Part shown: positions 1-64,000 of the stretch, one piece after another
Position numbering within the stretch: position 1 is the first letter of the stretch
Layout of the letters: each line of letters begins with the position of its first letter
Assembly: GCA_009914755.4 (NCBI GenBank)
Contig: CP068257.2
Location: 8,128,001-8,192,000, forward strand
Source of the DNA: the human T2T-CHM13v2.0 reference genome, Homo sapiens
Length of the DNA stretch: 64,000 nt
Reading direction: 5' to 3'
Program-made: the position numbers and the translations under genes
Notes under the pieces: generated by a model
Told to the model about the DNA's origin: nothing
Databases searched by the model: none
Seen by the model: only the letters and a program-made list of their open reading frames with translations

Positions 1-3000
1 TTCGAGTACTTTCTATACCAGTCCATACCATTCCACTCCAATACATTCGATTCCATTCCATTTGATTCCAATGTATACTATTTCATTCCATTCCAAAATA
101 TTGCATTCCTTTCCATTCCATTCTATTCGAATAAATTCCTTTCGAGACCATTCCATTCGGGTCCATTCTATTTGATTCCATTCCTTTCGAGTCCATTACA
201 TTTGCATCCATTCCATTCCATTGCATTCCACTTGATGCTATTCCATTCTGTTCTATTTCATTCGAGTCCATTGCATTTGAGTCCGTTCCACTCCATTCCA
301 TTCCATTCCATTCGACTTCATTCCATTAGATTCTACTCCATTCGAATCCATTCCTTTCCATTCCGTTCCATCCGATTCCATTCCATTCTATTCCGTTCCA
401 TTCCATTCCATGCCATTTGTTTCCATTCCATTCGAATCCATTCCACTCAAGTCCATTCCATTCGAGTCCATTCCAATTCAGTGCATTCCATTCGATTCCA
501 TTCCATTCCATTCCATTCAGTTCCATCCAATTCCATTTCATTCTGCTCCTTTCCATTCCATTCCAGTCGTTTCCATTCATTCGAGTCAATTGCCCTCCAG
601 TCCATTGCATTGGAATCCATTCCATTCGAGTCCATTGCATTCGAGTCCATTCCATTCAAGTCCATTCCATTCCATTCCATTCCATTCCATTCCATTCCAT
701 TCCACACGATATCATTGCATTGCCCTCCATTCCATTCCACACGATATCTGTGCATTGCACTCTATTCCATTCCATTCCATTCCATTCAATTGTATTCCAT
801 TCGATTCCATTCCATTTGATTCCATTTCATTATACTCCATTCCATTCGAGTCTATTACCTTCCATTCCATTAAATTCCATTTCTTTCCATTCGATTGCAC
901 TGAGTTCTATTCCATTTTGTCCCAACTCCATTCCACTCGGTTCTATTCCATTCGAATACATTCCATTCCATTCCATTCCATTCCATTCCATTCCATTCCA
1001 TTCCTCTCGATTCCACTCTGTGGCAGTCCTTTGCTGTCCATTCTATTCCATTCCATTGTTTTCCATTCCATTCCTTTTGATTACATTCCATTCGATTCCA
1101 TTCCATATGAATCAATTACATTGCAATCCATTGCATTAGATTCCATTCTATTACAGTCCATTAAATTCTGTTCCATTCCACTCCATTCCAATACATTCGA
1201 TTCCATTCCATTCGGTTCTATTCCATTCGACTCCATTCCATTCCATTCCATCCGATTCCATTCCATTCTATTCCTTTCCATTCCTTTCCATTCTATTCCA
1301 TTTGTTTCCATTCCGTTTGAGTCCATTCCACTCCAACGCATTCCATTCAAGTCCTTTCCATTCCATTCTATTCCATTCCACTCTATTTGATTCACTTCCA
1401 CTCAATTCTACTCCGCTCCATTCCCTTGCATTGCATTCCATTCCATTCCTTTCCATTTCATTTGATTACATTCCATTCAATTCCTTTCCATTCAAATCAA
1501 TTACTTTACAATCAATTATATTTGTGTCCGTTCTAATCCATTCCATTCATTTCCAGTCCATTCCATTCGATTCCATTCAATTCGATTCCATTCCGTACTA
1601 TTGCATTCTGTTCGATTCCATTCTACTTGAATAAATTCCATTGGAGACCATTCCTATCTAGTCCATTCCATCTGAGTCCATTCCATTCGAGTCCATTACT
1701 TTTGTGACCATTCCAATATATTCCATTAAATTCCATTCGATTCTATTCCATGCGAGTCCATTCCATTCGAGTCCATTGCATTCCATTCCATTTGGTGCAA
1801 TTCCATTCTAATCTATTCCTTTCAACTCCATTAAACTCCATTCCGTTCCACCTGACTCCAATCCATTCTATTTCTTTCCGTTCCATTCCATTCCTTTTCA
1901 TTCCATTCCATTAGAGTCCATTCCACTCCAGCCTACTCCATTTGAGTCCATTCCACCCCAGTCCATTCCATTCGATTCCAATCCTTTCAAGTCTATTCCA
2001 TTCCATTCCATTCCATTCAATATCTTTCTATTACACTCCATTCCTTTCTACTCCTTTTGATTACATTCAATTCCATTCCATTTGTTTCCATTCCATTCTA
2101 TTCCATTCCTATCGACTCCATTCCATTCGAGTTCGTTGCATTCTATTCAATTCCCTTACATTCAATGCCACAGCATTCAATTCCATTTTGTTACAGTCCA
2201 TTCTATTCGAGTCCATTCCATTCCATATCATTCGATGCCATTCCATTCGATTCTATTCCATTCGACTCCCTTCCCTTCCTTTCCATTCCATCCGATTCCA
2301 TTCCATTCTATTCCTTTCCATTCAGTTCCATTGCATTACATTCAATTGCATTCCTTTCCATTTCATTCGTTTGTATTCCATTCGTCGCCATTCCATTCCA
2401 TTCCATTCCAACCGATTCCACTACATTCTACACTTTTCCGTTCAATTCCATTCCATTTCATTCCGTTCATTTCTGTTCCATTCGATTCCACTCCACTCCA
2501 GTCCATTCCATTCGAGTCCATTCCATTCGAGTCCAATCCATTCCTTTCCATTCGATATCTATCCATTACACTCCATTCCATTCAAATCATTTTGATTCCA
2601 TTCAATTCCAATCCACTCGATTCCATTTCATTCGATTCCATTCCATTCGACTCCATTCCATTCGATTCCAATCCATTCGATTTCATTCCATTACGTTCGA
2701 TTCCAATCCTTTCCTTCCCATTTTGTTGAAGTCCATTCCATTCGAGTCCCTTCCCTTCGAGTCCATTCATTTCGATTCCATTCCATTCGATTCCATTCCA
2801 CTCATTTCCACTCCATTCCATTCCATTGCATTCCATTCTATTCCATTCCACTGCATTCCATTCCATTCCATTTGATTACATTCCATTCAATTCCATTCCA
2901 TTCGAATCAATTACCTTACAATCCATTACATTCCAGTCTGTTCTATTCTAGTCCATTCCATTCCGGTGCATTACATTCAAATCCATTCCATTCGATTCCA

Positions 3001-6000
3001 TTCCATTTGTTTCCATTCCATACTATTGAATTCCATTCGATTCCATTATTTTCGAATAAATTTCATTCGAGACCATTACTTTCAAGTGCGTTCTATTTGA
3101 TTCCATTGCATTACAGTCCATTATGTTTGGTCCATTCCATTCCATTCCATTCGATGTCATTCCATTCTAGTCCATTCCATTCCTGTCCATTCCATTCGAG
3201 CAGATTCCATTCTATTCCAATCCATTCGATGCCATTTAATTCCATTCTATTCCATTCGACTCCGTTCCATACCATTCCATTCCATCCGATTTCATTCCAT
3301 TCTATTCCTTTCCATTCCATTCCATTCCATTTGATGCCATTCCAAATGATTCTATTCCATTCGAGTCCATTCCACTCGTGTCCAATCCATTCCATTGCAT
3401 TCCATTCCAATCCATTTGATGCGATTTAATTCCATTCTATTCCTCTCGACTCCGTTCCACTCCATTCCGTTCCATCCGTTTGCATTCCATTCTATTCCAT
3501 TCCATTCCATTTGTTTCCATTCCATTCGAGTCCTTTCCATTTTATTCCATTCCATTCGATATCATTCCATTACACCAAATTCCATTCTATTCATTTTGAT
3601 TTCATTCAATTCCATTTCATTTGATTCCATTCCATTCGGTTCCAATCCATTCGACTTCATTTGATTCAAGTCCATTCCATTCCAATCCATCCCTTTACAT
3701 TCCACTGGATTCCAATCCGTTTGATTCCATTTTGTTCCAGTCCATTCCATTGCAGTCCATTCCACTCCATTCCTTTCCATTCGATGGCATTCCATTTGAT
3801 TCCATTCCACTTAATTCCACTCCATTCCATTCCATTGCATTCCATTATATTCCATTCCATTGCTTACCATTCCATTCAATTTGATAATCTTAAATTCGAT
3901 TCCATTCCATACAAATCAATTACGTTGCAATCCAATACATTCGAGTCCATTCTATTCCAGTCCATTTCATTCCTGTCCATTCCATTCGATTCTATTCCAT
4001 TTGATTCCATTCCATACATTTGCATTCCATTCGATTCCATTCTGTTCAAATAAATTCCATTCGAGACCATTCTTTTTGAGTCCAATCTATTTAAGTCCAT
4101 TCCATTCGAGTCCATTATATTTGGGTACATTCCATTCCATTCCATTCCATTGCATTCCATTTCACTCGATGTCATTCCATTCGATTCTATTCCATTCTTC
4201 TCTATTCCATTCTATTTTGTTCAATTTGATTCCATTACATTCTAGTCCTTTCCATTCTATTGTTTCCATTCCTTTCGTTTCCATTCTATTCGAGTCCATT
4301 CCATTCAGGTCCATTCCTTTCCATTCCATTTGATGCCATTCCAATCGATTCTATTGCATTCGACTCCATTCCATTCCATTTCTTTCCATCCGATTCCTTT
4401 ACTTTCTATTCCTTTCCATTTCATTCCATTCCATTCTATTCCATTCCAGTCCATTCCATTCGAGTCCCTTCCATTGCATTCCATTCCACTCGATATCTTT
4501 CCATTACACCCAATTCCATTCTATTCCTTTCGATTCCATTCCATTCCGTTCCATTCCAATCCATTCCATTCGGTTCTATTCCATTTGACTCCATTCCTTT
4601 CGAGTCCGTTGCATTCCATTCAATCCCATTCTGTTAAATTCGATTCCAATCCTTTCGATTCCATTTTGTTGCAGTACATTGCATTCGAGTCCATTCCATT
4701 CCATTCCCTTCCATACCATTCGATGCCATTCCATTTGATTCTATTCCATTCGACTCCATTGAATTCCATTCAGTTCAATACGATTCCATTACATTCTATT
4801 CCTTTGCATTAAATTCCATTCCATTCCATTCCATTCCATTCCATTCCATTCGTTTCCATTCCTGTTGAGTCCATTCCAATCGAGTCCATTCCATTCCCGT
4901 CCATTCCATTCGATTCTATTCCATTCGATACCATTCTATAGTTTGCATTCCATTCGATTCCATTCTGTTCAAATAAATTCCATTCGAGACCATTCCTTTA
5001 GTGTCCATTCTATTTGGGTCCATTCCATTCGAGTCCATTACATTTGTGTCCATTCCATTCTATTCCTTTCTCTTTGATTCCAATCCATTTGATTCCATTT
5101 TTTTCCAGTCCATTCAATTCGAGTTCATTCCATTCCAGTCCATTCGATGACCTTGCAATCGATTCTATTCCATTCTGCTCCATTCCATTCCATTCCGTTC
5201 CAACCGATTCCATTTCATTCTATTCCTTTCCATTCCATTCCATTCCATTCCATTCCATTCCAATTGCTTCCATTGCATTCGATTCCAATCCACTCCAGTC
5301 CATTCCCTTCAAGTCCATTCCATTCCAGTCCATTCCTTTCGAGTCCATTCCAAGCAATTCCATTCGATGTTTTTCCATTACACTCCTTTCCATTCTCTAT
5401 CTTTAGATTCCATTCAGTTCCATTCCATTCAATTCAACTGCAGTCAATTAAATTCCATTTGACACCATTCCATTCGAGTTCATTCCACTCCAGTCCATTC
5501 CATTCGAGTCCATTCCCTTCCATTCCATTCTATTTGATAGCTTTCTATTACACTCCATTCCATTCTATTGCTTTGGATTCCATTCAATTCCATTCCATTC
5601 GATTCCATTCCATTTGACTCCATTCCATTCGAGTCCATTACAATCCATTCCATTCCATTCCATTCCAACGCTTTCGACTCCATTTTTTCCCGTCCATTAC
5701 CTTCAATTCCATTCCATTTGATTCCATTCTACTCGATTCCTCTCCGTTCCATTCCAATGCATTGCATTCTATTCCATTGCATAGCATTCCATTCCATTCC
5801 ATTTGATTACATTCCATTCTATTCCATTCCATTCATATCAATTACATTGCATTCCGTTAATTTGCAGTCCGTTCTATTCCATTCCATTCCATTCTGGTCC
5901 ATTCCATTCAATTCCATTCCATTCGATTCCGTTCCATACTACTGCATTCCATTCAATTACATTCTATTTGATTATATTCCATTCGAGACCATTCCATTCG

Positions 6001-9000
6001 AGTCCATTCTATTTGAGTACATTCCATTTGAGTCCATTATATTTGGGTCCATTCCTTTCCATGCCATTCCATTCCACTCGATTCCATTCCATTCGATTAT
6101 ATTCAATTCGAGTCCATTCCACTCGAATTCATTCCATTCCATTCCATTCCATTCCATTCCATTCCAGTCCATTCCGTTTGATGCCATTCCATTCGACTCC
6201 ATTCCAGTCGAAGCCACTCCTGTCCACTCCATTCAATTCCATTCCTTTCTATTCCAATCCGTTTGATTCCATTTTGTGCCAGTCCATTCTATTGAAGTCC
6301 ATTCAATTCCAGTCCGTTCCATTCGATTCCATTCCATTTGATTCCATTCCACTCAATTCCACTCTGTTACATTCCATTGCATTCCATTCTATTCCATTCC
6401 ATTGCATTCCATTCCATTCTATTTGATTACATTGCATTCGATTCCATTCCATTCGATTCCATTCCATTCCAATCAATTATATGGCAATCCATTACATTCG
6501 AGTCCATTCTATTCTATTCCATTCCATTCCAGTCCATTCCATTCGATTACATTCCAGTCGATTCAATTCCATACTATTGCATTTCATTCGATTCCATTCT
6601 ATTTGAATAAATTCCATTAGTGACCATTCCATTTGAGTCCATTCTATTTGATTCAATTCCATTCGAGCCCATTACATTTCAGTCCAATCCATTCCATTCC
6701 TCTCCTTTCCAATACATTCGATGCCACTCCATTCAATTCTATTCCATTTGAGTCCATTACCTTCGAGTCCATTCCATTCCATTGCATTCCATTCGATGCC
6801 ATTCTACTCGATTCTATTCCATTTAACTCCAATTCTTTCCATTCCGTTCCATCCGATTCCTTTCTCTTCTATTCCTTTCCATTCTATTCAATTCCATTCC
6901 ATTCATTATATTTCCATTACACTCCATTCCATTCTATTCCTTTTGATTCTATTCAATTCCATTCCATTCGATTCCATTCCACTTGGTTCCATTCCATTCC
7001 ACTCCATTCCACTCCATTCCATTCGTTATATTTCCATCACACTCCTTTCCATTCTATTCCTTTCTATTCCATTCAATTCCATTCCATTCGATTCCATTCC
7101 ATTCGGTTCCATTCCATTCGACTCCAATCCATTCGACTCCGTTCCATTCCAATCCGTTCCGTTCATTTCGATTCCAATCCGCTCCATTACATTTTGTTCC
7201 AGTCCATTACATTCCAGTACATTCCATTCGATTCCATTCCATTCATTTGCATTCCATTCAATTCCATTCCACTCAATTCCACTCCGTTCCACTCCATTAC
7301 ATTCCATTCTATTCCATTCCATTGCACTCCATTCCATTCCATTTGATTACATTCCATTCGATTCCATTCCATTCGAATCAATTACATTGCAGTCCATTAC
7401 ATTCATGCCCTTTCTATTAAAGTCCAGTCCATTATGGTCCATTCCATTCCATTCTATTCCATTCCATTCGAATCAATTACTTTGCAATCCATCACATTCG
7501 AGTACGTTCTGTTCCAGTCCATTCAATTCTGGTCTATTCCATTCAATTCCACTCCATTTGATTCCATTCCATTCTAGTACATTCCGCTGGATTCCATCCT
7601 ATTCAAATAAGTTCCATTCGAGACCATTTCTTCGAGTCAAATCAATTTGAGTCCATTCCATTCAAGTCCATTACATCTGGGTCTATTCCATTCCATTCCA
7701 TTCCATTCCATTCGATGCCATTCAATTTGATTCATTTCCTTTCAACTCCATTCCATTCCATTCAGTTCCATCCGATTCCATTCCATTGTATTCCTTTCCA
7801 TTTCATTGCATTCCATTCCATTCCACTGGAGACCATTCCACTCAAGTGCATTTCATTTGAGTCTATTCCATTCCATTCCATTCCATTCGATATCTTTCCA
7901 TTACACTTCATTCCATTCTATTCCTTTACAATCCATTCAATTCCATTCTATTTGATTCCATTCAATACAATTCCATTACATTCGACTCCATTTCATTCGA
8001 GTCCATTGCATTCCATTCCATTCCATTCCTTTATGTTCTATTCCATTCCATTCGATTCCGTTTTGTTCCAGTCCATTCCACTCGAGTCCATTGCATTACA
8101 GTGCAAACCATTTGATTCCATTCCATTCGATTCTATTCCACTCCGTTCCATTCCTTTGCGTTCCTTTCTATTCCATTCAATTGCATTCCATTCCATTCCA
8201 TTTGATTACATTCCATTGAATTCCAATCCATTTGAATCAATTACATTGCAGTCCATTACATTCGAGTTTGTTCTATTCCAGTCCATTCCACTCTGGTGCA
8301 TTCCATTCGATTCCATTCCATTTGATACCATTCCATACTATTGCATTCCATTCGATTCCATTCCATTCGATACCATTCCATACTATTGCATTCCTTTCGA
8401 TTCCATTCTTTTCGAATAAATTCCATTCGAGACCATTCCTTTCGTGTCCATTCTATTTGACTCCATTCTATTCAAGTCCATTAAATTTGTGCACATACCA
8501 TTCCATTCCATTCGGTGCCATTCCAGTCCACTCTATTCCATTCAAGTCCATTACATTCGAATCCATTCCATTCCATTCGATGCCATTCGATTCGATTCTA
8601 TTCCATTCGACTCCATTCCATTCCATTCCCTTCCAAACGGTTCCATTCCATTCTATTACTTTCCATTCCATTTCATTCCATTCCATTCCATTCCATTCCA
8701 TTCCATTCCATTCCATTTCGTTCCGTTCCTTTCTGTTCCGTTCCGTTTTGTTCCATTCCATTCCATTCCATTCCATTCCATTCCATTCCATTCCATTTCA
8801 TTCCATTCCATTCCATTTGCTTCCATTCCATTAGAGTCCATTCCACTCCAGTCCATTCCATTCGTGTCCATTCCATTCGTGTCCACTGCATTCCATTCCA
8901 CTCCATTCCATATTATTCCATTACACTCCATTCTATTCTGTTACTTTCATTTCCATTCAATTCCATTCCATTTGATTCCATCCCACTCGGTTTCATTCCA

Positions 9001-12000
9001 TTCGACTCCATTCCATTTGAGTCCATTCCATTCCATTCCATACAGTTCCATTCCATTTGAGTCCATTCCATTCCATTCCATACAGTTCCATTCCATTCCG
9101 TTCCATTCCATTCCATTCCATTCCATTATGTTCCATTCCATTCCATTCCATTCCATTCCATTCCATTCGCTTCCATTCCATTTTGTTCCATTCCATTTTG
9201 TTCCGTTCCATTCCATTCGAATCCATTCCATTCCATTCCATTCCATTTCATTCCATTCGACTGCATTCCATTCGAATCCATTCCATTCCATTCCATTCCA
9301 TTTCATTCCATTCGACTGCATTCCATTCGAATCAATTGTTTTGCAATCCCTTACATTCAAGTCTGTTCTATTCCAGGCCATTACATTCTGGTCCATTCCA
9401 TTCGATTCCATTCCATTTGATTCCATTCCATTCTATTGCATTCCATTCGATTCCATTCTATTCGAATAAATTCCATTCGAGACCATTTCTTTCGAGTCCA
9501 TTCCATTCGAGTCCATTACATTTGGGTCTATTCCGTTCCGTTCCATTCCATTCCAATCCATTCAATGTCATTCCATGTGATTCTATTCCATTAGACTCCA
9601 TTCCATTTCATTCCATTCCATCCGATTCCATTCCATTCTATTCCTTTCCATTCCATTCCATTCCATTCGTTTACAATCCATTTGAGCCCATTCAACTCCA
9701 GTGCCTTTCATTTGAGTCCATTCCATTGCATTCCATTCCATTCCACTCCATTCCATTCCATTCCAATTGATTCGATTCCCTTCCACTCAATTCCACTCCA
9801 TTTCATTCCATTGCATTCCATTCCATTCCATTCCATTCCATTCCTTTCCATTCCATTTGATTACATTCGATTCAAGTCCATTCTATTCGAATCTGTTACT
9901 TTTCAATCGATTATATTTGAGTCCGTTCTAATCCAGTCCATTCCATTCTGGTACGTTCCTTTTGATTGCATTCCATTCGAATACATTCCATACTATTGCA
10001 TTCCATTCGATTCCATTGTATTAGAATAAATTGCGTTCGAGACCTACCTTTCAAGTCCATTCTTTTTCAGCCCATTCCATTCAATTCCATTACATTTGGG
10101 TCCATTCCATTCCATTCCATTGCATTCGATGCTATTCCATTCGAATCTATTACTTTCGTGTATATTCCATTCCATTCCATTCCATTCCATTCCATTCTGT
10201 ATTTTTCCATTAAACTCCATTCCATTCTATTCCTGTCGATTGCATTCAATTCCATTCCATTCGATTCCTGTCCATTTGATTCCATTCCATTCAACTCCAT
10301 TCCATTCAAGTCCATTCCATTCCATTCCATTCAATTCCATTCCATTCGATTCCAATCCATTCAATTCCACTTTGTTCAAGTCGTTTCCAATAGAGTCCAT
10401 TCCATTCCAGTCCATTCCATTCGATTCCTTTCCATTCGATTCCATTCCATTCTATTCTGTTCCATCCGATTTCATTGCACTCTATTCCCTTCCCTTCCAT
10501 TCCATTCTATTCCATTCCATTCAATGCCATTCAATTCTATTCTATTCCTTTTGAGTCCATTCCATTCGAGTCCATACCATTTCAATCCATTCCATTCCAT
10601 AACATTCGATGCCATTCCATTCGATTCTACTCCATTAGATTCCATTCCATTCCATTCTGTTCCATCTGATTCCATTGCATTCTATTCCCTTCTCTTCCAT
10701 TCCCTTCTCTTCCATTCCATTCGATGCCATTCAATTCTATTCTATTCCCTTTGAATCCATTTCATTCGAGTCCATACCATTTCAATCCATTCCATTCCAT
10801 TCGATGCCATTCCATTCAATTCTATTCTATTTGACTCAGTTAAACTCCATTCCTTTCCATCCAATTCCTTTCCTTTCTATTCCTTTCCACTGCATTCCAA
10901 TCCATTCCATTCGATTCCATTCCATTCAATTCCATTCTTCTCCAGTCCATTCCTTTCGAGTCCATTCCATTGCAGTCCATTCCATTCGAGTCCATTCCAT
11001 TCCATTCCATTCGATAACTTTCCATTAATCTCCATTCCATTCTATTCCTTTCGATTCCATTCAATTCCATTCCATTCGATATCTTTCCATTACACTCCAT
11101 TCCATTCTGTTCCTTTCGATTCCATTCAATTCCACTCCATTCGATTCCATTCCACTCGATTCCATTCCATTCAACTCCATGCCGTTCATGTCCATTCCAT
11201 TCCATTCCGTTCCATTCTATTCCAATCCGTCACTTTCCATTTTGTTCCAGTCAATTCCACTCGAGTCCATTCCATTGCAGTCCATTCCATTCGAGTCCAT
11301 TCCATTCCATTCCATTCGATATCTTTCCATTACTCTCCATTCCATTCTATTCCTTTCGATTCCATTCAATTCCATTCCATTCGATATCTTTCCTTTACAC
11401 TCCATTCCATTCTATTCCTTTTGATTCCATTCAGTTCCATTCCATTCAATTCCATTCCATTCAATTCCATTCCATTCGACTCCATGCCATTCATGTCCAT
11501 TCCATTCCATTCCATTCCGTTCCATTTGATTCCAATACGTTACTTTCCATTTTGTTCCAGTCAATAACACTCGAGTACATTCCATTGCAGTCCATTCCAT
11601 TTGATTCCCTTCCATTCGATTCGATTAAATTCCATTTGATTCCATTCCACTAAATTTCATTCCATTCCATTCCATTGCATTCCATTCTATTCCATTCCAT
11701 TGCATTCCATTCTATTCCATTCCATTGCATTCCATTCCATTCCATTTGATTTCATTCCATTCAATTCCAAGGCATTCAAATGAATTACATTACAATCCAT
11801 TACATTCGAGTCCTTTCTATTCCAGTCCATTCCATTCTTGTCCATTCCATTTGATTCAACTCCATTCAATACCATTTGATACTATTGCACTCCTTTGGAT
11901 TCCATTCTATTTGAATAAATTCCATTCGAGACCATTCCTTTTGAGTCCATTCTATTTGAGTCCATTCCATTCGTGTCCATTACATTTGGGTCCGTTCCAT

Positions 12001-15000
12001 TGCATTCCATTCCATTCCTTTCTATTCCATTTGATACCATTACATTAGAATCTATTCCATTAGAGCCCATTCCATTCGAATGCATTCCATTCCATTCCAT
12101 TCCATGCCATTCGATTCGATTCTATTCTATTCGACTCCATTCCATTTCATTCGGTTCCATCTGATTCCACTCCATTCTTGCCCTTTCCATACCATTCCAT
12201 TCCATTGGTTTCCATTCCATTGGAGTCCATTCCACTCCATCCCATTCCATTCGAGTCCATTCCATTCCAGTCCATTTCATTTGAGTCCATTCCATTCCAT
12301 TCAATTCCACTTGATATCTTTCCTTTTCATTCCTTTCCATTCTTTTCCTTTCGATTCCATTCAATTCCATTCCATTCGATTCCATTCCACTGTATTCCTT
12401 TCCATTCGACTCCATTCCATTCGAATCCATTCCTTTTCATTCCATTCCATTCCATTCCTTTCTGTTCGACTTCATTCCGTTCGATTCCTATTTGTTGCAG
12501 TCCATTCCATTCGAGTCCATTCCATTCCAGTCCATTCAATTCGATTCCATTCCATTCGATTCCCTTCCATTTGATTCCATTCCACTCGTTTCCACTCCAT
12601 TGCATTCCATTGCATTCCATTCTATTCCATTCCATTGCATATCATTACATTTCCTATGATTACATTCCATTTGATTCCATTCAGCTCAAATCAATTGGAT
12701 TGCAATCTATTACATTCGAGTCCGTTCTATTCCAGTCCATTCCATTCTCGTCCATTACTTTCGATTCCATTCCATACTATTGCATTCCATTCGATTCCAC
12801 TGTATTCGAATAAATTCCATTCAAGACCATTCCTTTTTAATCCATTCTATTTGAGTCTATTACATTCAAGTCCATTACATTTGGGTCCATCCAATTCCAG
12901 TCCATACCATTCGATGTCATTCCATTCTATTCTATTCCATTCTACTCCATTCCATTCCATTAAATTCCATTCCATTCTGTTCCATTCGATTCCAATCCAT
13001 TACATTCCATTTTGTTCCAGTCAGTTCCACTCAAGTCCATTCCATTTTATTCCATTCAATTCCACTCGAGTACATTCCATTCCAGTCCATTCCATTCGAT
13101 TCCATTCCTTTCGATTCCATTCCATTCAATTCGATTAAATTCCATTTGATTCCATTCCACTCTATTCCATTCTGTTCCATTCCACTGCATGCCATTCTAT
13201 TCCATTCCTTTGCATTCCATTCCATTTCGTTTGATTACATTCCATTCAATTTCAAGGCATTCGAATCAATTACATTTCCATCCATTACATTCGAGTGTTT
13301 TCTATTCCAGTCCATTCCATTCCAGTCCATTCCATTTGATTAAATTCCATTCGATTCATTTAGATACTATTACATTCCTTTCGATTCCATTCTATTCGAA
13401 TAAATTCCATTCGAGACCATTCCTTTCGAGTCCATTCTATTTGACTGCATTCCATTCGTGTACATTACATCTGGGTCCGTTCCATTGCATTCCATTCCAT
13501 TCCTTTCCATTCCATTCCATGCCATTACTTTCGCTTCTATTCCATTAGAGTCCATTCCATTCGAGTCCATTCCATTCCATTCCATTCGATGTCATTCCAC
13601 ACGATTCTATTCCATTCGATTCCATTCCATTCCATTCAGTTCCATCCTATTCCATTCCATTGTAGTCCTTTCCATTCCATTCCATTCATTTCCTTTCCAT
13701 TCGAGCCCATTCCACTCCAGTCCATTTCATTCGAGTCCATTCCACTCCAGTCCATTTCATTCCATTCCATTCCGTTCAATTCCATTTGATATCTTTCCAT
13801 TTCACTCCGTTCCATTCCATTGCATTCTATTTAATTGCATTTCATTCCACTGCATTCCATTCGTGTCCATTCCTTTTCATTCCTTTCCATTCCATTGCAT
13901 TCTGTTCTACTTCAATCCATTCGATTCCATTTTCTTCCAGTCCATTCCATTCGAGTCCATTCCATTCCAGTCCATTTGATTTGATTCCATTCCATTTGAT
14001 TCCCTTCCTTTCGATTCCATTCCACTCAATTCCACTCCGTTCCTTTCCATTGAATTCCATTCCATTCCATTCCATTGCATACCATTGCATTCCATATGAT
14101 TTCATTCCATTTGATTCCATACAACTCAAATCAATTGGATTGCAATGAATTACAATCGAAACCATTTTATTCCAGTCCATTCCATTCTGGTCCATTCCAT
14201 TTAATTCCATTCCATACTATTGCGTTCCATTTGATTGCACTGTATTCGAATAAATTCCATTAGAGACCATTCCTTTTTAATAAATTATATTTGAGTCTAT
14301 TGCATTCGAGTTCAATACATTTGGGTCCATCCAATTCCATTCCATTCCATTCGATGCCATTGCATTCGATTCTATTCCATTCGAGTCCATTCCATTTGAT
14401 TCCATTCCGTTCCATTCCATTCCATTCGATCACATTCCTTTCGATTCCATTCTGCTCCAGTCCATTCCATTCGAGTACTTTCCATTCGAGTCCGTTCCAT
14501 TGGAATCCATTCCATTCCATTCCATTGCTTTCGATATCTTTCCATTACACTCCATTCCATTCTATTTCTTAAGATTCAATTCAATTCCATTCCTTTCTGT
14601 TTCGTTCCATTTGACTCCATTCCATTCAAGTCCATTCCATTTCATTCCATTCTGTCCGATTCAATTCCGTTCAATTCCATTTTGATCCAATCCAATCCGT
14701 TCGAGTCCATTCTATTTGTTTCCCTTCCATTCCATTCCATTCCTTTCGATGCCATTCCATTCAATTCTATTCAAGTCCATTCCGTCTGAGTCCATTCGAT
14801 TCCATTCCAATCCACTCCATTCCATTAGATGCCATTCCATTTGATTCTAATCCACTCAACTCCATTCCATTCCATTCCTTTCCATCCGATTCCATTCCGT
14901 TCTATTCCTTTCCATTCCATTCCATTCCATTCCATTCATTTCCATTGCTTTTGAGTTTTTTCCTCTCCAGTCCATTCCATTCGAGTCCATTCCATTGCAA

Positions 15001-18000
15001 TCCACTTGATTCGAGTCCATTCCATTCCATTACTTTCATTCGATAACTTTCCTTTACACTCCATTCCTTTCTATTCCTTTCTATTCATTTCGATTCTATT
15101 CAATTCTATTCCATTCGATTCCATTCCATTCTACTGCATTCCTTTCTAGTCCATTCCATTCCATTCGATATCTTTCCATTACACTCCATTCCACTCTATT
15201 CCTTTCAATTCCTTTCAGTTGCATTCCATTCTAGTCCATTCCATTAAAATCCACTCCATTCGATTCCATTCCATTCCATTCCTTTTGATTCGATATCTTT
15301 CCTTTACACTCCATTCCTTTCTATTCCTTTCGGTTCTATTCAATTCCATTCCATTCGATTCCATTCCATTCGATTCCATTTCATTCGACTCCATTCCATT
15401 CGAGTCCATTCCATTCCATTCAATTCCATTCGATATCTTCCATTCCATTCCATTCCATTCTATTCCTTTGAATTCCATTCAATTCAATTCCATTCGAGTC
15501 CATTCTATTGCATTCCATTCCATTCCGTTCTGTTCGATTCCAATCCATTCGATTCTACTTTGTTCCAGTCCATTCCATTCGAATCCATTCCCTTCCAGTG
15601 CATCCCATTTGATTCCATTCCATTCGACTCCATTCCACTCGATTCCACTCCGTTCCATTCTATTACATTCTATTCTATTCCATTCCATTGCATTCCATTC
15701 CATTCCATTTTATTACACTCCTTTCGATTCCATTCCATTTGAATCAATTACATTGTAATCCATTACATTCGATTCCATTCTATTCCAGTCCATTCCATTC
15801 CTGTCCATTCCATTTCGTTAGATTACATTTGATTCCATTAAATACTATTGCAGTCTATTCAATTCCATTCTATTAGAATAAATTCCTTTCGAGACCATTC
15901 CTTTCGAGTCCATTCTATTTGAGTCCATTTCTTTCGACTCCATTACATTTGGGTCCATTCCATTCCATTCCTTTCCAGTCCATTACATTGCAGTCGCTGC
16001 CAGTCCATTCGATTCTATTCCATTTGAGTCCATTACATTTGGGTCCATTCCATTCCACTCCATTCCATTCGATTCTATTCCATTTGAGTCCATTCCATTC
16101 GGGTCCATTCCATTCGATGCCATTCCATTCGAGTCCATTTCACTCCAGTCGATTCCATTCGATGCCATTCCATTCGAGTCCATTTCATTCGAATCCATTC
16201 CATTGCATTCCATTCGATGCCATTCCATTCGATTCTATTCCATTCGACTCCATTCCCTTTCTTTCCATTCCATGAAATTCCATTCCATTCTATTCCTTTC
16301 CATTCCATTCCAATGTATTACATTCCATTCCGTTCGTGTCCATTCCACTCCAGTCCATTCCATTCGAGTCCATTCCATTCCAGTGCATTCCATTCGAGTC
16401 AATTCCATTTAATTCCATTAGACATTTTTCCGTTTCACTCCATTTAATTCTGTTTCTTTCGTTTCCAATCAATTCCATTCCATTTGATTCCGTTACATTC
16501 GATTCCATTCCATTCTACTCCATTCCTTTTGACTCCATTTCTTTCCATTTCATTGCATTCCGTTCCGTTCGTTGCCAATGCGTTTGATTCCATTTTGTTC
16601 CTGTCCATTCCATTCGAGTCCATTCCATTCGAGTCCATTCCATTAGATTCCATTCCATTCGATTCCATGCCACTCGACTCCACTCTGTTCCATTCCATTG
16701 CGTTGCCTTCTATTCCATTTCTTTGCATTCCATTCCATTCCAGTGCATTCCATTCGTTTCCATTCTATTAGACTCCATTCCACTCCAGTTCATTCCTTTC
16801 GAGTCCATTACATTCCAGTCCATTCCACTCGAATCCAATCCATTCCATTCCATTCGACATCTTTCCATTACACTCCATTCCATTCTATTAATTTTGATTC
16901 TAATCAATTCCATTCCAATAGAACACCTTCCTTTCGATTCCATTCCTTTCGACTCCTTTCCATTCGAGTCCATTCTATTCCATTCCATTAAATTCCATTC
17001 CTTTGATTACATTCCATTCGATTCCATTCCACTCGATTCCACTCCGTTACATTTTATTGCATTCCGTTCTATTCCATTCCATTGAGTACCATTCCATTCT
17101 ATTCTATTCCATTCGAGTCGATTTCTTTAGAGCCCATTCCATTCCATTCCATTCGATGTCATTCCGTTTGATTCTTTTCCATTTGAATCCATTCCATTCC
17201 ATTCTGTTCCATCCGTTTCCATTCCATTCTGTTCCATCCATTTCCATTCCATTCTATTCCTTTCCATTCCATTCCATTCCATTTGTTTCCATTTCATTCG
17301 ATTCATTCTATTCGAATAAATTCCATTAGAGACCGTTCCTTTCGAGTCCATTCTGTTTGAGTCTATTCCATTCCAGTCCATTACATTTGGTTCCATTCCA
17401 TTCCCTTCCATTCCTTTCCATTCCATACGTTGCCATTCCATTCATTTCTATTCCATTCGACTCCATTCCATTCCATTCCATTCCATCCGATTCTATTTCA
17501 TTCTATTCCTTTCCATTCCACTCCATTCCATTCGTGTCCATTCCATTTGAGTCCGTTCCAATCCAGTCCATTCCATTCGACTCCATTACACTCCAGTCCA
17601 TTCCATTTGAATCCATTCCATTCCAGTCCATTCCATTCAAGTCCATTCCATTCCATGCCATTCCATTCGATATCTTTCCATTACAATCCTTTCCATTCTA
17701 TTCTTTTTATTCCGTTCAATTCCATTCCATGTAATTCCATTCCATTCGATTCCATTCCATTCGACTCCATTCCGTTTGAGACCATTACATTCCATTTCGT
17801 TCAATTTGATTGCAATCCGTTCGATTCCATTTTGTTCCAGTATATTCCGTTCAAGTCCATTCAATTCCAGTCCATTCCATTCGATTCCAGTCCATTCGAT
17901 TCCATTCCATTCCAATTGATTCTTCTCCGTTCCATTACATTGCATTCCATTCTATACCATTCCATTCCTTTTGGTTACATTAAATTCGATTTCATTCCAT

Positions 18001-21000
18001 TCGAGTCAATTACTTTGCAATCCATTACATTCGAGTCCGTTCTATTCCAGTCCATTCCATTCGATTCCATTCCATTGCATTCCATTCCATACTATTGCAT
18101 TCCATTTGGTCCCAAAGTTTTCGAATAAATTCCATTCGAGGCCATTCCTTTAGAGTCCATTCTACTTGAGTCCATTCCATTCGAGTCCATTACATTTGGA
18201 TCCATTTCATTCCATCCCAATCCATTCCATTCCATTCGGATCCATTTCATTCCATTCCATTCCATTCGATGCCATTCCATACAATTATGTTCCATAGGTG
18301 TCCATTCCTTTCGAATCCATTCCATTCCATTCCATTCCGTTCCATGAGATTACAATCCATTCGATTGCATTCCATTCAAATCAATTACTTTTCAATGCCT
18401 TAAATTGTAGTCTGTTCCATTCCAGTCCATTCCATTCCTGTCCATTCCTTTCGATTCCATTCCATACTATTGCATTCAATTTGATTCCATTCTCTTCGAA
18501 TAAATTCCATTCAAGACAATTCCTCTTGAGTCCATTCCATTCGAATCAATTCCATTCAATTCCATTCCATTCGTTTCCATTCCTCTCGATTCCACTCCAT
18601 TCCATTCTATTGCATTCCATTCTGTTCCATTCCCTTGCATTCCTTTCCATTCCATTTGACTACATTAAATTCAATTCCATTTCATTTGAGTCAATTACAT
18701 TGCAATCCATTACATTCGAGTGTGTTGTATTCCAGTTCATTCCATTCCATTCCATTCCATTCCATTGGATTCTATTCCATACTATTTCATTCCTTTCAAA
18801 TCCATGCTATTCGAATAAATTCCATTCAAGACCATTCCCTTCCAATCCATTCTATTTCAGTCCCTTCAATTCGAGTCCATTGCAATGGGGTCCATTCCAT
18901 TTGTTTCCATTCCATTCACTTCGATGCCATTCCATTCCATTCTATTCCACTTGAGTCCATTCCGTTCGAGTCCATTCCATTCCATTCCACTCCATTCCAT
19001 TCAATTCCATTGCATTCAATTCTATTCCATTCGACTCCATTCCATTACATTCCATTCCATCCGATTACATTCCATTCCACCCGATTCCATTCCATTCTAT
19101 TCCTTTCCATTCCATTCCATTCATTCCATTCCATTCCATTCCATATTTCCATTCCATTCGATTCCATTCCACTCCAGGACATTACATTCCAGTCCATACC
19201 ATTAGAGTCCATTCCATTAGAGTCCATTTCATTACATTCCATTCCATTTGATATATTTCCTTTCCATTCCATTCCATTCCATTGTATTCCTTTCGATTCC
19301 ATTCAACTCTACACCATTCTATTGCATTTCATTCAACTCCATTCCATTCGATTCCATTCCAATCCATTCCATTAAATTTCGTTCTGTTCGATTCCAATCC
19401 GTTCAATTCCTTTTTTTCCGGTCCATTCCATTCGAGTCCATTCCATTCCAGGCCATTCCAATCGGTTCCATTCCACTCGATTACATTCCATTTGATTCCA
19501 TTCCATTTGATTCCACTCCATTCCATTCCATTGCATTCCATTCTATTTCATTCCATTCCATTTGATTACATTCGATTCGATTCTATTCCCTTCAAATCAA
19601 TTACATTTCAGTCCAATACATTCGAGTCCGTTCTATTCCATTCCATTCCATTCCATTCTGTTCCATTCCTTTTGATTCCATTCCATTCCATTCCCTTCCA
19701 TACTGTTCCATTACATTCGACTCTATTCTATTTGAATAAATTCCATTCGAAGCCAATTCTTTCAAGTCCATTTTTTTTAGTCCCTTCCATTCGAGTCCAT
19801 TACATTTGGGTCAATTGCATTCCATTCCTTTCCATTCCATTTGATGCCATTCCATTCGATTCTATTCCATTCGAGTCCATTCCTTTCCAGTCCATTCCAT
19901 TCGTTGCCATTCGATTCGATTCTATTCCATTCCACTCCATTCCATTACGTTCCATCCGATTCCAATCCATTCTATTCCTTTCCATTCCAATCCAATCTGC
20001 TCGATTCCATTCCATTCATTGCGATCCATTTCATTCGTTTCATTTCCATTCGCGTCATTTCCACTCCACTCCATTCCATTAGAGTCCATTCAATTCCACT
20101 ACATTCCATTTGACTCCTTTCCATTCGATTTCTTTCCATTAAAACCATTCCATTCTATTCCTTTGGATTCTATTAAATTCCATTCTTTTCCATTCCATTC
20201 CATACCATTCCATTCCATTCCATTTGACTCCATTTCATTCGAGTCCATTCCATTCAATTCCATTCTGTTCCATTCTATTCCAATCTATTCAATTCCACTT
20301 TCTTCCAGTCCAATCCATTCGAGTCCATTACATTCCAATCCATTCCAATCGATTCCATTCCTTTCTATTCCATTCCGTTGAATTCCATTCCATTCGATTC
20401 CAGTCCAATCCATTCCACTGCATTATTTTCTATTCCATTCCAATGCATTCCATTCCACTCCGTTTGATCACATTCCATTCGATTCCATTCCATTCAAATC
20501 AATTACATTACAAACCATTACGTATGATTCCATTCTATTCCTGTCCATTCCATTCCTGTCCATTACATTTGATTCTATTCCATTAGAATCCATTCCATAC
20601 TATTGCATTCCATTCGATTCCATTCTATTCGAATAAATTCCATTCGAGACCATTCCTTTTGAGTTCATTCCTTTTGAGTCCATTCCATTTGAGTACGTTA
20701 CATTTGGTTCCATTCCGTTCCATTCCATTCCATTCCATTAGATGCCATTCCATTTGATTCTAATCCATTCGAGTCCATTCCATTCGACTTCATTCCATTC
20801 CATTCAATTCCATTCCATTCAATTCCATTCCATTTCATTCCATTCCATTCCATTTCATTCCATTCCATTCCATTTCATTCCATTCCATTCCATTTCATTC
20901 CATTCCATTTCATTCCATTCCATTCCATTTCATTCCATTCCATTCCATTTCATTCCATTCCATTCCATTTCATTCCATTCCATTCCATTCGAAGCAATTC

Positions 21001-24000
21001 CTTTGGATTCTATTCCGTTCAACTCCATTCCATTTCATTCCATTTCAACCGATTCCATTCCATTTCATTCCATTCCATCCGATTCCATTCCATTCCATTC
21101 CACCCGATTCCATTCCATTCCATTCCACTCGTTTCCATTACATTCGTGTCCATTCCACTCCAGTCCATTCCATTTGAGTAAACTGCAATCCAGTCCATTC
21201 CATTGAAGTCCATACCATTCTATTTGATATCTTTCCATTACACTCCCTTACATTCCATTCCATTCGATGCCATTTCATTCCATTCCATTCCATTCGAGTC
21301 CATTCCATTAGAGACCATTTCATTCCATTGTGTTCCATCCCTTCCGCTTCCATTCCATTCCATTCCATTTCATTCCATTCCATTCGTGTTCATTACATTC
21401 GAGACCATTCCACTCCAGTCCATTAAATTCAAGACCATTCCATTCCAGTCCATTCCATTCCGTTCTGCTCAATTCCAATGCGTTCAATTCCATTATGTGC
21501 CAGTCCAGTCCATTCCAGTCCATTCCATTCGATTCCATTCCATTTGATTCTATTCCATACTATTGCATTCCATTCGATTCCATTCTTTTGAATAAATTGC
21601 ATTCGAGTCCATTCCTTTTGGGTCCATTCTATTTGAGTCCATTCCATACGAGTCCATTATATTTGGGTCCATTCCACACTATTCCATTCCATTCCATTCC
21701 ATTCCATTCCATTCCATGCCCTTCCATTCCATTCTATTCCATTGAGTCCACTCCATTCGAGTTCATTCCATTCCATTCCATTTGATGCCATACTATTCTA
21801 TACTATTCCATTTGACTCCATTCCATTCCATTCCATTGGATGCCATATCATTCTATTCTATTCCATTTGACTCCATTCCATTCCATTACTTTCCATCCGA
21901 TTCCATTCCTTTCTATTCCTTTTCATTCCGTTCCCTTCCATTGCGTTGCATTCCATTCCATTCCATTGGTTTCCATTCCATTTGCGTTCATTCAACTCCA
22001 GTACATTCCATTCGATTCCATTCCCTTCGACTCCCTTCCAATCGAGTCCATTCCATTCCATTCAATTCCTTTCAGTTTGATTCCAATCCGTTCAATTCCA
22101 TTTTGTTCCAGTCCATTCCATTTGAATCCTTTCCATTCCAGTCCATTCCTTTCAATTCCATTCCATTCGAAGCCATTCCATTGGATTCTATTCCATTCAA
22201 CTCCATTCCATTCCATATCATTCCATCCGATTCCATTCCATTCTATTCCTTTATATTTCATTCCCTTCCTTTCCATTCCATGACATTCCATTCGTCTCCA
22301 TTCCATTCGAGCCCATTCCTCTCCAGTCCATTCCATTCGCGTGAATTCCATTACAGTCCTTTCCATTCCATTACTTTCCATTCAATATCTTTCCATTGCA
22401 CTCCATTCCATTCTCTTCCTTTCGATTCCATTCAATTCCATTCCATTCGGTTCGATTCCATACTATTGCATTCCATTCAATTCCATTCCATTCGTATAAA
22501 TTACATTCGAGACCATTTCTTTCGAGTCCATTATATTTGAGCCCATTCCATTCGATTCCACTACATTTGGGTCCATACCATTCCATTCCATTCCATTCCA
22601 TTCCATTCGATCCCAAACCATTTTTTTTCTATTCCATTCGAGTCCATTCCAATCAAGTCCAATCCATTCCATTTGATGAAATTCCATTCGATTATATTCC
22701 ATTCGAGTTGATTTCATTCCATTTGGTTCCATCCGATTACATTCCATTCTATTCCGTTCCTTTCCATTCCATTCCATTCCATTCTTTTCCAATCCATGCG
22801 AATCCATTCCTCTCCAGTCCATTCCATTCGTGTCCCTTCCATTCCAGTCCATGCCTTTCGAGTCCATTCCATTCCATTCCCTTCAATGTCTTTCAATTAC
22901 ACTCCATTCCATTCTATTTCATTCGATTCCATTCAATTCAACTCTATTCGATTCCCTTCACTTCGATTCCAATCCATTCGACTCCATTCCATTCGAGTCC
23001 ATTTCATTCCATTCCAATGCATTCTGTTCCTTTCCATACCAATCCGTTTGATTCCATTTAGTTCCAGTACATTGCATTCGAGTCCATTCCATTCCATTCC
23101 ATTCGAAGCCATTGCATTCGATTTTATTGCATTGAACTCCATTCCATTCCATTCCTTTCCATCCGATTCCATTCCATTTTAGTCCTTTCCATTCCATTCC
23201 ATTCTATTCGTTTAAATTCCAATTGAGTCCATTCCACTCCAGTCCATTCCATTTGAGTCCATTGCGTTCCAGTCCATTCCATTCGAGTCCATTCCTCTCC
23301 ATTCCTTTCCATTTGATATCTTTCCATTGCACTCCATTCCTTTCTATTCCTTTCGATTCTGTTCAATTCCATTCCATTCGATTCCAATCCATACTATTGC
23401 ATTCCATTCAATTCCATTCTATCATATAAATTACATTCGAGACCATTTATTTCGAGTCCATTCAATTTGAGCCCATTCAAGTCCATTACTTTTGGGTCCA
23501 TTCCATTCTGTTCCATTCCATTCCATTCGATCCCATTACATTTGTTTCTATTCCATTCGAGTCCATTCCAATCGAGTCCATTCCATTCCATTCATTGAAA
23601 TTCCATTCGATTCTATTTCATTCGAGTTGATACCATTCCATTCCGTTCAATCTGATTCCATTCCATTCTATTCCATTCCATTCCATTCCATTCCATTCCA
23701 TTCCATTCGTTTCCATGCCATTTCAATCCATTCCACTCCAGTCCATTCCTTTCGAGTCCATTCCATTCCAGTCCATTGCATTCAAGTCCATTCCATTCCA
23801 TTCCATTCGAAGCCATTGCATTCAAATTTATTCCATTCGACTCCATTCCATTCCATTCCGTTCCATCCGATTCCATTCCATTCTATTCCTTTCCATTCCA
23901 TTTTCTTCCATTACATTCATTTCCATTCCATTCCTGTCCATTCCACTCCAGTCCATTCCATTTGTTTCCGCTCCATTCCAGTACATTCCATTCGAGTACG

Positions 24001-25050
24001 TTCCATTGCATTCCATTCAATTCCATTCGATGCCACTCCATTCGATTCTATTCCAATCGACTCCATTCCATTCCATTCCGTTCCATCCGATTGCATTCCA
24101 TTCTATTCCTTTCCATTCCATTCCCTTCCATTCCATTCTTTTCCATTCCATTCTGTTTCATTTCATTCCATTCCATTCCATTCAATGCCATTCAAATTGA
24201 CTCCATTCCATTCCATTCCGTTCTATCTGATTCCATTCCATTTTATTCCTTTGCATTCCATTCCATTCCTTTCCAATCCATTCCAATCTTCTCCATTCCA
24301 CTCCAGTTCATTCCATTTGAGTCCATTCCATTACAGTCCATTCCATTCGAGTCCATTCCATTCGATTCCAATCGATTCGATTGCATTCCACTCGATTCCA
24401 CTCCATTCAATTCCATTGTATTCCGTTCTATTCCATTCCACTGCATTCCATTCTATTCCATTCCATTGCATTCCACTCCATTCCATTTGATTACATTCCA
24501 TTCGATTCCATTCCATTCAAATGAATTACATTGCAGTCCATTACATTTGACTCTGTTCTATTCCAGTCCATTCCGTTCCTGTCCATTCCATTCGATTCCA
24601 TTCCATTCGATTTCATTCCCTCCGATTCCATTCCATTCTTTACCATTCTATTCGAATAAATTCCATTCGAGACCATTGGTTTCGAGTCCGTTCTATTTGA
24701 GTCCATTCCATTCGAGTCCGTTACATTTGGGTCCATCCCATTCCATTCCATTTAATGCCATCCCATTTGATTCTATTCCATTCGAGTCCATTGCATTCTA
24801 GTCCATTAAATTCGAGTCCATTCCTTTACACTCCATTCCCTTCCATTCTATTCGACTCCATTCCATTCCTTTCCATTCCGTTCCATTCCGTTCCATTCCA
24901 TTCCATTCCGTTCCATTCCATTCCATTCGATTACATTCCATTCGCGTCCATTACATTCGATTCCATTCCATTTGATTCCATACCTTTTGATTCAATTCCA
25001 TTCGAGTCCATTCCATAAAATTCCATTCTTTCCTTTCCGTTCCTTTCCAG
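1..25050. repeat. HSat3-type pentameric satellite, domain A. The + strand is the ATTCC (C-rich) strand. It has higher-order periodicity, with a modal ~0.9-1.0 kb unit and longer 1.4-1.9 kb variants.
   Basis: The sequence is near-continuous ttccattcca pentamers with cgattcc/cgagtcc variants and the + strand is almost G-free. A landmark (t)tcgaataaattccattcgagaccattcc...gagtccattacatttgggtcc recurs at ~130, 1625, 3055, 4045, 4965, 5985, 6600, 7605, 8410, 9465, 10025, 11910, 12805, 13395, 14245, 15870, 17310, 18120, 18495, 18815, 19735, 20630, 21590, 22495, 23420 and 24655. It is usually preceded by ccatactattgcattccattcgattccattct. A second sublandmark cgatatctttccattacactccattccattctattcc recurs at ~7880, 10990, 11070, 11310, 11380, 14525, 15040, 15160, 15290, 17665, 21215, 22380 and 23310. 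Confidence 0.9.
20790..20995. repeat. Locally homogenised sub-array with a 15/20-bp period, (CATTC)2-3 CATTT, inside HSat3 domain A.
   Basis: The stretch cattccattccatttcattccattccattccattt repeats more than 10 times with almost no variation. It sits in an otherwise variant-rich region. Confidence 0.7.
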
Positions 25051-28000
25051 TCCATTCGATTCCAGTCTATTCTAATCCACTCCACTCCACTCCGTTGAAT
25101 TCCGTTACTTCCCATTCCATCTCTTTCCAATCTATTTCCCTCCACTCCACTACCCTCCATTAAATGCCATTCCACCCCATTCCATTCCACTCCATTTCAA
25201 TCCACTCTACTCCACTTCATTGCATTCCATTTGATTGCATTGAATGCCTTTCGATTTCATTCCACTCGATTCCATTCCATTCCATTCTCTTCCATTCGTT
25301 TCCATTCCATTTGATTCCATTCCATCCCAATCCATTCCATTCAATTCCACTCCATTCCATTCCATTCAATTCTATTCCATTCATTCCATTCATTTCCATT
25401 TCATTCCATTCCATGCCATTGCATTTCATTTCCACTCCCCTCTACTGCACTCCATTCCGTTCAATTCCATTCCTTCTCATTCCATTCCACTCCATTCCAC
25501 TCCATTCCGTTCCACTCACTTCCATTCCACCCCTTTCCATTCCCCTCCATTTCACTCCTCTCTTCTCCACTGCTTTCCATTCGATGCCTTTCGATTAAAT
25601 TCCATTCGATTCCATTCCATTCATTTGCACTCCAGTCCACTCCATTCCAATCCTTTCCGTTCCATTCTATTCGATTCCATTCCACTCCAATCCACTCTGA
25701 TCCACTTTATTCCATTCCATTCCATTGTATTCAACTCCATTCCATTCAATTCCGTTCTATTCCTTTCCACTCCACTCCACTACACTCCATTGAAATCCAT
25801 TCCTCCCCATTCCTTTCCACTCCATTCCATTCCACTGCACTCCATTTCAATGCATACCATTCGATTACAGTCGTTTCCATTCGATTCCATTCTAATCGAT
25901 TCCAAACCTTTTGATTCCACTCCATTCGATTAGATTCCATTCCATTCGATTTCATTCCTTTCGATTTGATTTTATTCCATTCGGGTCCATTCCTTTCGAT
26001 TATATTTCACTCGATTGCATTCCATTCGAGTCCATTCCTTTCGAGTCCATTAAATTAAATTCCATTCTTTCCATTCCATTCCAGTCCAGTCCATTCCAGT
26101 CCATTCCAGTCCACTCCTCTCCACTCCACTCCATTCAATTCCATTACTTCTCATTCCATTCCATTCCACTCCATTCTTCTCCACTCCACTACATTCCATT
26201 CAATTTATTTCCACCCAATTCCATTACACTCCATGACAATCCATTCCACTCCAGTTCATCACATTCCATTTGATTCCATTCATTGCCATTCAATTCCATT
26301 CCTTTCGATTGCCTTCCACTTTATTCCTCTCCATTTGATTCCATTCCATTCTATTCCATTCCCGTCGATTCATTTCCATTCGATTCCATTACATTCGAGG
26401 ACATTCCATTCAATTCGTTTCAATTCCAGTCCATTCCATTGCAGTCCATTCCTTTTGAGTCCATTCCATTCGGGACTATTCCACTCCAGTCAATTCCATT
26501 CGAGCCCATTCTATTCCAATCCATTTCACTCCAGTCCATTCCATTTGAGTCCATTCCATTCGAGTCCATTCCATTCCAGTCCAATCTATTCCAGTCTATT
26601 CCGTTTGAGTCTATTCTGTCGGAGTCCATTATATTCTTTTCCATTCTCTTCCCTTTCCTTTCCTTCCTTTCCATTCCTCTCCACTTCACTCCTTTCCATT
26701 CCTTTCCACTTCACTCCATTCCATTCCACTCCACTCCATTCTATTCCACTGCATTCCACTCCATTCCACTTTTCCATTCCATTCCATTCCATTCCATTCC
26801 ATTCCATTCCATTCCATTCTATTGCATTCCATTCCACTCTGCTCTGCTCCACTCCACTCCATTCAATTCCATTCTTTCTCATTCCATTCCACTCTATTCT
26901 TCTCCAATCCACTCCATTCCATTCAATTCCATTCCACTCTATTCCATTCCACTGCATTCCACTTCTCTCTACTCCACTTCACAGCATTCCAGTCGATGCC
27001 ATTCAATTCCTTTCCATTCAATTCCATTCCAATTCATTCTATTTCATTTGATTCCATTCCATTCCATTCAATCCCGTTCCATTCCATTCCATTCCATTCC
27101 GTTCCATTCCATTCCATTCCATTCCGTTCCATTCCATTCCTTTCCATTCCATTCCATTCCATTCAATTCGAGTCCGTTCCATTCCATTCCATTCCATTGG
27201 ATTCCTTTCCAAACTATTCCATTCCATTCAAGTACATTCCCTTTGAGTCCATTCCATTCCATTCCATTCCATTCCATTCCATTCCATTCCCCTCCATTCC
27301 ACTCAACTGCACTCCACTACATTCCATTCCTTTCTATTCCATTACATTCCATTGCCCTCCTGTCGACTCCATTCCATTCCATTCCTCTCCATTCCATTCC
27401 ACTCCATTCGGTACTTTCCTTTACACTCCACTCCTCTCCACTCCACTCCATTCCACTTCACTCTATTCCATTCCATTCCATTCCATTGCATTACAATCCA
27501 CTCCACTCCACTCCACTCAATTCCATTCCTTCCCATTCCATTCCATTCCACTCCATCGCACTTCATACAATTGAGTTCCACATCATTCAATTCCACTCCA
27601 TTTCACTCCACTCCACTTAACCGCATTCTGTTAGATTCAATACGATGCCATTCTATTCCTTTACATTCCATTTCATTCCAGTCGATTCCATTCTATTCAA
27701 TTCCATTCCATTCGATTCAATTCCTTTTGATTCCATTCCAGTGTATTCCATTCAATTTGATTCCCTTCCACTCGATTCCACACCATTTGGGTGCTTTTCA
27801 TTCGAGTCCATTCCATTCCTCTCCATTCCCTCCCAGTCCATTCCAGTCCAGTCCATTTTACTCGAGTCCATTGCATTCCATTCCTTCATATTCCATTCCA
27901 CTATACTCCATTCCATTCCATTGCATTGCACTCCACTCCACTCCGTTCAAATCCATTCCAATGCATTCCATTCCATTCCATTGCATTCCATTCAAATCTA

Positions 28001-31000
28001 TTCCAATCCATTCCATTCCATTCCACTCCATTCCATACCATTCCACTCCACTCGACTCCACTCCATTCCTTTCCATTCCATTCAACTCAACTCCAAACAA
28101 ATCCACTCCCCTCGATTCCTCTACATTCCACTCTATTCCACTCAAATCCACTCCACTGCACTCCACTCCACTCCACTTCACTCCACTCCACTCCATTCCA
28201 TTCCATTGCTTTCCACTCCACTCTGTTCAATTCCATTCCTTTAAATTCCATTTTATCACATTCCGTTAGATTCCACTGCACTCCACTCCATTGAATTCCA
28301 GTCCACCCTATTCCATTCCACACCATTCCACTCCACTCCACTCTACTTCACGGCATCCCATTCAATTCCATTTGATGTCATTCGATTCCATTCAGTTCCA
28401 TTCCATTTGATTCCATTCCATTCAATTTCATTCCTTTGAATTCCATTCCGTTAGATTCCATTGCATTCGAGGCCATTCCATTCCAGTCTACTGCATTCAG
28501 GTCCATTCAGTTTGGGTCCATTACATTCGAGTCCATTCCACTCGCGTCCATTCCATTTCATTCCATTCCACTCCACTCCACTCCATTCCACTCCACTCCA
28601 TTACACTACATTCTGCTCCAGTCCATTCCATTCCATTCTATTCCATCCCACTGCAATCCACTCCACTGCACTCCACTCCATTCTATTCTATTCCACTCCA
28701 CTCCATTTCATTCCACTCCACTCCATTCCACTCCACTACATTCCAATCCAATTCATTCCATTCCATTCTATTCAATTCCATTCCTTTCCATTGTGTTCCA
28801 TCGCACTGCAATCCACTCCACTCCTCTCCACTCCACCCCATTCCATTCTATTCCACTCCATTCCATTTCATTCCAATCCACTCCATTCTACTCCACTACA
28901 TTCCATTCCAATTCATTCCATTCCATTCTATTACATTCCATTCCACTCCACTCCTCTCCATTCAATTCCATTTCCATTCATTCCATTTCATTCCACTGTA
29001 ATACATTCCATTCCATTCCATTGCATTCCAGTCCAGTCCACTCCCCTCCGTTCAATTCCATTCCTTCCCATTCAATTCCTTTCCAATCCATTTCACCTGA
29101 CTCCACTCCACTCCATTCAATTAAATTCCACCCCATTCCATTCCACTTCATTCCACTCCTCTCCACTTCACCACATTGTTTTCAAATCCATTAGATGCTT
29201 TTCGAATCCATTCAATTCGAATCCATTCCATTCGATTCCATTCCATTCAATCCCATTCTATTTGATTCCGTTCCATTCGATTCCATTGCATTTGATTCCT
29301 TGGCATTTGATTCCATTCCATTCCATTCCGTTCCATTGCATTCCATTCCGTTATATTTGACTCAATTCCATTTGAGTCCATTCCTTTTGAGTCCAATCCA
29401 TTCCAGCCATTCCACTGGAATCCAATCCATTCCAGTCCATTCCATTTGATTCAATTCCATTCCAATCCATTTCATTCCACTCCACTCCACTCGTCTCCCC
29501 TCCACTCAACTCCATTCCAATCAAATCCAATGCATTGCACTCAAATACATTGCATTCCATTCCATTCAATTCCTTTCCTTCCCATTCCTTTCCATTCCAA
29601 TCAATTTCCCTCCACTCCACTCCATTCTATTCCATTCCAGCCCATTCCATTCCACTCCATTCCACTCCACTCCACTTCACAGCATTCCATTCGATTCCAT
29701 TCCATTCCAGTCCATTCCGTTCAATTTCATTAAATTCGATTCCATTCCATTCGAATCCATTCCTTTCGAATCCTTTCCTTTCGATTTCATTCCCTTCTGT
29801 TCCATTCCATTCCATTCCATTTCATTCGATTCCAGTCCATTCCATTCCTTTCCATTCCATTCCATTCCACTGCATTCCACTAACTCCACTCCACTCTGCT
29901 TTACTCCATTCCTTCCCATTCCATTCCACTCCGTTCTAATCCAATCCACTCCACTCCATTCTATTCCAATCCACTCCACTCCATTCTATTCCAATCCACT
30001 CCATTCCACTCCTCTCCACTCCGATTCACCGCAATCCATTCCATGCCATTTGATTACATTCAATTCAATTCCGTTCTAATCCATTCAATTACATTCCCTT
30101 CCATTCCATTCCATTCCATTCCATTCCATTCCATTCCATTCCATTCTATCCCATTCCATTCCATTCTATTCCATTCCAATTCAGTTGATTGCATTCCATT
30201 CCTTTTGATTCCTTGCCATTCCATTCCATTCGATACTATTCCATTCTATTCCATTCCATTCCATTTTATTCCGTTCCACTTCATTCCTTTGCATTCAATT
30301 CCTTTCCATTCCATTCCATTCCATTCCATTCCATTGCATTCCATTCCATTCCATTCCATTCATTGATTCCATTCCTTTGGATTCCCTTCCATTGAATTCC
30401 ATTCCATTCGAGTCCAGTCCATTCCATTCCAATACATTTCGTTCCATTCCATTCCATTCCATTCCATTCCATTCCATTCCGTTCCATAACCCTTCACTCC
30501 AATTCACTCCCCTTAACGCCACTCCATTCCATTCGATTCCATTCCATTCTATTCCATTCAATTCCACTCAATTCCATTCCATTCCACTCCACTCCATTCC
30601 ACTCCGTTTCAATCTATTCCACTCCATTCCATTCTATTCCATTCCTCTCCACTCAACTCCACTCCACTCCATTCCTTTTCACTCCATTCCATTCTATTCC
30701 ATTTCTTTCCAATCCACTCCACTCCATTCAATTCCATTCCTTCCCGTTACATTCAATTCCACTCCATTCCTCTCCACTCCTCTCCACTCCATTCAATTGC
30801 ATTCCAATTCTTTCCATTGCACACCACTCCACTGAACTTCACCACATTCCATTCGAATCCTTTCGATGCCATTTGATTCCATTCCATTTTATTTCATTCG
30901 ATACCATTTGATTCCATTCCTTTCGGTTCCATTCCATTTGATTGTGTTCCATTTGATTCCTTGCATTCAATTCCATTCTATGTCATTTGATTCCTTTCCA

Positions 31001-34000
31001 TTCGAATCCACTCCATTCCATTTGATTCCGTTGTACTCCATTCTACTCCATTCGAGTCCATTCCACTCCATTCCATTCCTTTCCATTCCATTTGATTCCA
31101 TTCCTTTCGAGTCCATTGCATTCAATTCCATTCGATTCCGTTCGATACTATTCCATTCCATTCCATTCCTTTCAATTCCATTCGTGTCATTTCCATTCCA
31201 TTCCATTCCATTCCATTCCATTCTATTCCATTCCATTCCATTGCACTGCATTCCACTCCACTCCACTCCACTCTTTTCAATTCCATTCCTTCCCATTCCA
31301 TTCCACTCTGTTCCAATCCAATCCACTCCACTCCATTCTATTCCATTCCACTCCATTCCATTCCACTCAATTCCACTCCTCTCCACTCCAGTTCACCGCA
31401 TTCCATTTGATGCCACTCAGTTCCATTCCATTCGATTCCATTCCATTCCATTCATTTCCATTCCATTCCGTTCCATTCCTTTCCATTCCTTTCGATTCTA
31501 TTGCATTCGATTGCATTCCATTTCATTTGATTCCATTCCATTAGATTCCATTCCATTCATTTCCCTTCCATTCCATTCAGTTCCATCCCATTCCGTTCCA
31601 TTCCAATCCATTCCCTTCCATTCCATTGCATTTGATTCCATTCCATTTCATTTGATTCCATTCCATTCCTTTTGATTCCATTGCACTCAATTCCATTCCA
31701 TTTCACTCTATTCGAGACCATTCCATTCCATTCCTTTCCACTCTATTTGTTTCCATTCCATTCAATTCCATTCCATTCGTTTCGTTTCCATTCGTTTCCA
31801 ATCAATTCCATTCAATTCTATTGCATTCTATTCCATTCCATTCGAGTCCATTCCCTTCCATTCCATTCCCTTCTATTCCTTCCATTCCATTCCACTGCAT
31901 TCCACTACACTCCTATTCACTCTGCTCAATTCCATTCCTTCCCATTCCATTCCACTCCTTTCCAATGCAATACACTCCAGCCCATTCTATTCCATTCCAC
32001 TCCATTCCATTCCACTCCATTCCAGTCCTCTCCACTCCACTTAACCGCAATCCATTCAATGCTGTTTGATTCCATTCCATTCTTTTCCATTCCACTCCAT
32101 TGCATTCCATTCCATTTCGTTCCATTCCATTCTACTCCATTCCTTTCTATTCTATTCCATTCCTTTTAATTCCATTGCCTTCAAATCTTTTCGAGTTAAT
32201 TCCTTTCCATTCCATTCTATTCCATTCCATTCCATTCCATTCGTTTCCATTCCTTTCAATACCATTCCTTTGGATTCCATTCCATTCTATTCCATTCCAT
32301 TCGAGTCCAGTCCATTCCAATCCATTCCATTAAAATCCATTCCATTCCATTACAATCCATTCCATTCCATTCCACTCCATTCCATTCCATTTCCCTTCAC
32401 TCCACTCCATTTTGTGCCACTTCATTCTATTCGATTTCATTCCATTCCATTCCAATAAATTCTGCTCTACTCCATTCCATTCTATTCCAGTCCATTCAAC
32501 TCCATTCCATTCCATTCCATTCTATTCCATTCCACTCCACTCCATTCCATTCCATTCCACTGCTTTCCCATCCACTCCACTACTTTCCGTTCAATTCCAT
32601 TCCTTCCCATTCCATTCCATTCCACTCCATTCCTCTCCACTCCTCTGCACTCCGTTAAATTCCATTCATTATCATTCCACTCTACTCCATTCCACTCCAA
32701 TCCACTCCACTCCATTCAATTCCATTCCACACCATTCCATTCCCGTCCATTCCACTCCTCTCTACTCCACTTCACCACATTTTATTCGATGCCATTCGTT
32801 TCCATTCCATTCCATTCCATTCCATTCCATTCCATTCCATTCCATTCCATTCTGTTCCATTCCACTCGGTTTTAATCAATTCCATTCTATTCCATTCCAT
32901 TGCTTTTCAATTCCTCTCCACTCCACTCAACTCCATTCAATTATATTTCTTCTCTTTCCATTCCACTCCATTCAAAACCAGTGCACTCCACTGCATTCAA
33001 TTCCATTCCACCCCTCTGTTCTCCACTTCACCACATTCCAGTTGATTCCATTCAATTCCTTTCCATTGGATTCCATTCCATTGGATTGCATTCCTATTTC
33101 TTTCTATTCTATTGCATTCCATTCAATTCCATTCCATTTGTGTCCATTCCATTCCATTCCCTTCCATTCCATTCCATTCCATTCCATTCCCTTCCATTCC
33201 AGTCCATTTCATTCTTTTCCATTCCATTCCTTTCCATTCCATTCCATTCCATTCAGTTCCATTTCTTTCCTTTCCATTGCCTTGCATTCCATTCCATTAG
33301 ATTCCATTACATTCGATTCTCTTCTATTTGATTCCTTTCATTTGATTCCATTCCTTTCGTCTGCATTTCATTCGATTCCTTTACATTCGATTCCATTCCC
33401 TTCTATTGCATTCCATTCGATTGCATTCTATTTGATACCATTCCATTCCGTTCCATTCCATTCCATTCCATTCCATTCCATTCCATTCCATTCCATTCAT
33501 TTCCATTTCATTCGATTCCATTCATTTTGAGTCCGTTCCATTGCAATCCATTCCATTCAAGTCCATTCGATTCCACTCCATTCCATTCCCGTCCCTTCCA
33601 TTCGATTGCTTTTCATTCGATTCCATTCCACTCGATTCCATTCCCTTTGCATCCATTCCTTTCGAGTACATTCGATTAGTGTACATTCCATTCAAGTCCA
33701 TTCCATTCGAGTCCATTCCATTCCAGACCATTTCATTCGATTCCATCCCATTTGCTTCCAATCCATTCGATCCCCTTCCTTTTGATTCCACACTGTTAGA
33801 GCCCATTCCATTTGAGTCCAATCCATTTGATTCCATTACATTACATTACATTGCATTACATTACATTCGATTCCATTCCATTTGATTCCGTTTCATTGGA
33901 TTCCATTACATTGGAGTCCATTCCTTTCCATTTGATTCCATTCCAATCCATTCCATTCCATTCCATTCCATTCCATTCCATTCCATTCAATTCCATTCCA

Positions 34001-34094
34001 TTCTAATCCCTTCCATTCCATTCCATTCCTTTCGAGTCCATTCCATTCCAGTCCATTCCTTTCGAGTATATTCCATTCCACTCCATTCCATTCC

Positions 34095-34700
34095 ATTCCA
34101 TTGGAGTCCATGCGGCTTGAGTCAATTCCACCCGAGTCCATTTCATTCGAGTCCATTCCTCTCGAGTACATTCCATTTCACTCCATTCCATTCCATTCCA
34201 TTCCATTCCATTCCATTCCATTGGAGTGCATTCCATTCCTATCCAATCCATTCGAGAACATTCCATTCCATTCCATTCCTTTCCATTTGATTCCATTCCA
34301 TTACAGTCTGTTCCATTCAAGTCCATTCCATTCCGTTCCATTCCATTTCATTCCATTCCATTTCATTGGAATCCATGTGTCTTGAGTCCATTCCACCCAA
34401 GTCCATTCCATTCGAGTCCACTCCACTCGAGTCCATTCCATTCTAGTCCATTTGACTCGAGTCCATTCAACTCGAGTCCATTCCATTCAAGTCCATTCCT
34501 CTCCAGTCCATTCCATTTCACTCCATTCAATTCCATTACATTTCATTCGATTCCATTCCATTTGATTCCGTTTCATTTGAGTCCATTCCATTCCTGTCCA
34601 ACCCATTTGAGCCCATTCCATTCCATTCCACTCCTTTCCATTTGATTCCATTCTATTTGAGTCCATTCGCTTCGAGTCCATTCCATTCTAGTTCATTCCA
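34095..34700. repeat. Cluster of a CpG-containing ~270-325-bp variant unit (ccattggagtccatgcggctYgagtcc...ctcgagtcc...ccatttgactcgagtcc) within HSat3.
   Basis: Units start at ~34,095 (ccattggagtccatgcggcttgagtcaattccacccgagtcc) and at ~34,368 (ggaatccatgtgtcttgagtccattccacccaagtcc ... ctagtccatttgactcgagtcc). The same unit recurs at 37,870-38,520. Confidence 0.6.
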
Positions 34701-37700
34701 CTAGAGTCCATTCCATTCAATTCCAGTCAATTCGAGTCTGTTCCACTCGATTCCATTCCATTCGAGTCCATTCCGTTCCATTTGATTTGATTCCATTCCA
34801 TTCGGGTCCATTCCATTCGTGTCCATTCCACTGAAGTCAATTCCATTCTAGTCCAGTCAACTCGAGTCCATTCAACTCAAGTTCATTCCATTCGAGTCTA
34901 TTCCACTCGAGTCCATCCATTCCACTCCATTCCATTCCAGTCCATTCCATTCCCCTGCTCTGAACTCCATTACCTTCCACTACACTCCATTCCACTCCAT
35001 TGCATTCCATTCCACTCCACTCCAATCCACTCCACTATGTTCAATTCCATTCCTTCACATTCCATTCCATTGCACTGCTTTACACTCAACTCAACTCCAC
35101 TCTATTCACTTCCATTTCACCCCTTTCCATTCCCCTCCATTCCACACCACTGCCCTCCATTTCACTGCATTCCATTCGGTTCCAATCGATGCCATTCTAT
35201 TCCATTCCTTTCGGTTCCATTCCAATCGATTCCATTCTATTAGAATCCATTCCATTTGATTTCATTCCATTCGAGACCATTCCATTCCATTCGATCCAAT
35301 TCCATTCGATTCCATTCCATTCTATTCAATTCCTTTCGAATCCATTCCATTTTACTCCTTTCCGTTGTAGTCCATTGCATTCCATTCCACTTGATTTCAT
35401 TCCATTCCATTCGTTTCCACCCCATTCCATTCCATTCCAATCTATTCCATTCGATTCCATTCAATTCCATTCCGTTCCGTTCCATTCCATCCCATTCAAT
35501 TGCATTCCAATGCATTCCATTCCATTCCTTTCCATTCCATTCCATTCCATTCGATATCTTTCCACTGCTTTCCATTCCATTCCATTCGAGTCCATTCCAT
35601 TCAAGTCTATTGCGCTCGAGTCCATTCCATTCCATTCCATTCCATTCCATTCCACTCCACTCCACTACATTCCATTACCCCATACCCATTGTATTCCACT
35701 GCATTCCAGTCCATTCCACTCCATTCCATTCCATTCCATTGCATTCCATTCAAATCCACTCCCATCCAATCCACACCGTTCAATTCCATTCCTTCCCCTT
35801 CTATTCCATTCCACTCCAAACCACTCCACTCCATTCCACTCCACCCCACTACATTCCAATCCACTCCACTCCACTACATTCCATTCCACTCCACTCCACT
35901 CTACTCCACTCCTCTCTGTTCCACTCAAATCCGTTCTATTCCTTTCCTTCCCATTCCATTCCACTCCATTCCACTGCACTCCACTCCATTCCATTGGATC
36001 CCATTCCATTTGATTCCATTCCATTCAATTCAATTCCTTCTGTTTCCATTCCATTTGAGTCCTTTCCATTGTAGTCCATTGTATTCCATTCCATTCCATT
36101 TTACTCCATTCCATTCCATTCAATTCCACTCCATTCGATCCCACTCCATTCGATCCCACTCCTTTCGATCCCATTCCATTTGATTCAATTCCATTTTATT
36201 CCATTCAATTTGAATGTTTTCCATTCGAGGCCATTACATTGGAGTCCAATCCATTCCATTGCATTTCATTTCATTCCATTGCATTCGATTCCATTCCATT
36301 CCATTGCGTTATTTTCCATTCCATTCCATTCCATTCTGTTCTTTTCCATTCCATTCGTATCCATTCCATTTCAGTCCATTCCATTCGATTCCATTCCATT
36401 CCAGTCCATTCCTTTTTATTCCTTTCCTTTCGATTCCATTCCATTCAATTGCTTTCAATTCGATTCTCTTCCAATTGATTCCATACCTTTGGAGTCAATA
36501 TTTTTCGAGTCCGCTGCATTCAAATCCATTCCATACGAGTCCATTTCGTTCCAGTCAATTACATTTGAGTCCATTCCATTCCAGTCCATACCATTTGATT
36601 CCATTCCCTTCCATTCAATTCAATATCTTTCCATTCCATTCCATTCAAATTCATTCCATTAGATTCTATTCCATTAGATGCGAGTCCATTCCATTTGAGT
36701 GTATTCCACTCGAGTACATTCCATTCCATTCCATTCCATTCCACTCCATTCCATTCCATTCGAATTCATTCCATTCCATTCCTCTGCATTTGATTCCAAT
36801 ACACTCCATTCCATTCCATCCCATTCCATTGCATTCCATTCGAATCCACTCCACTCCACTCCACTTGGTTCAATTCTATTCTTTCCTATTCCATAACTTT
36901 CCACTCCATTCCACTCCACTCCATTCCATTCAATTCCATTTCACCCCACTGCATTCCAATCCATTCTACTCCACTGCACTCTGCTTCACCGCATTCCATT
37001 CGAATCCATTTGTTTCCATTTGATTTCATTCCACTTGATTCCATTCCATTCGATTCCATTCCATTCATACCCATTCCATTTGATTCCGTTCCATTCCATT
37101 GGAGTCCATTTCATTCAATTCCATTCCATTCCTTTCCATTCCATTCCATTCCATTCCATTAGATTCCATTCTATTCTATTCTATTCCATTCCATTTGTTT
37201 CCATTCCATTCGACTGCATTTCTTTCGATTCCATTCCATTCGATTACATTACATTCTATTGCATTCCATAAGATTACATTCCATTTGATACCATTCTGTT
37301 CCATTCCATTGCATACCATTCCATTCCACTCGATTCCATGTTATTTGATTCCATTCATTTTGAGTCCATTCCATTGCAATCCATTTCATTCAAGTCCATT
37401 CCGTTCCACTCCATTCCATTGCAGTCCATTCCATTCGATTGCATTGCATTCGATTCCATTCCATTCGATTCCATTCCACTCGATTCCATTCCCTTCGAGT
37501 CCATTCCATTAGTGTCCATTCCATTCGAGTCCATTCCATTTGAGTCCATTCCATTCCAGGTCATTACATTTGATTCCATTCCATTCGATTCCATTCCATT
37601 CGATCCCCTTCCATTCGATTCCATACCATTCGGGCCCATTCCATTCGAGTCCAATCCATTCGATTCCATTCGATTCCATTCCATTCCATTCCATTCCATT

Positions 37701-37869
37701 CCATTCCATTCCATTCCATTGCTTTCCATTCGATTCCATTACATTGGAGTCTATTCCATTCCAGTTGGTTCCATTCCATTATATTCCATTATATTCCATT
37801 CGAGTCCATTCCATTCCTGTCCATTCCATTCGACTCCATTCCACTCCATTCCATTTTATTCCATTCCAT

Positions 37870-38520
37870 TCCATTCCTTTCCATTGGAGTCCATTTGGCT
37901 GGAGTCCATTCTACCTGAATCCACTGCATTGGAGTTTATTCCACTCGTGTCCATTCCATTCTAGTCCATTTGACTGGAGTCTATTCCACTCGAGTCCCTT
38001 CCACTCGAGTCCATTCCATTTCTATCCATTCCATTCCTTCCCATTTCATTCAATTCCGTTCCATTCGAGTCCATTCCATTCCTGTCCAATCCATTCAAGT
38101 CCATTCCATTCCATTCCATTCCTTTCCCTATGATTCCGTTCAATTCAAGTCCATTCCCTTCGAGTCCATTCCATTCCTTTCCATTCCATTCCATTCCATT
38201 GGAGTCCATGCGGCTCGAGTCCATTCGGCCCGCATCAATTGCATTCGAGTCCTTTCCACTCGTGTCCATTCCATTCTAGTCCATTTGACTCGTGTCCATT
38301 CCACACGAGTCCATTCCATTCGAGTCCATTCCTCCCGAGTCCATTCCATTTCACTCCATTCCATTCTATTCCATTTCATTCTATTCCATTCCATTCGATT
38401 CCATTCCATTCGAGTCCATTCCATTCCTGTCCAATCCATTCAAGTCCATTCCATTCCATTGCTTTCCATTTGATTCCATTTGATTCGAGTCCATTCCCTT
38501 CGAGTCCATTCCGTTCCAGT
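37870..38520. repeat. Second cluster of the same ~325-bp CpG-containing variant unit, two tandem units.
   Basis: At 37,870 the unit begins ccattggagtccatttggctggagtcc...ctagtccatttgactggagtc. At 38,195 it begins ccattggagtccatgcggctcgagtccattcggcccgcatcaattgcattcgagtcc...ctagtccatttgactcgtgtcc. The minus-strand peptides of the two clusters are near-identical (..TRMKWTRVELTQAAWTPMEWNGME vs ..TRMQLMRAEWTRAAWTPMEWNGME), which confirms paralogy. Confidence 0.6.
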
Positions 38521-39315
38521 ACATTCCATTCAAGTTCATTCCACTCCACCGCATTTCAATCCATTCCTTTCCTTTTCAGTCCATTTGATTCAATTCCACT
38601 CTACTCCACTCCATTCCTTTCCATTCCATTCCATTCCATTGAACTGCAATCCAATCCACTCCACTCAACTCCACACTACTCCACTCAACTCCTTTCCCTT
38701 CTGTTCCATTCCATTCCATTCAATTCCATTCCATTCCATTCCACTCCATTCCACTGCACTCCATTGCATTTCACTCCATTATACTCCATTCCACTCCATT
38801 CCACTCCACTCCACTCCACTCCATTCCATTCCACTGCACTCCGGTCCACTCCACTCAACTCCACTCCACTCCACTCAACCTCCACTCCATTCTATTCTGT
38901 TCCCTTCCATTCTGTACCATTCCATTCCATTCCACTCCACTCCATTCCACTCCACTCCATTCCACAACATTCCACTCCATTCCACTGCACTCCACTCCAC
39001 TGCACTCCATTCCATTCCACTCAACTGCACTCCATTCCATTCCACTGCATTCCATTCCGTTGCATTCCACTCCATTCCAATGCACTCCATTCCACCCCAC
39101 TCCACTCCATTATACTCCATTCCAATTCATTCCATTAATTTCCATTGCCTTCTACTCCATTCCATTTCATTCACTTCCACTCCATTCCTCTCCACTCCAT
39201 TCCACTCCTTTCTGTTACTGTCCACTCCACTCCATTCCACTCCTTTCCTTTCTGTTCCATTCCACTCCACTCCATTCAATTCCACTCTACTCCATTCCAT
39301 TCCATTCCTTTATTT

Positions 39316-39372
39316 CAATTGGCTGTAACTCTGTCTCCCAGACTGTAGTGCAGTGACACAATCTTAGCTCTC
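39316..39372 (-). mobile_element. Short Alu-derived fragment, Alu right-arm 3' part in antisense orientation, embedded in HSat3.
   Basis: The window reads gtaactctgtctcccagactgtagtgcagtgacacaatcttagctctc. This matches the Alu antisense sequence tcgctctgtcgcccaggctggagtgcagtggcgcgatctcggctcac. Mismatches fall mainly at Alu CpG sites, which have decayed to CA or TA. The ~80 bp from 39,311 to 39,394 does not fit the pentamer pattern. Confidence 0.4.
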
Positions 39373-40714
39373 ATTTCCTTTCACCACTGTGTTCCATTCC
39401 ATTCCATTCCACTCCACTCCACTCCATTCCACTCCACTCTATTCCATTTCATTCCATTCCATTCCATTCCATTGCACTCTCATCCACTCAACTCAACTCC
39501 TCTGCACTCCACTCCACTCCATTCCGTTCCATTCCACTCCTTTCCATTACATTCCATTCCTTTCCATTCCATTCCTTTCCACTCCACTTCATTTCAATCC
39601 ACTCCTTTCCATTAAATTCCTCCCTACTCCACTCCTCTCCACTCCATTCCATTCCATTCGACTGCACTCTGATCCACTCCACTCAACTCCACTCCACTCA
39701 ACTGCACTCCACCCCACTCCACTCCATTCCACTCCACTCCACTCCATTCTGCTCCTCTCCATGCCATTCCACTCCACTCCATTCCATTCCACTCCGCTCC
39801 ACTCCATTTCATTCCACTCCAGTCCTTTACATTACACTCCACTCCATTCCATTCCATTCCAGTCCACTCCACTCCACTCCATTCCACTCCACTCCATTCC
39901 ATTCCATTCGACTGCACTCTGATCCACTCCACTCAACTCCACTCTTCTGTTCTCCATTCCGTTCCATTCTGTCGCATTCCATTCCTTTCCATTGTATTCC
40001 ATCCCACTCTAATCCATGCCATTCCACTCCTTTCCTCTCCTCTTCACTCCACTCCAATCCACTCCACTCCATTCCATTCCATTTCATTCTATTCCACTGC
40101 ATTCTGATACACTACTCTCAACTCCACTGCACTCCAGTGCACTCCATTCCACTCCTTTCCATTCCTTTCCATTCAGTTCCGTTCCATTCCATTCCATTCC
40201 CCTCCACTGCATTCCACTCCACTCCATTTCACTCCATTCCACTCCCTTCCACTCTTCTTCACTCCACTCCACTCCAGTCTATTCCACTCTAATCCATTCC
40301 TTTCCACTCCACTCCAGTCCATTCCACTCTAATCCATTCCTTTCCACTCCACTCCACTCCATTCCATTCCACTCTATTCCATTCCTTTCCACTCTATTCC
40401 ATTCCATTCCATTCAATTGCACTCCATTCAACTCCACTCCACTCCACTCTCCAATTCACTCTACTCCACTCCACTTTAATCCACTCCTTTCCACTCCACT
40501 CCATTCCAGTCCACTCTATTCCATTTGACTCCACTCCTCTCCACTCCACTCCATTCCATCCCATTCCTTTCAAATCCCCTCCATTCCGTTGCACTCCTCT
40601 CCACTCCACTCCACTCCAATTGTCACCACTCCACTCTACTCCTTTCCATTCCACTCCACTCAATTCCATTCCCTTCCATTCTGTTCCATTCCGTTTCATT
40701 CCACTGCACTCTGA

Positions 40715-41484
40715 TCTTCACATAAAAACTAGACAGAAGATTTCTGAGAAACTTTTTTGTGATATGTGCATTCACCTCACAGAGTTTAACCATTCTTTTG
40801 ATTGAGCAGTTTGGTAAAAGTCTTGTTGTAGAATCTACAAAAGGATATTTGTGAGCACTTTGAAGCCTGAGGTGAAAAAGTAAATATCTTCACAGCAAAA
40901 CTAGAAAGATGGTGTCTGAGAAAGTGCTCTGTGATGTTTGAATTCATCTCACAGACTTCAACTTTTATATTGATTTAGCATATTGGAAACAGTCTTTTTG
41001 TAGAATCTCCAAAGGGATATTTTTGTACACTTGGAGGCCAATAGTGAGAAAGGAAATATCTTCACATGAATACTAGACAGAAGCTTTCTGAGAACTTCTG
41101 TTTTATGTGTGCATTCCTCTCAAACAGTTGAACCATTCTTTTGATTGAGCAGTTTGGAAACAGTCTTTTTGTAGAATCAGCAAAGGGATATTGTGAGCGC
41201 TTTGAGTCCTACGGGGAAAAAGGAAATATTTTCACATAAAAACTCTACAGAAGGTTTCTGAGAAACTGCTTTGTAATGTGTGCATTCATCTCACAGAGGT
41301 AAATGTTTCTTTTCATTGAGTAGATGGGAAACTCTTTTCTTGTAGAATCTGCAAAGGGATATTTGTGAGCACTTTGAGGCTTATGGTGAAAAAGGAAATA
41401 TCTTCATATAAAATGTAGACAGAAGCTTTCTGAGGAACATATTTGTGATTTATGCATTCATCTCATAGAGTTGAACCATTCTTA
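40715..41484 (+). repeat. Alpha satellite, divergent monomeric type, ~4.5 monomers of 171 bp in consensus orientation.
   Basis: The region begins tcttcacataaaaactagacagaagatttctgagaaacttttttgtgatatgtgcattcacctcacagagtttaaccattcttttgattgagcagtttgg. It shows the canonical alpha monomer landmarks, repeated with a ~171-bp period. Confidence 0.95.
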
Positions 41485-42670
41485 TTTTTTTTGGAGCTCT
41501 GGGTTTATTTTTTAATTATTTACTTTTATTATTATTATACTTTAAGTTTTAGGGAACATGTGTACAACGTGCAGGTTTGTTACATATGTATACATGTGCC
41601 ATGTTTGTGTGTTGCTCCCATGAACTCATCATTTAGCATTAGGTATACCTCCTAATGCTATCCCTCCCCCTCCCCCTCCTCCCACCCAACTACAATCCCT
41701 GGTGTGTGGTGTGTGATGTTTCCCTTCCTGTGTCCATGTGTTCTCTTCGATCAATTCCCAACTATGTGTGAGAACATGTGGTGTTTTATTTTTTGTCCTT
41801 GCGATAGTTCGCTGAGAATGATGGTTTCCAGCTTCATCCATGTCCCTACAAAGGACATGAACTCATCATTTTTTATGGCCACATAGTCTTCCATGATGTA
41901 TATGTGCCACATTCTCTTCATCCAGTCTACAGTGGTTGGACATTTACGTTGGTTCCAAGTCTTTGCTATTGTGAATAGTGCTGCTATAAACATACGTGTG
42001 CATGTGTCCTTATAGCAGCATGATTTATAGTCCTTTGGGTATATACCCAGTAATGGCATGGCTGGCTCAAGTGGTATTTCTAGTTCTGGATCCCTGAGGA
42101 ATCGCCATGCCGACTTCCACAATGGTTGAACTAGTTTACAGTCCCACCAACAGTGCAAAAGTGTTCCTATTTCTCACATCCTCTCCAGCACCTGTTGTTT
42201 CCTGACTTTTTAATGATCGCCATTCTAACTGGTGTGAGATGGTATCTCATTGTGGTTTTGACTTGCATTTCTCTGATGGCCAGTGAAGATGAGCATTTTT
42301 TCATTGTTCATTGGCAGCATAAATGTCTTCTTTTGAGAAATGTCTGTTCATATCCTTTGCCCACTTTTTGATGGGGTTGTTTGGTTTTTTTCCTGTAAAT
42401 TTGTCTGAGTTCATTGTAGATTCTGGATATTAACCCTGTGTCAGATGAGTAGGTTGCAAAATTTTTCTCCCATTCTATAGGATTCCTGTTCACTCTGATG
42501 GTGTTTTCTTTAGCTGGGCAGAACCTCCTTAGTTTAATGAGATCCCATTTGTCAATTGTGACTTTTGTTGCCATTGCTTTAGGTGTTTTAGACATGAAGA
42601 TCTTGCCCATGCCTATGTCCAGAATGCTATGGCCTAGGTTTTCTTCTAGAAATTTTATGTGATGCGTTAT
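41485..42670 (-). mobile_element. LINE-1 (L1PA-type) 3' end fragment, 5'-truncated to ~1.2 kb: poly-A tail, 3'UTR and the C-terminal part of ORF2.
   Basis: On the + strand a T8 run at 41,485-41,492 is followed by ggagctctgggtttattttttaattatttacttttattattattatactttaagttttagggaacatgtgtacaacgtgcaggtttgttacatatgtatacatgtgccatg...attaggtatacctcctaatgctatccctccccc. This is the reverse complement of the canonical L1 3'UTR end. The minus-strand ORFs 41751..42158 and 42308..42610 encode recognisable L1 ORF2 C-terminal peptide ([16 protein letters not shown]..., ...MFSHIVGN* and [27 protein letters not shown]...). Similarity to L1 fades at ~42,640-42,670. Confidence 0.9.
41751..42610 (-). pseudogene. 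L1 ORF2 C-terminal remnant. Only the 3' end of the gene is present and it is interrupted by a frameshift or stop between the two ORF pieces, so it is non-functional.
   Basis: Two separate minus-strand ORFs of 135 aa and 100 aa both align conceptually to the last ~300 residues of human L1 ORF2p. No 5' part, endonuclease domain or RT core is present. Confidence 0.85.
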
Positions 42671-45600
42671 TTTGATTAATGAGTTTGGATACTATGTTGT
42701 TGTAGAATCTGCAAGGAGATATTTGTGAGCGCTTTGAGGCCTTTGGTGAAAAAGGAAATACCTTCACATAATAAATAGACAGAAGTTCTCTGAGAAACCT
42801 CCCTGTCATGTGTGCATTCATCTCACATAGTTGAAACAGTCTTTTGACTGAACAGCTTGAAAACTGTCAATTTGTAGAATCTGCAATGGGATATTTGTGA
42901 GCCCTTTGAGGCCTATGGTGAGAAAGGAAATATCTTCAATAAAAACTATAAAGAATGTTTCTGAGAAGCTGTTTTGCAAGGTTTGCCCTCATCTCAGAGA
43001 GATAAAAGTATCTATTCTTTGATGAGTCTGGAAACTCTGTTCTTGTAAAATCTGCAAAGGGATATTTGTGAGTGGCTTGAGGCCTACGGTAAAAAAGGAA
43101 ATGTCTTCACATAAAAACTACACAGAAGATTTCAGAGAAACTTCTTTGTGATATATGCATTCATCTCACAGAGTTGAACCATTCTTTTGATTGAGAAGTT
43201 TGGAAACAGTCTTTTCAGAGAATCTGCAAAAGGATATTTTGAGCGCTTTGTTACGTATGGTGAAAAGGGAAATATCTTCACATAAAAAGTGGACAGAAGC
43301 TTTTGGAGAAACTTCTTTGTGATGTGTGCATTCATCTCACAGATTTGAACCTTTCTTTTGATTGAGCAGTTTGAAAAGAGTCCTTTTCTAGAATCTGCAG
43401 AGGGATATTTGTGAGCCCTTTATGGCCTAAGGAGAAATAGGAAATATCTTCACATAAAAACTAGACAGAAGCATTCTGAGAAACTTCTTGGTGACATGTG
43501 CATTTATAACACAGAGTTGATCCCTTCTTTTGATTAAACAGTTTGGTAACAGTCTTTTTGTAGTATCTGTAGAGGGATGTTTGTGAGCAGTTTGAGGCCT
43601 ATGGTGAACAAAGAAATATCTTCACATAAAAACTAGACAGAAGCTTTCTGAGAAACTTCTTTGTGATGTGTGAATTAATCTCAGAGTGTTGAACCTTTCT
43701 TTGGATGGAGCAGTTTGTAAACAATCTTTTTGTAGAATCTGCAAAGGTATATCTCTGAGCCCATTGAGGCCTATGGTGAAATATGAAATATCTTCCCATA
43801 AAAACTAGACAGAAGGTTTCTAAGAAACTTCTTTGTGATGTGTGCTTCCATCTCACAGAGTTGAACCTTTCTTTTGATTGAGCAGTTTGGAAACCACCTT
43901 TTTGTAGAATCTGCAAATGGATATTTAGAGCGCTTTGAGGCCTATGGTAAAAAAGGAAATATCATTACATAAAAATTCGACGGAAGCATTCTGAGAAACT
44001 TCTTTGTGAGGTTTTCATTCATCTCACACAGATGAACATTTATTTGATTGAAGATTTGACAACAGTATTTTTGTAAAATCTACAAAGGGATAATTGTGAA
44101 CCCTTTGAGGCCTATGGTGAAGTAGGAAATATCTTCACATAAAAACTACACAGAAACTTTCTGAGAAACTATTTTGTGATGCTTGCATTCATCTCACAAA
44201 GTTGAACCTTTCCTTTGCTAGAGCAGTTTGGAAACAGTCCTATTGTAGAATCCCCAAAGGGATATTTCTCAGCTGATTGAGGTCTTTGGTGATATAGGAA
44301 ATATCTTCACATAAAGCTAGACAGAAGCTTTCTGAGAAACTTATTTTTAATGAGTGCTTTCATCTCAAAGAGTTAAGCATTTCTTTTACTGAGCAGTTTG
44401 GAAACACTCTTTTTGCATAATCTGCAAATGGATAATTGGAGCGTTTCGAGGCCTATGGTGAAAAAGCAAATATCTTCACATAAAAACTAAACAGAAGCTT
44501 TCTGAGAAACTACTTTGTAATGCGTGCATTCATCTCACAGCGTTGAAATCTTCTTTTGATTGAACAGTTTGTAAACAGTCTTTTTGTAGAATCTACAAAT
44601 GGATATTTGGAGTGCTTTGAGGCCTATGGTAAAAAAGGAAATATCTTCACAAAAAAACTAGAAAGAAACATTCTGAGAAACTTCTTTGTGATATGTGCTT
44701 TCATCTCACAGAGATGAACCTTTCCTTTCATTGAGCAGCTTGGAAACAGACTTTTTATAGAATCTGGAAATGCATATTTGGAGCGCTTTGAGGCCTGCGG
44801 TGAAAAAGGAAATATCTTCAGATAAACACTAAACAGAATCTTTCTAAGAAACTTCTTTGTGATGCGTGCATTCATATCATAGAGCTGAAACTTTCTTTTG
44901 ATTTAGCAGTTTGTAAACAGTCTTTTGGTAGAATCTGTGAATGGCTATTTCGAGCGTGTTGAGGCCTATGGTGAAAAAGGAAATATCTTCACAAAAAAAC
45001 TACAAATATACATTCTGAGAAACTTCTTTGTGATGTGTGCTTTCACTTCACAGAGTTGAAACTTTCTTTTGATTGAGCTATTTGGAAACAGTCTTTTTGT
45101 GGAATCTGCAAATGGATATTTGGAGCACTTTGAGGCCTACGGTGAAAAAGGAAATACCTCACATGAACCCTAGACAGAAGTATTCTGAGAAACTTCTTTG
45201 TCTTGTGTCCATTCATCTCACAGAGTTGAACCTTTCTTTGGATTGAGCAGTTTGGAAACAGTCTTATTGTAGAATCTGCAAAAAATATTTTTGAGCCCTT
45301 TATGGCCCATGGTGAAACAGGAAATATTCTCAAAGAAAAACTAGACAGAAGCTTTCTGAGAAACTTCTTTGTGATGCGTGCTTTCAACACATGGAGTTGT
45401 ACCTTTCTTTTGATTGAGCAGTTTGGAAAGGGTCTTTTTGTGGAATCAGCAAATGGATGTTTGGAGCGCTTTGAGGCCTATGGTGAAAAAGTAAATACCT
45501 TCACATAAAAAACAGACAGAAGCATTGTGAGAAACATCTCTGTGATGTGTGCATTCATTTCATACAGTTGAATCTTTCTTTGATTGAGGAGTTTAGAAAC

Positions 45601-48600
45601 AGTCTTTTTGTGGAATCAGCAAATGGATGTTTGGAGCACTTTGAGGCTTATGGTGAAAAAGGAAATACCTTCACATAAAAAATAGACAGAAGGATTGTGA
45701 GAAACATCTATGTGATGTGTGCATTCATCTCATAGAGTTGAACCTTTCTTTGATTGAGCAGTTTGGAAACAGTCCTTTTGTAAAATCTGCAAAGGGGTAT
45801 TTCTGAGCCCATTGAAGCCTAGGGTGAAAAAGAAATGTCTTCACATAAAAATTAGATAGAAGCATTCTGATAAACTTTTTTGTGGTGTGTCCATTCATCT
45901 CGCAGAGTTGAAACTTTCTGTGGATTGAGCAGTTTGGAAACAGCCTTTTTGTAGAATTTACAAAAATATTTGTGAGCACTATATGGCCCATGGTGAAATA
46001 GGAAATACCTTCACACAAAAACTAGACAGAAGCTTTCTGAGAAACTACTTTGTGATGTTTGCTTCCGTGTCACAGGGTTGAAACTTTCTTTTGATTGAGC
46101 AGTTTGGAAACACTCTTTTTGTAGAATCTACAAATGGGTATTTGGAGTGCTTTGAGGCCTATAGTGAAAAAAGAAATATTTTCACCGAAAAACTAGATAG
46201 ATGTATTCTGCAAAACTTCTTTGTGATGTGTGCATTCATCTCATAGAGTTGAATCTTTCTTTGGATTCAGCAGTTTTCTAAACAGTCCTTTTGTAGAATC
46301 TGCAAACGGATAATTCTGAGCCCACTGAGTCCTATGCTGAAAAAGGAAATATCTTCACATAAAAACCTAAAAACTAGACAGAAGCATTCTGAGAAACCTC
46401 TTTCTGGTGTGTGCATTCATCTCACAGAGTTGAACCTTTCTTTAGTTTGAACAGTTTGGAAACAGTCTTTTTTTTGAATATGCAAATGGATATTTGTGAG
46501 CCCTTTACAGCCTATGGTGAAATAGGAAATATCTTCACATAAAAACCAGACAGTAGCATTCTGAGAAACTTCTTTGTGATGTGTGTATTCATCTCACAGA
46601 ATTGAACATTTCTTTGGATGCAGCAGTTTGGAAACAGTCTTTTTGTAGTATCTGCAGAGGGATATTCATGAGCAGTTTAAGGCCTATGGTTAAAAAGGAT
46701 ATATCTTCACAGAAAACCTCGACAGATCCATTGTGAGAAACTTCTTTTAGATGTGTGCATTCATCTCACAGAGTTGAACCTTTCTTTGGATTGAGCAGTT
46801 TTCTAAACAGACCTTTTGTAGAATCTACAAAGGGATACTTCTGAGCCCGTTGAGGCCTATGGTGAAAAAGGAAATATCTTCACATGAAATCTTAACAGAA
46901 GCTTTCTGAGAAACTTCTTTGTGATGTGTGCATTCATCTCACAGTGTTGAAACTTTCTTTTGATTGAGCAGTTTGGAAATAGTCTTTTTGTACAATCTGC
47001 AAAGGGATATTCCTGAGCCATTTGAGGCTATTGTGAGATAAATATCTTCATATAAAAACTAGACAAAAGCATTCTAAGAAACTTCTTTGTAATGTGTGCA
47101 TTCATCACACAGAGTTGAAACTTTCTTTCGATTGTGCAGTTTGGAGACAGTATTTTTGTATAATATGCAAAAGGATATTTTTGAGCCCTTTCAGGCCTAT
47201 GGTGAAATAGGGAATATCTTCACACACAAAAAAAAACTAGACAGAAGCTTTCTGAGAAAATTCTTTGTGATGTGTGCTTTCGTCTTACAGAGTTGAACTT
47301 TTCTTTTGATTGAACAGTTTGGAAACATTCTTTTTGTAGAATCTGAAGATGGATATTTGCAGCATTTCAGGCCTATGGTGAACAGGAAATGTCTTCACAT
47401 AAAAACTAGAGAGAAGCATTCTGAGAAAGTTCCTTGTGATGTGTGCATTCATGTCACAGAGTTGAAACTTTCCTTGGATTGAGCAGTTTGGAAAGAGTCC
47501 TTTTGTAGAATCTGCAAAAGGATGTTTGTGAGCACATTGGAGCCTATGGTGAAATGGGAAATGTCTTCACATAAAAACTAGACAGAAGTTTTCTGTAAAA
47601 CTTCTTTGTGCTGTGTGCTTTCACCACAAGGAGTTGAACCTCTCTTTTGATTGAGCAGTTTGGAAACACTCTTTTTGTAGAACTTGCAAACGGATATTTG
47701 TAGTGCTTTGAGGCCTATGGTGAAAAAGAAAATATCTGCATATAAAAACTAGTCGGAAACTTTCTGGGAAACTTTCTGAGAAACTTCTTTGTGATGTGTG
47801 CTTTCATCTCACAGAGTTGGATCTTGTTTTCATTGAGCAGTTTGGCAACAAGTCATTTTGTAGAATCTGAAAAGTGATATTTGTGAGTGGTTTGAGGCCT
47901 ATAGTGAAAAAGTAAATATCTTCACCTAAAACCTAGACAGAAGCATTTTGAGAAAACTCTTTGTGATGTTTGCATTCATCTCACTGAGTTGAACCTTTCT
48001 ATTCATTAAGCAGTGTGGAATCTTACTTTTTGTGCGATCTGCAAAGGAATATTTGTTTGCAGTTTGAGACCTATGGTGAAAAAGTAATATCTTCACATAA
48101 AAACTAGACAGTAGCATTCTGAGAAACTAATTTTTTTATGTGTGCATTGATCTCACAGAGTTGAACCTTTCTTTTGATGAGGCAGTTCAGAAACAGTTTT
48201 TTGTAGAATCTGAAAAGGGATATTTTTTATCTCTTTGAGGCCTAAGGTGAAATAGAAAATATCTTCACATAAAAACTAGACAGAAACTTTCTGAGAAACT
48301 TCTTTGTGATGTAGGCTTTCATCTCATAGATGTGAACCTTTATTTTGATTGAGCAGTTTGGAAAGAGTCTTTTGTAGTGTCTGAAGTGGGCTATTAGTGA
48401 GTGGACTGAGGCCTATGGTGAAAAAGGAAATGGCTTCTCAAAAAAAGTATACAGAAGCATTCTGAGAGACTTCTTTGTAATGTGCACATTCATCTTAAAG
48501 TGTTAAACATTTCTTTTGATTGAGCTTTTTGGAAACACTCTTTTTGTAGCATCTGCAAGTGTATACTTCTGAGCCCATTGAGACCTATTTTGAAATATGA

Positions 48601-51174
48601 AATATCTTCACATAAAAACTAGATAGAAGGTTTCTAAGAAACTCCTTGGTGAAGTGTGCTTTCATCTCACAGAGTTGAAACTTTCTTGTGATTAAGCAGT
48701 TTGAAAACACTCTTTTTGTAGATTCTGCAAGTGGATATTTGGAGCACTTTGAGACCCATGGTGAAAAAGGAAATATCTTCACATAAAAACTAAACAGAAG
48801 TTTTCTGAGAAACTTCTTTGTGATATGTGCATTCATCACACAGAGTTGAACCGTTCTTTTGATTGAGCAATTTGGAAAAAGTCTTTTTGTAGAATCTGCA
48901 AATGGATATTTGGAGCACTTTGAGGCCTATGGTGAAAAATGAAACTTCTTCATATAAAACAAGACAAAAGCATTCTGAGAAACTTCTTTGTGATGTGTGA
49001 CAAAGTTTAGCCTTTCTTTTCATCGAGCAGTTTGGAAGCAGTCTTTTTGGAGAATCTGCAAAGGGATATTTGTTAGTGGTTTGTGGCCTATGGTGAAAAA
49101 GGAAATACCTTCACATAAAAACCAGACAGAAGCTTTTTGAGAAACCTCTTTATGATGTTTGCATTCATTTCACAGAGTCGAATCTTCCTTTTCATTGAGC
49201 AGTTTGGAAACAGTCTTTTTCCACAATCTGTAAAGGGATATTTCTGAGTGATATTTCTGAATGAAGAAATATCTTCATATAAAAATTAGACAGAAGTATT
49301 CTGGGAAACTTCTTTGTGATGTGTGCATTCAAACCACAGAGTTGAAGCTTTCATTTCATTGAGTAGTTCAGAAATAGTCTTTTCATACAATCTGCAAAGG
49401 GATATTTCTGAGCCCTTTGAGGCCTATGGTGAAATAGGAAATATCTTTACATAAAAACTAGACAGAAGCTTTCTGAGGAACTTCTTTGTGATGCGTGCTT
49501 TCATCTCACAGAGTTCAACCTTTTTTTTTGATGGAGCAGTTTGGATACAGTCATTTTGTAGAATCTGCAAAGGGATATTTCTGAGTCCTTTGAGTCCTAT
49601 AGTGAAATAGGGATTATCTTCACATAATAACTAGACAGAAGCATTCTGAGAAACTTCCTTGTGATGTGCCCTTTCATTTCACAGAGTTGAACCTTTCCTT
49701 TGATTGAGCAGTTTGGAAACACTCTTTTTGTAGAACCTGTAAACAGATATTTGGAGCGCTTTGAGGCATAAGGTGAAAAAGGAAGAATCTGCACACAATA
49801 ACTAGATAGAAACTTTCTGAGAAACTTCTTCATGATGCGTGCTTTCATCTCACAGATTCAAACCTTTCTTTTCATTGAGTAGTTTAGGAACAAGTCATTT
49901 TGTAGAATCTGCAAAGTTATATTTGTGAGCTGTTTGAGGCCTATGGTGAAAAACAAAATATCTTCACATAAAAACCAGACAGAAGATTTTTGAGATAAAT
50001 CTTTGTGATGTTTGCATTCATCTCAAAGAGTTGAACTTTTCTGTTCATTGAGGAGTTTGGAAACTTTCTTTTTGTGCAAACTGCAAAGGAGTGTTTCTGA
50101 GTGGTTTGAGGCCTATGGTGAAAAAGAAATAACTTCACATAAAAACTAGACACAAGCATTCTGAGAAACTTCTTTTTTATCTGTGCATTCACCTCACAGA
50201 GTTGAACCTTTCTTTTCATTGAGCAGTTCAGAAACAGTCTTTTTGTAGAATCTGCAAAGGGATATTTGTGATCCCATTGAGGCCTACGGTGAAATAGGAA
50301 ATATCTTCACATAAATACTAGACAGAAGCTTTCTGAGAAACATCTTTGTGATGTGTGCTTTCATCCTACAGAGTTGAACCCTTCTGTTGATTGATCACTT
50401 TGGAAACAGTCTTTGGAAGAATCTACAAATGGATATTTGGAGAGCTTTGAGGCCTAGGTTTAAAAAGGAAATATATTCACATAAAAAGTAGAGGGAAGCA
50501 TTTTGAGAAACTTCTTTGTGATGTGTGCTTTCATTTCACAGAGTTGAATCATTATTTTGGCTGAGCATCTTGGAAACAGTCTTTTTGTACAATCTGCAAA
50601 GGGATATTTGTGAGCCCTTTATGGCCTGTGGTGAAATACGAAATATCTTCACATAAAAACTAGACAGAAGATTTCTGAGAAACTTCTTTGTGATGTGTGC
50701 CTTCATCTCACAGTGTTGAACATTTCTTTTGATTGATCAGTTTGGAAAGTTTTTTTGTAGAATCTGCAAATGGATATTTGGAGATATTTGAGGCCTGTGG
50801 TGAAAAAGGAAGTATCTTAACATAAAAACTAGACAGAAGATTTCTGGAAAACTTCTTTGTGATGTGTGAATTCATGTCACAGAGTTGAAGCTTTCTTCTG
50901 ATTGAGTAGTTTGGAAACAGTCTTTTTGTAGAATCTGCAAAGGGTTATTTATGAGCGGTTTGAGGCCTATGGTGAAAAAGGGAGTATCAGCAAATAAAAA
51001 CTAGACAGAAACTTTCTGAGAAACTTCTCTGTGATGTGTGCATTCATCTCGCAGAGTGGAAGTTTTCTTTGATTGAGCAGTTTGGAAACAGTCTTTTTGT
51101 AGAATCTGCAAAGGGATATATGTAGGTGGTTTGAGGTCTATAGTGAAAATGGAAATATCTTCACATAAAAACTA
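42671..51174 (+). repeat. Alpha satellite, divergent monomeric array of ~50 monomers in consensus orientation, with no HOR structure detected.
   Basis: It continues the monomer interrupted by the L1: ...aaccattctta[L1]ttattttgattaatgagtttgg. Monomers share the ttctgagaaacttctttgtgatgtgtgcattcatctcacagagttgaac...ggcctatggtgaaaaaggaaatatcttcacataaaaactagacag frame but differ pairwise by roughly 15-30%. ORF-track peptides from different monomers are not repeated. Small lesions are visible, for example a truncated monomer at ~49,241-49,270 and a 12-bp aaactttctg duplication at ~47,750. Confidence 0.9.
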
Positions 51175-52700
51175 ACTGCTCAATGGGAAGAAATTTTTAC
51201 TTCTGTGTGATAAATGCAAATGTCACAAAGGAGTTACTCAGAAAACTTCTTTCTGCTTTTAATGTGAAGATATTTCCTTTTTCACCATATGCCTCAATGT
51301 GCTCGCAGATATCCCTTTGCAGATTCTACAAAAATACTGTTTCCAAACTGCTCAATAAACAGAATGGTTCAACCCTGTGAGACGAATGTGCACATCACAA
51401 AGAAGTTTCTCAGAAAACTCCCTTCTCATTTTTATGTGAAGATATTTCCTTTTAGAACATAGGCCTAAATGCACTCCCAAATATACCTTTGCAGAATCTA
51501 CAAAAAGACTGTTTCCAAACTGCTCAATCAAAAGAAAGTTTCAACTCTGTTAGATGAATGCACACATCAGGAAGTACTTTCTCAGCAAGCTTCTCACAAG
51601 TTTTTATGTGAAGATATTTCCTTTTTCAAAGTGGGTCACAAAGCACTCAAAAAAATCCCTTTGCAGACTCTAGAATAACAGAGTTTACAAACTACTCAAT
51701 GAAAAGAAATGTTTACTTCTGTGAGATGAATACACATATCTTAAAACAGCTTCTCAGAATGCTTATTTCTAGTTTTTATGTGAAGATATTTCCTTTTTCA
51801 CCATAGGCTTCAACTTGCTCCTAAATATCCCTTTGCAGATTCTACAAAACGACTGTTTCCAAACTGCTCATTCCAAAGACAGGTTCAGCTCTTTGAGATG
51901 AATGCACACAACACAAAGAAGTTTCTCAGAATGCTTCTACCTAGTTTTTATGTGAAGATATTTCCTTTTCCAACAGAGGCCTTAAACTGTTCTCACATAT
52001 ACCTCTTCAGATACTACAAAAAGACTGTTTCCAGACTGCTCCATCAAAAGAAAAGTTCAACTCTGTGAGATAAATGGATACATCACAAAAAATTTTCTCA
52101 GAATACTTCTGTCTACATTTTATCTGAAGATATTCCTTTTTCACCATAGGCCTCTAACTTCGCAGAAATATTCCTTTGCAGATTTTACAAAAAGACTGTT
52201 TCCAAACTGCTCAATGAAAAGAAAGTTTCACCTCTGTGAGATGTATGCAGTCATCAAAAGGAAGTTTCTCAGAAAGCTTCTGTTTATATTTCATGTGAAG
52301 ATATGTCCTTTTTCACCATAGGCCTCAAAGTGCTTGAAGTATCATTTGCAGATTCTACAAAAAGACTGTTTCCAAACTGCTCAATCAAAAAAAAGGTTCA
52401 AACCTGTGAGATGAAAGCACACATCATTAAGAAGTTTCTCAGAATGCTTCTGTCTAGTTTTTATATGAAGATATTTCCTTTTCCACCATAGGCCTCAAAG
52501 TGCTCCAAATATCCACTTGAACACTCTATGAAACAGTTTTTCAAAACTGCTCAATAAAAGAAAGATTCAGCTCTGTGACATGAATGCACACAGCACAAAG
52601 AAGTTTCTCAGAATGCTTGTGTCTAGTTTTTATGTGAAGATGCTTCCTTTTCCACCAGAAGCCTCAAAGCACTTCAAATATACACTTGCAGATACTGCAA
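51175..52700 (-). repeat. Alpha satellite in inverted (minus) orientation. About 9 divergent monomers lie between the inversion breakpoint and the HOR array.
   Basis: From 51,175 the + strand reads ctgctcaatgggaagaaatttttacttctgtgtgataaatgcaaatgtcacaaaggagttactcagaaaac, the reverse complement of the canonical monomer. These monomers are not copies of the downstream HOR units, as I found on comparing 51.2-52.5 kb with 55.1-56.7 kb. Confidence 0.85.
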
Positions 52701-52825
52701 AAAGAGTGTTTCAAAACTGCTCAATCAATAGAAAGTTTGAAGTCTGTGAGATGAATGCACACATCACAAAGAAGTTTCTGAGAATGCTTCTGCCTTGTTT
52801 TTATGAGAAGATATTTCCTTTTTCA
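52701..52825 (-). repeat. Array-edge hybrid monomer at the start of the HOR array.
   Basis: 52,700-52,760 resembles the monomer at ~56,100-56,230 (caaaaagagtgtttcaaaactgctcaatcaatagaaagtttgaagtctgtgagatgaatgcacacatcacaaag). The sequence then runs directly into ccataggcctcaaagcactggtaatatcc, which in full HOR copies lies three monomers further on (56,741). Confidence 0.5.
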
Positions 52826-55800
52826 CCATAGGCCTCAAAGCACTGGTAATATCCATTTGCAGATACTACAAAAAGACTGTTCCCAAACTGCTCAATAAAA
52901 AGAAAGTTTCAACTCTAGGAGATAAAAGCAAATATCACAAAGAAGTTTCTCAGAAACTTTCTATCTAGTTTTTATGTGAACATATTTCTTATCACCCCAT
53001 AGACCTCAATCGGCTCACAAGTATCCTTCTGCAGATTGTAAAAAAGTACTGTTTCCAAACCGCTCAATCACAGGAAAGGTTTAACTCTGTGAAATGAATG
53101 CATCCATCACAGAGAAGTTTCTCAGAATGCTTCAGTCTCGTTTTCATGTGAAGAAGATTCCTTTTCCACCATATTCCTCATGTGCTCCAAATAAACACTT
53201 GCAGATTCCGCTAAAAGAGTGTTTCAAAACTGCTCAATCAAAAGAAAGGTTCTAGTCGGTGAGATGAATGCACACATCACAAAGAAGTTTCTATGAATGT
53301 TTCTGTCTGATTTATATTGAAGATATTTCCTTTTTAACCGTAGGCCTCAGAGTGCTTAAAATATCCATTTGCAGATACTAGAAAAGACTGTTTCCAAACT
53401 GCTCAATCAAAGTAAAGTTCAACTCAGTGAGATGAATGCACACATCACCAAGACGTTTCTGAGAAAGATTCTGTCTCGTTTTTCTGTGAAGATATTTCCT
53501 GTTTCCCCAGAGGCATCAATGGGCTCACAAATATTCCTTTGCATATTCTACAAAATGACTGTTCAGAAGGTGCTCAATCAAAAAAAAAGTTCAACAGTGT
53601 GAGATGAATGCGCCCATTCAAAGGAAGTTTCTCAGAATTCTTCTATCTAGTTTTTATGTGAAGATATTTCCTTTTTCACTATAGGCCACAAAGTGCTCCA
53701 AATATCCACTTGCAGACTCTACAAAACGAGTGTATCCACACTGCTCAATCAAAAGAAAATTTCAACTGTGTGAGATGAATGCACACATCAAAATAAATTT
53801 CTCCAAAACTTCTGCCTACTTTTTATGGGAAGATATTTCGTTTTTCAACGTAGGCCAAAAGCACTCCAAATATCAATTTGCAGATTCTACAAAAAGACTG
53901 TTTCCAAACTGCTCAATCAAGAGAAAGTTTCAACCCGGTGAGTAGAAGTCACACATGACAAAATAGTTTCTCAGAAAGTATCTGTCTAGTTTTTATGTGA
54001 AGATATTTCCTATCACCCCAGAAGCCTCAATGGGCTCACAAATATTCCTTTGCAGATTCTACAAAACGACAGTTTCAAAACTGCTGAATCAAAAGAAAGG
54101 TTCAACTCTGTGAGATGAATGCACAGATCACAAATAAGTTTCTCAGAATGCTGCTGTCTAGTTTTTATGGGAAGATAATTCCTTTTCCACCATAGGCCTC
54201 AAAGCTCTCCAAATAGCCATTTGCAGATACTGTAAAAAGACTGTTTCCAAACTGCTGAATCAAAAGAAAGGTTGAACTCCATGAGTTGAATGCACACGTC
54301 ACAAAGAAGTTTCTCAGAATGGTTCTGACTAGTTTTTATGTGAAGATATTTTCTTTTCCACCATAGGCCTCAAAGCGCTGAAAATATCCACTTGAAGATT
54401 CTACAGAAAGAGAGTTTCAAAACTGCTCAAACAAAAGAAAGATTCAACTCTGTGAGATGAATGCACACATCACAAAGAAGTTTCTCAGAATGCTTCTGTC
54501 TAGTTTTATGTAAAGATATTTCCTTTTCTACTATAGGCCACAAAGCACTCCAAATATCAACTTGCAGATTCTGCAGAAAGAGATTTTCAAAGCTGCTCAA
54601 TCAAAAGAAAAGTTCAACTCTTTGAGATGAATGCACACATCATGAAGTTCCTCAGAATGCTTCTATTTTTATGTGAAGATATATCCTTTTCTACCATAGA
54701 CCACAAAACGCTCCAAATATCCCCTTGCAGTTTCTACTAAAAGAGTGTTTCCAAACGGCTCAATCAAAAGAAAGTTTCAACTCTGTGAGATGAATGCACA
54801 CATCATAAAGAAGTTTCTCAGTAATTTTCTGTCTAGTTTTTATGTGAAGATATTTCCTTTCCTACTATAGGCATGAAAGTGCTGCAAATATCCGTTTGCA
54901 GATACTGCAAAAAGACTGTTTCCACACTGCTCAATCAAAGGAAATGTCCAACTCTTTGAGTTGAATGCATGCATCTCGAAGAGATTACTTATAATGATTC
55001 TGTCTAGTTTTGATGTGAAGATATTTGCTTTTCCACCAGTGGCCTCAAACTCTCCAAATATCCACTTGCAGATTCTACAATAAGAGTGTTTCAAAACTGC
55101 TCAATCAAAAGAAAGGTTCAACACTGTGAGATGAATGCACACGTCACAAAGCACTTTCTTAGAATGCTTCTGTCTAGCTTTTATGTGAAGATATTTCCTT
55201 TTTCACCATAGGCTGTAAAGCGCTCCAAATATCCCTTTCAGATTCTACAGAAAGAGTATTTCAAAACTGTTCAATCAAAAGAGAAACTCAACTCTGGTGA
55301 TGAATGCACGCATCACAAAGCAGTTTCTCATAATGTTTCTGTCTAGTTTTTATGTGAAGATATTTCCTTTTCCACTATAGGCCGTAATGCACTCCTAATA
55401 TCCACTTGCAGATTCTACAGAAAGACTGTTTGCAAACTGCTCAAACAAAAGAAAAGTTCAACTCTGTGAGTTGAATGAGCACATCACAAAGAAGTTTCTC
55501 AGAATGCTTCTGTCTAGTTTTTATGTGAATATATTTCCTTTTCCACTATACGCCGTCATGCGCTCCAAATATCCACTTGCAGATTCTACAAAAAGACTGA
55601 TTCCAAACTGCTCAATCAAAAGAAAAGCTCAACTCTGTGAATTGAATGAGCACATCACAAAGAAGTTTCTCAGAATGCTTCTATCTCGTTTTTATGTGAA
55701 TATATTTCCTTTTCCACCACAGGCCACAAACACTCCAAATATCCACTTGAAGATTCTACAAAAAGAGTGCTTCAAAAATGCTCAATCAAAAGAAAGGTTC

Positions 55801-56740
55801 AACTCTTTGAGATGGATGCACACATCACAAAGAAGCTTCTCAGAATGTTTCTGTCTAGTTTTTTTGTGAAGATATTTCCTTTTCCACCGTAGTCCTCAAG
55901 TCTCTCCAAATATCTACTTTCAGAATCTCCAAAAAGAGTGTTTTAAAACTGCTGTACCAAAGAAAGTTTCATGTCTGAGATATGACTGCATACAACACAG
56001 AGAAGTTTCTCAAAGTGCTTCTGTTTATTTTTTTTATGAAGATATTTCCTTTTCCACTATGGGCCACAGAGCGCTCCAAATATCGACTTGCAGATTCTAC
56101 AAAAAGAGTGTTTCAAAACTGCTCAATCAATAGAAAGTTTGAAGTCTGTGAGATGAATGCACACATCACAAAGGAGTTTCTAAGAATGCTTCCATCTGAA
56201 TTTTATGTGAGGATATTTCCTTTTTCACCATAGGCCTCAGTACACTCCAAATATCCATTTACAGATAATACAAATGACTGTATCCAAACTGCTCAATCAA
56301 AAGAAAGTTCAACTGTGTATGATGAAGGCACACATCACAAGGCTGTTTCTCAGAAAGATTTTGTCTAGTTTTTAGGTGAAGATATTTCTTATTTCCCCAG
56401 AGGCCTCAATGGGCTCTCAAATATTCCCTTTCATATTCTACTAAATGACTGTATCGAAGCTGCTCAATCAAAAGACGGGTTTAACAGTGTGAGACGAAAA
56501 TACACCTTCCTAGGAAGTTTCTCAGAATTCTTCTTTCTAGTTTTTTATGTGAAGATATTTCCTTTTCCACTATAGGCCTCAAAGCGTTCCAAATATCCAC
56601 TTGCAGATACCACAAATAGAGCGTTTCAAAACTGCTCAATCAAAAGAAAGGTTCAACTCTGTGAGATGAATGCAGACATCAAAAAGAAGTTTCTCAGAAT
56701 GCTTCCGCCTAGTTTTTATGTGAAGATATTTCCTTTTTCA
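52826..56740 (-). repeat. Alpha satellite HOR copy 1, 3,915 bp (~23 monomers), the short form with a single copy of the 333-bp dimer.
   Basis: The anchor ccataggcctcaaagcactggtaatatccatttgcagatactacaaaaagactgttcccaaactgctcaataaaaag occurs at 52,826, 56,741 and 60,988. ORF-track peptides recur at the same 3,915/4,247-bp offsets (53369/57284/61531, 53730/57645/61892, 54840/59088/63335, 55982/60229). Confidence 0.85.
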
Positions 56741-59700
56741 CCATAGGCCTCAAAGCACTGGTAATATCCATTTGCAGATACTACAAAAAGACTGTTCCCA
56801 AACTGCTCAATAAAAAGAAAGTTTCAACTCTATGAGATAAAAGCAAATATCACAAAGAAGTTTCTCAGAAACTTTCTATCTAGTTTTTATGTGAACATAT
56901 TTCTTATCACCCCATAGACCTCAATCGGCTCACAAGTATCCTTCTGCAGATTGTAAAAAACTACTGTTTCCAAACCGCTCAATCACAGGAAAGGTTTAAC
57001 TCTGTGAAATGAATGCATCCATCACAGAGAAGTTTCTCAGAATGCTTCCGTCTCGTTTTCATGTGAAGAAGATTCCTTTTCCACCATATTCCTCATGCGC
57101 TCCAAATAAACACTTGCAGATTCCGCTAAAAGAGTGTTTCAAAACTGCTCAACCAAAAGAAAGGTTCTAGTCGGTGAGATGAATGCACACATCACAAAGA
57201 AGTTTCTATGAATGCTTCTGTCTGATTTATATTGAAGATATTTCCTTTTTCACCGTAGGCCTCAGAGTGCTTAAAATATCCATTTGCAGATACTAGAAAA
57301 GACTGTTTCCAAACTGCTCAATCAAAATAAAGTTCAACTCAGTGAGATGAATGCACACATCACCAAGACGTTTCTGAGAAAGATTCTGTCTCGTTTTTAT
57401 GTGAAGATATTTCCTGTTTCCCCAGAGGCATCAATGGGCTCACAAATATTCCTTTGCATATTCTACAAAATGACTGTTTAGAAGGTGCTCAATCAAAAAA
57501 AAAGTTCAACAGTGTGAGATGAATGCGCCCATTCAAAGGAAGTTTCTCAGAATTCTTCTATCTAGTTTTTATGTGAAGATATTTCCTTTTTCACTATAGG
57601 CCACAAAGTGCTCCAAATATCCACTTGCAGACTCTACGAAACGAGTGTATCCACACTGCTCAAACAAAAGAAAATTTCAACTGTGTGAGATGAATGCACA
57701 CATCAAAATAAATTTCTCCAAAACTTCTGCCTACTTTTTATGGGAAGATATTTCGTTTTTCAACGTAGGCCAAAAGCACTCCAAATATCAATTTGCAGAT
57801 TCTACAAAAAGACTGTTTCCAAACTGCTCAATCAACAGAAAGTTTCAACCCGGTGAGTAGAAGTCACACATGACAAAATAGTTTCTCAGAAAGTATCTGT
57901 CTAGTTTTTACGTGAAGATATTTCCTATCACCCCAGAAGCCTCAATGGGCTCACAAATATTCCTTTGCAGATTCTACAAAAAGGCAGTTTCAAAACTGCT
58001 GAATCAAAAGAAAGGTTCAACTCTGGGAGATGAATGCACAGATCACAAATAAGTTCCTCAGAATGCTGCTGCCTAGTTTTAATGGGAAGAGATTTCCTTT
58101 TCCACCATAGGCCTCAAAGCTCTCCAAATAGCCATTTGCAGATACTGTAAAAAGACTGTTTCCAAACTGCTGAATCAAAAGAAAGGTTGAACTCCATGAG
58201 TTGAATGCACACGTCATAAAGAAGTTTCTCAGAATGGTTCTGACTAGTTTTTATGTGCAGATATTTTCTTTTCCACCATAGGCCTCAAAGCGCTGAAAAT
58301 ATCCACTTGAAGATTCTACAGAAAGAGAGTTTCAAAACTGCTCAAACAAAAGAAAGATTCAACTCTGTGAGATGAATGCACACATCACAAAGAAGTTTCT
58401 CAGAATGCTACTGTCTAGTTTTATGTAAAGATATTTCCTTTTCTACTCTAGGCCACAAAGCACTCCAAATATCAACTTGCAGATTCTGCAGAAAGAGTTT
58501 TTCAAAGCTGCTCAATCAAAAGAAAAGTTCAACTCCTTGAGATGAATGCACACATCATGAAGTTCCTCAGAATGCTTCTATTTTTATGTGAAGATATATC
58601 CTTTTCTACCATAGACCACAAAACGCTCCAAATATCCCCTTGCAGTTTCTACTAAAATAGTGTTTCCAAACGGCTCAATCAAAAGAAAGTTTCAACTTTG
58701 TGAGATGAATGCACACATCACAAAGAAGTTTCTCAGAATGCTTCTGTCTAGTTTTATGTAAAGATATTTCCTTTTCTACTATAGGCCACAAAGCACTCCA
58801 AATATCAACTTGCAGATTCTGCAGAAAGAGTTTTTCAAAGCTGCTCAATCAAAAGACAAGTTAAACTCTTTGAGATGAATGCACACATCATGAAGTTCCT
58901 CAGAATGCTTCTATTTTTATGTGAAGATATATCCTTTTCTACCATAGACCACAAAACGCTCCAAATATCCCCTTGCAGTTTCTACTAAAAGAGTGTTTCC
59001 AAACGGCTCAATCAAAAGAAAGTTTCAACTCTGTGAGATGAATGCACACAACATTAAGTAGTGTCTCAGTAATTTTCTGTCTAGTTTTTATGTGAAGATA
59101 TTTCCTTTCCTACTATAGGCCTGAAAGTGCTGCAAATATCCGTTTGCAGATACTGCAAAAAGACTGTTTCCACACTGCTCAATCAAAGGAAATGTCCAAC
59201 TCTGTGAGTTGAATGCACGCATCTCAAAGAGATTACTTATAATGATTCTGTCTAGTTTTGATGTGAAGATATTTGCTTTTCCACCAGTGGCCTCAAACTC
59301 TCCAAATATCCACTTGCAGATTCTACAATAAGAGTGTTTCAAAACTGCTCAATCAAAGAAAGGTTCAACACTGTGAGATGAATGCACACGTCACAAAGCA
59401 CTTTCTTAGAATGCTTCTGTCTAGCTTTTATGTGAAGATATTTCCTTTTTCACCATAGGCTGCAAAGCGCTCCAAATATCCCTTTCAGATTCTACAGAAA
59501 GAGTATTTCAAAACTGTTCAATCAAAAGAGAAACTCAACTCTGGTGATGAATGCACGCATCACAAAGCAGTTTCTCATAATGTTTCTGTCTAGTTTTTAT
59601 GTGAAGATATTTCATTCTCCACTATAGGCCGTAATGCACTCCTAATATCCACTTGCAGATTCTACAAAAAGACTGTTTGCAAACTGCTCAAACAAAAGAA

Positions 59701-60987
59701 AAGTTCAACTCTGTGAGTTGAATGAGCACATCACAAAGAAGTTTCTCAGAATGCTTCTGTCTAGTTTTTATGTGAATATATTTCCTTTTCCACTATAGGC
59801 CATCATGCGCTCCAAATATCCACTTGCAGATTCTACAAAAAGACTGTTTCCAAACTGCTCAATCAAAAGAAAAGCTCAACTCTGTGAGTTGAATGAGCAC
59901 ATCACAAAGAAGTTTCTCAGAATGTTTCTATCTAGTTTTTATGTGAATATATTTCCTTTTCCACCACAGGCCACAAAACCTCCAAATATCCACTTGAAGA
60001 TTCTACAAAAAGAGTGCTTCAAAAATGCTCAATCAAAAGAAAGGTTCAACTCTTCGAGATGGACGCACACATCACAAAGAAGCTTCTCAGAATGTTTCTG
60101 TCTAGTTTTTTTGTGAAGATATTTCCTTTTCCACCGTAGTCCTCAAGTCTCTCCAAATATCTACTTTCAGAATCTCCAAAAAGAGTGTTTTAAAACTGCT
60201 GTACCAAAGAAAGTTTCATGTCTGAGATATGACTGCATACAACACAGAGAAGTTTCTCAAAGTGCTTCTGTTTATTTTTTTTATGAAGATATTTCCTTTT
60301 CCACTATGGGCCACAGAGCGCTCCAAATATCGACTTGCAGATTCTACAAAAAGAGTGTTTCAAAACTGCTCAATCAATAGAAAGTTTGAAGTCTGTGAGA
60401 TGAATGCACACATCACAAAGGAGTTTCTAAGAATGCTTCCATCTGAATTTTATGTGAGGATATTTCCTTTTTCACCATAGGCCTCAGTACACTCCAAATA
60501 TCCATTTACAGATAATACAAATGACTGTATCCAAACTGCTCAATCAAAAGAAAGTTCAACTGTGCATGATGAATGCACACATCACAAGGGTGTTTCTCAG
60601 AAAGATTTTGTCTTGTTTTTAGGTGAAGATATTTCTTATTTCCCCAGAGGCCTCAATGGGCTCTCAAATATTCCCTTTCATATTCTACTAAATGACTGTA
60701 TCGAAGCTGCTCAATCAAAAGACGGGTTTAACAGTGTGAGACGAAAATACACCTTCCTAGGAAGTTTCTCAGAATTCTTCTTTCTAGTTTTTTATGTGAA
60801 GATATTTCCTTTTCCACTATAGGCCTCAAAGCGTTCCAAATATCCAATTGCAGATACTACAAATAGAGCGTTTCAAAACTGCTCAATCAAAAGAAAGGTT
60901 CAACCCTGTGAGATGAATGCAGACATCAAAAAGAAGTTTCTCAGAATGTTTCCGCCTTGTTTTTATGTGAAGATATTTCCTTTTTCA
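56741..60987 (-). repeat. Alpha satellite HOR copy 2, 4,247 bp (~25 monomers), the long form with a tandem duplication of a two-monomer unit.
   Basis: The segment beginning cacatcacaaagaagtttctcagaatgct(a/t)ctgtctagttttatgtaaag occurs twice in tandem at 58,381-58,713 and 58,714-59,045. In copy 1 it occurs once, at 54,466-54,798. Copy 2 and copy 3 peptides are identical or differ by one residue. Confidence 0.85.
58714..59045 (-). repeat. Extra 332/333-bp alpha dimer. It is the second copy of the tandem duplication that distinguishes the long HOR form from the short one.
   Basis: It is near-identical to 58,381-58,713. Both copies are also present in copy 3 at ~62,625-63,290. Only one copy is present in HOR copy 1. 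Confidence 0.8.
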
Positions 60988-63900
60988 CCATAGGCCTCAA
61001 AGCACTGGTAATATCCATTTGCAGATACTACAAAAAGACTGTTCCCAAACTGCTCAATAAAAAGAAAGTTTCAACTCTAGGAGATAAAAGCAAATATCAC
61101 AAAGAAGTTTCTCAGAAACTTTCTATCTAGTTTTTATGTGAACATATTTCTTATCACCCCATAGACCTCAATCGGCTCACAAGTATCCTTCTGCAGATTG
61201 TAAAAAACTACTGTTTCCAAACCGCTCAATCACAGGAAAGGTTTAACTCTGTGAAATGAATGCATCCATCACAGAGAAGTTTCTCAGAATGCTTCCGTCT
61301 CGTTTTCATGTGAAGAAGATTCCTTTTCCACCATATTCCTCATGCGCTCCAAATAAACACTTGCAGATTCCGCTAAAAGAGTGTTTCAAAACTGCTCAAT
61401 CAAAAGAAAGGTTCTAGTCGGTGAGATGAATGCACACATCACAAAGAAGTTTCTATGAATGCTTCTGTCTGGTTTATATTGAAGATATTTCCTTTTTCAC
61501 CGTAGGCCTCAGAGTGCTTAAAATATCCATTTGCAGATACTAGAAAAGACTGTTTCCAAACTGCTCAATCAAAATAAAGTTCAACTCAGTGAGATGAATG
61601 CACACATCACCAAGACGTTTCTGAGAAAGATTCTGTCTCGTTTTTATGTGAAGATATTTCCTGTTTCCCCAGAGGCATCAATGGGCTCACAAATATTCCT
61701 TTGCATATTCTACAAAATGACTGTTTAGAAGGTGCTCAATCAAAAAAAAAGTTCAACAGTGTGAGATGAATGCGCCCACTCAAAGGAAGTTTCTCAGAAT
61801 TCTTCTATCTAGTTTTCATGTGAAGATATTTCCTTTTTCACTATAGGCCACAAAGTGCTCCAAATATCCACTTGCAGACTCTACGAAACGAGTGTATCCA
61901 CACTGCTCAATCAAAAGAAAATTTCAACTGTGTGAGATGAATGCACACATCAAAATAAATTTCTCCAAAACTTCTGCCTACTTTTTATGGGAAGATATTT
62001 CGTTTTTCAACGTAGGCCAAAAGCACTCCAAATATCAATTTGCAGATTCTACAAAAAGACTGTTTCCAAACTGCTCAATCAACAGAAAGTTTCAACCCGG
62101 TGAGTAGAAGACACACATGACAAAATAGTTTCTCAGAAAGTATCTGTCTAGTTTTTACGTGAAGATATTTCCTATCACCCCAGAAGCCTCAATGGGCTCA
62201 CAAATATTCCTTTGCAGATTCTACAAAACGACAGTTTCAAAACTGCTGAATCAAAAGAAAGGTTCAACTCTGGGAGATGAATGCACAGATCACAAATGAG
62301 TTTCTCAGAATGCTGCTGCCTAGTTTTAATGGGAAGAGATTTCCTTTTCCACCATAGGCCTCAAAGCTCTCCAAATAGCCATTTGCAGATACTGTAAAAA
62401 GACTGTTTCCAAACTGCTGAATCAAAAGAAAGGTTGAACTCCATGAGTTGAATGCACACGTCATAAAGAAGTTTCTCAGAATGCTTCTGACTAGTTTTTA
62501 TGTGAAGATATTTTCTTTTCCACCATAGGCCTCAAAGCGCTGAAAATATCCACTTGAAGATTCTACAGAAAGAGAGTTTCAAAACTGCTCAAAAAAAAGA
62601 AAGATTCAACTCTGTGAGATGAATGCACACATCACAAAGAAGTTTCTCAGAATGCTTCTGTCTAGTTTTATGTAAAGATATTTCCTTTTCTACTCTAGGC
62701 CACAAAGCACTCCAAATATCAACTTGCAGATTCTGCAGAAAGAGTTATTCAAAGCTGCTCAATCAAAAGAAAAGTTCAACTCCTTGAGACGAATGCACAC
62801 ATCATGAAGTTCCTCAGAATGCTTCTATTTTTATGTGAAGATATATCCTTTTCTACCATAGACCACAAAACGCTCCAAATATCCCCTTGCAGTTTCTACT
62901 AAAAGAGTGTTTCCAAAAGGCTCAATCAAAAGAAAGTTTCAAATCTGTGAGATGAATGCACACATCACAAAGAAGTTTCTCAGAATGCTTCTGTCTAGTT
63001 TTATGTAAAGATATTTCCTTTTCTACTATAGGCCACAAAGCACTCCAAATATCAACTTGCAGATTCTGCAGAAAGAGTTTTTCAAAGCTGCTCAGTCAAA
63101 AGACAAGTTCAACTCTTTGAGATGAATGCACACATCATGAAGTTCCTCAGAATGCTTCTATTTTTATGTGAAGATATATCCTTTTCTACCATAGACCACA
63201 AAACGCTCCAAATATCCCCTTGCAGTTTCTACTAAAAGAGTGTTTCCAAACGGCTCAATCAAAAGAAAGTTTCAACTCTGTGAGATGAATGCACACATCA
63301 TTAAGAAGTGTCTCAGTAATTTTCTGTCTAGTTTTTATGTGAAGATATTTCCTTTCCTACTATAGGCCTGAAAGTGCTGCAAATATCCGTTTGCAGATAC
63401 TGCAAAAAGACTGTTTCCACACTGCTCAATCAAAGGAAATGTCCAACTCTGTGAGTTGAATGCACGCATCTCAAAGAGATTACTTATAATGATTCTGTCT
63501 GGTTTTGATGTGAAGATATTTGCTTTTCCACCAGTGGCCTCAAACTCTCCAAATATCCACTTGCAGATTCTACAATAAGAGTGTTTCAAAACTGCTCAAT
63601 CAAAAGAAAGGTTCAACACTGTGAGATGAATGCACACGTCACAAAGCACTTTCTTAGAATGCTTCTGTCTAGCTTTTATGTGAAGATATTTCCTTTTTCA
63701 CCATAGGCTGCAAAGCGCTCCAAATATCCCTTTCAGATTCTACAGAAAGAGTATTTCAAAACTGTTCAATCAAAAGAGAAACTCAACTCTGGTGATGAAT
63801 GCACGCATCACAAAGCAGTTTCTCATAATGTTTCTGTCTAGTTTTTATGTGAAGATATTTCATTCTCCACTATAGGCCGTAATGCACTCCTAATATCCAC

Positions 63901-64000
63901 TTGCAGATTCTACAAAAAGACTGTTTGCAAACTGCTCAAACAAAAGAAAAGTTCAACTCTGTGAGTTGAATGAGCACATCACAAAGAAGTTTCTCAGAAT
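60988..64000 (-). repeat. Alpha satellite HOR copy 3, long form, truncated by the window end.
   Basis: It is collinear with copy 2 at a +4,247 offset throughout. Examples are 57284..57481 vs 61531..61728 (identical 65-aa peptide), 58017..58217 vs 62264..62464 (1 aa difference) and 59088..59342 vs 63335..63589 (1 aa difference). Confidence 0.85.

What the first reader, a model, noticed from the sequence alone, without database searches (positions are those of the whole stretch)
52826..64000. HOR array of ~23/25 monomers that appears to lack CENP-B boxes entirely
Three collinear copies, at offsets 3,915 and 4,247 bp, are at least 98-99% identical to each other. By contrast the neighbouring monomeric alpha is 15-30% divergent. 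At the position where B-type monomers carry the CENP-B box (consensus YTTCGTTGGAARCGGGA), every monomer I read has the A-type pJalpha-like motif instead: ttcctttttcaccatagg, with variants ttccttttccaccgtag and tttcgtttttcaacgtagg. I found no instance of TTCG....A..CGGG in either orientation anywhere in 40.7-64 kb. An all-A-type HOR without CENP-B boxes is unusual for autosomal active arrays and is typical of Y-centromere-like or inactive or divergent HORs. This bears on whether the array can be a functional kinetochore site.
Basis: partly seen in the sequence, partly recalled or inferred. Interest (0 to 1): 0.6.

Follow-up and report, generated by a model that had tools for sequence, protein, structure and literature searches.

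The report
Known inactive chr21-type alpha-satellite HOR
This is a real 23/25-monomer alpha-satellite higher-order repeat with no CENP-B boxes, but it is the already catalogued inactive "pseudocentromere" array of acrocentric short arms (S4/6C13/14/21H1, the chr21 23/25mer), so it is ordinary.

Summary
From 52807 to the window end there are 2.7 tandem copies of a 3,915-bp (23-monomer) or 4,247-bp (25-monomer) unit, 98.5-99.1% identical, while monomers within a unit are about 80% identical. No CENP-B box (TTCGNNNNANNCGGG) occurs anywhere in the window on either strand, even with one mismatch; a positive control finds the boxes in B-type consensus monomers. All 75 monomers read are nearer the A box than the B box, and 71 of 74 are closest to the M1 (SF4+) consensus. 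The array is not new. The 23 published consensus monomers of the T2T-CHM13 chromosome 21 "23/25mer HOR" map onto the window in order at 97-100% identity. The published copy order (23mer, 25mer, 25mer) and the t11-t12 duplication also match. By size, monomer number and location it corresponds to hg38 model GJ211961/GJ212124, named S4/6C13/14/21H1, classed "pseudo" and equated with pTRA-2/D21Z5. Absence of boxes is the ancestral state of type A alpha satellite. Interest is low.

The parts
52807..56721 (-). HOR copy 1, 23-monomer form (3,915 bp); canonical alpha orientation reads on the minus strand
56722..60968 (-). HOR copy 2, 25-monomer form (4,247 bp); published monomer types t1-t23 map here in order
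60969..64000 (-). HOR copy 3, 25-monomer form, cut by the window end
58366..59031 (-). Tandemly duplicated 333-bp dimer (t11-t12 region) in copy 2; the two halves are 326/333 identical
62613..63278 (-). The same duplicated dimer in copy 3 (325/333 identical)
51174..52806 (-). Monomeric M1-like alpha satellite flank, same orientation, not collinear with the HOR unit
42664..51173 (+). Monomeric alpha satellite in the opposite orientation; inversion junction near 51174
41485..42663 (-). LINE-1 3' end fragment inserted in monomeric alpha satellite
40714..41484 (+). Monomeric alpha satellite between HSat3 and the L1 fragment
18..40703 (.). Diverged (CCATT)n pentameric satellite, HSat3-like, abutting the alpha satellite

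Best explanation
This is the start of the known inactive alpha-satellite HOR array of acrocentric short arms, the chr21 23/25mer HOR. Its hg38 counterpart is most likely S4/6C13/14/21H1, equated with pTRA-2/D21Z5. A 23-monomer stretch of old type A (SF4+) monomeric alpha satellite was amplified in tandem, presumably by unequal crossing-over, and kept homogeneous. An unequal exchange within the unit duplicated one dimer and made the 25-monomer variant. It has no CENP-B boxes because type A monomers of this age never had them; the box first appears in SF5. Without boxes it cannot recruit CENP-B, and it is not the kinetochore site. Shown: the structure, the absence of boxes, the monomer class and the identity with the published HOR. 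Inferred: the amplification mechanism, the chromatin state and the exact genomic address.
For: Three copies at 98.5-99.1% identity against about 80% between monomers within a unit. 71 of 74 monomers are closest to the M1 consensus, using the consensus set from PMC4496801. Published t1-t23 map in order at 97-100% mismatch-only identity, with an extra t11-t12 pair. The published copy order 23mer, 2 x 25mer matches. If the window is CHM13 chr21:8,128,001-8,192,000, the published array start 8,180,952 falls on a monomer boundary at window 52952/3. GJ211961.2 is a 23-monomer 'pseudo' HOR named S4/6C13/14/21H1, has a 3.9-kb unit, is SF4+ and is confirmed on chr21 near 8.0 Mb in hg38; it equals GJ212124 = pTRA-2/D21Z5. 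B boxes first appear in SF5. Only one array per chromosome binds kinetochore proteins. CENP-B boxes are needed for de novo centromere assembly on alphoid DNA.
Against: The link to GJ211961 / pTRA-2 rests on unit length, monomer number, family and location, not on sequence comparison with X55367. The HOR is shared by chromosomes 13, 14 and 21, so the chromosome assignment rests on copy order and coordinate arithmetic. No CENP-A, CENP-B or methylation data could be examined. Gap columns against the published consensus (0-6 per monomer) probably come from PDF text extraction, but this was not proven.
Confidence: 0.93

Rival explanations
1. It is the chromosome 15 SF4+ 25/26-monomer HOR (4.3-kb unit, hg38 model GJ212036), which also lies near a large HSat3 block.
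For: Similar unit length, SF4+ class and HSat3 neighbourhood.
Against: Eight chr15 25/26mer consensus monomers reach only 82-88% identity anywhere in the window HOR, against 97-100% for the chr21 set.
Confidence: 0.01
2. It is only a local three-copy segmental duplication inside monomeric alpha satellite, not a true HOR array.
For: The window shows only 2.7 copies and is cut at 64000.
Against: The matching published array runs to chr21:8,253,585, about 72.6 kb with 19 copies. The hg38 model is 88 kb.
Confidence: 0.03
3. It is a formerly B-type or active array whose CENP-B boxes decayed by mutation.
For: None found. CpG-containing boxes can decay in principle.
Against: Every box region is 4-11 mismatches from the B box and nearer the A box. 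Whole monomers are closest to M1, not to any B-type class.
Confidence: 0.02

Closest known systems
T2T-CHM13 chromosome 21 23/25mer HOR array (Gluncic et al. 2025, PMC12385485)
   Same: Same 23 monomer types in the same order at 97-100% identity, same t11-t12 duplication in the 25mer, same order of the first copies.
   Different: Nothing substantive. The window holds only the first 2.7 of 19 copies.
S4/6C13/14/21H1 = hg38 GJ211961/GJ212124, equated with pTRA-2 / D21Z5
   Same: 23 monomers, 3.9-kb unit, SF4+ class, chr21 short arm, classed as pseudocentromere.
   Different: Identity inferred from size, class and location; no direct sequence comparison was possible.
DYZ3, the active Y-chromosome SF4 HOR
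   Same: All type A, SF4, no CENP-B boxes.
   Different: DYZ3 is an active centromere with a 34-monomer unit (title of bioRxiv 10.1101/768861); this array is inactive and has 23/25 monomers.
alpha21-I (D21Z1) 11mer, the active chr21 centromere array
   Same: Alpha-satellite HOR reported on chromosome 21.
   Different: SF2, with five CENP-B boxes per unit, and it forms artificial chromosomes; this array has none.

Membership tests
Alpha-satellite higher-order repeat | Multi-monomer unit repeated in tandem, with units far more alike than the monomers within a unit | tested here: met
   Units 98.5-99.1% identical; monomers within a unit average 79.6%
SF4+ / type A alpha satellite | Monomers closest to the M1 consensus, with an A box at positions 35-51 | tested here: met
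   71 of 74 closest to M1; 75 of 75 nearer the A box than the B box
CHM13 chr21 23/25mer HOR | 23 named monomer types in fixed order; 25mer form has t11-t12 duplicated | tested here: met
   t1-t23 map in order at 97-100% identity; extra pair at 58403-58735
S4/6C13/14/21H1 (pTRA-2 / D21Z5) | High sequence identity to GJ211961 or X55367 | not testable with these tools
   Only the 23-monomer, 3.9-kb, SF4+, chr21 short-arm attributes agree
B-box-bearing HORs (SF1-SF3) | CENP-B boxes in a regular subset of monomers | tested here: not met
   0 boxes, and 0 with one mismatch; the positive control works
Active centromere array | CENP-A / inner kinetochore protein binding | not testable with these tools
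   Literature: one active array per chromosome; the reference model is listed as 'pseudo'
Chromosome 15 25/26mer SF4+ HOR | High identity to its consensus monomers | tested here: not met
   82-88% best identity

The most novel reading that the evidence does not exclude
The unit may be a composite of two old layers. Monomers t21-t9 are less M1-like and show a weak 3/6-monomer periodicity, while t10-t20 are uniform M1-like. The 4-6 intact pJalpha sites per copy recur at equivalent positions, which could reflect a conserved CENP-B-independent role in acrocentric short-arm heterochromatin. The 'S4/6' name suggests the mixed make-up is already recognised.
Probability: 0.05. Interest if true: 0.3.

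Novelty: already known. Interest (0 to 1): 0.08.

Why it matters
It matters little beyond annotation. It is a clean example of a pseudocentromeric SF4+ HOR that lacks CENP-B boxes because its monomer type never had them. It shows that absence of boxes in a homogeneous HOR is not in itself anomalous. Such arrays are relevant to mapping and to homology among the short arms of chromosomes 13, 14 and 21.

Tried and rejected
The chr15 25/26mer HOR was the first candidate, on the 4.3-kb unit and HSat3 neighbourhood; it was rejected by sequence. D15Z4 FISH-probe literature gave nothing on HOR structure. A test for a palindromic relation between the inverted alpha blocks found only diffuse inverted k-mers. 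A test for the flanks being decayed HOR copies found no collinear register above background. Pfam did not recognise the L1 ORF2 fragment, but the PDB sequence search did. A direct-repeat search in the HSat3 block gave only pentamer-phase noise. The phage, plasmid, E. coli and prokaryote collections were not used, because they cannot hold this sequence.

Full report
Layout. The window holds a diverged (CCATT)n satellite at 18-40703. Alpha satellite in canonical orientation follows at 40714-51173, interrupted by a 1.18-kb insert at 41485-42663. There is an inversion junction near 51174, and alpha satellite in the reverse orientation runs from there to 64000.

Observation. K-mer offsets of 4,247, 3,915 and their sums dominate the alpha region. 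They resolve into three collinear copies: 52807-56721, 56722-60968 and 60969-64000. Identity between copies is 98.5-99.1%. Monomers within a unit average 79.6% identity (range 68-98%), and flanking monomers average 79-80%. The 333-bp length difference is a tandem duplication of one dimer in copies 2 and 3.

CENP-B boxes. The core motif TTCGNNNNANNCGGG has no hit, and none with one mismatch, on either strand of the whole window. Base composition alone predicts about 0.05 hits in the alpha region. The informative comparison is therefore with B-type arrays. The same scan finds the box in the J2, D1 and W1-W3 consensus monomers, and in five monomer types of the active chr21 11mer consensus. All 75 monomers are closer to the A box than to the B box. 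Only 4-6 monomers per copy carry the strict pJalpha consensus.

Classification. I used the twelve class consensus sequences from Shepelev et al. 2015 (PMC4496801). Of 74 monomers, 71 are closest to M1 (SF4+, type A); the other three tie among A-type classes.

Identity. Gluncic et al. 2025 (PMC12385485) describe a 23/25mer HOR array at T2T-CHM13 chr21:8,180,952-8,253,585. Its first copies are a 23mer followed by two 25mers, and the 25mer duplicates t11-t12. Their 23 consensus monomers map in order onto window 56697-60943 at 97-100% mismatch-only identity, with an extra pair at 58403-58735. If the window is chr21:8,128,001-8,192,000, their array start falls on a monomer boundary at window 52952/3; this address is an inference. 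The chr15 25/26mer is excluded at 82-88% identity.

Link to earlier names. hg38 model GJ211961.2 equals GJ212124.2. It has a 3.9-kb unit, is SF4+ and is confirmed on chr21 near 8.0 Mb. It is listed as 23 monomers, 'pseudo', S4/6C13/14/21H1, and is equated with pTRA-2/D21Z5. I infer this link from attributes, not from sequence.

Mechanism. Type A layers older than SF5 never had B boxes, so the absence is ancestral and not a loss. SF4+ HORs are viewed as recent amplifications of dead monomeric layers. The flank is not collinear with the unit, so the array edge is sharp. Only one array per chromosome binds kinetochore proteins. CENP-B boxes are required for de novo centromere assembly on alphoid DNA.

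Verdict.

Noticed in passing
window 41485-42663: LINE-1 3' end fragment on the minus strand with a poly(T) run at its low end. A 135-aa ORF matches the last 135 residues of L1 ORF2p (E = 1.6e-77). It is inserted in monomeric alpha satellite, as is typical of dead layers.
   Followed up: yes
window 51174-51228: Head-to-head inversion junction between two monomeric alpha blocks. The arms are not mirror copies of each other.
   Followed up: partly
window 18-40703: 40 kb of diverged (CCATT)n, HSat3-like, abutting alpha satellite directly at 40703/40714. G+C rises and CpG density falls between about 24 and 40 kb, which suggests a change of subfamily.
   Followed up: no
window 56268-58231 (monomer types t21-t9): Weak 3/6-monomer periodicity: identity is 79% at lag 3 and 82% at lag 6, against 76-77% at other lags. 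Every third monomer (t22, t2, t5, t8) carries a GGGG-type altered box. t10-t20 are uniform M1-like. This fits the mixed 'S4/6' name.
   Followed up: partly

What the first reader, a model, noticed from the sequence alone, without database searches (positions are those of the whole stretch)
54466..59045. HOR structural variant: a 333-bp two-monomer unit is single in copy 1 and tandemly duplicated in copies 2 and 3
In copy 1 the dimer beginning cacatcacaaagaagtttctcagaatgcttctgtctagttttatgtaaag occurs once, at 54,466-54,798. In copy 2 it occurs twice back to back, at 58,381-58,713 and 58,714-59,045. Copy 3 likewise has it twice, at ~62,625-63,290. This accounts exactly for the 3,915 vs 4,247 bp copy lengths. 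The short form sits at the array edge next to the divergent monomers and the long form is interior. This is a direct footprint of unequal crossing-over generating and spreading HOR variants.
Basis: seen in the sequence. Interest (0 to 1): 0.55.

Follow-up and report, generated by a model that had tools for sequence, protein, structure and literature searches.

The report
Known chr21 23/25-monomer alpha-satellite variant

Summary
Monomer decomposition gives copy 1 as 23 monomers (52,760-56,674; 3,915 bp). Copy 2 has 25 monomers (56,675-60,921; 4,247 bp). Copy 3 is cut off by the window end. The long copies carry the 333-bp dimer "TU" twice, at 97.6-97.9% identity.

Two corrections:
- The second dimer ends at 59,046, not 59,045.
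- The length difference is 332 bp because copy 2 also lacks one base in monomer W.

The array matches the published "23/25mer HOR" of T2T-CHM13 chromosome 21 (PMC12385485). All 23 published consensus monomers match mine one-to-one and in order. The duplicated types are t11 and t12, and the published copy order starts 23, 25, 25.

New detail from this work:
- Three sites separate the two dimers in both long copies, so the duplication arose once.
- The single dimer of copy 1, the published consensus and 12 independent contig copies all carry the ancestral base at those sites. This favours 23 to 25 by duplication.
- The junction lies in the longest identity tract (30 bp) found two monomers apart.

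The claim "short at the edge, long interior" fails. In the full published array the 23-mer is the majority form and also lies inside. Unequal exchange is plausible but not shown directly. Interest is low.

The parts
51174..52626 (+). Divergent, non-HOR alpha-satellite monomers (A to I) between the strand switch and the HOR array
   Evidence: Their best identity to any other monomer is 77-89%, and they show no colinear relation to the HOR.
52627..52759 (+). Start of the HOR array: the 3' part of an f-type (t23) monomer, more diverged than the copies that follow
   Evidence: Identity at lags 3,915 and 8,162 starts at about 52,627 and has many mismatches up to about 52,700.
52760..56674 (+). HOR copy 1, the short form: 23 monomers, 3,915 bp (J...S-TU-V...f, equal to t1...t23)
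   Evidence: It is 98.4% identical to copy 2 outside the indel.
54466..54798 (+). The single TU dimer (t11-t12) of copy 1. It reads A/A/T at the diagnostic sites 54,533, 54,609 and 54,621.
54443..54472 (+). 30-bp tract across the S|T junction that is identical to the tract at 54,776-54,805
   Evidence: It is the longest exact match at a spacing of about two monomers in the 23-mer (30 bp, against 27, 25 and 23 for the next ones).
54776..54805 (+). 30-bp tract across the U|V junction, the partner of 54,443-54,472
56675..60921 (+). HOR copy 2, the long form: 25 monomers, 4,247 bp, with TU present twice and a 1-bp deletion in monomer W near 59,355
58381..58713 (+). Copy 2, first dimer (TU1). Diagnostic sites 58,448, 58,524 and 58,536 read C/A/C, of which two are derived.
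58691..58720 (+). Interval that must contain the duplication junction (U1|T2). It is bounded on the left by the last base that separates U from S and on the right by the first base that separates T from V.
58714..59046 (+). Copy 2, second dimer (TU2). Diagnostic sites 58,781, 58,857 and 58,869 read A/C/T, of which one is derived.
60922..64000 (+). HOR copy 3, the long form, cut off by the window end inside the monomer after Y
   Evidence: It is 99.1-99.2% identical to copy 2.
62628..62960 (+). Copy 3, first dimer (TU1), reading C/A/C at sites 62,695, 62,771 and 62,783
62961..63293 (+). Copy 3, second dimer (TU2), reading A/C/T at sites 63,028, 63,104 and 63,116

Best explanation
The region is the left edge of the alpha-satellite "23/25mer" higher-order-repeat (HOR) array on the short arm of human chromosome 21. 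This array lies in the pericentromere, has no CENP-B boxes, and is not the array that paper calls chromosome 21's major HOR array (the 11mer at about 11 Mb; from my own knowledge that is the kinetochore-forming array).

The basic unit is a 23-monomer, 3,915-bp repeat. The 25-monomer form arose from it once. A homology-guided, monomer-in-register exchange or template switch, misaligned by two monomers, joined the end of monomer U (t12) to the start of monomer T (t11). The join lies inside a 30-bp tract that the S|T and U|V junctions share, and it duplicated the 333-bp TU dimer.

The two dimers then picked up three fixed differences. After that, the whole 25-monomer unit was copied to neighbouring positions by unit-level amplification, which is how copies 2 and 3 came to share those differences.

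Shown here: the structure, the paralogy of the dimers, the single origin, the junction interval, and the ancestral state of the short form's dimer.

Inferred: the direction 23 to 25, and the molecular process (unequal sister-chromatid or homolog exchange, or a replication-based route).
For: Structure: monomer string and coordinates. Copies 1 and 2 differ by a single 333-bp indel plus a 1-bp indel.

Identity of the array:
- The 23 published consensus monomers t1-t23 (supplement of PMC12385485) match my classes J-f one-to-one and in order at 94-100%. The next-best non-cognate monomer matches reach at most 92% (t17 against Y).
- The duplicated types are t11 and t12, and the published order begins 23mer, 2x25mer.
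- 7 x 3,915 + 6 x 4,247 = 52,887, which equals 8,233,839 - 8,180,952, the published interval.
- hg38 lists the same reverse-oriented chr21p array with a unit of 3,915 bp.

Single origin: three sites separate dimer 1 from dimer 2 identically in copies 2 and 3.

Direction:
- At all three sites copy 1 has the base held by 58-64 of the 70 other alpha monomers in the array, i.e. the ancestral base.
- The pattern A-A-T cannot be made by any single dimer-1/dimer-2 crossover.
- The published array-wide t11 consensus is also A-A-T.
- All 12 T monomers in 10 independent metagenome-derived contigs are A-A-T, and their dimers are closest to copy 1's dimer: 1-4 differences, against 2-5 for dimer 2 and 5-9 for dimer 1.

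Junction: a 30-bp exact tract is shared by the S|T and U|V junctions. It is the longest exact match at a spacing of about two monomers in the 23-mer, and there is no filler sequence at the junction.

Not the active array: no CENP-B core occurs even with one mismatch allowed.
Against: - Only three diagnostic sites polarise the event, and gene conversion could blur such patterns.
- The 30-bp tract beats the next-longest tracts (27 and 25 bp) only narrowly, so its role as the substrate is suggestive rather than proven.
- The interior 23-mers of the full array are outside the window. Some of them, such as the one lying between the two 25-mer clusters, could be secondary deletions.
- Assignment to CHM13 chr21 rests on published consensus sequences and coordinate arithmetic, not on a direct alignment to the assembly. 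Related arrays on chromosomes 13 and 14 are reported in the literature.
- The short-read metagenome contigs are collapsed consensus sequences. They could not show a 25-mer even if one were present.
Confidence: 0.8

Rival explanations
1. The 25-monomer form is the older one. Copy 1 (and the 23-mers in general) arose by deletion of one dimer through unequal exchange between dimer 1 and dimer 2.
For: Unequal exchange yields deletions as readily as duplications. In the published array a lone 23-mer sits between two 25-mer clusters, and that copy could be such a deletion.
Against: A deletion product should read as dimer 1 on the left and dimer 2 on the right. Every such chimera carries at least one derived base, yet copy 1 carries none (A-A-T). 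The array-wide consensus and 12 independent copies are also A-A-T. The 23-mer is also the majority form, 13 copies against 6.
Confidence: 0.1
2. The duplication was made by a replication-based process, such as slippage, template switching or break-induced replication, or by gene conversion with a misaligned template. No reciprocal crossing-over was involved.
For: The junction lies in a short identity tract of only 30 bp. Replication-based mechanisms use tracts of that length readily. No reciprocal 21-mer lacking TU is seen in the window or listed among the published canonical copies.
Against: Nothing in the sequence argues against it. The products of the two routes are identical. Unequal exchange is simply the textbook model for satellite arrays.
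Confidence: 0.35
3. The extra dimer is an assembly artefact, either a false duplication in the long copies or a collapse in copy 1.
For: Satellite arrays are hard to assemble, and no reads were available here.
Against: An artefactual duplicate would be identical to its source. Here the dimers differ at 7-8 sites, and three of those differences recur in both long copies. The same structure was reported from the T2T-CHM13 assembly, with six 25-mers.
Confidence: 0.03

Closest known systems
The 23/25mer alpha-satellite HOR array of T2T-CHM13 chromosome 21 (Gluncic, Vlahovic, Rosandic and Paar 2025, Genes 16:885, PMC12385485)
   Same: All 23 monomer types match in the same order. The 25mer is the 23mer plus duplicated t11-t12. 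The copy order starts 23, 25, 25. The unit lengths measured here reproduce the published coordinates.
   Different: Nothing structural; this is the same object. That paper describes the arrangement as a "Willard's/Cascading" mixed array. In the parts I read, it does not polarise the event, map the junction, or show a single origin.
The hg38 chr21p "reverse" 23mer HOR (Gluncic et al. 2019, Sci Rep 9:12629, PMC6718397). Those authors attribute one of their two chr21 23mer arrays, without saying which, to D21Z3 / pTRA-1 with a 3.9-kb unit.
   Same: 23 monomers, a unit of 3,915 bp, monomers reversed relative to the other chr21 arrays, and a position on the short arm far from the main centromeric array.
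   Different: No 25mer was reported there. The equation with D21Z3/pTRA-1 is the authors' statement about "one of our 23mers" and was not tested here, because the pTRA-1 sequence and the Vissel and Choo paper were not available.
HOR structural variants in human centromeric arrays in general, e.g. the many variant HOR types on chr10 in the T2T centromere maps (bioRxiv 10.1101/2021.07.12.452052), and, from my own knowledge, the 16-, 15- and 13-monomer forms of D17Z1 (Waye and Willard 1986)
   Same: Gain or loss of a whole number of monomers, in monomer register, with the variant units clustered locally.
   Different: Those cases are mostly in active arrays with CENP-B boxes. This is a small (about 73 kb), box-free pericentromeric array.

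Membership tests
Alpha-satellite higher-order repeat (HOR) array | Tandem monomers of about 171 bp | tested here: met
   75 contiguous monomers of 166-172 bp lie between 51,219 and 63,974.
Alpha-satellite higher-order repeat (HOR) array | Monomers within a unit are divergent, while whole units are nearly identical | tested here: met
   Monomers of different types are 71-92% identical. Whole copies are 98.3-99.2% identical.
Chr21 23/25mer HOR (PMC12385485) | 23 monomer types t1-t23 in fixed order that match the published consensus | tested here: met
   The match is one-to-one and colinear at 94-100% identity. Non-cognate matches reach at most 92%.
Chr21 23/25mer HOR (PMC12385485) | The 25mer equals the 23mer with t11 and t12 duplicated | tested here: met
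   The duplicated monomers T and U are the 11th and 12th of the unit and match t11 and t12.
Chr21 23/25mer HOR (PMC12385485) | The array begins with 23mer, 25mer, 25mer, and the published coordinates fit units of 3,915 and 4,247 bp | tested here: met
   The order in the window is 23, 25, 25 (the last one partial). 7 x 3,915 + 6 x 4,247 = 52,887, which equals the published span. Individual copies vary by about 1 bp, so the base-exact agreement is partly luck.
Chr21 23/25mer HOR (PMC12385485) | Direct alignment to T2T-CHM13 chr21:8.13-8.19 Mb | not testable with these tools
   No human reference genome is available in the tool set.
D21Z3 / pTRA-1 subfamily (3.9-kb unit, shared by chromosomes 13, 14 and 21) | Sequence identity to the pTRA-1 clone | not testable with these tools
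   Only the unit length (3.9 kb against 3,915 bp) and a statement in PMC6718397 link the two. The original paper is not held.
HOR variant made by homologous unequal exchange | The indel is a whole number of monomers, in monomer register, with no foreign sequence at the junction | tested here: met
   The 333-bp indel equals T (167 bp) plus U (166 bp), and the junction is seamless.
HOR variant made by homologous unequal exchange | The breakpoint lies in a tract of identity between the misaligned monomers | tested here: met
   A 30-bp exact tract is shared by the S|T and U|V junctions, and it is the longest at a spacing of about two monomers. The margin over other tracts is small.
HOR variant made by homologous unequal exchange | A reciprocal product exists (a 21-mer lacking TU), or flanking markers have been exchanged | not testable with these tools
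   This needs the full array and population assemblies. None is present in the window.
Active (kinetochore-forming) centromeric HOR array | CENP-B boxes in alternate monomers (autosomal active arrays) | tested here: not met
   The core TTCGNNNNANNCGGG does not match on either strand, even with one mismatch allowed, in 40,701-64,000.
Active (kinetochore-forming) centromeric HOR array | CENP-A occupancy | not testable with these tools
   No chromatin data are available. The paper places the major chr21 11mer array about 2.8 Mb away, at 10.96-11.30 Mb.

The most novel reading that the evidence does not exclude
The t10|t11 (S|T) junction may be a recurrent exchange point in this HOR family, not just the site of one old duplication. 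It has the longest identity tracts with several other monomer junctions (42, 34, 32, 30 and 29 bp). The 25-mer arose there. Independent short-read assemblies repeatedly break there or join other alpha satellite there. If so, the derived 25-mer could be a polymorphic marker, possibly specific to chromosome 21, for tracking exchange among acrocentric short arms.
Probability: 0.12. Interest if true: 0.3.

Novelty: already known. Interest (0 to 1): 0.1.

Why it matters
It matters little beyond bookkeeping. HOR variants that differ by whole monomers are a long-established feature of alpha satellite, and this one has been described in print for the same assembly.

The small additions made here are:
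- a single origin for the duplication;
- the direction 23 to 25, inferred from three polarised sites;
- a 30-bp junction tract.

Together they give a worked example of how such a variant can be dated and oriented from sequence alone. They also supply three marker sites for surveying the 25-mer in population assemblies of acrocentric short arms.

Tried and rejected
- Pfam scan of the LINE-1-like ORF found nothing. The solved-structure search then identified it as the C-terminus of ORF2p.
- A search for the T2T-style HOR name (S#C21...) returned only unrelated papers.
- The Science version of Altemose et al. and Vissel and Choo 1991 are not held. The bioRxiv version was read instead and does not mention a 23-mer in its main text.
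- An exact search for the long-form-specific U|T junction found nothing in metagenome or prokaryote genome contigs. The pattern was also too strict for copy 3 of the window itself.
- A relaxed junction search in the ten contigs recovered only S|T junctions (3 substitutions) and one unclear two-substitution hit in L001.
- I considered whether contigs breaking at S|T prove that 25-mers exist in other people. I rejected this as inconclusive, because that junction is the most consensus-like in the unit and would tangle any short-read assembly graph.
- I considered whether the divergent monomers A to I are a decayed HOR copy. There is no colinear match.
- I considered whether the strand switch at 51,174 is a recent palindrome. 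It is not: the arms are only 76-84% alike.
- BLAST of the contigs against the 25-mer was ambiguous across TU/TU, so I replaced it with monomer decomposition.
Full report
**Observation.** The window is a primate pericentromere.
- A (CCATT)n satellite fills 18-40,703, followed by alpha satellite.
- Ungapped self-comparison shows 96-99% identity at lag 3,915 from about 52,640 to 54,800. It shows about 98-100% at lag 4,247 from about 55,080 onward. At lag 333 it is high only around the claimed dimers.

I cut the + strand array into 75 contiguous monomers with a profile search and clustered them at 93% identity. The resulting string is ABCDEFGHI, then JKLMNOPQRS-TU-VWXYZabcdef, then JKLMNOPQRS-TU-TU-VWXYZabcdef, then JKLMNOPQRS-TU-TU-VWXY up to the window end.
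- Copy 1 (52,760-56,674) has 23 monomers and 3,915 bp.
- Copy 2 (56,675-60,921) has 25 monomers and 4,247 bp.
- Copy 3 is truncated.

A global alignment of copies 1 and 2 contains one 333-bp gap and one 1-bp gap. The second dimer of copy 2 ends at 59,046, and the difference of 332 bp is a 333-bp duplication minus a 1-bp deletion in monomer W of copy 2.

**Surroundings.**
- The array starts mid-monomer at about 52,627 with a more diverged f-type fragment.
- Before it lie nine divergent monomers. A clean strand switch sits at 51,173/51,174 and is not a recent palindrome.
- About 8.5 kb of oppositely oriented monomeric alpha satellite comes before that.
- A 5'-truncated LINE-1 lies on the minus strand at about 41,484-42,660. 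Its ORF matches ORF2p residues 1141-1275 with E = 1.6e-77.
- No CENP-B box core occurs anywhere in the alpha part, even with one mismatch allowed.

**What it is.** A full-text search for 23mer/25mer alpha-satellite HORs found Gluncic et al. 2025 (PMC12385485). That paper describes a "23/25mer HOR array" on T2T-CHM13 chromosome 21 from 8,180,952 to 8,253,585.
- Its first 14 copies run 23mer, 2x25mer, 23mer, 4x25mer, 6x23mer. Five variant copies follow.
- The 25mer is the 23mer with monomer types t11 and t12 duplicated.

I took the 23 consensus monomers from the paper's supplement and aligned their reverse complements to my monomers.
- t1...t23 match J...f one-to-one and in order at 94-100% identity. 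Non-cognate matches reach at most 92% (t17 against Y).
- t11 equals T and t12 equals U.
- With the lengths measured here, 7 x 3,915 + 6 x 4,247 = 52,887. This equals 8,233,839 - 8,180,952, the published offset of the 14th copy. Copies vary by about 1 bp, so the exactness is partly luck.

An earlier paper on hg38 lists the same short-arm array with reversed monomers and a unit of 3,915 bp. It links one chr21 23mer to D21Z3/pTRA-1, which has a 3.9-kb unit. I could not test that link. The inferred position of the window is about chr21:8,128,171-8,192,170. No human reference was available for a direct alignment.

**Single origin and direction.** Aligning the five dimers shows 13 variable sites.
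- Ten are private to one dimer.
- Three separate dimer 1 from dimer 2 in the same way in copies 2 and 3. At the site equivalent to 54,533, dimer 1 has C and dimer 2 has A. At 54,609, dimer 1 has A and dimer 2 has C. At 54,621, dimer 1 has C and dimer 2 has T.

The duplication therefore predates the split of copies 2 and 3, and the whole 25-monomer unit was then copied.

Copy 1 reads A-A-T. In a multiple alignment of all monomers, 58-64 of the 70 other monomers carry those same bases. Copy 1 is thus ancestral at all three sites, dimer 1 has two derived bases, and dimer 2 has one. A deletion product of a modern 25-mer would read as dimer 1 on the left and dimer 2 on the right. Every such chimera keeps at least one derived base, so copy 1 is not a simple deletion derivative.

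Two further lines agree with this.
- The published array-wide t11 consensus is also A-A-T.
- A 60-mer invariant in monomer U recovered ten contigs from public metagenome assemblies, presumably human DNA carried along in those samples. After decomposition, all 12 of their T monomers read A-A-T. The fully resolved contexts are S-TU-V. Their dimers are closest to copy 1's dimer: 1-4 differences, against 2-5 for dimer 2 and 5-9 for dimer 1.

Those contigs are collapsed short-read consensus sequences. They show what the common state is, but they could not display a 25-mer.

The two dimers differ by 2.1-2.4%. This exceeds the 0.8-0.9% between copies 2 and 3 and is similar to the 1.6-1.7% between copy 1 and the others. 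By my own Poisson arithmetic, 7 or more differences where 2.8 are expected has p of about 0.03. The duplication is therefore not recent.

**Mechanism.** The junction must lie between the last base that tells U from S and the first base that tells T from V. That interval is 30 bp (58,691-58,720 in copy 2). It corresponds to a tract identical between the S|T and U|V junctions of the 23-mer: 54,443-54,472 and 54,776-54,805, sequence TTCAACTCTGTGAGATGAATGCACACATCA. In a scan that ignores monomer phase, this is the longest exact match at a spacing of about two monomers anywhere in the unit. The margin is small, 30 bp against 27, 25 and 23.

The event is seamless and in monomer register. This fits a homology-guided exchange misaligned by two monomers. 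The sequence cannot tell reciprocal unequal crossing-over from replication-based template switching or gene conversion.

The structural claim is right. The claim that the short form marks the edge and the long form the interior is an artefact of seeing only three copies. In the full array the 23-mer is the majority (13 against 6 by the paper's Table 1) and fills most of the interior. The 25-mers form two clusters near this edge. "Direct footprint of unequal crossing-over" is the standard model and is plausible, but it is an inference.

**Novelty.** HOR variants that differ by whole monomers are a classical feature of alpha satellite and are catalogued genome-wide in the T2T centromere work. 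This particular variant is explicitly published. The polarity, single origin and junction tract worked out here are modest additions.

Noticed in passing
window 18-40,703: A 40-kb (CCATT)n satellite of the HSat2/3 type. Its strongest self-similarity is at lag 15, not lag 5. Its make-up shifts near 24 kb: GC rises from about 0.38 to 0.41-0.46, and CpG count per 4 kb falls from about 105 to 63-89.
   Followed up: partly
window 41,484-42,660 (minus strand): A 5'-truncated LINE-1 is inserted into alpha satellite. Its 135-aa ORF at 41,751-42,158 matches human ORF2p residues 1141-1275 with E = 1.6e-77, and the A-rich tail end lies at about 41,484. Profile hits on the two sides overlap by about 12 model positions (139-150), which hints at a target-site duplication. 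I did not check this.
   Followed up: partly
window 51,173/51,174: An abrupt switch of alpha-satellite orientation, from about 8.5 kb of monomeric alpha on one strand to the HOR-bearing block on the other. The inverted arms are only 76-84% alike, so this is a junction of old blocks and not a recent palindrome.
   Followed up: yes
window 55,309-55,650 (monomers Y and Z, = t16 and t17); also 59,556-59,897: These two neighbouring monomers of the unit are 91-92% identical and share a 41-bp exact tract at lag 171. Other monomer pairs are 71-89% identical. This looks like an older single-monomer duplication built into the 23-mer itself.
   Followed up: partly
window 40,701-64,000: The CENP-B box core does not match on either strand even with one mismatch allowed. 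Neither the HOR nor the flanking monomeric alpha has boxes.
   Followed up: yes
window 58,381-58,713 and 62,628-62,960, compared with 58,714-59,046 and 62,961-63,293: The first dimers of copies 2 and 3 differ from each other at 7 sites, and the second dimers at only 2. By my own binomial arithmetic the two-sided p is about 0.18, so this is probably noise.
   Followed up: partly
L001-L010 (metagenome contigs): Seven of the ten contigs begin at T, end at S, or join unrelated alpha monomers (80-90% identity) exactly at the S|T junction. L002 starts at the first base after the site that tells S from U. L008 shows a different, gradually decaying array edge (R 93%, S 94%, T 95%, U 91%, then 98-100%). 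L002 and L004 show other ends. These could be arrays on other acrocentric chromosomes or assembly chimeras.
   Followed up: partly
L010:1-50: The contig OWJD01000894.1 begins with a Nextera transposase adapter sequence (…GTCTCGTGGGCTCGGAGATGTGTATAAGAGACAG) fused to the alpha satellite. This is untrimmed adapter in a public assembly. The adapter identification is from my own knowledge.
   Followed up: no
window 52,627-52,930: Divergence rises toward the array edge. The initial f-type fragment has many mismatches against later copies, and the first J monomer is 96% identical to its counterparts, whereas 18 of the 22 other monomers are 97.7-100% identical (R 97.1%, V and a 96.5%).
   Followed up: partly
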